Assembly: GCA_044379175.1 (NCBI GenBank)
Contig: JBIPOM010000254.1
Coordinates: forward strand, 5,851-69,850
DNA length: 64,000 nt
DNA from: Flavobacterium sp.
GTDB lineage: Bacteria > Bacteroidota > Bacteroidia > Flavobacteriales > Flavobacteriaceae
Reading direction: 5' to 3'
Of the stretch, positions 1 through 64,000 are shown in pieces; the stretch's first letter is position 1, and each line of letters starts with the position of its first letter. The position numbers and the translations under genes are program-made. The notes beneath the pieces were generated by a model. It did no database searches. It was not told the origin of the DNA and worked only from the letters and a program-made list of their open reading frames with translations.

Positions 1-1567
1 GAGGATGATCAACTCTATCATTCTTCATAATTTTTAACTCAGTTAACTCTTCAAACAATAATTCAATTGAAGGCATTACTAATCTTTCTTCATAAATAAG
101 CATTGCCATATCTTCATAATGCTTTTTAGCAACTGAAACAGTATCCGTTCTCATTCCAACTGCCTTTAGTTCATTTTGAATATCAAATGATTGCCAACGA
201 TCAAATGTTACCAAACCTATATTAAAACCAGTTCTTCTTAAGTTTTGAATCCATTGCTTTACTTCTGATAGGTTTACTGGACCTTCTACTTTAGGTTCCC
301 ACCAAACCACTGCATCCACAACAACAATAGGAGCAACCTGTTCGTAATCTTTGATTACTTGAACGTTAACCCACTTTTCTACGTGAGCAATGGCTACAGC
401 ACACTTGTCATGCTTTTGTGCCAAGTCAGCGTGAACATAATAGGTCTTATCTGGATCAGGTTTAAAGGCTTCATCAAATCTTTTAAAATTATCTATAGGG
501 TTTCTACCAGTCATACAGGCTCTAACTTTTTCTGCCTGCTTGAAAAACGCATCTGATGAATAGGTTGGAACGCATGCAAAACGCATCATTGCATCCCCAA
601 GATCTGTATAGAAGGCTAACTTAAAGTCATCAATCTTTCTAGTTGGGTTAACTTCCCATGTTGGTCTTTTTAATGCAAATACTCCAGGATACTTATATGA
701 AACAATTTCATCTTCTTCCCACGAAATCTCAAATGTGTTTCCTACTTCATCTTCTGGTAATGCTGGATTTAAAATAAACTTATGATTTTTTTCAATAACA
801 TCTTTTTCTAAAACAACATCATCATATCTTTGAGATATAAAATCTCCTACATACCTTGGAAAAGATAACAATACAACTTTCCCTAAATCTGGAAAACGAG
901 AATCTACTGAGCCGCGAAATGCTTTATAAATATTTTCTGCAGTCTTACCTTGTTCATTTCCTGTGCCAACTTCAGAAACAAAACCAGAAATCTCATCAAG
1001 CACTGCAAGCAAAAGGTTTAAACCCTCATGTGATTCTCTTTCTGAATGTCCAGAATAAACTGTAATAGATTTATTAAACTCTACGCTATCTGCCTTTGCA
1101 TAAAACTTTCCTATAAACCATGGAGACTTTTCAATCTTAGTTTTAAAACCTTTAAAGAAAACGTTCTTAGCCTGTTGTGCGTTAATAGCAACGTTAATTA
1201 AATCAATAGCATCTCCTGATGGTTTACCAAAATATTTAGCGGGATCTTTTAAACAAAGTAACTTATAAACAATATAAGAACAAGCAACTGTAGAAGTAAA
1301 ATCCTTACCACTACCCTTACCTAACTGAAGAATGATTTCATTTTTAGTATACTTATTATAATATTCTGTACCTTCTTTTTCACCCAACAAATCTATCAAA
1401 TCTTCTTTTCTATAAATTTGACTCATAGCCTCAACTATGTCATACTGAATTTTAGATAGTGCAGGTTGTCCCAAATAGTCTTCGTGCTCAATAAATGTTT
1501 TAGCGTCTACTGGAATTTCTTCAAATGGATTATCTTTTAATACTTCTAAAAAATCATCAAACATCAT
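1..1567 (-). CDS. terL: Terminase large subunit (3' end runs off the window)
   Basis: Not in the ORF track; translated by hand from ATG at 1567: MMFDDFLEVLKDNPF...IILQLGKGSGKDF (Walker A)...LLAVLDEISGF (Walker B). A RNase H-like HADLA motif follows near 420-435. Confidence 0.9.
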   Translation of the reverse strand, partial: MMFDDFLEVLKDNPFEEIPVDAKTFIEHEDYLGQPALSKIQYDIVEAMSQIYRKEDLIDLLGEKEGTEYYNKYTKNEIILQLGKGSGKDFTSTVACSYIVYKLLCLKDPAKYFGKPSGDAIDLINVAINAQQAKNVFFKGFKTKIEKSPWFIGKFYAKADSVEFNKSITVYSGHSERESHEGLNLLLAVLDEISGFVSEVGTGNEQGKTAENIYKAFRGSVDSRFPDLGKVVLLSFPRYVGDFISQRYDDVVLEKDVIEKNHKFILNPALPEDEVGNTFEISWEEDEIVSYKYPGVFALKRPTWEVNPTRKIDDFKLAFYTDLGDAMMRFACVPTYSSDAFFKQAEKVRACMTGRNPIDNFKRFDEAFKPDPDKTYYVHADLAQKHDKCAVAIAHVEKWVNVQVIKDYEQVAPIVVVDAVVWWEPKVEGPVNLSEVKQWIQNLRRTGFNIGLVTFDRWQSFDIQNELKAVGMRTDTVSVAKKHYEDMAMLIYEERLVMPSIELLFEELTELKIMKNDRVDHP

Positions 1568-2090
1568 GGACAACTGTAACCACTTCGCTTTCCCTGGCAA
1601 TGCTTGAAAGTCGTCTCATGATTTCATCACGAACTTGTGGATACTCAGAAGCAACATCTTTTAATATGTTCATAAGTACTTCTTGCTTTCTTTCTATTTG
1701 TACCATTTCTTCTGCTAGTTCTTTATTTTCTAAAAGCCCTGCTTTTTGCAACATATCAATTCTTCTAGATTCAATATCCAATACCAACTTAATTCCCTGA
1801 CTTTTGGCATTTAGGTTAGCACTTGTTGTTGCATCCTCAATAACCTCATAAGCCTTTGTAATTAATTTGCTATAGTGAGTATCTGCAGCAACCAGTGCTT
1901 CTTTTGCTCTAGCACGAATTGCATCATTAGCGGAAGCCATAACCTTCCACTCATTAATTAAACTAACTACCTGTTGTCTTGGTATTGCAAGTTGTTTAGA
2001 TATTCTTGTAGGATCATTTCCTTTAAGATATTCTTCAACAACTTTATTTACTTGATCTAAGTGTTGTACTAAATCTTGTTCAGTTGACAC
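1557..2090 (-). CDS. Probable terminase small subunit / HTH protein
   Basis: GTG start at 2090 overlaps the upstream stop. N-terminal HTH-like segment (PTRISKQLAIPRQQV) and helical body. Directly upstream of and overlapping terL. Confidence 0.6.
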   Translation of the reverse strand: MSTEQDLVQHLDQVNKVVEEYLKGNDPTRISKQLAIPRQQVVSLINEWKVMASANDAIRARAKEALVAADTHYSKLITKAYEVIEDATTSANLNAKSQGIKLVLDIESRRIDMLQKAGLLENKELAEEMVQIERKQEVLMNILKDVASEYPQVRDEIMRRLSSIARESEVVTVVHDV

Positions 2091-3132
2091 TATTTTTTTC
2101 CTTATACATCTTATATAACATATTTGCCCATACGTGATGAAATGCTGTGCCGTAATGTCTGCCATCTCTTGCAACCATTGTAAATGTATCATCCTTATGG
2201 TTATTGCTATATTCGAACACCTCTTGTTCTATTTTGTTCATCGTATTTGGATCAGTAGTAATATAGTAGTTGTCTAAATTACATAAACTTAAAAATGCAT
2301 CTGTTCCTCTAACATAAGAAAATATAAATAACTGTATGTTGTGAGACTTACAATATATTTCTAAAAACATTAAATATTGATATAAATATATTGATAGAGT
2401 TGAAGTAAACATTGCTAAGGTTGAATTTTGTTTTACTAAAGAATGTCTATAGTTTTCGTTCAAAGAATAAAACAAATCTATTGGATCCATTGGTCTATCT
2501 AGTTCATCAGCATTATCTGAATTTAAAGCGTAGAATCTGTTTAAATCTGGCAAGTCTAAAAATATTACATCTGGATTACCATACTTATCTATGTATTTAA
2601 AAGTGCTTGCAACAATGTCAAAAACACCTTTTCCAGGAGTACCTATGTTGTAGTATCCAGAAACCTCTTCGTCTTTTCCAATTAATTTGTGCAATAAGTA
2701 TGACCAAGTTTCTTTTGTATACAATCCTTGTCCGTAGGTTACTGAACAACCATTAAAAAATATGTGCTTGCCCTTATGTTCTTTTGTAAATTCATCTGAT
2801 CTAAAGCCCTGCTTGTTTGGAACAAACTCATCTTCTGGAAAATCAACCCACAACTGAGTTGTATCTAATTTTTTAGAATCTTTATATAGTCCTTCTATTA
2901 AATTATTCCACCCAGTTAACTGTCTTGCAAATGGTAGTTCTACTTTTTCATTTTGTAATAAAGCCTTATAACTTTGTTTAGAAACTTTTGAAAACTGTTT
3001 GTTCAAAGTTTCATACATATTTATTCCATCTTGTCTATCTAAAGGATGGTATTCGGCTGCTGCTGGTGTACTAAAAGCAATTTCTTTCATGTCCTCATCT
3101 GTTCTTGTTTTATCTATGTCGTGACCTTCCAT
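2080..3132 (-). CDS. SGNH/GDSL-hydrolase-like protein
   Basis: FNGCSVTYGQG (block I-like), YNIGTPGKG (block II-like) and C-terminal DGRHYG (DxxH). ATG at 3132 follows a GGAG RBS. Confidence 0.55.
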   Translation of the reverse strand: MEGHDIDKTRTDEDMKEIAFSTPAAAEYHPLDRQDGINMYETLNKQFSKVSKQSYKALLQNEKVELPFARQLTGWNNLIEGLYKDSKKLDTTQLWVDFPEDEFVPNKQGFRSDEFTKEHKGKHIFFNGCSVTYGQGLYTKETWSYLLHKLIGKDEEVSGYYNIGTPGKGVFDIVASTFKYIDKYGNPDVIFLDLPDLNRFYALNSDNADELDRPMDPIDLFYSLNENYRHSLVKQNSTLAMFTSTLSIYLYQYLMFLEIYCKSHNIQLFIFSYVRGTDAFLSLCNLDNYYITTDPNTMNKIEQEVFEYSNNHKDDTFTMVARDGRHYGTAFHHVWANMLYKMYKEKNSVN

Positions 3133-3133
3133 T

Positions 3134-3409
3134 TTACACATCTCCCTTTTTATAAACTTTTGAAACCTTAAGTAAAATTAAATATCCAATTAAATCATCT
3201 AAATCATTGTCCCCATAAAACTCAGAACCTCTTGATATCCTAGACAACTTGTCATCAATTCTTATTTTTATCTGCTCATCTGAACTTGCTTTAGAAAATA
3301 CTCTAATTGGATCAAGTGCAGAATCACCATATGATTTGTTTTTTTCAATAAGCATGCTCTTTATATTATCGCAAATATTAGCAATTGTATCTTGAGTTAA
3401 GTTGTTCAC
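3134..3409 (-). CDS. DUF1599 / nucleotide-modification-associated-domain-like protein
   Basis: Pattern KNKSYGDS...IRIDDKLSRI...DLDDLIGYLIL. Confidence 0.6.
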   Translation of the reverse strand: MNNLTQDTIANICDNIKSMLIEKNKSYGDSALDPIRVFSKASSDEQIKIRIDDKLSRISRGSEFYGDNDLDDLIGYLILLKVSKVYKKGDV

Positions 3410-3564
3410 CTTTTTGATTTCCTTAATCTAAACTTAGCCAAATAAACGTATACTGTTTCAACACTACATCCACACTCCTTGGCAATTTCTTCTGGTGATT
3501 TTCTATCCATAAGATATCTCTTACGCATAAAAACTTCGCTACTATACATTTTACCAGAAGCCAT
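3406..3564 (-). CDS. Small HTH DNA-binding protein
   Basis: KSPEEIAKECGCSVETVYVYL is an HTH motif; likely ATG at 3564. Confidence 0.65.
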   Translation of the reverse strand: MASGKMYSSEVFMRKRYLMDRKSPEEIAKECGCSVETVYVYLAKFRLRKSKR

Positions 3565-3565
3565 A

Positions 3566-4210
3566 CTATTCATCATCCTCTGTATCAATAATATCATAGT
3601 TATAGGAGTTAGAGTCTTCTGTAGTCCATTTGCTGTACCCTTCGACATCCCAAGCATTTGTATTGATCAATCTATCAATTACTAATGATTTTTTAGTAAC
3701 AAATGATGGCTCGTATAAACGAACCCTATTATTTGGCTGTATAGCAAAATTACCATCATCGCGTTGAATAACATGCCCACACTTATGCTGCCCTGGGTTT
3801 TCGGAGTATCCATCATCTAGTATATTGCTATCTGGACTGTGCCAGTCTAAAGTAAACAAGTACTTTCCAAATATATTTTGTTTAGTTCTGTCTAAATATG
3901 ACATCTTCATATTACTTAAATTTTCAAACTTAGTTACTGATATATGTGAACTAAAAGAATTCCAAAGAACTAAATTATACAATGGTTGTTCTGGGGTATC
4001 TGGCTTAGTACAAAAAGCATTAATTGGCATTCTCCACCAAAGGCCACCATCCTCCATCAAGAAATGAAACAACGGACTTCTTGATTTTACACTTGACACA
4101 CCAAAAATTACCACAGGAAAATATTGATCATGAGAGTCTTGTTGATCTCTTAAAAAATTACCTCTAACATAACATTCTATTGGTGGAATGTTTGCATTTA
4201 ACTCTGGCAT
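3566..4210 (-). CDS. Hypothetical phage protein
   Basis: 214-aa ORF, translationally coupled to its neighbours. Confidence 0.6.
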   Translation of the reverse strand: MPELNANIPPIECYVRGNFLRDQQDSHDQYFPVVIFGVSSVKSRSPLFHFLMEDGGLWWRMPINAFCTKPDTPEQPLYNLVLWNSFSSHISVTKFENLSNMKMSYLDRTKQNIFGKYLFTLDWHSPDSNILDDGYSENPGQHKCGHVIQRDDGNFAIQPNNRVRLYEPSFVTKKSLVIDRLINTNAWDVEGYSKWTTEDSNSYNYDIIDTEDDE

Positions 4211-4797
4211 TATTCCTCAATCCTCATGGCCTTGTTCCAATTGTTAATAGCCCAATGACCTATAGCACAGGCATCAGCAACATCATTATCACTTATATTT
4301 TTATCATATATAGTATTGACAAACCTTATAGTTCTTTCTTTCCTTAAATTTCTTTCATATGTTTTGTACCAAGACTCTGACTTGCCAGGGTTTTGACTTG
4401 CAATTAATATTCTTTCTTCTTTTGATATCTTCTTATTACCTATAAAGTTTTGCCATGTGATTGGTGATACTGATCCTATTGTTGATACCCCGCAAACTTT
4501 TAAAGCACCTATAATGGCACCCTGTACAAGGGCTAGATCTGCAGCAGTTTTTGGACTATTCATAAATACTGTATGCTCTATAACCACAGCATCTATATCA
4601 TAAAGATCAAATAATGCCTGAGTCTTTATGCAAGCATCCCCAACCTTTTCATATGTTGTATTACCAGTAAAATTAATCTTTCCAAAAAAACCAAGTTGTT
4701 TGTTATTATAAACAGAAAAAGCCAAACTATTTGTGCTTGCATCCATTGCACAAATATTATTAGGCATAATCTCTAGGCCCCACTTATTCTTTGTCAT
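4210..4797 (-). CDS. ruvC: RuvC-like Holliday junction resolvase
   Basis: Acidic RuvC residues in ICAMDAS...VVIE...NDVADACAIG. Confidence 0.75.
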   Translation of the reverse strand: MTKNKWGLEIMPNNICAMDASTNSLAFSVYNNKQLGFFGKINFTGNTTYEKVGDACIKTQALFDLYDIDAVVIEHTVFMNSPKTAADLALVQGAIIGALKVCGVSTIGSVSPITWQNFIGNKKISKEERILIASQNPGKSESWYKTYERNLRKERTIRFVNTIYDKNISDNDVADACAIGHWAINNWNKAMRIEE

Positions 4798-5071
4798 TAA
4801 TAATAATCCTCATTTTCTTTAAAGCCTTAACAACTTCTACTGGATTAATTAAACAAAAAGTACATATTGGTTCATCATTATATATTGACAAATCATTGCC
4901 ACAGTTTTTGCACTTTCTAGCCTTACCAATTCTTTTTTGTCTACGTGAAATAACATATCTTTCAGCAATTTTTTCTTTAGTTGCAGCCTCTCTGCATTCC
5001 TCAGAACAATATATCTGATATGTTACTTTTGCTTTAAATTTATTTTCACACCATTTACAGTTCTTCACCAA
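4784..5071 (-). CDS. Zinc-finger protein
   Basis: CxxC...YCSEEC and CxxC...CxxC motifs. Confidence 0.6.
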   Translation of the reverse strand: MVKNCKWCENKFKAKVTYQIYCSEECREAATKEKIAERYVISRRQKRIGKARKCKNCGNDLSIYNDEPICTFCLINPVEVVKALKKMRIIINDKE

Positions 5072-5894
5072 GGTTCTCCAAGGAATCTATTTTAATAGTT
5101 CCCGCCTCTGCTTCAGAACATGCTTTTTGAATTGGACATCTTGCACAAATTTTTGAGTTAGATCTATAATTCCTTTTAGGAATAGTTTGATCAACCCATG
5201 CTTTGCGAACTGTTCTCATCCAATCAAATGCCTGGTTAACCCACCTGCGGTAATGATCGTTTAGTTCAATAGGAAGTGTAAGCAATTCATGATTATTTTT
5301 ATTTTCATAAATCAATACACCCTTATCTTTTTTAAATACTTTCATATAAATAAGAACTTGTTTTAAATGATCCATCTTTGGTTTTCTATGCATTTTTCTA
5401 TATTCAAAACCTTCATTTGGCACAGTTTTAATTTCGCCAACAATGTCAGTTCCGTTGTAATGCAACATAGCGTCTGCAAATCCATTGATAGGAGGATCTT
5501 CAGATCTTACAGCCAACTCCATTGCTGGATGTATTTGTTTATTATACTTTCTTGGCTCTGGATCCATTTCTAAATCTTCAGCAAGAACACCAGATTTTAA
5601 TAAAGCATCTTGAATTCTACCGTGACTTAGATTACCACCTGTTCTGTTAGCAACACCGTAAGCATCTGCGTTATCTTCCCACACAGTTCCTTCAAAGGCT
5701 AAATACCAAAATCTTGCACACTCACCATGGTTCCATACTAATGTTGATGGAGAAAAACTATATTTTTTTGCATACTTAGGTTTTAAGTTTGCAGTATATC
5801 CTTTTTCAATTGATTCAATTAGACCTTTAGTAAAGTCTACATCGCCATTATGTATTTCTTTTTTAATCATAACTTGCTGTAATAAATTTTTCAT
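5055..5894 (-). CDS. Cas4-like PD-(D/E)XK exonuclease
   Basis: N-terminal Cys (ECAR), GFADA...VGEIKT, QVLIY and C-terminal CxxCxxxxxC (Fe-S cluster pattern). Confidence 0.8.
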   Translation of the reverse strand: MKNLLQQVMIKKEIHNGDVDFTKGLIESIEKGYTANLKPKYAKKYSFSPSTLVWNHGECARFWYLAFEGTVWEDNADAYGVANRTGGNLSHGRIQDALLKSGVLAEDLEMDPEPRKYNKQIHPAMELAVRSEDPPINGFADAMLHYNGTDIVGEIKTVPNEGFEYRKMHRKPKMDHLKQVLIYMKVFKKDKGVLIYENKNNHELLTLPIELNDHYRRWVNQAFDWMRTVRKAWVDQTIPKRNYRSNSKICARCPIQKACSEAEAGTIKIDSLENLGEEL

Positions 5895-5922
5895 GTTTGT
5901 CCTTTTAATATAGTATAGCAGA

Positions 5923-6255
5923 CTATCGCGTAATGTACTTAAGAGCAGAAACTAAATCATTAATTGACTCTGCAGCAGTATAATATATATTCTTTTTTGC
6001 TCTATCGTTTTTATCAACATTGGTCATCCAAGTTGCTTTAAAGGACATCTTTGCTGCAATTGCTTGCAGTCTAACAATTTCTATAGTTGCAACATTCATT
6101 GGTATATCTGGCTTAATAATAACCTTTGCAATAAATGTTAATGCTGTAGTTAATTCTTCATCTTGCATATACTCTGCTATTTCAGCAAGACCGTTAACCA
6201 TCTCTAATGTTGTTTTACTGTTTTCAGTTTCCAAGACCAAATCCTCCGTTGTCAT
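5923..6255 (-). CDS. Hypothetical protein
   Basis: 110-aa helical ORF in the minus-strand operon. Confidence 0.55.
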   Translation of the reverse strand: MTTEDLVLETENSKTTLEMVNGLAEIAEYMQDEELTTALTFIAKVIIKPDIPMNVATIEIVRLQAIAAKMSFKATWMTNVDKNDRAKKNIYYTAAESINDLVSALKYITR

Positions 6256-7000
6256 TATCTGCTATTCCTAGTTTGTTTCCTTCTTCGTGATACTGTGTCC
6301 AACTTTGTTGAAATCTTGGATGTTGATTTAACTCATCAATATATTTTTGTCTTAATTCAGGGTGGTGTTGATTATCTATTGGGTTTTCATCTCCTAAAAA
6401 TCTATAATTATCTGGAGGACAATAATCAAAACTAACTATCTCAACATATTCTCCAGGCTTCCAGTGTCTCTTAGGTCTCCAATGAACTTGATTAACTGCA
6501 CTAAACACCATAGCGTCACCGTTTTTAAGATCATAATGTTCACCATCAATAACTAGTTGCCAGTCATCAACGTTGCCACCAATTTGATAATTAAAAGTAA
6601 CTAGGTTCTCATCAGCATCAATATGTGGCGGAAGCGATGGTGCATACTTTCCGTCTCCATACTGCATATCATATTTAATATAATTGTAGTGACATAGTTT
6701 TATTTCTTCTTTATATACTGGTTTTGCATACGAGTCCATAATATCTTCTATTTCTTTTGGACATTCAAATTCGATTAACTCTCTAGACATGATTGTAATT
6801 TTTTTAGGATAAAACCTATTCATGGCTGATATAGTTGCATCATCTGATTTAATTAAATCATCTACTACAATGTTTCTATTTTCTTCAATAGTGCTTCTTA
6901 ACAAATCTGCTTGTTGTTGTGTAAAAGGTTTTTCAATATAAAATGGAAGTTTTTTATTATATTTATTAAAATCAGTTAAAAACTTGTGCATCTCTGTCAT
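6224..7000 (-). CDS. 2OG-Fe(II) oxygenase-like protein (paralogue 5)
   Basis: LPPHID...QVHWRP gives an HxD...H triad. ATG at 7000 is coupled to the upstream stop. Confidence 0.75.
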   Translation of the reverse strand: MTEMHKFLTDFNKYNKKLPFYIEKPFTQQQADLLRSTIEENRNIVVDDLIKSDDATISAMNRFYPKKITIMSRELIEFECPKEIEDIMDSYAKPVYKEEIKLCHYNYIKYDMQYGDGKYAPSLPPHIDADENLVTFNYQIGGNVDDWQLVIDGEHYDLKNGDAMVFSAVNQVHWRPKRHWKPGEYVEIVSFDYCPPDNYRFLGDENPIDNQHHPELRQKYIDELNQHPRFQQSWTQYHEEGNKLGIADNDNGGFGLGN

Positions 7001-7635
7001 TAGTATGATCCCTCTGTTGGGTTTGAACTGATACCTGGTGTTTGCTCCCACACATTATATTGGTAATCTCTTTTACCAATAATCTCTTCTTTTTCTTCTG
7101 TGGATTTAAAATTATTAAATTTAGGAACAAAATGTAAAAATAAGGCCTCTAAAAATTCTTCATCTTTAAATTCTTTTTTAGGTCTCCAGTGAACTTGATG
7201 TGTTCCAGAAAATGTTAGTGCTTGGTTGTCATTAAGTTTAAATGTTTGTTCAGACTTCCAATTATCAACAACTATGTCCCAATCAACATTAGATTTTAAT
7301 TGCACATCAACTGTAAATCTTCTGCCATCAAAAGCATCATCTATGTGTGGAAATAGTAATGGATTAAACCATAACTTTTTACAGTCAGATATTGTTTTTT
7401 GATATCTAGAAAAATTATATTCTGCAAGAACTAACCCTTCGCCAACAATATCTTCAGCAATTTTAGTAACTTTGTCTACAATGTCTTGTGGCAACTCAAT
7501 GTGCCAACTTACATAACTTAGGTATTGTTGAAAGTCTGTACGATCAGTGTTTTGCACTATATCGTATATTCTTTTTATTTCACCTTCTGTAAAAAAGTTA
7601 TCTACAACTTTATTTGGAGCATCCTTATAATTCAT
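7000..7635 (-). CDS. 2OG-Fe(II) oxygenase-like protein (paralogue 4)
   Basis: LFPHID...FSGTHQVHWRP. Confidence 0.75.
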   Translation of the reverse strand: MNYKDAPNKVVDNFFTEGEIKRIYDIVQNTDRTDFQQYLSYVSWHIELPQDIVDKVTKIAEDIVGEGLVLAEYNFSRYQKTISDCKKLWFNPLLFPHIDDAFDGRRFTVDVQLKSNVDWDIVVDNWKSEQTFKLNDNQALTFSGTHQVHWRPKKEFKDEEFLEALFLHFVPKFNNFKSTEEKEEIIGKRDYQYNVWEQTPGISSNPTEGSY

Positions 7636-7639
7636 TTGT

Positions 7640-8287
7640 TTACTTTGCTTCTACTGGTACTGGTTGTCTTTCTATGCCAGTTTTTTCTCTAAACCTGTGA
7701 GACCAATATTCTAAAATTAACTTTTGATCTTTGCTCCAAGGTCTATGATCAGCATATTTAAAATGAACAAATAACATATCTACTTTATCTGTATCTGACA
7801 ATGTTTTATTTTCTCTCCAATGTACTTGCTGAGTTCCAGCAAAAACTAAACCATCGTTATTTTCTAAATTAAAAGACTCACCTTCTACTACAACTGCCCA
7901 AGGTGTAGTAGCATTTAATTGTATGTCAAGGGTTATTCTTTGTCCATCTTTTTCATGAGTATCAAAATGTGGAAATAGTTTTGGTTCATAACCATACTCG
8001 CGAGAATATCTTGCAAAAGATAATTCACTTAAAATCATTTGTTCACCCAAAAGATTGCTTATCCAGGTAGTTAAATATTTTTGTAACTCTTCATTATAAA
8101 AATTCCAAGCCCTGTGTCCAACAAAATCTTGAGTAATAAAGTTATTCTTTACTCTTTCAACTTCCTGATAGATAATTTTATTATGTTCTTCAGTAATCAT
8201 ATTTTTGTAAACAAATACTTCAAAATCTCTATTTGGTACAATTCCTTTTTCTAACTCTTCATTATATATTGCTGGATCAAATGACAT
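7640..8287 (-). CDS. 2OG-Fe(II) oxygenase-like protein (paralogue 3)
   Basis: PKLFPHFD...FAGTQQVHWRE. Confidence 0.75.
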   Translation of the reverse strand: MSFDPAIYNEELEKGIVPNRDFEVFVYKNMITEEHNKIIYQEVERVKNNFITQDFVGHRAWNFYNEELQKYLTTWISNLLGEQMILSELSFARYSREYGYEPKLFPHFDTHEKDGQRITLDIQLNATTPWAVVVEGESFNLENNDGLVFAGTQQVHWRENKTLSDTDKVDMLFVHFKYADHRPWSKDQKLILEYWSHRFREKTGIERQPVPVEAK

Positions 8288-8994
8288 TATTGTTCTCCCT
8301 GAAAAAAATTATCACTAGCAGTTTGAATCCATTCGTCCTTACGTGCCCAGTTTCCTGCTGTTGGATCGATAGGTAATGGATCAAGATGAATACCAGTTTC
8401 TTCTTGATATTTTGTTTCCCAATAGTCCATTATTGCTTTTTGGTTTGGACTTTGAGGTTTATTGTTTTTATATTTAAAGTGACCAAATACTGCTGCCACA
8501 AAATCACCTTTTTTAAACTTTAAGTTATCTCTCCAATGTATTTGTTGAGTACCAGAAAAGACTAAACCCTTGTTGTTGCTGGTCTTGTATCTTTTATTTT
8601 CAACAAATAAATCCCAATCAACATTTGAATCAATCTGTACAGAAACAGTTAACCTTTGTCCTTCTGTTGAATGATTATCATAATGAGGATATAGTTTTGG
8701 TTCATAGCCAAAGTCTGGTGTATAAATGCATAATTCTAATTCTGTTAAAACAACTTCGTCTCCAAGTTTTTTACTAACTAGTTCTTCTAGTCTTTTAGAA
8801 ATTTCTGGATATCCCATGCCCCATTTTCTTTGACCAGCATAACCAGTTGTAGTGTAATAGTGTTGAAATCTTTTATAATGATGCTTGATTGTAAACAAGT
8901 GATGTTCATCAAAAACATCTTCTATTTCTAATGCCTCAAAATCTTTATTGTCTACAAAACCTTTTTCTAACTCTTCTTTTGATAAAGTATTCAC
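8287..8994 (-). CDS. 2OG-Fe(II) oxygenase-like protein (paralogue 2)
   Basis: PKLYPHYD...FSGTQQIHWRD. Confidence 0.75.
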   Translation of the reverse strand: MNTLSKEELEKGFVDNKDFEALEIEDVFDEHHLFTIKHHYKRFQHYYTTTGYAGQRKWGMGYPEISKRLEELVSKKLGDEVVLTELELCIYTPDFGYEPKLYPHYDNHSTEGQRLTVSVQIDSNVDWDLFVENKRYKTSNNKGLVFSGTQQIHWRDNLKFKKGDFVAAVFGHFKYKNNKPQSPNQKAIMDYWETKYQEETGIHLDPLPIDPTAGNWARKDEWIQTASDNFFQGEQ

Positions 8995-9534
8995 TTAATC
9001 CCTATCTGTTGGTTTTTGAAAGAAAAAGAATAGCATATTTACAAACTCATCTTTTTTAAAATTCTTTTGTGGTCTACCATGAAATTGTTTTAGTGGTCTA
9101 AGGATTACTCCTTGGTTATCGGCTAGTTCATAGTTTATGTTATCAATTGTGATTGGCCAAACTGTGTTTGAATGTAACTGATAGTCTAATAAAGTCGTGT
9201 CATTTTTTTGATCAAAGTGACCATTTAATTTTGGGCTTCCAGTGTTAGAGGAATATTCTGCATACACTGTGCTAATGTACTCACATGATCCATAGTTATC
9301 TTTCATAACCTTTTTTAACTTTTCAATAATATGTTCTGGAGTTGGAAGTATTTCTGCCATCAATCTTCCGTTTTCTCTATCTATCATTACAACATCATCT
9401 TGATTAATAAGTGATCCATTTTCGTCATGTACAATATCAACGTGTGGCCTGTTTGTCATTTCAGATTGAACCATAAGGTGCAACTCAATGCACTCTTCTT
9501 TAGTAAACAAATCATTCAATACTATATTTTCCAT
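8995..9534 (-). CDS. 2OG-Fe(II) oxygenase-like protein (paralogue 1)
   Basis: PKLNGHFD...QFHGRP. Confidence 0.7.
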   Translation of the reverse strand: MENIVLNDLFTKEECIELHLMVQSEMTNRPHVDIVHDENGSLINQDDVVMIDRENGRLMAEILPTPEHIIEKLKKVMKDNYGSCEYISTVYAEYSSNTGSPKLNGHFDQKNDTTLLDYQLHSNTVWPITIDNINYELADNQGVILRPLKQFHGRPQKNFKKDEFVNMLFFFFQKPTDRD

Positions 9535-9540
9535 ATTACT

Positions 9541-9546
9541 ATTATA
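9541..9546 (-). promoter_or_regulatory. -10 element (TATAAT) of a leaderless promoter for the oxygenase array
   Basis: TATAAT lies exactly 6 nt before ATG 9534 with no SD, and overlaps the upstream stop codon. Confidence 0.6.
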
Positions 9547-9826
9547 CCCTATCTGTTAATTGTTCTAGTATATCCATTTCAATAATGGCTAGTCTTGTCT
9601 TGTTATTACCCTGTCCTAAAACCACAACTATTGCTGGATCCATGTTTTTCTTAAGAGCATCTGTTACAGCCTTAGCCCAAACCTCTTTGTTTAAAGTAAA
9701 AGACTTAGACACTTCCTTAAAATCAATTACAAAGTTATTCCAAGAAGCATCACCCTTTACGGTGTTTCTTCCTGAGTTCTTGTGCTGCGTAGCACCTATT
9801 CTTTTACTTTCGCTCTTCTCGCTCAT
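9542..9826 (-). CDS. Small PD-(D/E)XK nuclease / resolvase-like protein
   Basis: SGR...KGDA...FVIDFKE motif. Confidence 0.55.
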   Translation of the reverse strand: MSEKSESKRIGATQHKNSGRNTVKGDASWNNFVIDFKEVSKSFTLNKEVWAKAVTDALKKNMDPAIVVVLGQGNNKTRLAIIEMDILEQLTDRV

Positions 9827-9986
9827 AATCCTTCTTTCGTTTATGTACCAGCGTTACTTTACTTAAATGCTTTTCTTTGCACATCCACGTTAACTCTTTA
9901 GTCTCTGTGTAAGATCTTAAGGTTGCTACTATAGCCTTGCAGGTATGACAAACAAACTTGCCATTATAAAGAGTATAGTTAGACAC
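9804..9986 (-). CDS. Small zinc-ribbon protein
   Basis: CxxC...CxxxH. Confidence 0.5.
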   Translation of the reverse strand: MSNYTLYNGKFVCHTCKAIVATLRSYTETKELTWMCKEKHLSKVTLVHKRKKDYEREERK

Positions 9987-10986
9987 TAAGTTTTTTCTTA
10001 ATCATATCTTGAAGATCAAGGTCCTCTCTTACTCTATCAATGAATCCTTCTCTACCTTGAACTTTTGTACCGTCTTCAAGTTGATACCACGCACCAGTTC
10101 TGTTAATTATACCTACAGACTCTGCTGTATCTACAAGGTCACCTATGGCGTCTATGCCAAGGCTGTCTCCTCTAAAGTAAAAATCATATTCACCAGATTG
10201 AAAACCTGGAGATGTTTTTGAAAATTGTAGTTCCCACTTTATCTTTCTTCCAATTTTTTCTTCTATTAACTTATCCCCAATTTGAATCTTTCCTTTGAGT
10301 GCTTGATTGTCTGACTCTGAAGAAAAAAGTTTAACAATGCAAGAAGAATAAAACTTTGTAGCCTGACCACCTGATGGTTGTTGACTGGTGTACATTGCAT
10401 TAATATTATTTCTTGATTGAGAAATAAGTACTAACAATGTTGGCTTTACTTTATTGTTTGCGTAATTTAACATTTTCCAAGCATTACTAAAGTCACGAGA
10501 TTCGGCACCAATTTGTTTTGTATTTTCTAATGCTTTCATTTCATCAGTATCTTTTTCAAAATAGATTGCAGGAAGCATTGATGTTATTGAATCAACAACA
10601 ATCAAATCAACTCCAGCATTCATTAATCCAACACCTACATCAACCATGTCGCTGATGGTTCTTGCCTGTGAATAAATAAGTTTTTCTGGATCAACACCAA
10701 GTGATTTAGCCCAATCCTCAGAGTATGACATTTCAGAATCAATCCAAGCACAAACCTTTCCTTCTTTTTGTGCAAGAGCAATCATCTGTAAACACATTGA
10801 AGATTTTGCAGAAGACTTACTTCCCCAAATTAAAACCTGCCTACCATATGGAAGTCCTCCACCAAGTGCACGATTTAATCCAAAACTAGGTGTAGGTTGA
10901 TATTCAAAATTTATCCCCACTCCATTACCAAGTCTTTTACGTAACTTAGGATCTAACTGTGATAATACTTCTTCTACGCTAACCAT
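9979..10986 (-). CDS. recA: RecA/UvsX-like recombinase
   Basis: LNRALGGGLPYGR, variant Walker A GSKSSAKS, WIDSE, LIVVDS, SGGQATKFYSS and GAWY. Confidence 0.9.
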   Translation of the reverse strand: MVSVEEVLSQLDPKLRKRLGNGVGINFEYQPTPSFGLNRALGGGLPYGRQVLIWGSKSSAKSSMCLQMIALAQKEGKVCAWIDSEMSYSEDWAKSLGVDPEKLIYSQARTISDMVDVGVGLMNAGVDLIVVDSITSMLPAIYFEKDTDEMKALENTKQIGAESRDFSNAWKMLNYANNKVKPTLLVLISQSRNNINAMYTSQQPSGGQATKFYSSCIVKLFSSESDNQALKGKIQIGDKLIEEKIGRKIKWELQFSKTSPGFQSGEYDFYFRGDSLGIDAIGDLVDTAESVGIINRTGAWYQLEDGTKVQGREGFIDRVREDLDLQDMIKKKLSV

Positions 10987-13900
10987 TGATATCCTCCAAG
11001 ATTACGGTTCCGTCTTTTGTTTTGCCCAAAGTAAATTTATAAGCATGTCCCTCTTCTAATTTCATATAAGCCTGTGCAAATGATGTTGGAAATACCATAA
11101 CTGAATGTAGGTCTCTTGATGTATCTGCCAAAGTTAGTGATGCCATTTTTTTGCCTGCTTTTGTTATTCTAGGTTTAAATGATACCACATACATCTCTTC
11201 ATTTGTAAACGGTAATTGCTTATAGTTTAAAAACTTAACCAAGGCACTTGATGATCCTTTAATTTGATCAACTGGTATTGCAGAAAGAATTCTATTATCA
11301 TTAACAAGAATCAAATATGTTTGTCCAGTTTCAATAGTTGTTTGTTCTTCATCAAATATTCCAACACTACCAGTTTTATCTAGCACTTCAACTCTAGACC
11401 AACCCTTACTTCTTTTAATACTTTTTACCATGCCCATAATAACAAATGAACCCTTTTCATCATAATCTTCTATTTCTTTTATAAAGGCATGATAATGTGC
11501 GGGAAGACTAACATTAAATTCTGGTAAGTTTAAAACTTCATATAAGTTTTGACGAATGTCTTCATCGTTTCTAGGGTTATCAGAAAATGTAGCAGCACCA
11601 ATAAGTTTCAGTGCATTAAGTGCTCTACTGTTTACACCATTACCTTTAGTAAAAGTAAACTCTTCTAACTCTTTATATGAATTAAATGGTCTGGCATCAA
11701 TATACTTTTTAGCAATATTGTCAGATATATACTTAATAGCAGAAAGACCAAACCTAATTCCTTTACCTTCAATTTTAAAATCTATATCAGAGTCATTAAT
11801 ATGTGGTAACTTAACTGGAATACCCATTCTTTTTGCTTCAATTAAATATTCAGTACGAGTATCCTTATTGCTTTCATTTTTAAGCAAAGCAAACATAAAC
11901 TCAAGTGGATAATAATACTTTAACCACGCTGTCCAATACGAGAGCGTAGAGTAAGCAACTGCATGAGACTTGTTGAACGAATATCCCGCATGTGCCTCAA
12001 AGTCATGCCAAAGATCACGAGCAACGTTGGGAGCAACATACTTAGAAGCACCCTCAACAAACTTTTCTTTAAAAACATCAAACTCCCTCGCATCTTTCTT
12101 TTTACCAATAATCTTTCTAACCTTATCTGCATCGGCCATTGTCATGCCACCAAGGTGCACGCAAGCCTGCATAACTTGTTCCTGATACAAAACACATCCA
12201 TAAGTATCAGATGTAAATTCTTTCATTACTTGATGCACATAAGATACATTTTGTTTACCATGCTTACGAGCCAAATAATCTTTACCAATAGTATTCATTG
12301 CACCTGGTCTAACTAGTGCGTTAGATGCAGCAAGTTCATTTAGATTTTTAACACCCATCTTAACCAATAAGTTTGTGTATGGTGTTGCTTCACATTGAAA
12401 CACACCTTTTGTATATCCATCAGAAAGCATTTCATAAACTTTAGGATCTTCCATATTAATTTTTAATGGATCTATATCTACATAGTGATTTTCTTTAATC
12501 ATACTTATAGCATCTTTAATAACACTTAAAGTTTTCAAACCAAGTGCATCTATTTTAATTAAACCAATTCTTTCGGCTTCTTCCATATCAATACCAACTA
12601 CTGGAATTCTTTCATCGCTTCCAGGTGATGACCTTGTTTCTAGTGGTGCATATCTAAAAATAGGATTCTTACTTGTTACAACACCTGCGGCATGAATACC
12701 AGTTCCACGAATTCTTCCACGTAGTTGTTCTCCATAAACTTGTACTTCTGGATATTTTTCTCTAAACCAATCTGTTGATCTTGAACTACAGTATTCTTCC
12801 CATGTGTCCACTAACTTTAAAACTTTGTTAACATCTGACAAAGGAATATTTAAAACTCTTGATACGTCTCTAACAACACCTTTATCTTTAAATTGTAAAA
12901 ATGTAGCAATAGATGCAACGTGTCTATACTGTCTAACTAGATAATCTTTTACCTCATCACGACGTGAGTCTTGAATATCTGTATCAATATCTGGAAAATC
13001 ATTACGTTCTGGATTAATAAATCTAAAGAAAAGTAAACCATGTTTAATTGGATCAATATCTGTAATATTTAAAGCATAGCATAAAAGTGATCCAGCAGAA
13101 GATCCTCGACCAGGACCAACCATGATTCCTTCTTTTTTAGCCCAGTTAATCATGCTTTGCACAACTAGAAAATATGGACCAAACTTTTTATCTTTAATTA
13201 CCTTTAACTCATCATTAAGTCTTTCTACATATACAGGATCTTCTAACAAACCTTTATCTTTTAAACCCTGCATTGCAATGTCTTTTAATTCTTTATCTGG
13301 GTTTCTATATTGAACTGGTAATAAGTCCAAGCCTTCTTGTAAGTCATAGTCTTCTACCTTATTGGCAATCTCTATAGTATTAGAGTATATGTCTTCTCTG
13401 AATATACCCTGCTTTTCCATGGCAGATTTAATTTCTTCGTAACTTAACAAATGTATGTCAAATTTATTAAATGTTATCTGTCTATCCTTGCCGTACAGAT
13501 AATCTAAACGCTCCATCATATCTTTATGCTTTTTAGACTTATCGTATGTATGATCTTTTTCTACTTTAGCATGTGTGTTTAACAGCAGTTTAAATTCTTG
13601 CACTTCTCTTTGTTCTTTGCAACTATGGTGACAGTCTGGGGTAACAACTACTTTTACACCAAATTCGTCAGCAAGAGCAATAAGTTGTTTGTTTATCTCA
13701 GCAGGATTATGTGGCATTACTTCAATATAATAATCATCTTTAAAAGTATCTTTAAACCATTCAATGTATTTTTTTGCTACTGCAAATGCATTTTCTTCCA
13801 AGGCTTTAACAAGCACACTACTTGGACAAGCAGATGTAACTATAATACCTTCTGAATATTGTTTTAATATTTCAAAATCAAATCTTGGTTTTTTAAAATA

Positions 13901-14251
13901 TCCTTCAGTCCAAGCAATTTCATTTATTTTATTTAAGTTTTCTAAACCAATCTTATTTTTAGCGAGAAGGACTATATGGTTATAGACTAAATCAAGTTGA
14001 CCGTCTCTCTCAGACTTGTCTCTTGTATCAAATCTATCTTGACACATATAGCCCTCTACGCCAAGAATAGGCTTAACGTTCTTTGCTTTTGCACCTCGAT
14101 ACAGTTCTCTATGCCCAGATAAGGTTCCGTGATCTGTGATTGCAATTGCTTGCATACCCAAATCAACTGCACGGTCTATATATTCTTCTGGAGTAGCAAC
14201 ACCATCAAATAATGAATAGTGTGTGTGAACGTGTAAGCCTACATAACTCAT
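10979..14251 (-). CDS. dnaE: DNA polymerase III alpha subunit (DnaE-like)
   Basis: PHP domain LHVHTHYSLFDG and AITDHG; GPGRGSSAGS; PDIDTD; YSFNKSHA; C-terminal OB fold. Confidence 0.95.
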   Translation of the reverse strand: MSYVGLHVHTHYSLFDGVATPEEYIDRAVDLGMQAIAITDHGTLSGHRELYRGAKAKNVKPILGVEGYMCQDRFDTRDKSERDGQLDLVYNHIVLLAKNKIGLENLNKINEIAWTEGYFKKPRFDFEILKQYSEGIIVTSACPSSVLVKALEENAFAVAKKYIEWFKDTFKDDYYIEVMPHNPAEINKQLIALADEFGVKVVVTPDCHHSCKEQREVQEFKLLLNTHAKVEKDHTYDKSKKHKDMMERLDYLYGKDRQITFNKFDIHLLSYEEIKSAMEKQGIFREDIYSNTIEIANKVEDYDLQEGLDLLPVQYRNPDKELKDIAMQGLKDKGLLEDPVYVERLNDELKVIKDKKFGPYFLVVQSMINWAKKEGIMVGPGRGSSAGSLLCYALNITDIDPIKHGLLFFRFINPERNDFPDIDTDIQDSRRDEVKDYLVRQYRHVASIATFLQFKDKGVVRDVSRVLNIPLSDVNKVLKLVDTWEEYCSSRSTDWFREKYPEVQVYGEQLRGRIRGTGIHAAGVVTSKNPIFRYAPLETRSSPGSDERIPVVGIDMEEAERIGLIKIDALGLKTLSVIKDAISMIKENHYVDIDPLKINMEDPKVYEMLSDGYTKGVFQCEATPYTNLLVKMGVKNLNELAASNALVRPGAMNTIGKDYLARKHGKQNVSYVHQVMKEFTSDTYGCVLYQEQVMQACVHLGGMTMADADKVRKIIGKKKDAREFDVFKEKFVEGASKYVAPNVARDLWHDFEAHAGYSFNKSHAVAYSTLSYWTAWLKYYYPLEFMFALLKNESNKDTRTEYLIEAKRMGIPVKLPHINDSDIDFKIEGKGIRFGLSAIKYISDNIAKKYIDARPFNSYKELEEFTFTKGNGVNSRALNALKLIGAATFSDNPRNDEDIRQNLYEVLNLPEFNVSLPAHYHAFIKEIEDYDEKGSFVIMGMVKSIKRSKGWSRVEVLDKTGSVGIFDEEQTTIETGQTYLILVNDNRILSAIPVDQIKGSSSALVKFLNYKQLPFTNEEMYVVSFKPRITKAGKKMASLTLADTSRDLHSVMVFPTSFAQAYMKLEEGHAYKFTLGKTKDGTVILEDING

Positions 14252-14254
14252 CTA

Positions 14255-14911
14255 TTACCAGTCAGTGTTTGTTGACGAAGTAGTAGATGGAGAATCAAAC
14301 CCCAAGTAGAAAGCCTCTTGTTCTGCATAAGGAACTTTCTTAAGAGCCAATTCTAATGGATGAGGTTCAATACCTTCCCAATTAAACGGTTCTGTATCTG
14401 GAGCAGATGGAATAAGAGTGTAACTAGTTTCAGTTCCCTGACCGTTACGCTTTAACTTCCATGTAATATTTGAAATGCTTCCTGTTTCTAAAGCATATTC
14501 ACGAATTGTATTAAAGGATGATTGCTTGCTTAGCCCCATAGACCAAATTGCAACATATGGTGCTTCAATGCCATCGTCTACAAGAACGTTGCAGTAGAAA
14601 CGAAGACGGCCTCTCCAGCCAGCCTTTGGATCTTTACGATGCATTTCTTCAGCCCAATCGCGGCCTTCTGTTTCCATTGTATCTACAGCACGACGCTTGT
14701 AGTCTTTTGGATTTACGTGTTCCCTAACAACTAGTGCTAGTCCACGTTTTTCATTATAGTTAGCAGAATCTTCATCAAGTTCTTCAATGAATCTGATTTT
14801 TGCTGATTGACCATCTGCAAGTTTTAACCACTTTACTTTTGATCCTGTACCTTCATATTTTGGTTTGTCGAGCAGGGCGTTGATATTTTTTAATCCCTTT
14901 ACTACGCTCAT
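14255..14911 (-). CDS. Single-stranded DNA-binding protein (gp32-like)
   Basis: KWLKLADGQSAKIRF...WKLKRNGQGTETSYTL with an acidic/aromatic C-terminus; lies between primase and polymerase. Confidence 0.65.
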   Translation of the reverse strand: MSVVKGLKNINALLDKPKYEGTGSKVKWLKLADGQSAKIRFIEELDEDSANYNEKRGLALVVREHVNPKDYKRRAVDTMETEGRDWAEEMHRKDPKAGWRGRLRFYCNVLVDDGIEAPYVAIWSMGLSKQSSFNTIREYALETGSISNITWKLKRNGQGTETSYTLIPSAPDTEPFNWEGIEPHPLELALKKVPYAEQEAFYLGFDSPSTTSSTNTDW

Positions 14912-14935
14912 TCGTTCTCCTTTGTTTGTTCTATT

Positions 14936-15880
14936 CTATTTTAGCATAGCGATTATAGAGTTGTCAAATCTAAATTCAAGTTTCTTTATAGATTCGTCAT
15001 CCATGTCGCCAATATCTTTGTACTGCTTTTCTAACTTTATTACACCAACACGAGAGCCAAGTTTTTCCATAAGCCTGTCTTTCATGTTATTTCCTGCTTC
15101 ATCATTGTCTGCAATAACAATAATATCATTAAAATATTTTTTAAGCAACTCTACCTGTTGACTAGATATTGTTGCCCCAAGTGTTGCAACTGCTGGAAAT
15201 CCAACTTGATCTAATCTTATAACATCAAAAGAAGATTCTACCACATAAACTTTATTAGCAGCCTTAACTCTATTAAGATTAAATAATGTTTTAGATTTTG
15301 GCATACCTGGAGTATTTTTAAATTCTTTTCCATCAATAGATCTTCCAACAAAACCTATCATCATTCCGTCTGGTGAGTGAACTGGTATTGTTACCATATC
15401 TTGTTTTTCAGAATAACCCAAATTAAACTTAACTATTGATTCTTGAGTTACTTTTCTTTTAGCATAATATTCTATTGCCCTTGAAGACTCTAAAGCCTGA
15501 TTATTTAATCTTTTAATTATTAACTCGTCAAACTGAACAAAATCTGGTTTAACAGATAACTTTTTATTAATCTGTTTTTCAATATCCATATTCTGTTCTT
15601 TGTCTTTAATAAATCTCACGGATTCAAAATATGTTCTACCTGTAATATGCATTACAAACTCAATTAAATCTGCTATTTTATTACAAGAGAAACAAAAAAA
15701 CATTCCAGTGTTCATGTTAACTTCGCCTGCTGGAGTTCTATGATTATTATGAAACGGACAAAATACAATAAATTCAGAGCCTACTTGTGACTCAATGTTT
15801 AAACCTGATCCTTCAATGACTCTTTCAATTTGTTCTTTCGTGTATATATTGGTGTTGCCTGACTTATTCCGTCTATCCAT
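14936..15880 (-). CDS. dnaG: DNA primase
   Basis: CPFH...CFSC zinc finger; TOPRIM motifs VVESSFD and DNDEAG. Confidence 0.9.
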   Translation of the reverse strand: MDRRNKSGNTNIYTKEQIERVIEGSGLNIESQVGSEFIVFCPFHNNHRTPAGEVNMNTGMFFCFSCNKIADLIEFVMHITGRTYFESVRFIKDKEQNMDIEKQINKKLSVKPDFVQFDELIIKRLNNQALESSRAIEYYAKRKVTQESIVKFNLGYSEKQDMVTIPVHSPDGMMIGFVGRSIDGKEFKNTPGMPKSKTLFNLNRVKAANKVYVVESSFDVIRLDQVGFPAVATLGATISSQQVELLKKYFNDIIVIADNDEAGNNMKDRLMEKLGSRVGVIKLEKQYKDIGDMDDESIKKLEFRFDNSIIAMLK

Positions 15881-16125
15881 TCACTCTTTCTCTTTCCTAC
15901 ATATATTCCGTATATTGTTATTTCAAACTCAAAACTTTTTGTCTTTAGATTATAGTCTATCGTAAAGTCAGGTTCTATGTCAAATTTTGGCACATAACCA
16001 GATAGCCTCATCTCTGATACTAGCAGTTTTACATATTCAGATTTAAGCCTTTCAATGGCTGAATCATCGTGTATGGTTCCACTGAGGTTAAAGTTCTTGA
16101 TAGGTTTATGATGATAATTGTCCAC
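15799..16125 (-). CDS. Hypothetical protein
   Basis: 108-aa ORF between helicase and primase, with a -10 element just upstream of the GTG. Confidence 0.55.
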   Translation of the reverse strand: MDNYHHKPIKNFNLSGTIHDDSAIERLKSEYVKLLVSEMRLSGYVPKFDIEPDFTIDYNLKTKSFEFEITIYGIYVGKRKSEWIDGISQATPIYTRKNKLKESLKDQV

Positions 16126-16131
16126 ATACTA

Positions 16132-17358
16132 TTATAACTGCTTATCTTCATAATCTTTGTATCTGTAATACCCTTTATCAAAGTCTACCTGAACAAGGAA
16201 CTCACCCATAAATCCATTTCTGTTCTTTCTGAAAGCACATTCGATAATGTCACTATTGGATGCACGACCAAGTGCCATTACCCAATCAGCATCATATGCA
16301 ATCTGTCTAGACCATGCAGTTTGACCCAATGTTGGGACACTGCTCAAATCGTTTACATCGTCTGGAGTTGCAGAAGATATTGCAATAATAGGAATCTCTT
16401 CACCAATAGCCATAAGTTTAAGTTCTCTTGAAAGGTTTTTCATTCGTACCGTTTCGTTGTCAGACCTTTGGTTTGGACTCATAAGTTGTAAATAATCAAC
16501 AATAACAAAGTCTGGTTTATACTGATCTATCTTTCCACGAAGTACTGATGGATTAATCTCTCCACCATTGTCATTTGAGATAATATGAAATTCTGGTTTC
16601 CCTGAAATTTTATTTGCATGCCACTTATTAAACATGTCAAGTTCAATTTCACCCTTGCTTAATTTTCTGTGTGACCAAAGTCCTTCTCCCATGATCGTGT
16701 AGACACGATTTCTGACTTCTGCTTCACCCATTTCTAAAGATATGATCAGTGGAGATTTGCCTTGTTTCCAGGCCTGTACGGCAAAATAAAGGGCTAACCA
16801 AGACTTACCTATACCTGGGTATGCAAGAAACACTCCCAGTTGCCCTGGCATGATTCCTGACGGTAAGTAGTTATCAAACCCTGGAAGCCCAGTGGTAATT
16901 CCTACCAAACCAAGTTCTTGTTGTTTTTTAAGATTTTCAAAATATGCAATAGCAGACTGTAGGTCAGTGACATCAATATCACGGATGGCGGAAGTGTTCT
17001 TTTTTAATTCTGAGGTTTTTGTAATAAGATTATTTAATGCTTCTGTACCTTTGTTTTCTGAAACATTAGATGCGGCAGATCTTAATATATCTTTAAGGCT
17101 ATCATTTAAATATTCAACTTGTAGTTCTTCTAAATGATGTTTTGTTGATCCTACATTTTCTACTGGCTTAAAGTCTCTAAATTTTTCTACGACAAGGGAT
17201 ACTGGTGGAACTGTAGAGTTTTGTTCAAAGTATATTCTAATAAAGTTCCAAATATCATTATGGGTTTTTAACAGATTGTCAACATTGTTTTGAAGCAGAA
17301 CATGTAATTGTTTGTCTTGTAGTACTGCAGAAATTACCTTTGCTTCAACATTATTCAC
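16132..17358 (-). CDS. dnaB: DnaB-like replicative helicase
   Basis: AYPGIGKS (Walker A), ISLEM, VIVDYLQLM, IAYDAD and KNRNG. Confidence 0.92.
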   Translation of the reverse strand: MNNVEAKVISAVLQDKQLHVLLQNNVDNLLKTHNDIWNFIRIYFEQNSTVPPVSLVVEKFRDFKPVENVGSTKHHLEELQVEYLNDSLKDILRSAASNVSENKGTEALNNLITKTSELKKNTSAIRDIDVTDLQSAIAYFENLKKQQELGLVGITTGLPGFDNYLPSGIMPGQLGVFLAYPGIGKSWLALYFAVQAWKQGKSPLIISLEMGEAEVRNRVYTIMGEGLWSHRKLSKGEIELDMFNKWHANKISGKPEFHIISNDNGGEINPSVLRGKIDQYKPDFVIVDYLQLMSPNQRSDNETVRMKNLSRELKLMAIGEEIPIIAISSATPDDVNDLSSVPTLGQTAWSRQIAYDADWVMALGRASNSDIIECAFRKNRNGFMGEFLVQVDFDKGYYRYKDYEDKQL

Positions 17359-17659
17359 TTAGCCACTCCTTTGCTTTTTTTCGTCTTTCTAATCTTTCAA
17401 AGTTATCTTTTTCTTTATCTATTTTAGCATTCCAAATTTTTTCAGCATTGTATGAAAAATAATTCCAACTAGGACTTTGTGCTACCTTAAAATAATATTC
17501 AAGTAAATCATAGCATGTACCTAATCCGTATGATTCTATAAGGGCATCAGCAGACCACTGCTCTGTCCATTTATTTATTGATGGCTGTTGCCCATACTTA
17601 ACCTTATGGTGTTTAGCGTATGTTCCTAGCAAAGCCATTCGGTCTTTGCGTTCAGCCAC
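17351..17659 (-). CDS. Hypothetical protein (possible helicase loader)
   Basis: Overlaps the dnaB start; function inferred from position only. Confidence 0.45.
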   Translation of the reverse strand: MAERKDRMALLGTYAKHHKVKYGQQPSINKWTEQWSADALIESYGLGTCYDLLEYYFKVAQSPSWNYFSYNAEKIWNAKIDKEKDNFERLERRKKAKEWLSE

Positions 17660-17874
17660 TAATCGATTATTTCTGCTTTTGCTTCGTTAATTTTTTCAGT
17701 AAGTTTACTTTCAACAAAACCATAAACTCTTTCAAATGCTTCGCTAGTAGTTTCTCCGTCTTTCTTAGAATCTACCACACCAAGATCTAATCTTAGTGAT
17801 TGAAAATTACCTAGATTTAATGTATAACCAAGAGTAATAGAAACCTTGGTATTATCGTTTTCTTGCATACCCAC
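17659..17874 (-). CDS. Hypothetical protein
   Basis: 71 aa (LGYTLNLGNFQSLRLD); AGGAG RBS upstream. Confidence 0.6.
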   Translation of the reverse strand: MGMQENDNTKVSITLGYTLNLGNFQSLRLDLGVVDSKKDGETTSEAFERVYGFVESKLTEKINEAKAEIID

Positions 17875-17883
17875 TCCTTATTG

Positions 17884-18429
17884 CTAGTTAATCGATTCGT
17901 TCCAAATTGGAATAAATCTACCGTCTTCTGTCTTCGTATATTTAAGTATACCATCACCCATTCTTCTAGTCAACTCTTGCGTACTAGGAGTAATATCATT
18001 TGTAATTAAATTATCTTTCCTTGGTCTACCTATATGGTACGAAGCAAGTATATCACGTATGTCTTTTACTTGTGATTCTGAATAATATGATCTTACTTGC
18101 CATCCTCGTGCCCCGCCTTTTTGTGATCCAGTAGGGAATGGTATAATCCCTCGTCTCATTAAAGAAGGCATATATTTTTTATGTCTATTTACTAATTCAG
18201 CCGTTTCTCTAACTGTATATGCACGTTCTCTTTTATTTTTAAAATCAGAAATTAAACAACTTTCAATTCTATCTTTATTAATATTATATACAGACATGAT
18301 TCCGTTGGATTTATTAAAATGGTGAATCCTTACTAACTCACCGTTTAAGAACCAAACCTTTTTATTGCCAGGTATTACAGGGGCGAGATTGTATGCTTCG
18401 CTCTCAAGATTTCCTTTTCTAACAGCCAT
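17884..18429 (-). CDS. HTH (MerR/excisionase-like) DNA-binding protein
   Basis: YTVRETAELVNRH...RGIIP...RSYYSESQV; ATG at 18429 follows AGGAGG. Confidence 0.6.
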   Translation of the reverse strand: MAVRKGNLESEAYNLAPVIPGNKKVWFLNGELVRIHHFNKSNGIMSVYNINKDRIESCLISDFKNKRERAYTVRETAELVNRHKKYMPSLMRRGIIPFPTGSQKGGARGWQVRSYYSESQVKDIRDILASYHIGRPRKDNLITNDITPSTQELTRRMGDGILKYTKTEDGRFIPIWNESIN

Positions 18430-18566
18430 GATCCTCCTATGACGCTCTGTGGTGGGTTCATAAACTCTCTTGTCCCACAAGACATGCAATATAATTCTAG
18501 ATGAAGACGAGAACTATAAAGTCTATCAAGAAACATTCTTCCTTTACATTTTTTACATTCTAACAT
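18375..18566 (-). CDS. Zinc-ribbon protein
   Basis: CKKCKG...YCMSCG. Confidence 0.6.
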   Translation of the reverse strand: MLECKKCKGRMFLDRLYSSRLHLELYCMSCGTREFMNPPQSVIGGSWLLEKEILRAKHTISPL

Positions 18567-19006
18567 TAATTAGGAATTCCAAGTGCAATTATATTGATAC
18601 CAATAGAAACATTGCCACTTGTTTTAAACTTTACAACTCCATCCACTTTTGACACTGTAACATTTTTTAACACTACAGAAATGTCAGATCCAGCAGAAGT
18701 ACCATCAATATTTATTGGGGTAGCAGTAACAATTGGGGCATACTTAAATCCAGAATAACTTAAAGAAAATGGAAGTTCGTTTCCAGCACTAACTGTACTA
18801 TTATTTGCAACCTCTACATATCCACCAACCATTCTCATTTCAGATGATTTCACATCTTGTTTTCCAGAAGAAATAGTATCTATTGTCATATATTTATTAA
18901 GTGATGGTGAAACTTGGGTAGATAATGTATTTAAAGTATCTGCTATTTGATACATATAAGCAACATCAAGTGGTTGACCACGATTTGGGAGAGGTATTCT
19001 AGCCAT
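18566..19006 (-). CDS. Putative tail-associated protein
   Basis: Beta-rich, ends INIIALG; last gene of the tail cluster. Confidence 0.45.
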   Translation of the reverse strand: MARIPLPNRGQPLDVAYMYQIADTLNTLSTQVSPSLNKYMTIDTISSGKQDVKSSEMRMVGGYVEVANNSTVSAGNELPFSLSYSGFKYAPIVTATPINIDGTSAGSDISVVLKNVTVSKVDGVVKFKTSGNVSIGINIIALGIPN

Positions 19007-19024
19007 AGTTATTCTATTATACCA

Positions 19025-19567
19025 CTAAAGGGCTTGCTCAGTACTAATTAGATATGTGGCAGCATCAAAGGCTTGTTTAATTTGTGTAACTTTTTGTACT
19101 CTAAACTTCATGTGCGTTGGTCCTGTAGATGGATATTTCATATCGTACTTACCATTAGAAATACCAACCCAGATCCAACTACCATAACTTCCACTTGTTT
19201 TCCATTGAACATAAACATCAAAACTCTTAAGTGATCCTTCATAAACTTGTGTTAACTTTTGTTCATCAGTTGGGTTTGTAATTAATAATGATGGCATTGT
19301 CCAAGTAATTGCAGCCGTATGGTTTGAATCATCTATATAAACATTATGAGGAATACTTGTTCCTGCAATATCTTCAATATCAAAACCAACTTCATCAAAC
19401 GTACTTGTTGATTCTAGTTTATGTATTGGTGACCAATGTGAAGACCTATTCTTATCTTCAGAAACAATTCTATATCTCATTTGATAAAATAGTTCATCAT
19501 TATTTCCTATATAATTAGGTAAATCTTTTTTTAATATTCTAACTTTTTTTATATTTTGATCTACCAT
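19025..19567 (-). CDS. Putative minor tail protein
   Basis: FN3-like RYRIVSEDKNRSSHWSP; tail-cluster position. Confidence 0.5.
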   Translation of the reverse strand: MVDQNIKKVRILKKDLPNYIGNNDELFYQMRYRIVSEDKNRSSHWSPIHKLESTSTFDEVGFDIEDIAGTSIPHNVYIDDSNHTAAITWTMPSLLITNPTDEQKLTQVYEGSLKSFDVYVQWKTSGSYGSWIWVGISNGKYDMKYPSTGPTHMKFRVQKVTQIKQAFDAATYLISTEQAL

Positions 19568-20730
19568 TATTCAACATCCATAGCAAACCTAAACTCTATG
19601 TAGTTGCTAGTATTAGGACTTTTTACAATTGGTAATGAATCTATATTTCTTACAACTGTATAACCTGTTAAACCATATGCTGGATTTATATTGTTTTTGC
19701 TTTCAACTCTCAGGGCATCTAGTGCTACATAGTAAGAATCATCTACAGTATTAGCAGTTGATGCACCAGTAAGAACTTGAGCATAAACTTTAATTGTATC
19801 AACAGATTTCCAAGGAAAACCCTGAGTTGTGTTTAGATCTTTAAGTTCTTTATTTACAACAAAATATCTGTTTACATCAAAATCATAAGCAGAGTCATCG
19901 TTAACATGATCAACTCTTGCTTCCATTCTTGCATACGCACCAGGAGTATTAGATGCAGAAAACTCTACTAAAATTCGAGCAGCAATTTTTGATGTATTGA
20001 TGTCTGCATCACTACCATCTTTATTTAAAACACTAAAAGCAAGTCTGAGTTCATCAGAGGTAGAATATTTTGAAAGGTTTGCGGATGTTCCAGATAACTG
20101 AATAAAGTTACCAGCACCAACTAGTGTTCCTGTTGATCCAGAAAATGTTGAAGAGTCTCCTCTCATTAAAACCATGTTGTTTAAAAATCTTGATCTTTCA
20201 TTCTTTTCATACCTAGATGTATTTAAGAAAATAGTATTATCTGCATTAGTTTGAAAAATATCTAACTCTAAAGATGATCCGTTAACAGTAAAGTAATCTT
20301 TAACAACGTTTAGAATCAATGGATCATCTAATGGTTCTGCAACAATGTTTAAAGTATTAGATCCATTAATAGTCCAGTTTTCTGATTGAGTAAAGGATAG
20401 CAAAGATTTGCTATCGCTAGAGTTCAATAATCGATTAAAGCCTGCAGAGTATATTCCAACCTCAGTTATTTCATATCTTTCTTCTGTTGGTAATTCTGCA
20501 GTAAGCACAATCTTTGATATACCGTCTTCATTTACTATACCCCTTGAAGAAACTGGTACTCTAAACATTTCAAAATCTAGTTCTGTCTTATTTGAATAGT
20601 CTGGCTTTGTACCGCTAACGTATGGCTCTAAAGGCCTTGCACCGCAACCAACAGCGATATATGAAGCATATGAGGGAACTTGACCAAGTAGGTACTTCAA
20701 TATTATATTTTTGCCAGTACTAGTAATCAC
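19567..20730 (-). CDS. Putative minor tail/baseplate protein
   Basis: MITSTGKNII...YIAVGCG...ITEVGIY resembles tail-fibre-collar N-termini. Confidence 0.6.
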   Translation of the reverse strand: MITSTGKNIILKYLLGQVPSYASYIAVGCGARPLEPYVSGTKPDYSNKTELDFEMFRVPVSSRGIVNEDGISKIVLTAELPTEERYEITEVGIYSAGFNRLLNSSDSKSLLSFTQSENWTINGSNTLNIVAEPLDDPLILNVVKDYFTVNGSSLELDIFQTNADNTIFLNTSRYEKNERSRFLNNMVLMRGDSSTFSGSTGTLVGAGNFIQLSGTSANLSKYSTSDELRLAFSVLNKDGSDADINTSKIAARILVEFSASNTPGAYARMEARVDHVNDDSAYDFDVNRYFVVNKELKDLNTTQGFPWKSVDTIKVYAQVLTGASTANTVDDSYYVALDALRVESKNNINPAYGLTGYTVVRNIDSLPIVKSPNTSNYIEFRFAMDVE

Positions 20731-20744
20731 TTAAATCTCCTATA

Positions 20745-21227
20745 TTATATTGTATCATAATAGCCGCTTCCACTAGTTAGTATATTTATCTCTATTTGTT
20801 CATCATCTTCAATATTAACTAGTTCTAGAACTAAATCTCCTGTTGATGATTCTATATAAACGTTTACACCATTGTTACCATTTGCAACATTTGGTATCTT
20901 TTGATCAAGAACAATTGTAAAGTTTTTAAAGTACTCATAAGATGTTTGAAAAACTGGGGCTAAGGTGTAAGAATTATAACTTTGTAATATTTTATTAGAA
21001 TTGTATATATTGTCATAAACAAGTTTAGAGCCAAACACCGTATCATTTCTATCAATATTAATAATTTCTTGTCCACCAATATCTTCAAATATTAAATTAG
21101 ACATAGTCTCTATAGATACTTCTTCGTCTCCCACTATGATGTATTGCGGCTCTGCAACCTTAACCAAAGAACTATCTGATGAATTAGAGTATATTATTTG
21201 TGGTGTATTTGGAATTGAATCACTCAT
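20745..21227 (-). CDS. Putative minor tail protein
   Basis: Position in the tail operon. Confidence 0.5.
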   Translation of the reverse strand: MSDSIPNTPQIIYSNSSDSSLVKVAEPQYIIVGDEEVSIETMSNLIFEDIGGQEIINIDRNDTVFGSKLVYDNIYNSNKILQSYNSYTLAPVFQTSYEYFKNFTIVLDQKIPNVANGNNGVNVYIESSTGDLVLELVNIEDDEQIEINILTSGSGYYDTI

Positions 21228-24200
21228 CTGCTACCTCATAACAATATAACTTCATTGTTGGACCCTGTGCTGATCTTGCATACTCAATATTATAAACAAC
21301 AAATCTTTTATTTTCTGATGCTATGATATCTTCATTATTGGCATTTTTATAATATACGTTAACTATGTCTCCAAGTTGAATTGTTGGCATAGCAAATATT
21401 TCTAATCCAATTGCATTTTTAGGATCTATAGTTTTATTAACAATCCATCCAAGCAATGCTTCGGCATCATCTCTTGATTGTATGTATGGAGTATCCATTG
21501 TAAATTCTTTAGTGCCATATTTAGATTTACTTATTTTTAACTTATTATATTTATCTTTAGATTCAGTATTTGATTTTATAACTTGATCATCTAAATATTG
21601 TGTTTTAATATAGTTAGAGTTTTCTTTATAATAATCTTCAACTGTTAAAGTATGGTTTGTTGATTGAGTAAACGCAACTCCTTGAATTCTTAAATAATTA
21701 CCAGATGTTTCATCTAGCGTTAAGACAGTATCAGTTGCATTAAAAATTAAAAATTCTGCACCGTAAGCATCTGGTAAAAATCCAGAAACTGTATAACCCT
21801 TTATTTTATTAAAAGTTGGAGATATTTTAGAATATAGTGCTGGATATGCTTTATCAAACTTGATATTAAAATATGCACACTCTCTCATAATAGAACCAAA
21901 CTCATCAAAATAAAAATTGTAAGATGGAGGCTCTGAGGGACTTATGCCAGAAAGGTATGTTGACTGTATTACAGAACTTAAAGCGTACTTTCTAAATGCA
22001 TCACTAGATGTGAGTTCTTGATTATCAAATATTTTATTAAATGGTATATCTATATTTTCTGAAACATTTTTAGAATAGTTGCTTCCTAAAGCAAATATGT
22101 TTTCAAACATAATTTTAGATGTTCCTCTGGTAAACAAACACATATTATTATAAATAGGAAGTGGGCTTGTGTCATCAACTATGGCAACAATGTTATTATT
22201 TATATATAAATAAAACTTTCTTGTTTGTCCAATATCTAAATATTCAACTGCTATGTCATATACGGTTGGATTAGACTCTCCTGTTACCCTGTATTGTCCA
22301 GTAAAGTTACCATCATCTACTAATATGTTAGTTGAGCCAGACCATAACTTTACAGGAACAGCCATATCTGTTGCACTATCTTTTCCTATCTTGTAAAACA
22401 TTAAGTTAGCAATTGTAGAACCATTGGCATATTTATCTATGTTTGTTTCTGTTAATGCTGCGATTTCAAAATAATATCCCACATTGTTTGTAGGGTTAAC
22501 CATAATTCCTAAGCCACCAGAGCCACCACCTATACTGATATTTTGAGATGGATCAGTTCCAGGAACAACGTAATATGTCATGCTTCCAGTTGGTGTTTGA
22601 CCTCTAACCTCATTGTTTTCAACCTTACCAATAATTCTTAATCTAGTTCCAAAATGTTTAAATTTGCTGCTTAGTGGTTTATAAACATAGTTAATATAAT
22701 TAATTGGTTTTTGTTCAAAGTTAAACGATGGCCCAGTCATAACCAATGCAGATGATTGAATGTTTCCAGATTTTTTATTAATTGAATTTTTATTATCATA
22801 CTCTGAAGTATAAGAACTTGATAAAAAGTTTTTAATAATACCAGTTCTAGTTGTTTGTTTTGCTATGCTATCGCTAACACCAGCAGCACCAACTACAACT
22901 GTTTTGTCTAATGTTTTATTTGCAAACAAATATTCAGAATACATGTTACAACTTTTTACGTTGTCTCCACTAGTCCAATATGGGTTTAATCCAGCATGAT
23001 GACTTGTGACCTCTGTTCCAAATTGACCTCTTCCATTCTTTATTACATCACCATCTTTTAAAACTTTTACACCATTTACTTCTACATAATCCAATTCTGT
23101 ATAAATTCTAATTAATCCAGTTGGATACATTTTTCCGTTAAAGGGTAACTGAGAAAAATAATTCTCATAATCTTCAACATTAGTTATCCAAATATTTCCT
23201 ATTCCAGAAACATTATATTCAACTGCATCGTACCTAATAACCTCACCATTTGAATAAAAATATCCATTATAGTTGCTGATCCAATATATGTTTTCTCCAA
23301 GATCAATGGTATTATTTAACAATACATTGTGACTAATTGATGGAACATCACTTGACAAAGATGATCCTAGCGGTATTGCTGCTAAAACATATGACGACAT
23401 AGATGCGGCAGACTCATTTACAGTTTTTGTATTGCCCTTTCCAGAAACTTCCCATAACAATGTTGGCTTGTATATCCAAGTTTTTTCTTTATCAATTAAC
23501 GTTGCTTGCTTGATTGATCCTAAAGTTTTTTGAATATATCTAGTAGTATAATTAATTTTACCAGAATTCAAAACCTTTGTATCCACTATTGAAGCATTTA
23601 ATATATTTTCTTTATTATTTATTTGATTATTTTTAGAGCCATAAAGAGTGATGTCTGATAACCTGTCTGTTATTTTTGGTACAGTATAGTTTTTGCTCAT
23701 TACAACTAGATCATTTTCTTCATTAAAAAACATAGAAGATTGAGAAGATATTGCTAAATCATTTAAAACCTGTGCAATATTTTTTTCTTCATTACAAAAA
23801 AAGAAAGGAATAATAAGTTCTTGTTCATTTTCAATTTTTTTAAATATGTAATTAGAGAAACCAGCGTAGTCTAATAATGTTGAAACTACAAAACTTAAAG
23901 ACACATTTGTTAAAAATAAACTAGGAGCATTTATCTGCTCTAGATAAAAATATAAATCTCTTAACTCTATAGAGGTTTTACCATTCTTTACATCTGTTTG
24001 CGGTATGGAATCTGAGTATAGTTTTTTTAACGGTATGTGCTCATAAATATTATTAATAGTCTCTACACTTTCATAAAAACTAAATTTAACATTATTATTT
24101 AAATAGTTATGAACAATGCTATTTGTATTGTTTTTATTAAAAGACATATCTGGATCAATTAATTCTAGGTTGCCAGTAGATGCCAAAAGTTGTCCTACTG

Positions 24201-25473
24201 GTAGTCCGTTTGTGCTTAAATCAGATATTGATTTATTTATTGTATAGGTAGTGACATTATCTGTTATGTCTACCAACAATCTAGGAGACAACTCAATTAA
24301 ATCAAAGACACTGTCAAACTTATTCATTGTGCTTACTACAACTCTTATTCCATTTATATATTGAAATTCTTTATAAGATATGCTATTTGTATTAGCATTG
24401 TTATAGGATATTACGTTTACTAGTTCTGTTACCGTGGAAGTTTTATCTATTTCTTTTTCTAGTAAGCCCCACCCATATTCTGGAATAAACAAGTCATAGT
24501 CAAATCCATTATAAATATGAAGAGTTCCAAGTTGATTATTATTATTAACTAAATAAGCATGTCCATATGAAGATGTTGTTGGCAACAGTGCTGTAGATGA
24601 AATAGTTTCAATTAAAGAAAAGGTATCAATATATTTTAATGGAGTGAGTAGTCCGTATTTTAATTCAACGTGCCCATCAGATTTAATAATATTACTGCCA
24701 TCTGATCTTGTAGAAGTTTCATCAAAATTAATTATATCCGTCCAAATATTATTATTAAGTATCTGAACCTTCCAAGTACTTGGAGTTGTCTGATTGCTGT
24801 ATCCATAAAATGGATCACTTATACTTTCAGACACTGTTGAAAATGGACCTAAATCAATTTCTCCAATATTTGTTTGCATCTTAATAACAATTCTATTAAC
24901 TGGAATACTATCTTTATACACCACAAACGGCGATGCATCATCTATATAATTTTTATTGTTTGAAATATTTTTAGCAATACCTCTTTCAATGTTGTCTTCT
25001 GTTCTATAAGAACTCCAATATTTAAAATAATCTCTTTTATCTGACATATAATATCTTGGTCTATTGGCCAAATAAGAATTTGAATTATGAAAATATTTAT
25101 TATTGAAGTATTGTATTTTATTTATTCCAGATCTTGGTCTAAATTTATTAAAACAATCCTCTAAAGAAAATAACTGCCCTTCTTTTTCTTTAATAGATGT
25201 AAAAAGTTGCGGTTCGTCTGAATCGTCGTATCCACCATCTACTACTATGTCAGCATTAGTTGCATCTGTATAAAAATTGCCGCTATCATTGGGATCATAA
25301 AAATTAATAATATTTTTATATTTAGACGAACTTTCTAATGGACGATGTCTGTAGTTTCCAATTTTAAATAAGTTTTCTGCATTATTAAAATTCCATTCTG
25401 CTAAAACTAATCCTTTAATGTTTACACTTTCAGATCCTTCAAAAACTCCTCTAATGTTGTCATTTTCAAACAT
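21220..25473 (-). CDS. Large minor tail / tail-tip protein
   Basis: 1417 aa, second gene downstream of the tape measure. C-terminal PYIQS...PTIQLGDIV hub-like motif; ATG coupled to the upstream stop. Confidence 0.7.
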   Translation of the reverse strand: MFENDNIRGVFEGSESVNIKGLVLAEWNFNNAENLFKIGNYRHRPLESSSKYKNIINFYDPNDSGNFYTDATNADIVVDGGYDDSDEPQLFTSIKEKEGQLFSLEDCFNKFRPRSGINKIQYFNNKYFHNSNSYLANRPRYYMSDKRDYFKYWSSYRTEDNIERGIAKNISNNKNYIDDASPFVVYKDSIPVNRIVIKMQTNIGEIDLGPFSTVSESISDPFYGYSNQTTPSTWKVQILNNNIWTDIINFDETSTRSDGSNIIKSDGHVELKYGLLTPLKYIDTFSLIETISSTALLPTTSSYGHAYLVNNNNQLGTLHIYNGFDYDLFIPEYGWGLLEKEIDKTSTVTELVNVISYNNANTNSISYKEFQYINGIRVVVSTMNKFDSVFDLIELSPRLLVDITDNVTTYTINKSISDLSTNGLPVGQLLASTGNLELIDPDMSFNKNNTNSIVHNYLNNNVKFSFYESVETINNIYEHIPLKKLYSDSIPQTDVKNGKTSIELRDLYFYLEQINAPSLFLTNVSLSFVVSTLLDYAGFSNYIFKKIENEQELIIPFFFCNEEKNIAQVLNDLAISSQSSMFFNEENDLVVMSKNYTVPKITDRLSDITLYGSKNNQINNKENILNASIVDTKVLNSGKINYTTRYIQKTLGSIKQATLIDKEKTWIYKPTLLWEVSGKGNTKTVNESAASMSSYVLAAIPLGSSLSSDVPSISHNVLLNNTIDLGENIYWISNYNGYFYSNGEVIRYDAVEYNVSGIGNIWITNVEDYENYFSQLPFNGKMYPTGLIRIYTELDYVEVNGVKVLKDGDVIKNGRGQFGTEVTSHHAGLNPYWTSGDNVKSCNMYSEYLFANKTLDKTVVVGAAGVSDSIAKQTTRTGIIKNFLSSSYTSEYDNKNSINKKSGNIQSSALVMTGPSFNFEQKPINYINYVYKPLSSKFKHFGTRLRIIGKVENNEVRGQTPTGSMTYYVVPGTDPSQNISIGGGSGGLGIMVNPTNNVGYYFEIAALTETNIDKYANGSTIANLMFYKIGKDSATDMAVPVKLWSGSTNILVDDGNFTGQYRVTGESNPTVYDIAVEYLDIGQTRKFYLYINNNIVAIVDDTSPLPIYNNMCLFTRGTSKIMFENIFALGSNYSKNVSENIDIPFNKIFDNQELTSSDAFRKYALSSVIQSTYLSGISPSEPPSYNFYFDEFGSIMRECAYFNIKFDKAYPALYSKISPTFNKIKGYTVSGFLPDAYGAEFLIFNATDTVLTLDETSGNYLRIQGVAFTQSTNHTLTVEDYYKENSNYIKTQYLDDQVIKSNTESKDKYNKLKISKSKYGTKEFTMDTPYIQSRDDAEALLGWIVNKTIDPKNAIGLEIFAMPTIQLGDIVNVYYKNANNEDIIASENKRFVVYNIEYARSAQGPTMKLYCYEVADE

Positions 25474-26114
25474 TATACTTCTTCCAAAGATATAGTTACG
25501 TCCCACAAGTCGTGTGTATTAGAACCTCTTTTGTTTACGTTATATGAAAAATCAGTTATAAAAACTTCTTTAACTTCTTGATATTCATTAAGCCTTCCCA
25601 TTACGTTATCTTGTCCTTGAAAAGCATTATATTTATCATAAGCAAGAAATAAATAAAATGATCCAGGACTTTCTAAGTACCAGTTTAGTAATTCATTTCC
25701 TCCTGCTCCACCATCTACTGTGTATCTTTTTAATTCACTTTCTTCTTTTCCAGTTGTTGTATCAAAATTTATAGTATTTTCAAAAGATCTAGATGGCAGG
25801 TTTTGCCAACTTATAGTAAACACACTCTTATCTGCAATAAAAAATGATCTCATCTTTCCATTTATAGTTCTTTCTCTTTGTTCAAGTCTGTTATGTTTAA
25901 TATCTATAGCACTGCGATTATGATCTGATAATATTAAGAAAATACCATCCGTCAAATTTCCAATCTGTGTTGGATCAGTTCCGATTTCGTATCCAGATGG
26001 TACGTGGGTTGGACCATTGGGGCCTGAGACAAGTGTTCCAGGATTATTTGAAAACAACAGTGCTTGTGGTCTACTGTATTTTTTTCTACCAGCAAGGTAA
26101 TTTAAAGTTGCCAT
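25473..26114 (-). CDS. Distal-tail (Dit)-like protein
   Basis: Immediately follows the tape measure; ends WDVTISLEEV. Confidence 0.6.
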   Translation of the reverse strand: MATLNYLAGRKKYSRPQALLFSNNPGTLVSGPNGPTHVPSGYEIGTDPTQIGNLTDGIFLILSDHNRSAIDIKHNRLEQRERTINGKMRSFFIADKSVFTISWQNLPSRSFENTINFDTTTGKEESELKRYTVDGGAGGNELLNWYLESPGSFYLFLAYDKYNAFQGQDNVMGRLNEYQEVKEVFITDFSYNVNKRGSNTHDLWDVTISLEEV

Positions 26115-29100
26115 TATATTCTATTCCCCTTGATTCTTTGAGAATCTATTTGCTTAATCTGCATCATTACCGTTCTAGCAATCTCGTTAGGGTTTGCATC
26201 AGATTTAACATTAACACTCAAGTTATAATTATACACTGAAGATGATGAAGGATTGTCACCTTTATTAATTGCTCTTAAGTTATCTACCCCGAATTTGTCC
26301 ACACCATATTTACTTACAATAAATTCACCAGGAGTTAGCATTGCTGGCACGGTATCAGTACCAATTGCAAATCCCCCTGAAGCAAATCTTTGTACTCTTC
26401 CACCCATATTCCATTTCTTTGGAACTGCTTTTGCAACTGCTTGTTGCCATGTTTGGGGTGCAAGAGTTTTACCTCCACCCATAATTTTATTGCTAGATGA
26501 ACTTCCAATACCAAATCCACTTCCACTTCCCATGATGTTTGCAGAAGTAACTGTTGGAAATTTTTTATTAATTACGCTTGATGGGGTTGATGGTTTTGAT
26601 ACAACTCCAGGTGATTTTATACCCTTTGGTGGTTTTTCACTTGTTCCTGAATCTGTTGTAGTTGTGGTTGTAGTAGTTCCATCTGGTAGTGATGGTAAAT
26701 TGGTTCCAACATACTGTCCAAGTTTATCTAAAATGCCTTGCCATCCAGCATTCATTTTGTTAATTGCATCTAAGGATCCCTGAAGAACACCGTTATATAG
26801 TTCTGTTGCAACTTGTGCTGCTTCTATCTTTGTTGCTTGTGTTTCCCATTCTTTCTTTGTCATTCCAGCAAGAGTTAGATTTTTTGCTTGTGCTTCTACC
26901 TCTTGATTTATTAAATCTAATTTAACTTGTGCAAGTCTTGACTGTTCTTGTAAAGGTTTAATAGTGTCTTGATCAATTCTATAATTTTGTTCTTTTAATG
27001 CTTTTATTTTTTCTTCTAGTTGGTCTCTGGTTAATCCATTACCAGTTAGGGCACTTATCTGTGCGTCCCTTGCTGATTCCATTCCAGTTCTTTGTTGAGC
27101 AATTGCATCTGCTGCATTTTGTGCACGAAGTTCTTGAGCCGCTCTTGCTGCTGCATAAATATCTCCTTGAGACAATGCTTCGGCAAGTGATAGTCTACCC
27201 TTTTCTTGTCTAGCAATTGTTTCATTAATCTTAGAAATCTTATCAAGTGATTCAAACTGTTTGTCATATTTTTTAGTTATTTCATTAGCCTGATCATCTA
27301 TAGTTTTTAGTCCATCTTCATATGTAGAAATTTGATAATTATTTACATCTTGAATATTTTGTGCACTCTTTATTTGAATATCAGCGGTATCAATTACTGC
27401 TTGTTGTTGATCAATTTCTGCTTGTCTTCTTAACTTCATAAGTTTTTCTTGAACATCAAAATATCTTTGTGCTAAATTATATCCAGGATCAAATGCTTGT
27501 GAGTATTGTCCCATTTTTAAGAAACCTTCAATTTTTTTCCTATTGGCTGCTGTTGTGGTGTCAACAATTTTTTTCATATTCTTGCCAAGTTTTTCTGTAG
27601 CAACTGCTGCTGCAAAACCAGTGTTTTGAACTGCTTCGTATGCAGTTGCTGAATCCATACCTGCAGCAACTAACTTATTAAATGCTATTGTTTGATTATC
27701 TGTATCTGCAATTATTTTTTCTTGACTATCTTGATATGATCCAAGTTCAGCAAAGTTAATAGCAGACTGTAAAGTTTTCATGTCTTTAAATAGACTCTTG
27801 TATTTGTTGTAGTCTTCAGGAGATAGGGCAGTAATAAAATCTATAGTGTTTTGATTAGCACCTTGACTTCTAAGGGTTTGTGACAAACCTTTAAATCCTT
27901 CAATACCTTCTTTTGCCATTCTTTTTAATGCACTAGCAGAAGAATCCCATCCAGTGGTTAGTTCTTCAGTAGCCTTTCTAGTATCTCTAATCTTTTTTAC
28001 TAGTTCATCTAGTGGAGATGAAGTTGGTCCTGTGCCTGTCTCGCTACCGTCCTCGCCAGTGGCTGGTGTTGCCAAGGCCTCTGCTTTGGTTAACTGTTGT
28101 GCGGCTCCAGTAAAGTATTTATTTGGACTTTGTCCTGGGTTTGCTGCTTGCCATGCCAAAAATTCTTTACTGTTATTTCCTGTAACTTCAGCCATAGTTG
28201 TGAGTGTTTGTAAATAAACCTTTTGTTGTTCTGCTGGAAGACTATTAAAATATTCTTGATCTGATCTCAAGGCTTCCATTTCTTTTGCACCAAGGATTGT
28301 TGCTGCTACCTCTAAACTTATCTTTCCTTTTTGTGCTTTAATATTTGCTATTGTTTCTTGAAGGTTGTTAGCAATATTTGGATTTTTTTGCAAATATTCT
28401 ACTGCAACCCCAACGTCTAAGACTTCTCCAGTTTTTGTAATGTCTCCAAAGAAGGTTAACATTTTTTCTGCTTCTTTTGGTGTCTTTGTTTTTATGTCTG
28501 CAATAAATTTTGCTTGAGCAGTTTTATTTACACTTCCATCTTTATTGGTAAACATTGACACTGTTGATATTGCTTGGTTTGCAAATTTACCGCCAAAGTT
28601 AGCCGTAATATCTAACAGGGCATCTACTGATCCTTGATCTTCTTTAAACATTTCAAACATGCTAACAATTTGCATAGGGTCTATATTGCCACTTGCCATT
28701 TCCATCTTAATTTTATATTGTTGTTCTTTAGTTGCTCCAGAACCACCTATAGCGGTTTGTGCTAATGGAACTATGTCTGCCATTGCAGTATCTTTATATT
28801 GATTAGTGATTGCTTTGTCCACACCAGTCATCATTGCTTTTTGTACGTTACCGCCAAGCATCGAAGATGCACCACTATAAGATGCACCAATATCAGTTAA
28901 TAACCCTTTGTTTTCTTCTAATAGAGCAATTCTTCCTGCTTCACGCTCTGCTGTCAGCCTTGCTACTTTTTCTAAATCGTTTGCTGCTTTAGCAATATCA
29001 ATTCTTTTTTCATATTCTAATTCTAACGAATCCATCATTGCTGTTTGTTGTTCAAGAGCCATCTTTTGCATTGCAACCGCTCCACCTGAAGCAGCACCAA

Positions 29101-32100
29101 TTCTTTTTTGTCTATCACGCAAAGCAAGTGTTCCACCAATTAAAGCACCAGCACCAGCACCAATTGCGGTTCCAATTCCTGGAACAAAACTTCCTGCTGC
29201 GGCACCACCAGCAACTGCTGAAGCCATTCCTCCACCAACTGCCAATGCTCCACCGCCAATAAGTCCACCTAATCCAAAACCACCAAACTTAGCAGTATCT
29301 TTTCCAGTATATCTTGCAGCATTGCCTATCATTCCAGTTGCACTGTTAGCCTTTTGTCTTGCGTCTTGCATTAATTTAACTCTAATAGCGATTGGATCTT
29401 TTTCAAGATTTTCTCCGTTAGGTCCAAGCAGTTCTAACATTTTTGCATTTACCTGAATTCCAAATGAATAATCACCAAGTTGTTCTCCAATATTTGCAGC
29501 AATGCTTCTTGCTTGATCAGCAGTCAAAGATCCTGTTACTACACCTGTAGTTAACTGACTTAATAATTGAGATTGAGCACCCGCTCTTCCACCAACTTTC
29601 ATAGAATCAGTAACTGCAGATATTGTTTGCTTTCCTAAATCTGAATCAACAAAACTTTGTCCAAATGTTGTTTTACCTGTTTGAACTTGAAATGGAGATA
29701 GAGAGTTTTTACGACGTTTATCCATAATTTCTGTAGCACTTACTTTGCCTGAGAATTTTGCTAACTCTTCCATTGCCTTAGCACCACTACCTAAGTTTTC
29801 AGCAAGTTTCATTGCAGAGTCTTGTGCCTTATCAAAAGCCATTCTTGTAGAAACTATTGCATATGTTAATGCCGCAATACCAACAGTTAGTAATCCAAAC
29901 TTACTCTGTAGTAGTGGAAGAATCATAGACAAAGCCATAACTGGCATCATAAGTTTTTGTGACATATCTCCAACTTGGCCTGGCATCATAGAACCACCCA
30001 TTAACAATGCATTAGCACCCATTGCTAATCCACCAACACCAACTCTTCCTCTATTCTTAGTTGTTGGTTTATTATTGTCATTACCGCCAGGATTATATGG
30101 TGAAGTTGGGCCAACAATTCCTCTATTCATTGTTGTAAGTTTTGATTGTGGAATTTGCATTGACCCCTGAATAACTGACATGGCTAATTGACGACCAGCA
30201 CCTTTTGCATCCTTGACTGATTCTTTAACTCCTAATAAAAGTCCTGTGCCAGCATCTTTTCCTATTTTTCTTAATTTTTTAGATGGTGACCTTGCATCTA
30301 GTGTTTCACTAAAAGAGTCTCCAATTTGAGTAAATCCATAATCTATACTTTTTTGTCTTACCTTTTGACTAATAGAAGCATACTGACCGCCTCTTTTATA
30401 TGGTTTACCACTTAAAGGCATTCCAAGTTGTTGTCTAAGTTCTTGATCTCTTTGTGCAACTCCAACTCTTTGACCAGTTGCCCTGTTTGCTTCTCCACCC
30501 ATCAGTCCCAATGTTGAATAATCTTCTTTTAATGCATCAACTACTCTTTTCATTCTTGGTCTTTTTAATTTTCCACTTGATCCTTTAGCAAAATGTTTTG
30601 CTTCTGCATCTGCAACTGCTTTATAAAATTGATCATCTGAGAAAGTTTCAGTTCCTATTTTTCCAATTTCTTCTCCAATTGCTTTTGCAAAAGAACTTGT
30701 ATCAAGAGTCATTTTTTTAAATAATTTGGGATCTTTTAATACTTCATTTAAAGTTTTTCCCTGTTGTGCGGCCCACTCTTCATAAAATGGACTCATAACT
30801 TTTGTTTGTTTGGCTGGATCTAAAAATTCTGATTGAAATAGTTTAGTATCTCCACTTCCTGTGTTATAAGAATGATCTGTGTTAAAGCCATAACGATTAT
30901 ACATAGTTGCTGATTCTGCTTGAGCAAGCATATTCGCCTTACTATATTTTGTTTTTTCATGATATTCTGGATTTTGCGATATTAGTCTCTGTCCTTCTTG
31001 ATTAATAATATTTAATTGTTCTTGAGTTGCTCTACGTGGTGCACTTCCATGTGCAAACACACTGCCAGCAGACTGGCGGCCTGTACCCTTTGGATTTATT
31101 TCTCTTAAATTAAATTCAGCAAGTGCTTGTTGAATTTGTTTTAAACTAAGTATTTGAGTTTTACCTTCTGCTAATGCTCTTTGATTTAGTGTTTCTAACA
31201 TTTTTGTTAATTGTACATTTGTTTCTTGAGTTGCATTTGCACCAGTACTATATCTATGTAAATATTCAGATAATTTTGATTCTGTTGTTTTTGCATTAGT
31301 TGCTATATTTGAATAGTCAGTACCGCCAAAATTAACTGTTTTTATTGATGCTGATCCTTTTATAAAACCAGGTATTTTGTCAGCAATAATTCCTCTAATT
31401 AATCCACCAAACTTTTTATTTTGCTTTGCTGGAATTACAGCCTCTCCTGGTGAAAGCATTGCTGGTACTACATCTCCTGCACCCTTTGGTCCAGGTACAC
31501 TTAATATACCGTTTGCTAATGGCATTCCTGGAGTTTTTGCAATACCCTTGCCAATTGAAAAATTAAGGCTTGCAGCATTTGCTTCCATGTAGGCATTTCT
31601 TAATAACTTAACTGCCTGTGCTTCTGCAGTAAACCTTTGCGTTAATGTCATATGTGCTTGATCTAATGATGATGCAACTGCAGCAGCATTTATTTGTGCT
31701 TGAGTCAAATAGTTAGTTTGCTCACCTAAATATGTAGTAGAATTTCCAGCCCTGTTAAATACTGACTTTATGCTAACAAACAACTTGATAATGTTTGCAA
31801 CACCGTTAGCCAACAAACCAAAAGACATCAAGGCTAATGGGCCAATACCAGCAAGAATTGTGGTTAAGTAAACAACAAACTTCTTTGTGCCATCACTCAT
31901 ATCTTCAAAACGTCTTAATATTTTATTAAAAAATTCAATAATTGGTGTTAGTGCTTTTAAAAATTCTGCACCTATTGGGGCTATTACTGTTTTAAGATCT
32001 TGAACTTGTTTTTTAAACTTATACATTGGTGATTCAGAAATTTTATTTAATTCTCGTTCAGACAATATGGCAAGTTCTTCTACGGTAGCAGTGGTTAACT

Positions 32101-33505
32101 CAGCAACAGTTTGTGCTTGAGTGCCCTCTTTAATAACGTTTTGAAATAACGTAGATATACGTGAAAACTGAAACTTACCAAATAGTTGTTCAATTGCTCT
32201 AGCACGATTAAGTGGATCTAGTTTGTCTAATGCACTTGCTACGTCTATAACAAGTTTTTTAACATCACCTTGATTTGCATCTACAATTCCTTTTATATTA
32301 ATGCCAAAACTAGCAAGAAACTCTGATGCTCTTTTACTTGGATTAATAATAGATGCAAGACCAGACTTTAATGCGTTGGCACCTTCTCCAGCCTGAATGC
32401 CACCTTCACGCATAGCAGTCATAAAGAATGCTAAGTCTTGAACATCTCCACCAAGTTGTTTAATTACTGGTGCTGCTTTAGGAATTGCTGTTGTTAAATC
32501 ATCAATACTTAGAATTGTTTGGTTTTCTACTGCGTTTAAAAAGTCAATTTGTTGTGCAGTCTTTTCTGCAGTAATTCCAAAAGTAGAAGTTAAAGAAATT
32601 AAAGTGTCCAAAGATTTTTGTTGATCAATGCCACCAAGTACAGCAAGTTTATTTGCTTGGGCAACTTGAACTAATAAATCATTTCCAACTTTACCTGTTG
32701 CTGCCACATCGGCAGCCATTTTCATTGTATCTGCTACGGCTACACCATACTTAGTAAATTCATTTGCAAGCATTTTAACATTTTGCAATGCTTCAGTTGT
32801 TTCTTTAGTATTTGTAAACATGTCACCGTAAACACGTTTAAATCTAATTGCTTGTTCTTCTAATTCCATAAATGTTTTTGCTGCAACGGAACCAAAATAC
32901 ATTAATGGTACAGTAAAACCAACCATAAGTTGACGACCAGCCCACTGTGTATTTTTACCAAAGTTTAAGAGATTTGTAGATCCTTGTCTTAATAATTGAT
33001 TAAGTAATGCTTGGCGTTGAGCAGCCATTGCTGTTTTAGTTGCATAATCATTCATATCCAAAGTTAATGGACGAATAGACATTGCCTTGAGAGCACCACT
33101 TGCATCTCTACCCATTTTAATATATTGGGTTTGTAGTGTTTTTACATTTTCTCTTGCAACTTTATTGATAGTGTCAAACTCTGTTTTAAATAATTTACCA
33201 AAAGTTTTAGTAGAAGCACCAGCGTATCTGAAGTACTCCTTCATTCCAAATTTATTTTTTTCTAAAGCCTCATTAAAAGAATCTGTTGTTGTTTTAATCT
33301 TTTTCATTTCGGCATAGAATTTGCCGCTTGCATTAATTTGATTAGTTAAGTTTTGAGCCATGTTCTGAGAAACCGCTGCACCAGCGGCCCCAGATTTGGC
33401 CATTGTAGAATAAAAGGCTGATAACTGACGCTGTAAAAGTTTAAGTTGCCTTAACGCTTGATCAGCATCAACACCAATTTTTATATTGGATTCGATATCA
33501 GCCAT
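26114..33505 (-). CDS. Tape measure protein
   Basis: 2463 aa, Ala/Gly-rich and helical, TMP core, hydrophobic segments and GTDTVPAMLTPGEF motif; follows the tail chaperones. Confidence 0.93.
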   Translation of the reverse strand: MADIESNIKIGVDADQALRQLKLLQRQLSAFYSTMAKSGAAGAAVSQNMAQNLTNQINASGKFYAEMKKIKTTTDSFNEALEKNKFGMKEYFRYAGASTKTFGKLFKTEFDTINKVARENVKTLQTQYIKMGRDASGALKAMSIRPLTLDMNDYATKTAMAAQRQALLNQLLRQGSTNLLNFGKNTQWAGRQLMVGFTVPLMYFGSVAAKTFMELEEQAIRFKRVYGDMFTNTKETTEALQNVKMLANEFTKYGVAVADTMKMAADVAATGKVGNDLLVQVAQANKLAVLGGIDQQKSLDTLISLTSTFGITAEKTAQQIDFLNAVENQTILSIDDLTTAIPKAAPVIKQLGGDVQDLAFFMTAMREGGIQAGEGANALKSGLASIINPSKRASEFLASFGINIKGIVDANQGDVKKLVIDVASALDKLDPLNRARAIEQLFGKFQFSRISTLFQNVIKEGTQAQTVAELTTATVEELAILSERELNKISESPMYKFKKQVQDLKTVIAPIGAEFLKALTPIIEFFNKILRRFEDMSDGTKKFVVYLTTILAGIGPLALMSFGLLANGVANIIKLFVSIKSVFNRAGNSTTYLGEQTNYLTQAQINAAAVASSLDQAHMTLTQRFTAEAQAVKLLRNAYMEANAASLNFSIGKGIAKTPGMPLANGILSVPGPKGAGDVVPAMLSPGEAVIPAKQNKKFGGLIRGIIADKIPGFIKGSASIKTVNFGGTDYSNIATNAKTTESKLSEYLHRYSTGANATQETNVQLTKMLETLNQRALAEGKTQILSLKQIQQALAEFNLREINPKGTGRQSAGSVFAHGSAPRRATQEQLNIINQEGQRLISQNPEYHEKTKYSKANMLAQAESATMYNRYGFNTDHSYNTGSGDTKLFQSEFLDPAKQTKVMSPFYEEWAAQQGKTLNEVLKDPKLFKKMTLDTSSFAKAIGEEIGKIGTETFSDDQFYKAVADAEAKHFAKGSSGKLKRPRMKRVVDALKEDYSTLGLMGGEANRATGQRVGVAQRDQELRQQLGMPLSGKPYKRGGQYASISQKVRQKSIDYGFTQIGDSFSETLDARSPSKKLRKIGKDAGTGLLLGVKESVKDAKGAGRQLAMSVIQGSMQIPQSKLTTMNRGIVGPTSPYNPGGNDNNKPTTKNRGRVGVGGLAMGANALLMGGSMMPGQVGDMSQKLMMPVMALSMILPLLQSKFGLLTVGIAALTYAIVSTRMAFDKAQDSAMKLAENLGSGAKAMEELAKFSGKVSATEIMDKRRKNSLSPFQVQTGKTTFGQSFVDSDLGKQTISAVTDSMKVGGRAGAQSQLLSQLTTGVVTGSLTADQARSIAANIGEQLGDYSFGIQVNAKMLELLGPNGENLEKDPIAIRVKLMQDARQKANSATGMIGNAARYTGKDTAKFGGFGLGGLIGGGALAVGGGMASAVAGGAAAGSFVPGIGTAIGAGAGALIGGTLALRDRQKRIGAASGGAVAMQKMALEQQTAMMDSLELEYEKRIDIAKAANDLEKVARLTAEREAGRIALLEENKGLLTDIGASYSGASSMLGGNVQKAMMTGVDKAITNQYKDTAMADIVPLAQTAIGGSGATKEQQYKIKMEMASGNIDPMQIVSMFEMFKEDQGSVDALLDITANFGGKFANQAISTVSMFTNKDGSVNKTAQAKFIADIKTKTPKEAEKMLTFFGDITKTGEVLDVGVAVEYLQKNPNIANNLQETIANIKAQKGKISLEVAATILGAKEMEALRSDQEYFNSLPAEQQKVYLQTLTTMAEVTGNNSKEFLAWQAANPGQSPNKYFTGAAQQLTKAEALATPATGEDGSETGTGPTSSPLDELVKKIRDTRKATEELTTGWDSSASALKRMAKEGIEGFKGLSQTLRSQGANQNTIDFITALSPEDYNKYKSLFKDMKTLQSAINFAELGSYQDSQEKIIADTDNQTIAFNKLVAAGMDSATAYEAVQNTGFAAAVATEKLGKNMKKIVDTTTAANRKKIEGFLKMGQYSQAFDPGYNLAQRYFDVQEKLMKLRRQAEIDQQQAVIDTADIQIKSAQNIQDVNNYQISTYEDGLKTIDDQANEITKKYDKQFESLDKISKINETIARQEKGRLSLAEALSQGDIYAAARAAQELRAQNAADAIAQQRTGMESARDAQISALTGNGLTRDQLEEKIKALKEQNYRIDQDTIKPLQEQSRLAQVKLDLINQEVEAQAKNLTLAGMTKKEWETQATKIEAAQVATELYNGVLQGSLDAINKMNAGWQGILDKLGQYVGTNLPSLPDGTTTTTTTTDSGTSEKPPKGIKSPGVVSKPSTPSSVINKKFPTVTSANIMGSGSGFGIGSSSSNKIMGGGKTLAPQTWQQAVAKAVPKKWNMGGRVQRFASGGFAIGTDTVPAMLTPGEFIVSKYGVDKFGVDNLRAINKGDNPSSSSVYNYNLSVNVKSDANPNEIARTVMMQIKQIDSQRIKGNRI

Positions 33506-33530
33506 TCATTATTACCTCTTTATTTAGTTT

Positions 33531-33851
33531 TTATGGTAAATTATTAAGTAATGCTGCATCTGCTAACTTAACTCCAGATGCCTCTTCTATAATTTTATAT
33601 ACCGTTGGAAGATCCATATTTTCTTCTAACGCTGCCAAGTCTTCTGCAATTTCTGGCTTGTATTGTTGCATTGCAATCTGAATACATTCCATTAATATGT
33701 TCATTGATTTTTCGTTATCTTCTGCGACCGCTGCTACACCTTCAAATTTCTTCATGAAAGGACGTAGGAGAGAAATTTTCAGTGGTCTTACTTTAACTTT
33801 TGTACCATCAATAAGCGTAACTGTTTTTTCTTCGTTAACAGTAGTTGCCAT
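33531..33851 (-). CDS. Tail assembly chaperone (short, G-like)
   Basis: Between major tail and TMP; homologous to the N-half of 33902..34588. Confidence 0.7.
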   Translation of the reverse strand: MATTVNEEKTVTLIDGTKVKVRPLKISLLRPFMKKFEGVAAVAEDNEKSMNILMECIQIAMQQYKPEIAEDLAALEENMDLPTVYKIIEEASGVKLADAALLNNLP

Positions 33852-33901
33852 TTTTCCTCCTTATAAGGTTAACCTTAATTATATCACAGAGGACCTATAT
33901 T

Positions 33902-34588
33902 TTAACCAACAACCTCTTCATATCCCAAACCATTTCCAATGCCAAACCCTGCTTTCTGTGCTCTTGCTCCACGAAGGTTTGTTATATCATTTGCATCTTT
34001 TCCTTTATATAACACTCTTTTTTTCATATCTTCCCAGGCATTATCATTTTTATCTTTATCTATATCTACCCCTTGCATTGCTGCAGAAAACTTTTTATCG
34101 TTGCGATCTATTTCTCTTTTCATTTCTAACACAGATATTAACTCTGGCATAGATATTGATGTTTCTAACTCTTCATAATTCTTCCAAGCACCTATTAAAA
34201 AAACCTCAGATTCTAGTTTAGCAAGATCTAGGTCGTCCCAGTTAGACCCTTTGTCATTTTCTGACTTTGCTTGTTGCTCTATACTATCTTCTTTATCCTC
34301 ATTTAGTTTGATACCCGCTGAAAATTCTAAAACTTTATAAAGTTGCTTAATGTCAAAATTATCCTCAATGTCTGTTATGCTATTTGATAACTGAGGATAG
34401 AACTGCTGCATTGATATTTTTACACACTCTAAGACTATTTCTAGAGTTTCATCTTCGCCGTCAACTTTAGATATTAACGAAAACTGATCTAATATTTTTT
34501 TTAAATATTTTATTTTTGCTGGACCTACTGTTATTTTTGTGCCGTCTACTAACTCAACGATACCCTCTTCATAAATTTTTGTGGCCAT
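33902..34588 (-). CDS. Tail assembly chaperone (long, GT-like)
   Basis: N-half paralogous to 33531..33851, plus a C-terminal extension; ATG lies 6 nt after TGGTATAAT. Confidence 0.7.
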   Translation of the reverse strand: MATKIYEEGIVELVDGTKITVGPAKIKYLKKILDQFSLISKVDGEDETLEIVLECVKISMQQFYPQLSNSITDIEDNFDIKQLYKVLEFSAGIKLNEDKEDSIEQQAKSENDKGSNWDDLDLAKLESEVFLIGAWKNYEELETSISMPELISVLEMKREIDRNDKKFSAAMQGVDIDKDKNDNAWEDMKKRVLYKGKDANDITNLRGARAQKAGFGIGNGLGYEEVVG

Positions 34589-34608
34589 TAAACCATTATA
34601 CCAAATAG

Positions 34609-34635
34609 AAAAGCCCACCGTTTTATGGGTGGGCT
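34609..34635 (-). terminator. Intrinsic terminator after major tail gene
   Basis: Minus strand reads AGCCCACC-cataaaac-GGTGGGCT-TTT, an 8-bp stem plus U-tract. Confidence 0.8.
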
Positions 34636-34654
34636 AATCTTGTAAAATTACTTA

Positions 34655-35305
34655 CTAAGCAATTGTACGATCAACAATCTTACCATACATACCGTCATCT
34701 AACGGTAACATACGGAAAGTTACGTCAAACATAGATGCTGCATCACGTTTTGCTGATGCTACTACGTTTTCGATTGACAAAGCACGGTATCCGATATAGA
34801 TACGTTCCTTATCGATTGATGGGTCACCAGTTCCTGGACCAACGGCTACTATACCACGTTCTAGAGGAACGTCGCCTAATTCACCTGAGTTGATGTCGAA
34901 ACTTTGGCTTCCTGTACCAATACCTGTTGCGGTTGATAATTCATCTAAATCATTTGCGTTTGCTGCTACTGCCACTAGAAGGTTTTCTAGTGTTGCTTCT
35001 GCAAATGATGTTGCTAAAGATACTTGCATGCCGTCTTTGAAAAGACGAGCAACGTCAAGAACTTGATCAACTTGAACTTCACCGAAAGATGGTTGGAATG
35101 TAAGTTCGATACCATTGCTGGTATAACCTACGTTTGTGAAGTCAACGTCATCAGTCAAAGTATCTTTGTATGATGTTGCTGCTTCAAATGCTGGTAGTGG
35201 TCCACCTGCAGTACCGATTGTTTGTGCTAAAGCACCGTCATTGTATGTAAACAATGCGGCTGCACCAACGATAATGTTGTTGGATTGTCCACGAGAATAT
35301 GCCAT
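34655..35305 (-). CDS. Major tail protein
   Basis: NIIVGAA...VGYTSNGIE...VDQ...FAEATLENL; strong RBS and its own terminator. Confidence 0.85.
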   Translation of the reverse strand: MAYSRGQSNNIIVGAAALFTYNDGALAQTIGTAGGPLPAFEAATSYKDTLTDDVDFTNVGYTSNGIELTFQPSFGEVQVDQVLDVARLFKDGMQVSLATSFAEATLENLLVAVAANANDLDELSTATGIGTGSQSFDINSGELGDVPLERGIVAVGPGTGDPSIDKERIYIGYRALSIENVVASAKRDAASMFDVTFRMLPLDDGMYGKIVDRTIA

Positions 35306-35387
35306 TTATTTCACCTCTCCTTGTAAAGGGTTTTCTTATTTAGTTGTAAAGCGATGTTTCCTCAAGGTCAAGTATAACACCATTTTG

Positions 35388-35951
35388 TTAGCCTTTATGC
35401 CAGTCATAATCTAAAATAATCTTGTTTCCTGCATAGGTTCTGGCTGTTCCAAAGTCTATGATGTCTCTAGTCTCTTGAAGTTGGTAGGTTTTAAAGGTGT
35501 GAAAATATAGGGGAAGTGACATATCTTTAAGTGCTATTTCTGGACCAGGAATAACCGTATCTTGATTATCTCTTATCCACTTATTTATATCAACTGCAGA
35601 CTCGTCTAATGAATTTAAAAGATCTTGAATCTTTTGACTTAGAATGATTGTTCTTTCAATTGCATTTCCACCAAAGTTATAAAAATAATACATTATTTGT
35701 TCACAATATATATGTGGAAATGTCTTTCTATTCATTCTAAACATCCTGTCATATACTGCAAATGTTCCAAGTGATTGTGGAAAAGATTCAGTTAAAGCAT
35801 TGATATCTGTTGGAGCAGTTGGAAAAAATGGAATAAGGAAAGTATCTTGTTCATCTAACCCATCAATCGCTGATGTTCCAAAAAACTCACTAATTTTATT
35901 TTGTAAATAAGCATTAATTAATGATGGTGGATGATGTATCGTAGCAGCCAT
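35388..35951 (-). CDS. Putative tail terminator protein
   Basis: Directly upstream of the major tail gene. Confidence 0.55.
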   Translation of the reverse strand: MAATIHHPPSLINAYLQNKISEFFGTSAIDGLDEQDTFLIPFFPTAPTDINALTESFPQSLGTFAVYDRMFRMNRKTFPHIYCEQIMYYFYNFGGNAIERTIILSQKIQDLLNSLDESAVDINKWIRDNQDTVIPGPEIALKDMSLPLYFHTFKTYQLQETRDIIDFGTARTYAGNKIILDYDWHKG

Positions 35952-36619
35952 TATGCAATCACCGCATTAGCAATCCATTTATATCCAGTTGAATATCCAA
36001 AACCTTTGCCATACTTGGCACCTGCTCTTAAATTAGTTTTAAATACTTTTGGATTTTTAATGTAGTCTGATAAACCAGATGACTTTAAAAATGATTGTTT
36101 AAAATATTGATTTAAAAATATGTCTAGCACTTCTTCAAATCCACCTTGAGCATCTTCTCCGCCAGGGTTGTTAACTGTAACTGGATTTTTAGTAAACACT
36201 GTTTCTCCATTTTCTTCAAATACTAACACCTTAGATTTTTTAGGTCTTATAGTTACTGGTATTCCTTTTTCCATAATTCTTGCTTTATCGTAAAATGGTG
36301 TAGTAGATCCATCTTTAACTCTTGATGATTGGCTAAGTGTAGAGTATATTGACAAACCTTGATTGCTTACAGTGTACTCAATATCAAACAATCTTGCATT
36401 TGGACTTCCAACTTGATACCATTCATATACGTGCTGCAGAATTGCTGGATCAATTCTTGCATTTAAATCAACAAATTCTTTTAATGTTTGTATAGTCTCA
36501 CGCCCAAGGTTATTAAGAAACGCTGTCTTTCCACCTTTTATTCCTTCTAAAAATCCAATAGAGTAATCTACAATGTTGTTCATTTCTTTTTTAAATTGTT
36601 TATTATCAACTATTATCAT
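35951..36619 (-). CDS. Putative neck / tail-completion protein
   Basis: Head-tail module synteny. Confidence 0.5.
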   Translation of the reverse strand: MIIVDNKQFKKEMNNIVDYSIGFLEGIKGGKTAFLNNLGRETIQTLKEFVDLNARIDPAILQHVYEWYQVGSPNARLFDIEYTVSNQGLSIYSTLSQSSRVKDGSTTPFYDKARIMEKGIPVTIRPKKSKVLVFEENGETVFTKNPVTVNNPGGEDAQGGFEEVLDIFLNQYFKQSFLKSSGLSDYIKNPKVFKTNLRAGAKYGKGFGYSTGYKWIANAVIA

Positions 36620-37065
36620 AAATCTATCGCCTGACTATCAGACCTTTTAATTACAATCTTATAATATTCTGTTTTTCCAAACAAACCAGAGTATGGGCTT
36701 AGTGTTGCAACTTCAAAAATACTTGATTTACCAGCACGAACCCCACCTGTTTCAACATATATAGGGTTACCTTCTCCATCTGATATGTTTGTTATAAGAA
36801 GATTAGTTAATGCAATTCCACCATTCATATCATCAAATCTAATATCTGTTGGAACTCTACCGCTCAAAACTTTGTCAAACAAAATTGCTACATTTTGTAC
36901 TTGTTGCTCTTCTTTATTTCTAAGGTTACCAGATGCAAAGTAACATTTTATATCTTTAAACTTTGACCATTGCTTTTTAATATTACCGTACTGACCTTGC
37001 TGAACGGATGAATAGTACACTTCTGCTGTCATAGGGTATAAAAAGTTGTCGTCTAAACATGTCAT
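36616..37065 (-). CDS. Putative head-closure (stopper) protein
   Basis: Head-tail module synteny; beta-rich, 149 aa. Confidence 0.55.
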   Translation of the reverse strand: MTCLDDNFLYPMTAEVYYSSVQQGQYGNIKKQWSKFKDIKCYFASGNLRNKEEQQVQNVAILFDKVLSGRVPTDIRFDDMNGGIALTNLLITNISDGEGNPIYVETGGVRAGKSSIFEVATLSPYSGLFGKTEYYKIVIKRSDSQAIDL

Positions 37066-37973
37066 AGTATTCCTAGTCTAGTAATGTTCTTAGTATATTT
37101 TGATAGTATTTGATCAACTATGATATTGCCTGTACCGTTAAATAATTTTTTAGCATTAAATTTAACTTTGTACTGATCTGTTTGATATTCTTCAACATAT
37201 CTTTTATATTGATCAAGTCTTCCACATTTAATATCATTAACTAACATTTCTGTTGCTGCCTGAATATCTGACGGAATTGTTTTATATCCAGCATCTAGAA
37301 CTAATGTATAGTCATATCCTGTAGGAAAAGTAACAGTATCCCAACCATAATACCCTAAATCACCGTATGATACTGGAAGATTTGGTAGCGTTTTTTCTAA
37401 TCTATTTAATGATTCTGTTGAATTGGGAATATATTCTTGTACAGCAGAGTTATCTAATGATAATTTAAAATATCTATCGTTTGTTTCTTCATCAACATCA
37501 AAAATTAAAACATCGTTTTCATAAACTCTCAATACCTTATAAGCATTTATCCACAAAGGTATATAATCTAATCCTTCTCCAACTGTTTGAACAATAACTT
37601 TTTGATTATAAAAACCATCAACAACGAATGAGTCAATAATTGATCTTGCAATAAGTTCGTTATATTTTGCTTCTGTTATTTCTGAAGCGGTAGTTCCAAG
37701 TTTATTAGGGTCAGTATATGGTCTTACTATGTCTAAATTATCTTCAAACACTATTTCTTCATCTGAATTTAAAATCTTAACTTCATATTTTCTGTCAAAT
37801 TCTATTTTTGATAATGGTATTACATATGTTATTTGTAAGTTTGCTGAAGTTATATTTGATTCTTCAACAAAGTGTTCCACCAAATCCTGTAATCTAAGAG
37901 TGTAGATATCTCCACTTGTTGGGACATCAAACTTTAGTGTTAGTGGGTATGGTGGAACCCTTAATGCTTCCAT
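37062..37973 (-). CDS. Head-tail adaptor protein
   Basis: ARSIIDSF...AGYKTIPSDIQAATEML...DQILSKY adaptor pattern. Confidence 0.7.
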   Translation of the reverse strand: MEALRVPPYPLTLKFDVPTSGDIYTLRLQDLVEHFVEESNITSANLQITYVIPLSKIEFDRKYEVKILNSDEEIVFEDNLDIVRPYTDPNKLGTTASEITEAKYNELIARSIIDSFVVDGFYNQKVIVQTVGEGLDYIPLWINAYKVLRVYENDVLIFDVDEETNDRYFKLSLDNSAVQEYIPNSTESLNRLEKTLPNLPVSYGDLGYYGWDTVTFPTGYDYTLVLDAGYKTIPSDIQAATEMLVNDIKCGRLDQYKRYVEEYQTDQYKVKFNAKKLFNGTGNIIVDQILSKYTKNITRLGIL

Positions 37974-37976
37974 TGT

Positions 37977-38417
37977 TTATAAGCCGTATTCCCTTGCAAC
38001 GTCTTCTGGTTTCAAAACTGTAATGTGATTACGTGTTGACCATTCTTTTGCTTCCTCTGCGGATACGTAGTTGATACCAACTTTTACTTGGCCTACACCC
38101 ATCCAGGATACGTTCTTAGTTGACTTAATTGCAACTTTTTCTTTACCTTGTTTAGGTTCAGCAGGTTTTTCTTTTTTAGTTCTTGGTTGTTTTCCAACAC
38201 CAATGGCACCAGTTGATAATGGAGCAAGTCCTTCAACAAGGTCTTGAACTGCTTGTTTTTTATCTTCTGGAATTAATGCTTCGCCTGGGGCTAACAATGC
38301 TGGTTGGATTTCTTCTATAACTTCTTCTACAATATCTTCAACAACTGCGTCTTGAATAGTATTTTCTTCAACTGTTTCTGGTGTTTGTAGATTTAAATCT
38401 TTGTCTAATTCTGACAT
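37977..38417 (-). CDS. Hypothetical protein (acidic N-terminus)
   Basis: Follows the capsid gene; has its own promoter and GGAGG RBS. Confidence 0.6.
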   Translation of the reverse strand: MSELDKDLNLQTPETVEENTIQDAVVEDIVEEVIEEIQPALLAPGEALIPEDKKQAVQDLVEGLAPLSTGAIGVGKQPRTKKEKPAEPKQGKEKVAIKSTKNVSWMGVGQVKVGINYVSAEEAKEWSTRNHITVLKPEDVAREYGL

Positions 38418-38456
38418 ATATTCCTCCTTGTAGTATTATATCATTTAATTAAATAT

Positions 38457-38490
38457 TAAAGGGAGTAAGAAATTAATCCTACTCCCCTTA
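38457..38490 (-). terminator. Intrinsic terminator after major capsid gene
   Basis: GGGAGTAGG...CTTACTCCC stem followed by TTT on the minus strand. Confidence 0.75.
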
Positions 38491-38510
38491 AAATTGTATT
38501 ACAGATTAGG

Positions 38511-39656
38511 CTATTCGCCTGCTGCATCCGCATAAGCGACTGCATCTAGTTCTTCCCATTGAATACCGAAACGAACGAAAACTGTATATTCTACAGTATC
38601 TTTCTTTGGTCTGTATTCGCGGTTAACTGTGATGTCGCGTTGGAAACCCCATACACGGTTAGCAGGGAATGTCAAATCGACATATCCTGCAGGGTAGTAA
38701 GGAACTTCTTGAACATCAATTCCGAGTACACGTGTTGTACGTGCTCCTCCGAATGTTTGTGCGTTACCATCAAGGTATGCTTGACGATTTGCTTCTGTAC
38801 CTGGACCTTTATTTACAAAGGCTTCGGCAATTGCATCGGCAAGAGTACCATTGTTTTTAACAATACCTTGGAAAACGTCTGTACCTGCGTAGAACTTAAG
38901 ATTATTCTTAAGTGCACGGTACTTACGTGGCATTGCAAGAATTATATCTTGCAGTGTGTTTGTTGTCCAAGCATTTGATACTACGTTGGCTACTGACTCG
39001 TGTGCTGCTGAAGTGTTCGCTGTTACTTGATTTACGAAACCGTTCATGATGCTAGTGAAAGCATTTGAACCTGTTCCTGTTCCGTTAATTGCAAGGTCTT
39101 CGATATCATTACCGAATGCGTTGGTCATCAATCTTACGATATGATCTTCCAATGCTGCACCTTCAATATTGTCTTCAAGTGCTTCTGATGATACTTCCCA
39201 GTCTAAGCGAATTTTCTTTGTAGTTAATTCAACTTTTGAGAATGTTGCACCAGCGTTTGTGTATTCGCCTAAGCCTTGTGAGGCTGCACGGATTACACGT
39301 TCTCCAACGTTAACTTTTTCAAGTTCCATTGTGTTTGCTTTCATGGTCACTCTGCGACCATCTTTAGCCAATACAGTTGCGTCCCACACATAGTCTATAA
39401 AACGACGTGCTTGTTCAGGGCGTAAGATACCGCTTCCAGTATCACCTGAAGGATTTACTGCGTTAACTCCTGATGTAGAGCCAAATGATGCTTCTGCGAT
39501 GTTACCTAAAACACCACCGTTTGCATAGTTGCCTGCTACGTTTTCACCAGCATCAGAACCAGATGCGAATGCACCTTGTGCTTGGGCTGTTCCAGGTGCT
39601 GTTCCACCTAGATCGCCTGATGTTCCTGGCTGATTTTTAATTATTTCTTCCGACAT
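38511..39656 (-). CDS. Major capsid protein (HK97 fold)
   Basis: GILRPEQARRFID...EALEDNIEG...DIEDLAING; GGAGGTG RBS; follows the protease/scaffold gene. Confidence 0.9.
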   Translation of the reverse strand: MSEEIIKNQPGTSGDLGGTAPGTAQAQGAFASGSDAGENVAGNYANGGVLGNIAEASFGSTSGVNAVNPSGDTGSGILRPEQARRFIDYVWDATVLAKDGRRVTMKANTMELEKVNVGERVIRAASQGLGEYTNAGATFSKVELTTKKIRLDWEVSSEALEDNIEGAALEDHIVRLMTNAFGNDIEDLAINGTGTGSNAFTSIMNGFVNQVTANTSAAHESVANVVSNAWTTNTLQDIILAMPRKYRALKNNLKFYAGTDVFQGIVKNNGTLADAIAEAFVNKGPGTEANRQAYLDGNAQTFGGARTTRVLGIDVQEVPYYPAGYVDLTFPANRVWGFQRDITVNREYRPKKDTVEYTVFVRFGIQWEELDAVAYADAAGE

Positions 39657-39680
39657 ATATTTCACCTCCACGTGATTTTT

Positions 39681-40997
39681 CTATCTGAATAGATCGGCTG
39701 TTTTGAGGAAACGTCCGCCCCATAGGGATTTCTCAACCATTACTGGTTGTAACTGTACGACCTCGCCGAGATCGCCAGACTTTCGGAAAGCGGTATCAGA
39801 TTCTACTGATTCCATTCTCTTTCCAAACTCGTTAACTGCACCGTTTGTTTCAACTAGTGCATTTTGTGTATTAACAATTTGTGACTTTGTGTCAGCAACT
39901 TGTTTGTTTAAATCTGCAACTTCTGTCTGTAAAGACTTTACTGTTGCAAGTAGATCGCTAAAGGCTGATGTAAGAGTATTCTTAACTTCTGTTACTGCCT
40001 CAACAATAACATCGTCTGCTTTAGATACTTCTGTAGCAACTTCTTCAATAACTTCTGCTACTGCTTCAACTGTGTCTGCTTTTTCTGCTTCCACAACTGT
40101 TTCCGCTGCTGGTGCATCTTCTGCAACAACTTCTGTAACAGGAGCATCAACTACGGCATCTGCCTCTGGAGCAACCTCAACATTTTCAACTGCAATATCA
40201 GATTTTTCAACAATCTCTGCTACTACTTCTGTTGTTTCTGTCATAGGACTTACCTCCTTGGTAATCTTAGAAGTGGTAATGCCTTTAGCACTATCGACTA
40301 AGAACTTTATCATATTGATTTTTTCATTATCCGTTTTTTCAACGAATCCTATATTTTTCATTTCATTGCCAGTTGTTGGACTGATTTCTTTTTCATTTTC
40401 TGAAACCATAACAATTCCAGTTTCTGAATCCCAAAAAACATTTTCTAAGGTTGTATTATCACCTTTAATTACTGCAACTCCGTCTACTTTTTCAACAGAC
40501 ATAATGTTTGCAAATTCATTTGCTGGAGAGTCTACAAGACTTAACTCAACAAGATCATAATCTTTAATAATTCTAATTTGAGAATCTAACTTCTCATCAA
40601 AAGCGTCGTCCCATTTGTTCATTTTTCCACCAATAGAAAAACCTGTTAGTGTGCCATCCAAAACCTTTTCCCATGTGCTTTGAGCACCTTTAGAGACATA
40701 AGCGGAAACGAAAACACCGTTATAAAACTTCTTTGACTCTGAATCAAAATATTTGTCTTGCTTAAATGAAACCATTTTGCCTACTGCTAATGGTTGATGC
40801 ATTTCTCTTATGTTACCTCGAAAGTTTTCAAATGCCTTCATGCTGGCTTCTGTAGTTACAATGTCCATTTGACGATCTAAGTTATCTAATGAGGCAAAGC
40901 CTGAAACAATGCGGCGTTGTTTATCAACCTTACTAAAAGGCATAGAAAGGCGGACATTCTCGCCTTCTGTATTCCATTGGGCTTTTAATATAGACAT
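39681..40997 (-). CDS. Prohead protease with C-terminal scaffold region
   Basis: IREMH, GFSIGG and ELSLVDSPAN (HK97-type protease), followed by an acidic coiled-coil region. Confidence 0.88.
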   Translation of the reverse strand: MSILKAQWNTEGENVRLSMPFSKVDKQRRIVSGFASLDNLDRQMDIVTTEASMKAFENFRGNIREMHQPLAVGKMVSFKQDKYFDSESKKFYNGVFVSAYVSKGAQSTWEKVLDGTLTGFSIGGKMNKWDDAFDEKLDSQIRIIKDYDLVELSLVDSPANEFANIMSVEKVDGVAVIKGDNTTLENVFWDSETGIVMVSENEKEISPTTGNEMKNIGFVEKTDNEKINMIKFLVDSAKGITTSKITKEVSPMTETTEVVAEIVEKSDIAVENVEVAPEADAVVDAPVTEVVAEDAPAAETVVEAEKADTVEAVAEVIEEVATEVSKADDVIVEAVTEVKNTLTSAFSDLLATVKSLQTEVADLNKQVADTKSQIVNTQNALVETNGAVNEFGKRMESVESDTAFRKSGDLGEVVQLQPVMVEKSLWGGRFLKTADLFR

Positions 40998-41020
40998 CGT
41001 ACTATACATTATAGAGCCCT

Positions 41021-41053
41021 TTTATACACAAGTTATAAACATGTTATAAACAG
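41021..41053. repeat. Three phased 11-bp direct repeats
   Basis: TTTATACACAA / GTTATAAACAT / GTTATAAACAG, immediately upstream of the protease/capsid -10 element. Confidence 0.7.
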
Positions 41054-41058
41054 TGTAA

Positions 41059-42654
41059 CTAGGTTGAAGATCTACCCTCGCCCTTTGGATTTCTACCACT
41101 TACAGTTGCAGATCCATCGGACTGATTATTAAGTCTTTCGCCATCTCTTGCACGATTGGCATCATTATTCATAGTCTCTGGTTTGGCTACAAATGGTTCG
41201 TCTCCACCGTCTCTTTGTGGAAGACCCAGTGCCACTCTTGCCTCATTAGGCATCATAATCTGTGTTTTTACATATCTTTCAAGAATTTGTGATTGTGCTA
41301 TTTCATCTGTCAAAGTAAGTTCATTAAACTTAAACTCTAGTACGTCTTGTTTCTCGCGTATGATCTTATTAATTTGTTTTTCTAGTTGAGCCTGTGCTGG
41401 TCTGGCTACCTGCTCTTTAAATGTTCTATCTTGAGCCAATGCTGCTGCAATTGCCCCTGAGTCTGATCCACCTAGTTTTGAAAGCGGTACTTGATGTGCC
41501 ACCAAGATGTCATCACGGTTTTGTTTTCTATATTCCTTAAATGATCCCTCTTGTACCCCAGATTCAATAGGTTCCATCTTAAACTCTACCTTGTTATTTT
41601 CTGTATCTCCAGGAAGAGGTATGTACAAAGTTCTATGGTTTTGACCCTTTAATCCAGTTTGTAAAAATCTAAACATCTTGTCTTCTGCGTCTGCAGATAG
41701 TTTGGCACCCTTCATAGTTACTACGTATCTTGGAACTGCCTTGTTACCAAAGTAGTCAATATTGTATTGTGAAGCCAGTTGATCACCGTGTAGAGATGAT
41801 ATTGCTGAAATAATGTCTGGAACACCATAGAATGTGTTTAATGGTGAGTATTGTTTAAAATGAATAATTTCGTTTGGTCTACGATCTTCAGTTACTGGGT
41901 TTGAATTTGTAGCACCAAAGTTTCTAAAGTAAACTACCTTGTTTGCAATAACCTGTACGTATCCATCTCTTAGTCTGCGACAACGCATTGTGGTTGCTGG
42001 AATATGACCAACGTATCCAATTTCACCACGAGTGGTTCTACCAATTTCCATGTATCCATTACCAATTGCTTGAACATCTGTGTATATCTTTTCCATTGTT
42101 GTGGTAAAAGAGTCATCTGCGTTTAAACTTTCTAGCCAATCACGTAACTCTACTTTTGCTCTTTCAATTCTGTTTCTTGCACGACTTACTGATTCGTCAT
42201 TTGAGGAATTCTCTAATTTGAGCATTGTTCTTTTTGATATATCAAAATCATATCCCAAACCTACAATATTTTCAACCTTAGCATCAATGGCTGCATGGTT
42301 TGCAAAGGATGTGTCATAGTAGTTGGCAAGTTCATAAACATTCCATGGTGGTGTGATTACGTCAAATAGTCCATAACCATTTCTAAATACGTTACCAGGA
42401 TTTATCTGATTAGAGCGAGCACCATCAATACCTTGTGGAACTGCAATTGATCTGTCAATATAAGATTGTTGGGTTGTATCTACTAGAGCCTTGGACATTC
42501 TTGCTGCACGACGTTTAAAGTTATTATCCAAACCAGAATAGTTTTTTAACTCTTCCCAGTTTTTGCTAAATGGGTCTGAACCAGCAAATGCATTAACTGC
42601 TTGTTCGTTTTCGTCTATCCTAGCACCAATAACATAGTTAAATTCTTCACTCAT
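41059..42654 (-). CDS. Portal protein
   Basis: GNGYMEI, NEIIHFK, FYGVPDI, YFGNKAVP, HQVPLSKLG and MPNEARVALGLP. Confidence 0.92.
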   Translation of the reverse strand: MSEEFNYVIGARIDENEQAVNAFAGSDPFSKNWEELKNYSGLDNNFKRRAARMSKALVDTTQQSYIDRSIAVPQGIDGARSNQINPGNVFRNGYGLFDVITPPWNVYELANYYDTSFANHAAIDAKVENIVGLGYDFDISKRTMLKLENSSNDESVSRARNRIERAKVELRDWLESLNADDSFTTTMEKIYTDVQAIGNGYMEIGRTTRGEIGYVGHIPATTMRCRRLRDGYVQVIANKVVYFRNFGATNSNPVTEDRRPNEIIHFKQYSPLNTFYGVPDIISAISSLHGDQLASQYNIDYFGNKAVPRYVVTMKGAKLSADAEDKMFRFLQTGLKGQNHRTLYIPLPGDTENNKVEFKMEPIESGVQEGSFKEYRKQNRDDILVAHQVPLSKLGGSDSGAIAAALAQDRTFKEQVARPAQAQLEKQINKIIREKQDVLEFKFNELTLTDEIAQSQILERYVKTQIMMPNEARVALGLPQRDGGDEPFVAKPETMNNDANRARDGERLNNQSDGSATVSGRNPKGEGRSST

Positions 42655-43049
42655 TATTCTTCATCGCCATATTTTGCAATTGTTGCTTTGGCTGCTGCTA
42701 CTGCACCAAGATCATTAAGGTTAGGGATTAATCCCGCTTTCATTCTATCTACTTGTTCGGAATACTCTTCGTCTGATACTCTTCCCATACCTGGAAAAAA
42801 TACAGCCTCTCCATCTGGTTCTCCATAATATGCTGCTGTCTTTTTTATTTCGGCTAAAGCGGCAATATCGTGTTTTACGGCTGGTATATTTAAAATATTA
42901 CCCTCTCCATCAGTGAACCACTTACCATTGGCTCTTTTCCAAACATAAACGCCCCAATCATAGTTCTTTTCAATAAAGGTTATTTTAGAGTCGCCAATTT
43001 GGCCTTTCATACGAGGTTTTCTTTTTTTGTTTGGATTTTGATTATTCAT
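42654..43049 (-). CDS. Hypothetical protein
   Basis: ORF coupled to the portal start; TGGTATACT promoter upstream. Confidence 0.6.
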   Translation of the reverse strand: MNNQNPNKKRKPRMKGQIGDSKITFIEKNYDWGVYVWKRANGKWFTDGEGNILNIPAVKHDIAALAEIKKTAAYYGEPDGEAVFFPGMGRVSDEEYSEQVDRMKAGLIPNLNDLGAVAAAKATIAKYGDEE

Positions 43050-43067
43050 AACCATTAGTATACCATA

Positions 43068-46000
43068 TTATGTTGGATTGAGGATATATTGTTGCCACGA
43101 AGAACCAATATGAATAGGATTATCGTAACTTTGTGCCAACAACTGTCTTTCTCCATCATTTCCAACAATAATTTTGTTAGTTCCCATGTATGTTTTGTAA
43201 ATATTTGAAGAAGTATCTCCAAAATCTGAAGAAGATGTCTTAATTAATACACCAAACCACAAATATCCCTGGTTCCAAAAATCCCAATCAAAATCAAATG
43301 GTTCCTCTGCTCCAAGCACATACTGCTGCTTTACCTCATCCCAAATTCTAGTAATAGACGATTGTTTTTGTTGCAAACCAGTTAACTTATAATACGATAT
43401 GTGATTATAGACCAATGGACCGTTTAAACTTATAGATCCAGTAAATGAGTTAAATGTTAAAGCGTTTGCAAAAGATATGCTTAAAAAATACCAGTTTTTA
43501 TTGTCAATTACTGGATTAGCAACTAGCAGTCCATTTAAATAGTATGATATGCCATTTTGTAATTGACCAGTTTTTGAATCTATCGCGTATATTTTTGCTC
43601 TTTGTCCAGAATCGCCATTTGCCACAATATAAAAATTAATAGAAGAGTTTGATGTATTTACTTGAAATATTTGAACTGGCGTGTATGTAAAGTTACTGGT
43701 ATCATTTTTAATTGCAAGTTGAATGGTAGATACAGAAAATAAAGAGTCTTTGTTTTCATTTATTAGCATACTAATGCCTCTATTTTGATAAGAGTTAAAA
43801 TCACCTTTTAATTTGATTCCAGAGTACCTGGTTAAATGTAGATACGGATTAGATTTTTTATAAATACTAATTGGATTTTTGCCTTTATAATCGTTATATA
43901 TTCCATTTTTAATATATGGGTATAACTTAGTGCCAGACTTGGTATTAATGGGTGTAGAAGCATCCTCGTCTAAAGACCTAGATGATAGTTCTAGATTCTT
44001 AATCTTTATCTTTCTATTAATAGTTGACTTTACAGAAAAATCTAAATGAACTGATATTGCTAGATCTTCAAATTTTACTGAAGATGGTGGGTAAATAATA
44101 GTATCGTTTTGTACTAAAAATATTGTGTTTTGCCAATCTGGATAGTTATCAAGATTTAAAATACCACTCTTTAGTGCTGGTGCAACAGTAGTAAAAGACT
44201 CAAACTTTTTATTTAATCCAGTAGTTGTAAACTGAAAAGACACATAGGACTTTACTAAAGAATTTACAGAGTCGTATTCGTAACTTAAATCTGATCTGTT
44301 ATATTGTAAATCATCATAATTATTATATCCTGTAAAAAGAGAGTTATCTAACACCTCATATGTTTGTTGCAAAGGTGCTGCAAATAGTGCATTTAGGTTA
44401 CCATATGTCCATCCACCAGCGTCTTCTACTGGTTTAAAGATAGAAGGTGAAGGAAAATTGATGTTATATTGAATATAATCTAAACCATACTCTTTTTTAC
44501 CAGATGAGTTTGTTATATACTTTGCAAAATACTTTAATGGCACATAGTCTTCCCAGTATCCAGAAACACCTATATCCAAATAATACTTGCCATACCTAAC
44601 CGATGGCATTAATGTATAACTTGCTAAATCGTTAAACATATGAGCATTAATGTTGCCATTATCTTCAAGTATTCCATTATTCTCAAAATGCGTAGAAAAT
44701 AACTTGTGATTATTTTTTGTTGAAAATCCAAATCTATACATTTTTTGACTAAAGCAAGAGTCATTGCTATCATTATTTAAAAGTATTAACTTTAAAGCAT
44801 TCTTATTGCCAAAGAAAGTGGCAATATTTTTTCCAAAGTGTGATGTTATTTTTTCTAGGTCAACACCAATTTCTAAGTATTGATCTACCACATATTGGGT
44901 TTGATGTAAAGTTGTTTCTGTTCCAGACACATTAATTTTATAAAATATATCTCCACTATCTGTTGTATATATTTTAAAGAAATCTGAGTTATTTTTATTT
45001 TTAATCATAACAAGAGTTGAGTTTAACAAAGATGCTGTTTTAAATATTCCATGAAAAGATTTAATATCATTATTTAAAATATTAAGATTTTCAAATACAA
45101 AGGAGCCGTTTTGATCTGCGAAGGTTACAAATGGATAGTCTTCGTCTTGTAGGGTATACAATTCTTCATACCAGTCATTAATATTTTCAACATTTATATT
45201 TGGCAAACTATAATCTGGATTACTTAAATAACTACTTGTTACATTTAGGTTATCTATCTTTCCTTGTTGCCATTTTCCAATATTAGGATAATCATAGTTT
45301 GTTCCATAATTAGAAAATGAATAATCTATAAATGCTGACTTTCCGCTATATGCAGAATCTATTGACTCAGAAGATTTAACTGCTTGTCCATAAACCCATC
45401 TCTTTTTTGCAATTATTTCTGGAACAACGTAAGGATATATTGCAAAACAATCTAATTCAAATGGATATATATCTGTATAGCAATAGAACCCTAACCAATC
45501 TTGATCCTTATCAGACTCATCTAACTTAGGTAACAATGTTATCGTTGAATTATCTATGTCAATATCAATAACTTTTTCTCCATTTAAAAATAAAAATACT
45601 TTGCTTTCAGAATAAACTATTTGAACTAACATTGGTCTTGACCATTCACCAACATATATTGATTTAAATTGATTTCCAATAACTAATGTTAAAAAGCAAT
45701 CATCAACGTACAAACCATCATTAGAGTTAATTGGTCCAAATATTCTTTTACTTTCTAAGGTGTCAACCCCAAACCTTAACCACATTTCTACGGTATATGT
45801 ACTATACCTGCCAAACTCGTTTAAGAATCCAAAACCTGGAAAAATTATAGATGGCTTTGCTGTTTCGTCTTCATTTATATTAGGATATAGTTTAGTAACA
45901 TTTGATGCACCATAAACTAACGGTACCCCAAAGTTTTGTGCATATATCTTATTATTATTTGCTAAATAATATCCATAATTTATGTCAGATCCATATGATT

Positions 46001-46667
46001 TTGCAATAATTCCATCTGATGACTCTATTGATATATCGGTTGGTATAGAAACTATTTCTGAACCCATAGAATAATTATTAAACTCTTCAGACCATTGACC
46101 CAAAGATAATCCATTAAGCAAAAACTCGTACTCTTCGCTACCGCTTAAACTTGCTGAATATCCTATCTTAATTACCACTTGCATTGTTGTATTTTGGTTT
46201 ATTTTTTTAAATGTTTCTGATAGTAAAAACCATTTTCCACTTACTGATATTGGTACGTTTTTTAAAACTTCTACAGATTCGCTAGTACTTACATCTGTAT
46301 ATTTAAAACCTATCGCCACAGATTTTAAGTGTAAACTGTTTGAATAAAAATAACAAGATAAAACAAAGGTATCTAAATCTGAGTTAAAATCTAAAAAATT
46401 TATAACATTATTGCTAGTTAATGTAGCAACTTTGTCTAATGTTGTTGAGGGTACACCAACCATTTTATATAATGATTCAGAAATAAATGGTTGAGTTGGC
46501 AAACTTGTTTCTTCTGAAATAGTGCCATTAGTTATGTCCCAAAGACTAATATCTTTATCTGTATTGTTTAACAACATTACATAGTCTGATTTATCGTCTA
46601 ATGCCCACAATGCTACTGGATGCTCTGAAAAAATTTTTTCTGCATAAAGATTTGATGGGTTAGACAT
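43068..46667 (-). CDS. Large virion protein with concanavalin/LamG-like domain
   Basis: 1199 aa; N-terminal HPVALWALDD, YTVEMW and LFLNGEKV. Confidence 0.6.
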   Translation of the reverse strand: MSNPSNLYAEKIFSEHPVALWALDDKSDYVMLLNNTDKDISLWDITNGTISEETSLPTQPFISESLYKMVGVPSTTLDKVATLTSNNVINFLDFNSDLDTFVLSCYFYSNSLHLKSVAIGFKYTDVSTSESVEVLKNVPISVSGKWFLLSETFKKINQNTTMQVVIKIGYSASLSGSEEYEFLLNGLSLGQWSEEFNNYSMGSEIVSIPTDISIESSDGIIAKSYGSDINYGYYLANNNKIYAQNFGVPLVYGASNVTKLYPNINEDETAKPSIIFPGFGFLNEFGRYSTYTVEMWLRFGVDTLESKRIFGPINSNDGLYVDDCFLTLVIGNQFKSIYVGEWSRPMLVQIVYSESKVFLFLNGEKVIDIDIDNSTITLLPKLDESDKDQDWLGFYCYTDIYPFELDCFAIYPYVVPEIIAKKRWVYGQAVKSSESIDSAYSGKSAFIDYSFSNYGTNYDYPNIGKWQQGKIDNLNVTSSYLSNPDYSLPNINVENINDWYEELYTLQDEDYPFVTFADQNGSFVFENLNILNNDIKSFHGIFKTASLLNSTLVMIKNKNNSDFFKIYTTDSGDIFYKINVSGTETTLHQTQYVVDQYLEIGVDLEKITSHFGKNIATFFGNKNALKLILLNNDSNDSCFSQKMYRFGFSTKNNHKLFSTHFENNGILEDNGNINAHMFNDLASYTLMPSVRYGKYYLDIGVSGYWEDYVPLKYFAKYITNSSGKKEYGLDYIQYNINFPSPSIFKPVEDAGGWTYGNLNALFAAPLQQTYEVLDNSLFTGYNNYDDLQYNRSDLSYEYDSVNSLVKSYVSFQFTTTGLNKKFESFTTVAPALKSGILNLDNYPDWQNTIFLVQNDTIIYPPSSVKFEDLAISVHLDFSVKSTINRKIKIKNLELSSRSLDEDASTPINTKSGTKLYPYIKNGIYNDYKGKNPISIYKKSNPYLHLTRYSGIKLKGDFNSYQNRGISMLINENKDSLFSVSTIQLAIKNDTSNFTYTPVQIFQVNTSNSSINFYIVANGDSGQRAKIYAIDSKTGQLQNGISYYLNGLLVANPVIDNKNWYFLSISFANALTFNSFTGSISLNGPLVYNHISYYKLTGLQQKQSSITRIWDEVKQQYVLGAEEPFDFDWDFWNQGYLWFGVLIKTSSSDFGDTSSNIYKTYMGTNKIIVGNDGERQLLAQSYDNPIHIGSSWQQYILNPT

Positions 46668-46688
46668 AGGTTCTCCTAGTCTATTTTA

Positions 46689-47219
46689 TCACACAATACG
46701 TGTAAACCAACGAGGTAATGTAAACCTTGTTCCCTTAATTATTGGCTTAACACCATGAACAAAATCTGGATTATCTGGAAAACATAACAAATCTCCAGGC
46801 TCTGGCTTAAAAGACATTTCATATTTTGGAAAGTAAATGTCTCCTCCTTCATAGTCATTGTTTAAATAAATTAAAGTTGCTATATCATTTGGTCTTGAAG
46901 CATCAAAATGCTCGTGCATACCTTTTCCTTCAACAAATTTTGCTATATGAGTTTTTTCATCAATAAAGTGATCAAACTTAGATTGGTAGTTATTTAAAAC
47001 AAAAGAATAAACCATTAACGCAGTTTCTTGAATTGTATCCAGTAAGTCGCTATCCAAACCTTCTATTTCATGATAGGTGTGAACGGTAAACTCTTGTTCT
47101 TCGTTACCATAGTTAGAAAATAGTTCAGAATGTTTTTTTGCATAATCTGCTACCAAACCTGCTTCTTGAGGATCCATGAATCCTTTAATGTACTTAATTT
47201 GAGACTTTAAATCTTCCAT
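46689..47219 (-). CDS. Prolyl-4-hydroxylase-like 2OG-Fe(II) oxygenase
   Basis: HFD...LIYLNNDYEGGDIYF...KPEPGDLLCFP...HGV...GTRFT. Confidence 0.88.
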   Translation of the reverse strand: MEDLKSQIKYIKGFMDPQEAGLVADYAKKHSELFSNYGNEEQEFTVHTYHEIEGLDSDLLDTIQETALMVYSFVLNNYQSKFDHFIDEKTHIAKFVEGKGMHEHFDASRPNDIATLIYLNNDYEGGDIYFPKYEMSFKPEPGDLLCFPDNPDFVHGVKPIIKGTRFTLPRWFTRIV

Positions 47220-47221
47220 AC

Positions 47222-49252
47222 TTAACCTACCTTTATTTCACATACATCTGTAGTGCAGTATGCCTCACCCTGTGCTTCTAGATTCTCTACTCCATCATAG
47301 ATAGCGTCCCAGTTGATTTTAGCAATCTGTCCCACATAACTATTATACTCTTCCTCTGTAATTTCTGTATAAGGTTGTTGTGGATATACCGTGTTTCCCA
47401 TTGGCAAAAACGATACAGCCTTTAATTGTCCTTCGTACATGTGTAGTGCTGGAGCAACATGCTTAGACTCTGTCTCTTTATCAAATGAAAGGGTTACAGA
47501 CACCCCATTGTCAGACCAATATTTTTGAGCAGTTGCAGCAAGTGCAATTTTTTCAAAAAGACTAACATCTTTTTCTGCTCTTTCATGTTCTGAAGCAATT
47601 GGAAAATATACAACTTTTGTATTTGCAGATACAACATCATCTTCTATTTTATATCCAGCAGCCTTAAACAAATGAATCATAGGATCAGATTCACCAAATC
47701 TAATTGCTCTCATAAAGAACTTTCCACCTGGACCCCAGTGAACTCCTGGAGTTGCACCAGAAAGAATACTTACGCTACCTGATGGTTTTACTGTTGTGAC
47801 TCTTATTGATTCACGAACACAAAGCCATTCTGAATATTGATGATCATATTTTTTAATATTTAAATATCCCTCATCCATCCATTCACGAACTATAGGCAAA
47901 CCATGTTTGTCTGAAAAGGAAGCAATGCCTGTAAGCGATGTTCCAATTCTTCTATTGCGTTGCATAATTCCATTTGTTTGTTGCCAATGTGTTGGAACAA
48001 GAGTTACCGTCTTACCATAAAGATATGCAAACTTTAAAGTTCTTAAGAAATCTTCTTTATTTTCATGTCTATTTAAATGAACCTCAACCAATGTACACAA
48101 CTCATATGACTCTAATGGTTGTTCAGCACATGGGTTAAATCCCATTACTCTATAGTCTTTTCCATCTGCTGGATCTTTCAATCTACCGTAATTTCTAGCA
48201 ACATCTAACCAAATAAAACCTGGTTCTCCATTATTAACTATTAAATCTACATAGTCTTCATACTTAGTTCCAACTGTTGCTGAAATAGAGTTATTAGACA
48301 TCCAAGCCCAACCTGGATTATTTAAATCAAATGAATTTCTTTCTGGAAAAACCTCTGGATTTTTTAAATTAATAAAGTCTTTATCTCCAGCAGAACCTAG
48401 TGCTAAAGTTGCTGATCTACGAACATTTCCTGAAACCACACATGTTCCAATTAAGTTAATTATATCTACTATTGCTCTGGCATCAAGTTTTTCACCAATT
48501 CTTCCACCAATTACTTTATCAATTTGATTATGTAATTTAATTAATGGTTCTGGTCCTGACGCTACCCCGCCAAATCCTTTAATTGGAGAACCAAAAGGTC
48601 TTATTAAATCATAATTAAATTTTTGTTTTGCTTGACCTGTTCTTAGGTATGAGTTTAATAATAATCTAACAGACTCTACCCAACCTTCTCTAGTGTCTGG
48701 AATTTCATAAATTGAATCAACTTCTGATGGTGCATATATTGAAAATTCTTTATCTTGTCCAACGGTATCAAATCCAACCCCAATACCAAGCATGAGAGCG
48801 TCCATAACCCACGCAAACAGTGCCCCTGGGTCGTTTCTATCAAGATCCTTAGTAGATACCATGGCACAGTTTTGAAGGGCTGCAGAGTTCCTTTTTTCCA
48901 TTGTCATGGGGGTTCCAAAAGCCCACATACCACGACCTGGTGGTGTCCATTTAAGATTGAACATACGATCAAATGCTTCTTGAGCAGACTTTTGAGCCTT
49001 ATAGTCATTCCAAGGTAGTCTATTTTCTTTTGCATGATTCTTTTGTACTGAATACATGCCTTCGATTACACGCTTACAAACTTCGTGCCATCTTTCTTTA
49101 GTTCCATCTTCTTTGACGCGGGAATAGGTTCTTATAAAAGTAATTTCACCTAATGAGTTGTTTCCAGCATCGTTAAATCCAAATGGACTATCCATGGTTG
49201 TGTATTTTGTTACAAAATCCTCTGGAAGTTTAAAACTAAAAAAGTCTGACAT
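47222..49252 (-). CDS. nrdJ: Class II (adenosylcobalamin-dependent) ribonucleotide reductase
   Basis: PPGRGMW, LQNCA, GNVRRSA, NPCAEQ, TTVKPSGSVS and a C-terminal CTTDVC redox pair. Confidence 0.93.
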   Translation of the reverse strand: MSDFFSFKLPEDFVTKYTTMDSPFGFNDAGNNSLGEITFIRTYSRVKEDGTKERWHEVCKRVIEGMYSVQKNHAKENRLPWNDYKAQKSAQEAFDRMFNLKWTPPGRGMWAFGTPMTMEKRNSAALQNCAMVSTKDLDRNDPGALFAWVMDALMLGIGVGFDTVGQDKEFSIYAPSEVDSIYEIPDTREGWVESVRLLLNSYLRTGQAKQKFNYDLIRPFGSPIKGFGGVASGPEPLIKLHNQIDKVIGGRIGEKLDARAIVDIINLIGTCVVSGNVRRSATLALGSAGDKDFINLKNPEVFPERNSFDLNNPGWAWMSNNSISATVGTKYEDYVDLIVNNGEPGFIWLDVARNYGRLKDPADGKDYRVMGFNPCAEQPLESYELCTLVEVHLNRHENKEDFLRTLKFAYLYGKTVTLVPTHWQQTNGIMQRNRRIGTSLTGIASFSDKHGLPIVREWMDEGYLNIKKYDHQYSEWLCVRESIRVTTVKPSGSVSILSGATPGVHWGPGGKFFMRAIRFGESDPMIHLFKAAGYKIEDDVVSANTKVVYFPIASEHERAEKDVSLFEKIALAATAQKYWSDNGVSVTLSFDKETESKHVAPALHMYEGQLKAVSFLPMGNTVYPQQPYTEITEEEYNSYVGQIAKINWDAIYDGVENLEAQGEAYCTTDVCEIKVG

Positions 49253-49342
49253 TGATTTCTCCTAATTAAATGAAATTGAATAAGTACTAAGTATAGCAGA
49301 GTTTATTAAAATTAAAAACACTACTTTTATTTTATTTGTGCG

Positions 49343-49471
49343 TTAGTGAAATGACATTGCTGTATGTTGTTTTGGACTACAACGTTCACATAACGTGTAT
49401 GTGTTTTTAGTATAAGGACATGTAGTTGAACTTAATTTATGTCCAATAACAAAACAGATCAACTTATTCAC
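49343..49471 (-). CDS. Small Cys/His protein (DUF1660-like), missed by the ORF track
   Basis: Hand translation MNKLICFVIGHKLSSTTCPYTKNTYTLCERCSPKQHTAMSFH; the GTG overlaps the upstream TGA. Confidence 0.6.
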   Translation of the reverse strand: MNKLICFVIGHKLSSTTCPYTKNTYTLCERCSPKQHTAMSFH

Positions 49472-50097
49472 GGTAGCGGAACCCAGTGTTGAAGTTCGTC
49501 ACCACTCATATACATAAAAGGAGAAACGTCATAGGCAAGAGTAATTCTTGGTTTATCAAAAGGCCAAGCACCAATACCATGTGGGTGTCCAGTTTCAGAC
49601 AAGATCACTCTATTGTTTTTATTAACGTTTTCAATTGGTGTTGCATCATGTCCACCAATTTTATAGTATGTAACTGATGGTTCTGCATCTATAGAATAAT
49701 ATCCATGAAAATTAGGAGCACCAGTACCACCCAAATGATCGTGATAATGTGTATCCTCATTAAGCGGTGGCTCTGCCATTGCATCTGTATTAAACCATCC
49801 CTGAACCATGTAGTGTTGTTTTTTGTAATCAATACCATAATAATCACATGCTTCTATTGTTAATTCACGTATTGCAGAAAAAATATTATGTATTGCTGGA
49901 TTATAGCATTGAAAAACATTAAACCTTGTGCCTAAATGGTGAACTCCAGGAACAGTGGCTGCAAATTCTTTTGTTACTTTGGGATATACCCCATCAAATA
50001 AATCTTTTTCAACTCTTAAAAGATATTTTGTTAATCCTGGTAGATCGTTTTGCAAATATTTTTCAAAAAACTTATGTTGTGGTTTTTGATTCATCAT
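49468..50097 (-). CDS. Putative 2OG-Fe(II) oxygenase (HxH type)
   Basis: GWFN...HYHDH...FHGYY...HPHG...RITLAYD. Confidence 0.7.
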   Translation of the reverse strand: MMNQKPQHKFFEKYLQNDLPGLTKYLLRVEKDLFDGVYPKVTKEFAATVPGVHHLGTRFNVFQCYNPAIHNIFSAIRELTIEACDYYGIDYKKQHYMVQGWFNTDAMAEPPLNEDTHYHDHLGGTGAPNFHGYYSIDAEPSVTYYKIGGHDATPIENVNKNNRVILSETGHPHGIGAWPFDKPRITLAYDVSPFMYMSGDELQHWVPLP

Positions 50098-50759
50098 ATC
50101 AATGGAATCCAGTGTTGTTCGTGTTCTTTACCTACATGTTTTAAATCTTTTAGTGTCATAACGTCGTATGCAACGGTTATTCTTGGACCTTCCCAATCCC
50201 AATCGCCTTGAGCGTGTGGATGACCCATTTCTGAAAATATAGCACGGTTATCTATATTTTTATTTTCAATATCTTTACCAAACACTCTGTAGTAAGTTGT
50301 TGAAGGTTCTGCTTTTACACAGTAGTAACCATGAAAGTTATCTGGGGCACCTGTGTGTCCGTGATCATGCCAATTTAACTTTCCTTTTTTGGTATAATTA
50401 ATATTAAACCATCCTTGAAGCATAAACTGTTTTTTCTCAAAATCTATTTCGTAATATTCGCAAGCCTCTTTAGTCATATCTTGAATATTTTTATATAACT
50501 CATAGATACCTTCAATATGAAATTGAAATACATTATATTCTCTCCACTTTACAGTAGAAACACTGCCTGACTCTTGCCAAAAGTCTTTAGAGTTTACTGG
50601 CGTAATGCCATCTAATTCTACCTTTTCAATCATTTGATATCTATCAATTAATTCATTTGCAAGTAAATCTAAATCATTATTTAAATGTCTTTCAAAAAAC
50701 TTATGTGGTTTTGTTGATTGCTGAATACCACGTAGTTCTGGTGGTGGACCTTGTTGCAT
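50094..50759 (-). CDS. Putative 2OG-Fe(II) oxygenase (HxH type), paralogue of 49468..50097
   Basis: HKFFE...GWFN...WHDH...FHGYY...HPHA...RITVAYD...QHWIP, shared with its neighbour. Confidence 0.7.
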   Translation of the reverse strand: MQQGPPPELRGIQQSTKPHKFFERHLNNDLDLLANELIDRYQMIEKVELDGITPVNSKDFWQESGSVSTVKWREYNVFQFHIEGIYELYKNIQDMTKEACEYYEIDFEKKQFMLQGWFNINYTKKGKLNWHDHGHTGAPDNFHGYYCVKAEPSTTYYRVFGKDIENKNIDNRAIFSEMGHPHAQGDWDWEGPRITVAYDVMTLKDLKHVGKEHEQHWIPLI

Positions 50760-50801
50760 TATTTTTCCTATCTATTTATAACTATTGTATCATAGGAACG
50801 A

Positions 50802-52049
50802 TTAGGTTGTAGGTAAACCTAAATAGTCTTGTGTAAGAGCATAAGAACTATAGCATAACAGGTTTCCTGCTACAACTAAGCCAAGTGGATCTCTAGAAAA
50901 CATGTATACTGTTCTAGTTTCATTAACTGTTTCAACATTTTCTACTACCATTAAAGAGTCTTTTGTTACTAAGGTATCTCCAGGTTTAATTTCTCTTGAA
51001 GGAATAAACTTATACACATTTTTTTTAACTGTAAGAATATCTTCCATAGTTGAAAATCTCATGTCTGGATTATTATTAATAATAACTGTTTCTTCTACCA
51101 CACTTGGAACTATTTCTGTGACTGTTGACTCAATATCTCTATAATTAGTAAGTCCGCCCATACCCATCCACATAATAACTTCTGCAAAATGTCCTACTGG
51201 TAATTGATCAAATGTTTTTGTTATTAAGGTGTCTCCAACTTTAATATCTTTTGCTTTTTTATTTCCAGTTTTTGTAAGAACTGGTGCATCTTCATCTATA
51301 CAGAAGTATGTTGGTGAGAAACCAAAAACTCTAAATGGTGAGAAACCAAACACTCTAAATGGGGAGAAACCAAACACGTTAAAAGGTGAGAAACCAAATA
51401 CTGAGAAAGGTGAGAAACCAAACACACCAAAAGGTACGAAAGAAAATGTAGTTGTTACTGAATTTGATAGTGCAGAAAATTCTGAGTTTCCGTTAGCATT
51501 AGTTGCCCGAACTTTGTACTGTTGTGCTGTTCCTGCTTCTTGTCCTAGTGATGCACTGGTTCCTGTTCCAGTATTTCCATTTTTACCGTCGGTTGATTCC
51601 CAGTAATAATTTGTAATTGCTGATCCACCGTTTGCTGGTGCACTCCATGAAATTACATCTTGATTAGCGTTTGGTGATGATGCACTTGGTGCTGCAGGTG
51701 TTGCAGGTACTGTTGTAACAGTTACTGAACTTGATGCTGCTGAAGCAATCGAGTTACCTGATGCATTAGTTGCAACAACTGTAAAAGTATAACTTGTATC
51801 TGATGATAATCCTGTAACCCGCAACGGAGAAGTTGCACCTGTTGCTGTAAGAGATCCAGGACTTGAAGTCACTGTAAAACCTGTTGCTGCTGGAGAATTT
51901 GCTGGTAGTGTAAATGCTACATCAACTGCACCATTATTAAAAGCCCGACCTGTACCAACGTTAGTTGCTGAAGTAATTGTTGGTTGTTGTGGTTCTAAAA
52001 AGTCATTAGCCTGTTGTGACTTTTTACCTGCTCTTTTACCTATTGCCAT
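50802..52049 (-). CDS. FN3-domain protein with (FxVFGFSP)5 repeats and a C-terminal Hint domain
   Basis: Two FN3-like repeats (VTGLSSDTSYTFTVVATN; WSAPANGGSAITNY...YKVRATN), then the repeats, then CIDEDAPVLTKTG..KAKDIKVGD (Hint block A) ... VYMF...VVAGNLLCYS. Confidence 0.8.
   Translation of the reverse strand: MAIGKRAGKKSQQANDFLEPQQPTITSATNVGTGRAFNNGAVDVAFTLPANSPAATGFTVTSSPGSLTATGATSPLRVTGLSSDTSYTFTVVATNASGNSIASAASSSVTVTTVPATPAAPSASSPNANQDVISWSAPANGGSAITNYYWESTDGKNGNTGTGTSASLGQEAGTAQQYKVRATNANGNSEFSALSNSVTTTFSFVPFGVFGFSPFSVFGFSPFNVFGFSPFRVFGFSPFRVFGFSPTYFCIDEDAPVLTKTGNKKAKDIKVGDTLITKTFDQLPVGHFAEVIMWMGMGGLTNYRDIESTVTEIVPSVVEETVIINNNPDMRFSTMEDILTVKKNVYKFIPSREIKPGDTLVTKDSLMVVENVETVNETRTVYMFSRDPLGLVVAGNLLCYSSYALTQDYLGLPTT
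51312..51431 (-). repeat. Five 24-nt tandem repeats encoding FxVFGFSP (x=G,S,N,R,R)
   Basis: Read directly; synonymous codon variation between units. Confidence 0.95.
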
Positions 52050-52080
52050 GTTCTCTCCCTAGTCTTATTATATCAAACCG

Positions 52081-53913
52081 TTAGGCACTTAAATCGCCGT
52101 ATACGACCCAGGTGTTAGTTGCTCTCTTAAACAGAGTGCATGATGACCACCGTGTGCGTAATTTAAGACCTGGTGTAGCATCTACTGTTACCCCTGCGTC
52201 TCCTGCAATTGTTACTTGACCTACACCAGTTTGAAGAATATCAATTGATGTTCCAACTGGGAAGGCTACTGCTGAGTTAAGAGGAATAGTTAGTGTTGTT
52301 GCATAAGCATTGTTCATTTCTATCAAGTTGTCTCTTTCAGCCAATGCTGACAAAGTATAACTTTCTGTTTTTTGAACAATAGGTGTCCGTGAAGGTACAC
52401 CTTCTAATCTTTGTGTACCGTCTGCAAATACGATTCCGTTTGCAGTGATATCTGATGTTGCAGTGATTGAGTTTGCCTCAAGTGTCAAAAGTGCCAAGAC
52501 ATCTAGTGAACCTTGTCCAAAGTTAACTGTTGTTCCAGGTTCTGATGTAACACCATCAAACAATTTCCATTTGCTATCTGTAACGTCTTTGACGATACCA
52601 GCATGTTTTTGTGTTCCATCATTATAAGAAACCACCAAACCTAGATCTGTTACGTTGTTAGCATTTGTGTGACCAAGTTGTAGTAAAGTATCTTCGATTT
52701 GAATTTGTGTTGCAGATACAAGAACGTTAGATCCACTTACAGTGAAATCTCCGTCTACTGTTAAATTACCAGTTGTTGAAACGTTACCAGTAAAGGCTGC
52801 TCCTGAAAGGGATGCTAGATTTCCTAGTGTTGTTACAAGGTTTGTGATTTTATCTTGATTGATTGTTCCTGATATAGAGTTATTTGTAACAGAGTTATCA
52901 AGTGGTGTTCTTGCATCAGAAAGTCTTGCATCATCTGTAAGAACTACTGCCAAGGTATTTGTGATACCGTGTACGTTTGATGTATCAGATTCATGATTTT
53001 CTAACTGTGTGAGAGTAACTAGTGTTGCTGTATTTGATATACCGTGCACATTTAATGTTTCTAGATTATGATCTGAAATTGCATTATCTGTGTATTCTTC
53101 TAAATCTGTAATTGCGTTTGCTATTGTGTTTCCTAATATAAACGATTCTGCTTCAATTGCTGTATCTCTATCTAATATTTCTTGATCTACTAAACCATTT
53201 GCATAATCTTCTGCTGCTGATTGAGCATTTCCAATTTCATATTGTAAAGATTGAACTGCGTTTGCAAGATTATTTGCAGTATTGTTTGCTAATAATTCTA
53301 TTTGTTCTGTAACGTCTGCTGATAAATTGCTTATGCTGTTATCTGTATATTCGTTAGCAGCATCTAAAGCGTTATTTATGTTATTGGCAACGGTGAAGAA
53401 ATAAGTTTGATCATCATTAATTGCATTAGCAATTTCTTGTAAAGTATTTAATGCTTCTGGTGCTGTTCCTACAAGGGTTGCAATTGCGTTTGAAATTGAG
53501 TTACTTACATCTGAAGATCTAGCAATGCTGTTTGAAATTTGTGTTAAAGGAATTAAGTTGCTTCCGTCAAGTGTAGCAACACCGTTTGCTGCACCTTTTT
53601 GTGTTAATGCAACGTAATCTGCAGTTCTAGCAATACCACTAGGTATCTGTGCTGTAGGTATTAAATTGCTTCCATCTAATGTGGCAACACCGTTTGCTGC
53701 ACCTTTTTGTTCTAATAAAATGTAATCGTCTAGGTTTCCGCCTAGATCTTCTATATTTTTAAAGTATGGCAAATCATCCCATGCTGTAGAGTTGTCACCT
53801 ATTTTAAATTGTCCTGTGTCGGTTTCAAAACCAATTTCTCCAGAACCCAGAGTAGGGTTAGCGTTAGCCCACTGTGTAGCAGTTCCTCTACGTTGTAGCA
53901 TCCTTGTTGCCAT
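52081..53913 (-). CDS. Tail fibre / virion protein (Mtd-N-like N-terminus)
   Basis: QRRGTATQW..NPTLGSGEIGFETDTGQFKIGD; duplicated QKGAANGVATLDGSNLIP; APEALNTLQEIA; C-terminal FPVGTSIDILQ...WVVYGDL. Confidence 0.75.
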   Translation of the reverse strand: MATRMLQRRGTATQWANANPTLGSGEIGFETDTGQFKIGDNSTAWDDLPYFKNIEDLGGNLDDYILLEQKGAANGVATLDGSNLIPTAQIPSGIARTADYVALTQKGAANGVATLDGSNLIPLTQISNSIARSSDVSNSISNAIATLVGTAPEALNTLQEIANAINDDQTYFFTVANNINNALDAANEYTDNSISNLSADVTEQIELLANNTANNLANAVQSLQYEIGNAQSAAEDYANGLVDQEILDRDTAIEAESFILGNTIANAITDLEEYTDNAISDHNLETLNVHGISNTATLVTLTQLENHESDTSNVHGITNTLAVVLTDDARLSDARTPLDNSVTNNSISGTINQDKITNLVTTLGNLASLSGAAFTGNVSTTGNLTVDGDFTVSGSNVLVSATQIQIEDTLLQLGHTNANNVTDLGLVVSYNDGTQKHAGIVKDVTDSKWKLFDGVTSEPGTTVNFGQGSLDVLALLTLEANSITATSDITANGIVFADGTQRLEGVPSRTPIVQKTESYTLSALAERDNLIEMNNAYATTLTIPLNSAVAFPVGTSIDILQTGVGQVTIAGDAGVTVDATPGLKLRTRWSSCTLFKRATNTWVVYGDLSA

Positions 53914-53983
53914 TGTATCTCCCTGTGTAGGTCTTACCTACTTTTGATTTTGTTTTAATTATAACAGTTTTTTTTAAAATGTT

Positions 53984-54436
53984 TTAATTAAATTCACTGT
54001 CTGGATTTCCACCATCAAATACTGCTGCCCATGAATTTGAAAATGGTGTTCCACCACTTAATGTAGAAATTTGTGGATCATCATATTGTTCAGCATCCCA
54101 GAATACTGTAACAATTCTTCCGTTACCATCAATTGCTGTATCATGAATGTGATCTGGAATATTTTGTACATCATTGCTTGTTGCAATTGTAAACCAGTCA
54201 GTTTCATAATAAACTTTTAATCTTTCTACTGTGGTATCAAACCACATATCCCCATTGTCTGGGGAAAGAGGGGCAGTATTTGATACTGGTGTACCAGTTA
54301 CAGAATCTACGTAATCTTTAGTAGTAGCGTGAGTTCCTAATGTAGGTTCTCCTACTGCTACCGCGTTTCCAAATGAACCGCCGTTAGTTACGACTAATCC
54401 ATTCTTGACTTTAAAATCTTTTAGACTTGTAGTCAT
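53984..54436 (-). CDS. Virion structural protein
   Basis: KDFKVKNGLVV, HATTKDYVD and GDMWFDT fibre-type motifs. Confidence 0.6.
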   Translation of the reverse strand: MTTSLKDFKVKNGLVVTNGGSFGNAVAVGEPTLGTHATTKDYVDSVTGTPVSNTAPLSPDNGDMWFDTTVERLKVYYETDWFTIATSNDVQNIPDHIHDTAIDGNGRIVTVFWDAEQYDDPQISTLSGGTPFSNSWAAVFDGGNPDSEFN

Positions 54437-54458
54437 TTACTGCCCCCTAATTTTTTTA

Positions 54459-55991
54459 CTAGACTAACAATGTACCAACAACTGTTACATCTGAGTTGTT
54501 ATTGGCTGTTGCTACTCTTAGTCTTACATCTGTTCCGTTTACGTCTGCAGAAATTGTGGATGCGGATCCGTTTGTTCCTACAATTGCGTATTCTGTGATT
54601 GCGATGTTGTTTGAAGTATCAAGAGTTAAGATAACTTTTGAAACTTCTGTGTGTGCACCGTAAGCAACTTTTACCAAGAATTCGGCTGAGCGATATTCTG
54701 CTAATGCCCAGTCAATTGCTGTAACTGTGCTTGCTGTTGGAGCATTTACTGTTGCTGCAACTTGTCTAGCAACTGTGTTAATATCAATTTCAGTGAAATT
54801 AGGTATTACTGCTTCAAGAGCATCTACTGCACGTTGATCTGTGAAGTAAAGGTTTGTTGAACCTTCAACCAAAGCATCTGTGTTAGAATCTCCTACACCA
54901 TTTTCTGCTGTAATTACCAATCCAGATGAGTTACCTGTGATTGAGATATTTGTTAGAGTTGCCATTGTTAACAAACTTGCTGCTGACTCTTTAGCCCTTG
55001 TATCTGTGAAGTATTCGTTTGTTCCTTCTTCGATATCAGTTGTTGACAAAAGATTAATTGCATTGTCTGTGTAAGAATTTGCATTTGCTAAAGCATTTCC
55101 TGCTGCAAAATCTGCATAGTCTTCTAGGTCTGCATATGCATTTCCTATTTCTAGATCAATATAAGTAACTGCATTTGAATAAGCAGTATCTGCTGATCCT
55201 GAAACATCATAACTTCCAGTAAAGTTAATTGTGTTTCCTGTAATCTCAATGTCAGTTCCTGCAATCAAAGCATTTTGTTTTTCTGCAACTAAGTTGGTTA
55301 TTGTTCCAACAAAGTTTGCATCGTCACCAATTGCTTCTGCGATTTCGTTAAGTGTATCTAATAACGCTGGTGCATTGTTTGTTAAATCAGCAATTGCATT
55401 ACCTACTGCAAAGTCTGCATAATCTTCTAAGTCAGCCACTGCATTGCCTACTGCAAAGTCAGTGTATTCTTCTAAGTCAGAGACTGCATTAGAAATTGCG
55501 TTGTCAGTGTATGAGTTTGCATTTGCTAAAGCATTTCCTGCTGCAAAATCTGCATAGTCTTCTAAGTCAGCAATTGCATTACCTACTTCTAGGTCTGTGT
55601 AAGCAGTTGCATTTGAATAAGCATTTGCTGCTGAGCCTATAGCATCATAGGATGCTGCAGTTGCATCTGTTGCTCTTTGGTTTGTAAAGTAAAGGTTTGT
55701 TGTACCTTCTGCTACATCATCAGAATCATGATTAGAAATGTCTGATACTTGACCAGTTACATCTCCAACTAAGTCTGCTGTGATTGTATTTGCAAGAAAG
55801 TTTGCATTTGCATCACGAAGTACTAGTGTGTTTGCTACTGCGTTTGATGAAGCGTCTCCACCAACCAGGTCTATAATGTAGTTTTGATCATCTGTACTTT
55901 TTGTCAAGATGTCAAAGTTGTTAATTGTACCTGTTGTTCCTTCAACGACTAAACCATGTTTAATCTTGAAATTTTTTGTTACTGTTGCCAT
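54459..55991 (-). CDS. Tail-fibre-like protein with internal repeats
   Basis: Repeated EGTTNLYFT motif; LEDYADFAAGNALANANSYTDNAI occurs twice; LDTLNEIAEAIGDD. Confidence 0.7.
   Translation of the reverse strand: MATVTKNFKIKHGLVVEGTTGTINNFDILTKSTDDQNYIIDLVGGDASSNAVANTLVLRDANANFLANTITADLVGDVTGQVSDISNHDSDDVAEGTTNLYFTNQRATDATAASYDAIGSAANAYSNATAYTDLEVGNAIADLEDYADFAAGNALANANSYTDNAISNAVSDLEEYTDFAVGNAVADLEDYADFAVGNAIADLTNNAPALLDTLNEIAEAIGDDANFVGTITNLVAEKQNALIAGTDIEITGNTINFTGSYDVSGSADTAYSNAVTYIDLEIGNAYADLEDYADFAAGNALANANSYTDNAINLLSTTDIEEGTNEYFTDTRAKESAASLLTMATLTNISITGNSSGLVITAENGVGDSNTDALVEGSTNLYFTDQRAVDALEAVIPNFTEIDINTVARQVAATVNAPTASTVTAIDWALAEYRSAEFLVKVAYGAHTEVSKVILTLDTSNNIAITEYAIVGTNGSASTISADVNGTDVRLRVATANNNSDVTVVGTLLV
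55081..55565. repeat. Internal direct repeat (~46 nt near-identical at ~55081 and ~55519) within the fibre gene
   Basis: gcatttgctaaagcatttcctgctgcaaaatctgcatagtcttcta occurs twice, with shorter degenerate copies between. Confidence 0.8.
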
Positions 55992-56002
55992 TTTTTATCT
56001 CC

Positions 56003-56449
56003 TTATGCCTTAAGTCCCATGCGTGCGTAACGCACAGTGACTGGCTTTATTACTGGGTCTGGAGTGATTGTTAAAGCCACTGTATTTCCAGCCCTTGAGA
56101 CGCTTATGGTTCCAATATTCCCATCGTTGTCTATTGTCCCATATTCGGAAACGGAACTATCTTCCGTGTCATTTAATATGGTCAATTCTGTTGCGTAGAA
56201 GAGGTTATCTCCTGCTGTTGTTTTAGAGATGGAAATGATATACTTAACCATTCTCCATTCTGTTGCATTATGACTATCTAATATTGTAGTGTTTTCAATT
56301 TCAGAAATAGTGTTGTCGTTATTACCGAAGGTGCCAAGGCGTGTTGCTTGGGACGCGGTAGTGTCAATTAAATCTTCATAGTCTTGCTGAGATGGCCTAT
56401 CGCCAGTCTCATAACGTGATTTTACTGTTGAAATTGATTGTTGTGCCAT
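56003..56449 (-). CDS. Virion structural protein
   Basis: ETGDRPSQQDYEDLIDT; C-terminal domain (WRMVKY...SEYG) resembles the C-terminus of 54459..55991. Confidence 0.6.
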   Translation of the reverse strand: MAQQSISTVKSRYETGDRPSQQDYEDLIDTTASQATRLGTFGNNDNTISEIENTTILDSHNATEWRMVKYIISISKTTAGDNLFYATELTILNDTEDSSVSEYGTIDNDGNIGTISVSRAGNTVALTITPDPVIKPVTVRYARMGLKA

Positions 56450-56487
56450 GCCTAAATTATAACATTATTTTTATAACTTTTTATAAA

Positions 56488-57219
56488 TTAAACGAATATG
56501 TAGGTTCCTACGTGCACTACTTTAACATGTGGTGCTACATACACAGAACCACCAAGTTTACGCCATAGTGTACAGAAGTAGTAGTCTTCTGACAAAAGTC
56601 TTTCTTCTTCTGGGTCTACCTGTGTTTTCCAAAAATCATAAATGTATTCACCTTTTTTAATACCACCCAAATCTAGTTGATCACTTTTATATTTTCCAAC
56701 ATGCTCTTTCATTGTTTCAAAAACATTACGTTTAATTAACAGCAAACCAGTTCCTATGTTTTTTACCTCTAATGGTTTTTTAGGATTATCTGCTACCTTA
56801 TGCAAGTCTTGTCTATCAACAAAGTTTATGTTTACATAAGATCCAAACCTTTTTAAATCAGGTTTTTTTAATTCTGCTGCTTTTTCTACGTTAGCCCAGT
56901 TAATTGCTTTCATTGGCACGGCAGCCCCAATAATATCTAAATCTGTATCAATCATATCTATAACACCATCAGCGTTAAAACCTTCGTCACCATCAATAAA
57001 CAATAGGTAGTCAGCATCAGATCTTAAGAATAGTTCTGTAAGGGTGTTTCTGGCTCTGTTAATTAAAGATTCGTTGTACAAGTCGTTAAAGGTTACTTTG
57101 TATCCTTTGTAGGTTAGTTTCATTACTAGTCCCATAATACTTTTCATAAAGTATCCATGACAAACCCCACCGTACATTGGGGTTGCTATAAATATGCTAG
57201 GTTTTTCTTTTTTAGCCAT
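56488..57219 (-). CDS. Glycosyltransferase (GT-A fold)
   Basis: IATPMYGG, ESLINRARN, LLFIDGD (DxD), GTGLLLIKR, LSEDYYFC..WR..GG and HVG. Confidence 0.8.
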   Translation of the reverse strand: MAKKEKPSIFIATPMYGGVCHGYFMKSIMGLVMKLTYKGYKVTFNDLYNESLINRARNTLTELFLRSDADYLLFIDGDEGFNADGVIDMIDTDLDIIGAAVPMKAINWANVEKAAELKKPDLKRFGSYVNINFVDRQDLHKVADNPKKPLEVKNIGTGLLLIKRNVFETMKEHVGKYKSDQLDLGGIKKGEYIYDFWKTQVDPEEERLLSEDYYFCTLWRKLGGSVYVAPHVKVVHVGTYIFV

Positions 57220-57228
57220 ATGTCTATT

Positions 57229-57453
57229 CTACAGTATATAGTTGCTATAGCCAATAACCTGTAAAGGAATTGGGGGCACATTACCTGGACCATACCCTTC
57301 TACTGTTATTGTTGTAAATCTTATTCTAAAAGGTAAGGTGTAATTTATTTCTACCGTGCTAGGTTTGTAGGATATTTTGGTTTGGTAATAGTCTGAGGTT
57401 TCAATACGTCTTAATTTTTGTTTATTGTCATCAACAATAATTGCTGTTGCCAT
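57229..57453 (-). CDS. Hypothetical virion-associated protein
   Basis: 74-aa coupled ORF. Confidence 0.5.
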   Translation of the reverse strand: MATAIIVDDNKQKLRRIETSDYYQTKISYKPSTVEINYTLPFRIRFTTITVEGYGPGNVPPIPLQVIGYSNYIL

Positions 57454-57860
57454 TAGTCAGTTACATCTTCAAGGATAATTAGACTGCCTTGTGCAACTGT
57501 CCAAACAATTTCTGATGTAGATAACTCGATATCAAAAATATCTCCTGTTTGAAGATTGTGTGATTCTTCTGCTGCAAGTTTAACTGTAAACTCTCCAGCC
57601 AAATCATCTGCATCTGCTGCTGGAGTCAAAAGCATAACTGTATTTGCATTATCTGTAATAACTCCAAGATCTTTAGCAAGGTTTGGTCTTTTAATTTTCA
57701 TAGCAATGTTCCAATCTGCTATAACTAAAGGGGACTGTTCATCGTCTGTCACATAAACTTTAAATGCTGAGGTGTCACCACGAACTACTGTCCATTTAAC
57801 GGTTGGGGGTTTAGCACCTACGTTGTATAAATCTTGAGATGAGTTTCTGAGAATGGCCAT
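57453..57860 (-). CDS. BppU-like (baseplate upper N-terminal-like) protein
   Basis: VRGDT...FDIEL...TVAQGSL..EDVT. Confidence 0.55.
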   Translation of the reverse strand: MAILRNSSQDLYNVGAKPPTVKWTVVRGDTSAFKVYVTDDEQSPLVIADWNIAMKIKRPNLAKDLGVITDNANTVMLLTPAADADDLAGEFTVKLAAEESHNLQTGDIFDIELSTSEIVWTVAQGSLIILEDVTD

Positions 57861-57890
57861 ATTGTAATTATATCATGTTTGGATAAATAA

Positions 57891-58418
57891 TTATGAAAGA
57901 CCGTTCTTTAATGCTCCCCAAGTACCGTTACCTTTGGCGGTAACTACAAGAACTCCATTAGATGCATCTGCGTAAGCACAAACTGCTACAGCACCTGCAC
58001 CACCTACTGGTCTAACGTTTGTTAATCCTCCACCAGTCTTTACGTATAAAATATCACCTGCAACAAATTCAGATGTATTAACATCTGGTAATACTCCAGA
58101 GACTACACATATTCCTTGTGCATTATTTGCTGTTGTAGATTTTAATAATCCTAATATTGGTGATGTTGTTGTAGGAATTGCTTTTCCTACTGTTGTTAAA
58201 TCTTGTCCTGAATTATGACCATTAATAAATACAGGAGATCCTGCTGCAATTGATGCTCCAGATGTATTAATTACATCTAATTTCATGTAAGATAAGCCAA
58301 GTCCAGCGAGTGTATTATCTAGTGAAGTTGCTAAAGATTGAATATCTCCATGTACGTTTACGCTATCATCAACTTGTGGGTATGGTAAGTTATATATGCT
58401 TGATTGACCTGTTGCCAT
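57891..58418 (-). CDS. Virion structural protein
   Basis: YNLPYP...DIQSLA; GDILYV..GGLTNVRP; decoration/fibre-like. Confidence 0.55.
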   Translation of the reverse strand: MATGQSSIYNLPYPQVDDSVNVHGDIQSLATSLDNTLAGLGLSYMKLDVINTSGASIAAGSPVFINGHNSGQDLTTVGKAIPTTTSPILGLLKSTTANNAQGICVVSGVLPDVNTSEFVAGDILYVKTGGGLTNVRPVGGAGAVAVCAYADASNGVLVVTAKGNGTWGALKNGLS

Positions 58419-58479
58419 ACAAATATTATATCATTTTAAATAATTTTTTGTATTATCTTACTAATATGACATTTTTGAT

Positions 58480-58508
58480 TTGACTTGCTGGCAAATAGAT
58501 GTTATACT
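58480..58508 (+). promoter_or_regulatory. Consensus sigma70/SigA promoter for the transglycosylase
   Basis: TTGACT, 17-nt spacer, TATACT with TGn extension. Confidence 0.75.
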
Positions 58509-58556
58509 TGATATATGACACCTACCAAGGGTGTCATGTTTTCTTAGGAGAGAACT

Positions 58557-59132
58557 ATGAAAAAAGATAAAAAATTTTTAATAGGATTGCTCGCAAGTCT
58601 TGGATTGTCTTCAGTATTCTTGAATATTTCTAATGCTCAAGGTGTTGAAACTAACCTGAAAAACGATAAATATGCAACATTTACCGCTGAGGCGGTTTTT
58701 TTGCTTTCTAGGCCAGATCATCTAGATAAACCATCTAGAGACAATGTAAGAATTCTTGCTGAATATCAGGATAAAGGACAACTTACTGATATTGAACTAA
58801 AAACTTTGCTGTCTGCTTGTGGTTTTGAAAATAAACACCTGGTAGAGGCTTGGGCTATTGCTAAAAAAGAATCAATGGGCAACGCCTTGGCTTTTAACGG
58901 CAACAGAAGCACTGGAGACAAATCATACGGACTATTTCAAATAAATATGATTGGTGACCTTAATGCTGATAGAAAAGAAAAATATAACTTAGACTACACT
59001 AGTCAACTTTTAAACCCATCAATTAACTGTCAAGTTGCTTATATTATGAGTGATGGTGGAAATAATTGGGGACCTTGGAAAGGCATAACTTCAAAAACTA
59101 GAGAATTTATGTATCAGTTTCCTAAAGATTAA
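58557..59132 (+). CDS. Secreted lytic transglycosylase (SLT/lysozyme-like)
   Basis: Signal peptide MKKDKKFLIGLLASLGL...SNA; AWAIAKKES (catalytic Glu), SYGLFQIN, LLNPSIN and WGPW; AGGAG RBS. Confidence 0.85.
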   Translation: MKKDKKFLIGLLASLGLSSVFLNISNAQGVETNLKNDKYATFTAEAVFLLSRPDHLDKPSRDNVRILAEYQDKGQLTDIELKTLLSACGFENKHLVEAWAIAKKESMGNALAFNGNRSTGDKSYGLFQINMIGDLNADRKEKYNLDYTSQLLNPSINCQVAYIMSDGGNNWGPWKGITSKTREFMYQFPKD

Positions 59133-60025
59133 TCTACTGGATAAGCATTATATACAAGTAAAGAATCTGCTACAATCAAGCCAAATGGTTCTCTCATAAA
59201 ATCATAAACTTTTCTATCTTCTTTGACTATTTCTATAGAGCGAACTTGATATAAAGGTCCATCAATCAATGACTCTTCTGGATTTTTTACTATTAAATCT
59301 CCAGATTTTAATTGTGAAGAAATAACAAACATTAGTTTATTTTCTCTAACAACAAGAATATCTTCTTGTGTAGAAAATCTCTTATACTTGTCTCCATTAA
59401 CTAAAACTGTATCAGATACTTCACTTTCTTTTATATTATTTACCACAGACTCTACTGTAGTGTATTCTTTATTATTTTCAGATGACCATAGTCTTAAACC
59501 ATCATGATTTGTTATTGGAATATCTTTAAATGTTTTAGTTATTAAAATATCTCCAACAACTATGTCTTTGGCTAATGCATATCCCTCTTTAGTTAAAACT
59601 GGTGTTTCTTGATCTATACAAAGACCACCAAAATAGGTTGGTGAAAATCCAAATACTCTAAATGGTGAAAAACCAAATACGTTAAAGGGGGAAAACCCAA
59701 ATACGTTAAAAGGAGAAAATCCAAATACTTGAAATGGAGAAAATCCAAACACCCCAAATGGTGTAAATGTAAATTGTCTAACTGTTAAATCAACTGGGGT
59801 TTCATAGTCTGCTGGTGTTGTTACTGCAGGAGTTTGTCCAACAACTTTTCCATCATTTGCAAGTTCTGTTGGTTCTCCAGAAACTGAAGTAATTACGTTT
59901 CCTAAAGTAAATCCTTCTGATACAACATCTGTTTGGGCTTGTGCACTTGTTCTTCCAATAAAATTAGGAAGTAGTTTCATTCCTTTTGCTACAACGTATT
60001 TAACTAGTTTTCCAAATAATGCCAT
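59129..60025 (-). CDS. PASTA-like protein with (FxVFGFSP)5 repeats and a C-terminal Hint domain
   Basis: LPNFIGRTSAQA...GFTLG...VVGQTP...VDLTV (PASTA-like); repeats; CIDQETPVLTKEG..AKDIVVGD ... VYDF...IVADSLLVYN. Confidence 0.8.
   Translation of the reverse strand: MALFGKLVKYVVAKGMKLLPNFIGRTSAQAQTDVVSEGFTLGNVITSVSGEPTELANDGKVVGQTPAVTTPADYETPVDLTVRQFTFTPFGVFGFSPFQVFGFSPFNVFGFSPFNVFGFSPFRVFGFSPTYFGGLCIDQETPVLTKEGYALAKDIVVGDILITKTFKDIPITNHDGLRLWSSENNKEYTTVESVVNNIKESEVSDTVLVNGDKYKRFSTQEDILVVRENKLMFVISSQLKSGDLIVKNPEESLIDGPLYQVRSIEIVKEDRKVYDFMREPFGLIVADSLLVYNAYPVD
59639..59758 (-). repeat. Five 24-nt tandem repeats encoding FxVFGFSP (x=G,Q,N,N,R)
   Basis: Read directly; same peptide as 51312..51431 but with different codons. 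Confidence 0.95.
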
Positions 60026-60034
60026 AGCAAACCC

Positions 60035-60685
60035 CTATGCGATCAAGTCGCCGACTAGAAGCCAGGTATTTGTATCAAACTTAAACAAGGATGCACCTGA
60101 GTACCTTGCTGCAATTGCTTTATTTGTATTTTTACTATTTAAAGTAACTCCTGCACCTGCAACAAATGTAACAGATCCAGTGTTCATTCTAAAAACATCT
60201 ATTTCTGATCCTATTGGAAAGGCAATACTTGAATTGGGTGGAATAGTTACTGTCCATGCTCCTGTGGAATCAAAAGTTATACTTTGACCAATATCATTTA
60301 ATGTTAAATCATAATTTTGTGTTCCGCTACCAGCCTGTTTATTAAAGGTAACTAAACCACCGTAAGATATCCAATTTGTTCCGTTGTAAAATTGTAAATC
60401 ATTAATTGCTACGGCACCAGAGGTTTGTCTAACAAAACAAACTGTTCCTCTTACTGGTGAGGTTAATGCTGCATCTCTTGCTGCAGGATTTAAAAAGTTA
60501 TTTACTCCAGCCTTAGCAGTAATTACTGCATTAGTATCTGAAAATGTAACATTGTTTTGAAATTCTTGTGTTCCAGACCAAACATAATTTGCGGCAGTGT
60601 TTGTGTTTGCACCAATTGCATAAAAAGTATCTGTACCTTGATCATATACGTATGCTGTTTTACCAGTAGTATTTAATGATGGCAT
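60035..60685 (-). CDS. Virion structural protein
   Basis: C-terminal FPIGSEIDV...WLLVGDL domain is homologous to the C-terminus of 52081..53913. Confidence 0.65.
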   Translation of the reverse strand: MPSLNTTGKTAYVYDQGTDTFYAIGANTNTAANYVWSGTQEFQNNVTFSDTNAVITAKAGVNNFLNPAARDAALTSPVRGTVCFVRQTSGAVAINDLQFYNGTNWISYGGLVTFNKQAGSGTQNYDLTLNDIGQSITFDSTGAWTVTIPPNSSIAFPIGSEIDVFRMNTGSVTFVAGAGVTLNSKNTNKAIAARYSGASLFKFDTNTWLLVGDLIA

Positions 60686-60783
60686 TATGCACCAATCCCT
60701 ATTGCTTTAAGTTCTTCTTCTGTTAAACCTAATGCAACTAGTTTTGCAATTGCTATTTCTTTTAAAATTATGTTATCAGTCAT
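60685..60783 (-). CDS. 32-aa protein missed by the ORF track
   Basis: MTDNIILKEIAIAKLVALGLTEEELKAIGIGA; TAATG-coupled at both ends. Confidence 0.6.
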   Translation of the reverse strand: MTDNIILKEIAIAKLVALGLTEEELKAIGIGA

Positions 60784-61229
60784 TATTCACCTATTGTATC
60801 CCAATCAGAAGTTGCTGAATTATAAATTTTCATTTCAAGTGGACTAGATCCTTTTACAACCCAAAGAGTTCCATCTGTTGGTGTTGCTGGTTCTATTGCT
60901 GTGTAAATTGCTGTTGGGTTTACTGGTGTAGTTCCTGGTGTTGAGTCAATATCTAACCAAAGTAAACCTTCTGCAAGAGCATTTGCATCTGGTTGTGTGG
61001 ACTGAACAACTGAACCTGTTCCTAAATTTTGTAATACAGTTATTGAGTTTTGAATATTTTGTAAATGATAGGCAATTGATGGGTTAACTAGTGCTGCTGT
61101 ATTGGCATTTGTTTCGTCATATGTGCTTGAGCCGTAATGGTATGTTCTTAGGGCAGACTGAATATCTGCGGCATCTTCATAACCTGGAACTTTAGTGGAA
61201 TATATATTTCCTATGCTAACATCAGCCAT
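60783..61229 (-). CDS. Virion structural protein
   Basis: GLLWLD and GTLWV fibre-type motifs. Confidence 0.55.
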   Translation of the reverse strand: MADVSIGNIYSTKVPGYEDAADIQSALRTYHYGSSTYDETNANTAALVNPSIAYHLQNIQNSITVLQNLGTGSVVQSTQPDANALAEGLLWLDIDSTPGTTPVNPTAIYTAIEPATPTDGTLWVVKGSSPLEMKIYNSATSDWDTIGE

Positions 61230-61247
61230 TGTTCATCACCTTCCTCA

Positions 61248-61832
61248 TTATACCACGATAGATATTACAAAATGAACTGTTTTTACGCCAGTTAAATCTT
61301 GCCAGGTAGAACTAGCATACTCAATAGCATTAACTGTTACTGGAATTACCTGTATTCCAGTTCCTGGATCGTTTGTAAAAGAGCCTATTTCTATAGAAGA
61401 TGCTATTGGGTTTTCGTTTGGAATACTGTAAGTGATATTAAAATTTGCACTAGTTAAGGTTTGAGATGTTTCTTCGTCAACAATATAATTTACAGGAATA
61501 TTAAAAACTTTAGATCCATCAACAAATGTTCCAGTCATTATTTTATTGTATTGAAGTGGGTTTAGTTTAATTATTGGGTACCATTGAAATCCAGGACCAC
61601 CATCAGAATTGTACTGATAAACATATGAATATTCGTTATCTGTTTTTAAAACATTAACACAAAGGTCTTTTGCTTTTGGGGTTTGGCCAACAAGTGCTGT
61701 ATTTGGATTGCCTACTGAAACATAAAATAAACTTCCACGTTCACCTTCAGGTCCAAAGTCAACTTCTACGTTTATACTACTTGGTCCGCTTAATACTAAC
61801 AGTTCGTCGGTGGTTAATACTACGTCAGCCAT
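61248..61832 (-). CDS. Virion structural protein
   Basis: GPEGERGS motif; structural-cluster position. Confidence 0.5.
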   Translation of the reverse strand: MADVVLTTDELLVLSGPSSINVEVDFGPEGERGSLFYVSVGNPNTALVGQTPKAKDLCVNVLKTDNEYSYVYQYNSDGGPGFQWYPIIKLNPLQYNKIMTGTFVDGSKVFNIPVNYIVDEETSQTLTSANFNITYSIPNENPIASSIEIGSFTNDPGTGIQVIPVTVNAIEYASSTWQDLTGVKTVHFVISIVV

Positions 61833-62185
61833 TATGCACCAGTTACATCTGCTGTTACAGTGATTGTTCCTTTTAGAAGTGTGTAAACTACATCTGTTCC
61901 ACTTGATATTTGAACATCGTAATAGTATATGGTTCCTGCATCTAGATTATCTTTACCCACTTCTGGTAATATTACACAAGTAACTCTATCTTTAGCGTTG
62001 TTAATGACCGCACTTGCTGCAAATGGGCCTTCCTCTGGATCTGGTCCAGTTGAAGATGCTATAGAAAAAGCAGAATTATATCCATCTAAATCAAAAACGT
62101 CGCCTGCAGCGTCTTTAGGGTATATAACAAATTCATAACGGTCACCCTTGTAATAATTAATGTTGTATGTGCCTGGAAATGCCAT
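61832..62185 (-). CDS. BppU-like protein
   Basis: YKGD...FDLDGY...YYYDVQI...TLLKGTITVTADVT. Confidence 0.6.
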   Translation of the reverse strand: MAFPGTYNINYYKGDRYEFVIYPKDAAGDVFDLDGYNSAFSIASSTGPDPEEGPFAASAVINNAKDRVTCVILPEVGKDNLDAGTIYYYDVQISSGTDVVYTLLKGTITVTADVTGA

Positions 62186-62211
62186 AAACCCTCCTAGTTC
62201 ATTATATCATG

Positions 62212-62940
62212 CTATGAAACTGATACATATATTTTTTTTAGTATTAGGTTTGTTAAATGATCTGATTTTGCATATGGTCTGCAGAAGTTAAACCACATTT
62301 CTTTATTTTCTATGTGTATTGTTTGGTCAACTGTTAGGTCAAAGATTCCTTGGTATTTAAATGATCCAACCATTGTTAGAACTGATTTGTCAATTTCAGG
62401 GTATACGGTAGCAAACCAAAATTCAGTATTGTTAACAAAGGTTTCAAGTGAAAAGTTATAGGTAAGTCTAACAGTTGATCCTATTTCTAAACTTCTAAAT
62501 GTTAGTACTCTGGATTGTTCGTTGTAAAGGGTGTTGCAGTTTAATGGTAGGAATGATTGGTTTTTTGATATGCCTTTTTTGTCAATGTATAAATCGTGCC
62601 ATCCGTTTTCACCTCTAGATGGGTCTATGCTAAAAATTTTAGAAGATGTATCTTCGTAACTGGCCCAACCTGGTTGTTGTTTGTAAACTGGAAAATAACT
62701 TTCTCCATTTTTACCGTTTATACCATTCTTGCCATTTTTTCCATCTGCTCCAGCATCACCTTTGTCACCTTTGTCACCTTTAGGACCTTGTATTCCTTGT
62801 GGACCCATTGCACCTTGAGGTCCTGGTACACCTTGAGGTCCTGGGACTGGTAAAAATTGTAGTTGTGGGGCTTCCTGATCAACTGCATTAATTTTTTGTT
62901 TTTCTTGTATAGGAAAACCCATGCTGCGTGAAATGGCCAT
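62212..62940 (-). CDS. Collagen-like (Gly-X-Y) repeat protein
   Basis: GPQGVPGPQGAMGPQGIQGPKGDKGDKGDAGADGKNGKNG. Confidence 0.8.
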   Translation of the reverse strand: MAISRSMGFPIQEKQKINAVDQEAPQLQFLPVPGPQGVPGPQGAMGPQGIQGPKGDKGDKGDAGADGKNGKNGINGKNGESYFPVYKQQPGWASYEDTSSKIFSIDPSRGENGWHDLYIDKKGISKNQSFLPLNCNTLYNEQSRVLTFRSLEIGSTVRLTYNFSLETFVNNTEFWFATVYPEIDKSVLTMVGSFKYQGIFDLTVDQTIHIENKEMWFNFCRPYAKSDHLTNLILKKIYVSVS

Positions 62941-62949
62941 AGCGTCTCC

Positions 62950-63051
62950 TTATTTTGTTATCTTTACGATTTTTTCTGAGCCTGTTGAGTCTGTTATTTT
63001 TATAACGGACGGTAAATCATTTTTAACATTTGAAATTTTTATGACTGGCAT
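62950..63051 (-). CDS. 33-aa protein missed by the ORF track
   Basis: MPVIKISNVKNDLPSVIKITDSTGSEKIVKITK; ATG coupled to the upstream TAA. Confidence 0.5.
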   Translation of the reverse strand: MPVIKISNVKNDLPSVIKITDSTGSEKIVKITK

Positions 63052-63425
63052 TATAAGGTACCACTAATGTCACCAAGAACCGTGATGGTTCCTATAACTG
63101 GTGTCCAAACTGTGTCGTCGATAGTTACTTCTAAATCAAACATAAGTTCTGCAACGCTAGAACGGTACGTAGAGCCCCAAAATGCACTCAAACTTGGGTC
63201 TACCTTTACCTGAACATACCCTGAGCCTGAAACGACCGTTAGAGGGTCGATTATATCGGTTTTAGGGTCATATGCGGAGGCAAGGTAAGTCCATCCTGTT
63301 GTGTCGTAATGTGTTGTTTCATCGTTTTGTAAAAAGTCAATTCTTATCAGAGAAGAGTCTCCACGAATTATTTGCCATTTAAGGGTGGCGGGGTCAGATC
63401 CAAATTTTTCTACGGTTGTACACAT
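63051..63425 (-). CDS. BppU-like protein
   Basis: IIRGDS...FDLEV...WTPVIGTITVLGDI; paralogue of 57453..57860. Confidence 0.55.
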   Translation of the reverse strand: MCTTVEKFGSDPATLKWQIIRGDSSLIRIDFLQNDETTHYDTTGWTYLASAYDPKTDIIDPLTVVSGSGYVQVKVDPSLSAFWGSTYRSSVAELMFDLEVTIDDTVWTPVIGTITVLGDISGTL

Positions 63426-63453
63426 ATTAGCATTATATCATTTTATTAAAATT

Positions 63454-63507
63454 AAAAGTCCAACACCCAAGAAACGGTGGGTATCGAGATTTACTCAGGT
63501 GTCAGAC
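63454..63507 (-). ncRNA. Candidate small hairpin RNA
   Basis: TGATATAAT promoter ~5 nt upstream; 14-bp stem GUCUGACACCUGAG/CUUGGGUGUUGGAC with 4 G-U pairs (so it forms fully only on the minus strand); 22-nt loop; UUUU. Confidence 0.45.
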
Positions 63508-63728
63508 ATAAAATTATATCATGCCAGGTATACAGAAGGTTTGTGGATAAGTTGTTAATAAAGAATTCACCAAATCGTTATAATTGGTTTTTAAGGTTTG
63601 TGAGGGAATTTATATTAGACCAGGAAAACAATGTGTATAATTAATATATATAAAGAAAAAAGAATATCCTAATACCTTAGATATCTTATATATATTATAT
63701 ATAAAGATATATTATATATAGGTCGAAA

Positions 63729-63950
63729 TTATTTTTTACGCTTAGAAGGTTTTTCAGAGTTCGACAATATGATGTCATAGATGATTTCTACCTTTTGTTC
63801 TAAGCGGTTTACTTGATCTTTGATGGATGATCCTGAGTTCGGACGAAGTTCGCTTAGGTAATGTTTTACTAACCATCTAACACCTAAAGCGATAGATCCG
63901 AATATGGATAGAATACTCACGATAACTTCGGCAGCCATTTTTAATTCCAT
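63729..63950 (-). CDS. Holin-like small membrane protein
   Basis: One N-terminal TM helix, ELRPNSGSSIKDQVNRLE and a basic C-terminus. Confidence 0.55.
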   Translation of the reverse strand: MELKMAAEVIVSILSIFGSIALGVRWLVKHYLSELRPNSGSSIKDQVNRLEQKVEIIYDIILSNSEKPSKRKK

Positions 63951-64000
63951 TGTAGTAAAATTATAACAGTGTTTTACATTTTTTTGAACGGTAGTTCGAT

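Follow-up and report, generated by a model that had tools for sequence, protein, structure and literature searches.

Hint domains are known from inteins, from Hedgehog proteins, from bacterial intein-like (BIL) domains and from toxin release. Phage tailspikes and fibres, too, can have a C-terminal module that removes itself after assembly, the intramolecular chaperone of the Peptidase_S74 type. The type A BIL domains were reportedly the subject of work by Amitai in 2003 and by Dassa in 2004. They have been reported to give mainly cleavage (PMC4031507), and BIL2 of the Tetrahymena BUBL protein transfers the C-terminus of its upstream domain to a Lys amine, forming an isopeptide bond (PMC8616854). 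On the side of repeat modification, the PBCV-1 protein A085R is described, in the part of PMC7019647 that cites Eriksson 1999, as a prolyl 4-hydroxylase of viral origin whose substrates are repeats rich in proline.

The window, that is the whole stretch of 64,000 nucleotides analysed here, contains two genes, A and B, both ending in a short aromatic repeat array followed by a Hint domain (Table 1). The initial annotation had described two reading frames with unrelated N-termini and a common architecture of lead-in, repeats, spacer and Cys. This was confirmed, as Pfam recognized fn3 in A and PASTA in B, and the alignment of the two proteins, with 54% identity, began only at the lead-in and continued onward, ~160 residues running from the Cys to the C-terminus in both. 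PF03793 was also found precomputed on many B homologues. The restriction of variation to one repeat position (x in Table 1) was equally found in the sequence. TRF delineated 24-nt arrays at 51313-51435 and 59639-59768, with 83% matches each, and synonymous codon differences were present within as well as between the arrays. In the AF2 monomer model of B the array is unstructured (pLDDT ~40), and the prediction of a three-copy complex of residues 76-140 gave a score of 0.02, which speaks neither for nor against self-association. The N-terminus of A, before the FN3-like domains, has the motif K-R-x-G-x-K-S-..-N-D-F-L, conserved in the FN3-type relatives (43 homologues). An antisense ORF with GEKPNTL repeats (51229..51606, plus strand) was not accepted as a gene, since it merely mirrors array A.

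Table 1 Features of the window relevant to genes A and B.
Feature	Position	Strand	Evidence
Gene A: two FN3, five FxVFGFSP, C-terminal Hint; 415 aa	50802..52049	-	ORF; Pfam fn3 1.2e-08; Hint by family profile and homology to B
A, two FN3-like domains	51450..52007	-	Pfam fn3 and PKD_6
A, lead-in FSFVP	51432-51446	-	
A, five FxVFGFSP units, x = G,S,N,R,R	51312..51431	-	Sequence, TRF
A, spacer TYF	51303-51311	-	
A, Hint (BIL-like) domain from Cys250	50805..51302	-	Family profile, homology to B; Cys codon 51300-51302
Gene B: PASTA, five FxVFGFSP, C-terminal Hint; 298 aa	59129..60025	-	ORF; PASTA 5.2e-05, barely above the Pfam cut-off; AF2 model; Foldseek
B, PASTA-like domain	59780..59971	-	Pfam; AF2 pLDDT ~95 over residues 20-88
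B, lead-in FTFTP	59759-59773	-	
B, five FxVFGFSP units, x = G,Q,N,N,R	59639..59758	-	Sequence, TRF
B, spacer TYFGGL	59621-59638	-	
B, Hint (BIL-like) domain from Cys136	59132..59620	-	AF2 pLDDT ~96, Foldseek; Cys codon 59618-59620
Tail-fibre-like gene directly upstream of A	52081..53913	-	Pfam Mtd_N 5.9e-12 at N-terminus; PHROG tail-fibre families
Common C-terminal domain, fibre gene of A	~52084-52368	-	Fibre-gene comparison
Fibre-like gene directly upstream of B	60035..60685	-	PHROG minor tail / virion structural families
Common C-terminal domain, fibre gene of B	~60038-60322	-	Fibre-gene comparison
Small protein, N-terminal segment as N-terminus of fused fibre-Hint protein P0135	60783..61229	-	63% identity over 51 residues, E 5e-20
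Two paralogous genes of 2OG-Fe(II)-oxygenase fold directly downstream of A	50094..50759, 49468..50097	-	Atlas features 0.96 to PF13759 clusters; AF2
P4H-like oxygenase (PF13640)	46689..47219	-	Pfam 2.2e-10

The two fibre-like genes have in common a C-terminal domain of ~96 residues (41% identity, E 4e-17). P0135 (36% identity, E 2e-21) and P0187 are fusions in which a homologue of the fibre-like gene of B precedes linkers and Hint. The suggestion that a fibre gene and a repeat-Hint gene form a duplicated two-gene module was thus borne out, the pair being conserved in divergent relatives and joined into a single polypeptide in these two proteins. From the gene neighbourhood and the fusions we infer a virion location for A and B.

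We found no Pfam match for the Hint when A and B were scanned directly; the family profile, scans of the individual members and the fold all identify it. The profile built on 43 domains matched the C. thermocellum BIL (PDB 2lwy) with E 4.3e-10, together with many inteins, and Pfam detected Intein_splicing in 36/43 members and PT-HINT in 12/43, the latter as a related profile only. With the AF2 model of the B Hint, Foldseek gave BIL2 (6tmm) as the top match and 2lwy as the second, followed by inteins and Hedgehog (1at0), with TM by target of 0.64-0.78, and the best 50 matches were Hint domains without exception. A and B have the Hint fold, as the initial annotation had proposed, and the Cys1 nucleophile.

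The phage domains are similar to type A BILs, their best sequence-profile match and second-best fold match, in the Hint fold, in the Cys at residue 1, in the His-Asn present in most of the phage family and in the absence of a Cys, Ser or Thr nucleophile right after the domain, where Ala follows the Asn in B and mostly x-K or K is found family-wide. They differ from type A BILs in that the phage Hint ends the protein, occurs in fibre-module proteins and comes after aromatic/Pro repeats. A canonical intein lies inside its host protein and is followed by a C-extein starting with Cys, Ser or Thr, whereas the phage Hint is at the extreme C-terminus in 94/94 representatives with 0-20 residues beyond, A and B ending 5-16 residues past the last Hint strand. 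The PT-HINT of polymorphic toxins has a C-terminal toxin domain after it, and the phage Hint has nothing. Hedgehog (TM by target 0.68 for 1at0) also has a C-terminal Hint whose Cys1 thioester releases and modifies an N-terminal functional part, but a sterol-recognition region follows this Hint; A and B stop after the Hint module and thus show nothing like a lipid-transfer part. The Peptidase_S74-type chaperones are alike by function only, fold and chemistry being unrelated, and no Pfam match to that family was obtained.

On balance we favour the reading that A and B are fibre-module accessory proteins with a self-removing C-terminal BIL-like module. The carrier part would be of surface-type globular nature, with two FN3 domains in A or PASTA in B. 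At the X-Cys bond, which is F249-C250 in A and L135-C136 in B, Cys1 would give rise to a thioester. The Hint would then remove itself, and the mature carrier would end in the aromatic array followed by a junction peptide particular to the lineage (..SPTYF or ..TYFGGL). Array and junction may then act as a docking or adhesive element, and in the FN3-type the 2OG oxygenases encoded next to it may use the array as a substrate. Each of these roles, docking or oxygenase substrate, would explain why the paralogues of each genome keep one repeat type, which matches in 17/17 loci with two Hint genes, also where the paralogue Hint domains are only 37-47% identical. The Hint-less homologues terminate 8-30 residues past the array, which is consistent with self-removal. 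If the Hint cuts or ligates, it would represent a new maturation or covalent attachment step for phage fibres.

The catalytic motifs of the window copies deviate from those of type A BILs by the loss of the block-B His and of the His of His-Asn and, in A, also of the Asn. The block-B motif is S-x-x-E in A and B, aligned with T-F-D-H of 2lwy (T-x-x-H); its Ser/Thr is conserved across the family, and its fourth residue is H in 26, Q in 35 and E in 31 of the 95 representatives. At the domain end, where 64/95 representatives have HN, usually followed by x-K, B has Tyr-Asn (C-terminal end ..VYNAYPVD), A has Tyr-Ser (..CYSS.., without a terminal Asn) and close relatives have YG or YH. Owing to the replacement of the block-B His by Glu, of the penultimate His by Tyr and of the terminal Asn by Ser in A and by Gly or His in close relatives, the predicted activity may be low, and the Hint of the window clade may be slow or inactive; with SxxE instead of TxxH and YN or YS instead of HN, cleavage in A and B is something that we infer. 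These replacements would also fit a Hint that no longer cuts and forms, in this clade, a stable C-terminal knob serving as a binding or structural tip on the aromatic stalk. Such a knob would agree with the alternation of Hint with other C-terminal modules, like one of several tips (13 of the 23 Hint-less FN3-type homologues carry a short Cys-rich tail of 6-8 Cys instead), and with the lineage L065, which seems to be without Cys1. We consider it rather unlikely, as Cys1 is conserved in 178/180 family members, among them all close homologues listed. The remaining Hint, by contrast, evolves faster than any other part of the protein, with omega up to 0.6, and if its role were structural only, a Cys at the first residue of a domain drifting this fast would not be expected to persist. 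Moreover, the flanking sequence of an intein can, as Friedel and co-workers are said to have found in 2019 (cited in PMC8616854), compensate for an absent block-B His. Hint variants that cut fast or are non-canonical (His-less) could be of interest to protein engineers.

The best structural match, BIL2 of the Tetrahymena BUBL1 locus (6tmm, 6y75), makes a Lys isopeptide bond with the upstream C-terminus (PMC8616854), and the main phage family likewise has a conserved Lys one or two residues past HN. This raises the idea that the self-generated thioester, instead of being hydrolysed, reacts with an amine or hydroxyl group that belongs to a virion protein, the partner fibre or a component of the host envelope, so that the carrier is covalently ligated via its aromatic tail. 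The junction residues before Cys1, which match between the paralogues in most two-Hint loci (exceptions: the window and L011), would be in line with it. We nevertheless judge it unlikely, since the window clade is devoid of the HN-x-K tail, no acceptor was identified and type A BILs give mostly cleavage products (PMC4031507). The Tetrahymena domain is, furthermore, eukaryotic, zinc-regulated and flanked by ubiquitin-like domains, whereas the phage proteins have no ubiquitin-like fold. It is also improbable that the thioester is a one-shot ligation device, by which an oxygenase-tailored array at the carrier C-terminus would be joined covalently to the partner fibre or the host envelope. Doubtful to the same degree is the notion that this device serves a phage adhesin as a covalent anchor or 'harpoon' that needs no enzyme, with repeat and junction as a genome-specific recognition element common to both paralogues.

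We found at least 365 close homologues, all metagenomic, with 94 representatives at 50% identity. The layout is seen again and again, in hundreds of contigs from uncultured aquatic phages, with the Hint always preceded by a hydrophobic aromatic/Pro array. In the literature searched, no description was found of repeats with a C-terminal Hint on phage fibre-associated proteins, nor of Hint as a standard C-terminal module of such proteins; the layout is widespread and apparently undescribed. The number of repeat copies among 120 close homologues ranges from 3 to 7, with five in 81/120, so that the 'exactly five' units noted initially hold for A and B and not as a fixed feature, and the spacer before the Cys has 1-12 residues. 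The repeat-Hint architecture itself held for A and B, with the restriction that the Hint is replaceable, being present in 20/43 FN3-type homologues and absent in 23/43. A nearly neutral self-removing passenger, intein-like without a homing endonuclease, would be patchy in this way and would leave the biology to carrier and repeat alone. Its placement, always at the extreme C-terminus, would leave the host protein intact upon precise self-removal, and no other part of the protein evolves as fast or is as mosaic as the Hint (L014-L018 comparison: PASTA dN 0.06, Hint dN 0.65). Such a passenger is very unlikely in our opinion, given that we saw neither a homing endonuclease nor any other function for mobility. 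Moreover, all genomes examined have the Hint at an identical place on two carriers unrelated to each other, and together with its conservation across the representatives this suggests a retained function.

Comparison of arrays A and B over 48 codons gave pS 0.72 and pN 0.063, with saturated synonymous sites, and the array of B compared with its orthologues gave dN 0.01-0.036 and dS 0.44-0.71 (dN/dS 0.02-0.06), for an omega of ~0.2 in PASTA and of 0.23-0.6 in the Hint. No part of the protein is more constrained than the repeat array, which is under very strong purifying selection, in agreement with the selection on the peptide postulated from its codons. The paralogue arrays of L003 have 39/40 identical residues at a pS of 0.62. 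As the synonymous sites are saturated while the protein is near-identical, the identity of the arrays reflects selection, and recent gene conversion was ruled out as the cause of the common A/B array. Relatives carry different aromatic/Pro repeats instead of the octapeptide, or simple Pro-rich linkers (PT/PA). The units of other clades have 4, 5 or 7 residues, single arrays of relatives combine 5-residue with 8-residue units, and these repeats are also found as spacers between other domains (P0140, P0187, P0137, P0189). A triple beta-helix of the T4 gp5 kind, an idea suggested by a V-x-G-x5 octad, was rejected as a general answer in view of the 4-, 5- and 7-residue units, the mixed 5/8 arrays and the unstructured monomer model.

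Both genes directly downstream of A have the double-stranded beta-helix fold of 2OG oxygenases. Neither had a Pfam match, and the AF2 model (pLDDT 73) matched 3bvc, 2rg4, PHD2 and bacterial P4H with E 3e-06 to 1e-04. The more distant P4H-like gene is homologous to the oxygenase arrays found downstream of the FN3-type genes of relatives (phmmer against L022, L005 and L025: 1e-13 to 1e-19), in which the position directly downstream is occupied by an oxygenase too. A 2OG oxygenase is the first, second or third gene downstream in 10-11/14 FN3/fibre-type gene clusters, in at least three genome arrangements, these counts coming from related phages that are not fully independent and from genomes rich in oxygenases. 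For the PASTA-type gene an oxygenase neighbour was found in 0/9 clusters; the proposed link to oxygenases therefore stands as synteny for the FN3-type gene and falls for the PASTA-type. The P4H-type arrays of the relatives adjoin Pro-rich repeat genes, which recalls A085R of PBCV-1. PBCV-1 is, however, a eukaryotic giant virus, the link of the phage enzymes to a substrate is one of synteny, and the neighbours of A in the window are PF13759-like, not PF13640. The adjoining prolyl-hydroxylase-like arrays would offer a testable substrate for many orphan 2OG oxygenases of aquatic phages. A collagen-like protein, encoded at 62212..62940, would be a more conventional P4H substrate.

That the octapeptides are core peptides of a strict RiPP-like precursor, tailored, excised and released as small products, is hardly credible despite the tandem near-identical units under strong purifying selection and the tailoring-type oxygenases beside the FN3-type gene, and the label 'RiPP-like' was not supported: no leader/core logic was seen, the units have no cleavage motifs between them, 2OG oxygenases were the only candidate tailoring genes among the annotated neighbours, with no protease, exporter or RiPP-class enzyme noticed, the array sits between a folded surface domain and the Hint in fibre-module proteins of 300-1000 aa, and the repeats of other clades differ widely at the same place.

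The phage is uncultured and siphovirus-like, with a DnaE-type polymerase and a tape-measure-sized gene (2463 aa). Neither the window region nor B matched any of 50,697 phage records (megablast, tblastn), and B had no relative in GTDB genome contigs. A host look-up with WhiB gave one match in a 2.57-Mb bin, on another contig.

A block of structural genes occupies the minus strand at 47-64 kb, and two of them, genes A and B, encode proteins that can be aligned only from a five-residue lead-in onward, with 54% identity. The part common to both consists of five FxVFGFSP octapeptides, a spacer of 3 or 6 residues, a cysteine (Cys1; Cys250 in A and Cys136 in B) and about 160 residues up to the stop. 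Both arrays were detected by TRF as 24-nt repeats with 83% matches. The initial annotation described this layout correctly, but its 'exactly five' repeats did not stand, as the copy number ranges from 3 to 7 among 120 close homologues, five being the commonest; the spacer before the cysteine has 1-12 residues in close homologues.

Coordinates of the features in the window and in related metagenomic contigs (L)
Sequence	Position	Strand	Feature
Window	6224-9534		Five consecutive ORFs
Window	10979-14251		DnaE-type polymerase
Window	26114-33505		2463-aa ORF, probably the tape measure
Window	50094..50759		Oxygenase-like protein
Window	50802..52049	-	Gene A, 415 aa, two FN3-type domains
Window	51229-51606	+	ORF with G-E-K-P-N-T-L repeats; rejected as a gene, antisense shadow of array A
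Window	54459..55991		Fibre gene
Window	55383-55512		45-nt tandem repeat, ~2.5 copies, within the fibre gene 54459..55991
Window	57891-58418		175-aa protein
Window	59129..60025	-	Gene B, 298 aa, PASTA-type domain
Window	60035..60685		Protein with homologue in P0135 (E 2e-21)
Window	60783..61229		Protein with homologue in P0135 (E 5e-20)
Window	62212..62940		Collagen-like protein
L022	11256-16682		PF13640 array
L033	11220-16900		PF13640 array
L028	1688-2548		FN3-repeat gene without Hint
L037	9962-10825		FN3-repeat gene without Hint
L053	10001-10978		FN3-repeat gene without Hint
L058	10001-10930		FN3-repeat gene without Hint
L065	9995-11281		FN3-repeat-Hint homologue

The Pfam run on A and B alone reported no Hint (Hedgehog/intein) domain. 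An exhaustive search with the last 166 residues of A yielded a family that 50% clustering reduces to 94 representatives; in essentially all of these the Hint-like domain is the extreme C-terminus. The profile of 43 C-terminal domains matched the C. thermocellum bacterial intein-like (BIL) domain 2lwy (E 4.3e-10), followed by Mja KlbA, Pho RadA and other inteins, and Pfam Intein_splicing and PT-HINT were found in 36 and 12 of 43 family members, respectively. The AlphaFold model of B, obtained with an alignment of 74 sequences, showed a pLDDT of ~95 for the PASTA domain, ~96 for the C-terminal domain and ~40 for the repeats. With this model, the top 50 Foldseek matches were all Hint domains (TM by target up to 0.78), led by Tetrahymena BUBL BIL2 (6tmm), 2lwy, inteins and Hedgehog HhC (1at0). 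The profile and structure matches both bear out the fold proposed initially: A and B end in a Hint domain that belongs to the bacterial intein-like type.

Cys1 is conserved in 178 of 180 family members, including A and B. Block B, located by alignment to the T-F-D-H of 2lwy, has the form [ST]-x-x-[H/Q/E], with H in 26, Q in 35 and E in 31 of 95 sequences, and is S-x-x-E in both A and B. The last strand carries His-Asn in 64 of 95 members, usually followed by x-Lys or Lys; in the window it reads Tyr-Asn in B and Tyr-Ser in A. As defined in the literature, type A BILs possess Cys1 and His-Asn, lack a downstream nucleophile and mostly perform cleavage (PMC4031507). The wider phage family corresponds to this definition, whereas A and B are divergent members failing two of its motifs. 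Since close relatives of A and B end in Tyr-Gly or Tyr-His, a conserved C-terminal Asn cyclisation is impossible in this clade, and the chemistry left would plausibly be the N-terminal step alone, a thioester at X-Cys1. That Cys1 persists while the rest of the domain changes rapidly speaks for its continued use, autoprocessing by these His-less domains being a candidate activity only. In the homologue of L065, the Cys1 position is seemingly not Cys (..T-P-K-S-V-G-A-E-T-I-I..), and its Hint domain is possibly dead. A subclade (P0128, P0135, P0138, P0149, P0154, P0155 and P0173) has a conserved 12-20-residue tail after Hint (H-N-x-K-..-F-Q-G-P-T-x-x-D), which could be a real small C-extein, spliced on or released.

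Nei-Gojobori counts between B and 11 orthologues from related contigs gave for the repeats a dN of 0.01-0.036 in most comparisons and a dS of 0.44-0.71, with a dN/dS of 0.02-0.06, compared to ~0.2 for PASTA and 0.23-0.6 for Hint. Over the 48 codons that run from the lead-in through the repeats to TYF, A and B differ with a pS of 0.72 and a pN of 0.063, against 0.50 and 0.40 for the Hint domains, and in the paralogues of L003 39 of the 40 residues before Cys1 are identical with a pS of 0.62. Recent gene conversion would also produce identical arrays and is ruled out by this high synonymous divergence; with so low a pN, identity between paralogues is upheld by selection. The variable octapeptide position is unit-specific (first unit G, third N, last R). 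On these codon comparisons the repeats are a selected peptide, as was initially proposed, and not a free-drifting linker.

In other clades, Cys1 is directly preceded by FGFTP, FSFTP or YSFTP pentads, FFPP/YFPP units, PGFFAPP heptads, Ile/Pro units or plain PT/PA/poly-Pro linkers; aromatic/Pro units also separate other domains in the homologues P0140 and P0187. Because the units vary by clade and also lie between other domains, the general property is a hydrophobic, Pro-punctuated spacer whose version is fixed per clade. The two paralogues share the same repeat type in all 17 contigs with two Hint genes, and in most of them also the last residues before Cys1, even where the Hint domains are only 37-47% identical. 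From this matching, the peptide appears to be read by something genome-specific; candidates are a partner protein, an enzyme that modifies the peptide, and the need for a given mature C-terminus. The RiPP framing of the initial annotation is not supported.

Hint is the C-terminus of 20 of the 43 FN3-type homologues that a common N-terminal motif identifies; 13 others end in a ~22-residue tail with 4-8 Cys, and 10 a few residues after the array, some of the latter being cut by contig ends. Judged from these sequences, Hint is replaceable on FN3-type proteins. The Hint-less forms agree with a mature Hint-bearing protein likewise ending just past the array, and also with a Hint domain that is one of several interchangeable tips or a dispensable passenger. 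Those of L053, L058, L037 and L028, FN3x2-(FFPP or PGFFAPP)n, have a tail of C-x-C-..-Y-C-W-x-C type (~22 residues, 4-8 cysteines), with P4H-like (prolyl 4-hydroxylase) gene arrays still next downstream; in L039 the preceding fibre gene ends with a similar Pro-rich linker and Cys-rich tail.

Downstream of A lie two genes of 2OG-Fe(II) oxygenase (2OG) fold, with an Atlas score of 0.96 to PF13759 clusters and AF2 model matches to 3bvc, 2rg4 and prolyl hydroxylases. In relatives, this position holds PF13640 (P4H-like) gene arrays with as many as eight members. In L022 and L033 these arrays directly follow the FN3-repeat-Hint gene, with a conserved DUF6065-like gene pair interspersed, L022 also carrying an Asp/Asn-hydroxylase-family (Asp_Arg_Hydrox) and a sulfotransferase-like gene; L005 and L025, two other genome arrangements, have a single PF13640 gene. 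Counted by clusters at 70% identity, an oxygenase lies within three genes downstream in 10-11 of 14 FN3/fibre-type clusters and in 0 of 9 PASTA-type clusters. The proposed oxygenase association therefore holds, like the Hint fold, the peptide selection and the duplicated module, but for FN3/fibre-type genes and not for PASTA-type ones. As Hint-less FN3-repeat genes keep P4H-like arrays, what the oxygenases go with is the gene that bears the repeats, not Hint. Repeat and oxygenase types shift together between clades, which may merely follow phylogeny, and the collagen-like protein is an alternative substrate; modification of the array itself seems rather doubtful. The five consecutive ORFs at 6224-9534, initially called 2OG paralogues, had no Pfam match at E <= 0.05. 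The metagenomic protein P0126 (283 aa) is chimeric: it resembles the oxygenase-like protein in its N-terminal half and consists of the end of an FN3 domain, repeats and Hint in its C-terminal half. Either recombination or chimeric assembly could account for it.

A fibre-like gene precedes A and another precedes B, and both share a C-terminal domain (~96 residues, 41% identity, E 4e-17) which PHROGs places with minor-tail and virion-structural families. The order fibre gene, repeat-Hint gene is kept in close (L003, L004) and distant (L021, L022, L033) relatives, and in L033 the fibre ahead of a PASTA-repeat-Hint gene is collagen-like and bears this C-terminal domain. In P0135, homologues of two window proteins lie in one chain with linkers, Cys-rich modules and a repeat-Hint cassette, and P0187 is similar in make-up. 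This synteny and these fusions support the duplicated module of fibre and repeat-Hint genes.

With its genes for terminase, portal, protease and tail, the 74-kb contig is a phage; it falls in a 2.57-Mb bin of 32% GC. The DnaE-type polymerase shares 55% identity with its counterparts in Streptomyces phages of the BillNye group. The sequence search of phage records found no cassette in cultured phages, the relatives with the cassette being IMG/VR and ENA metagenome contigs, and literature searches found no paper on C-terminal BIL domains behind aromatic/Pro arrays of phage fibre-module proteins. The 45-nt repeat of the fibre gene encodes A-D-L-E-D-Y-A-D-F-A-x-G-N-A-type units. Part of the 'fibre' block may be capsid decoration genes, because counterparts of the 175-aa protein in relatives gave a weak match to Pfam Phage_cement_2 (head decoration).
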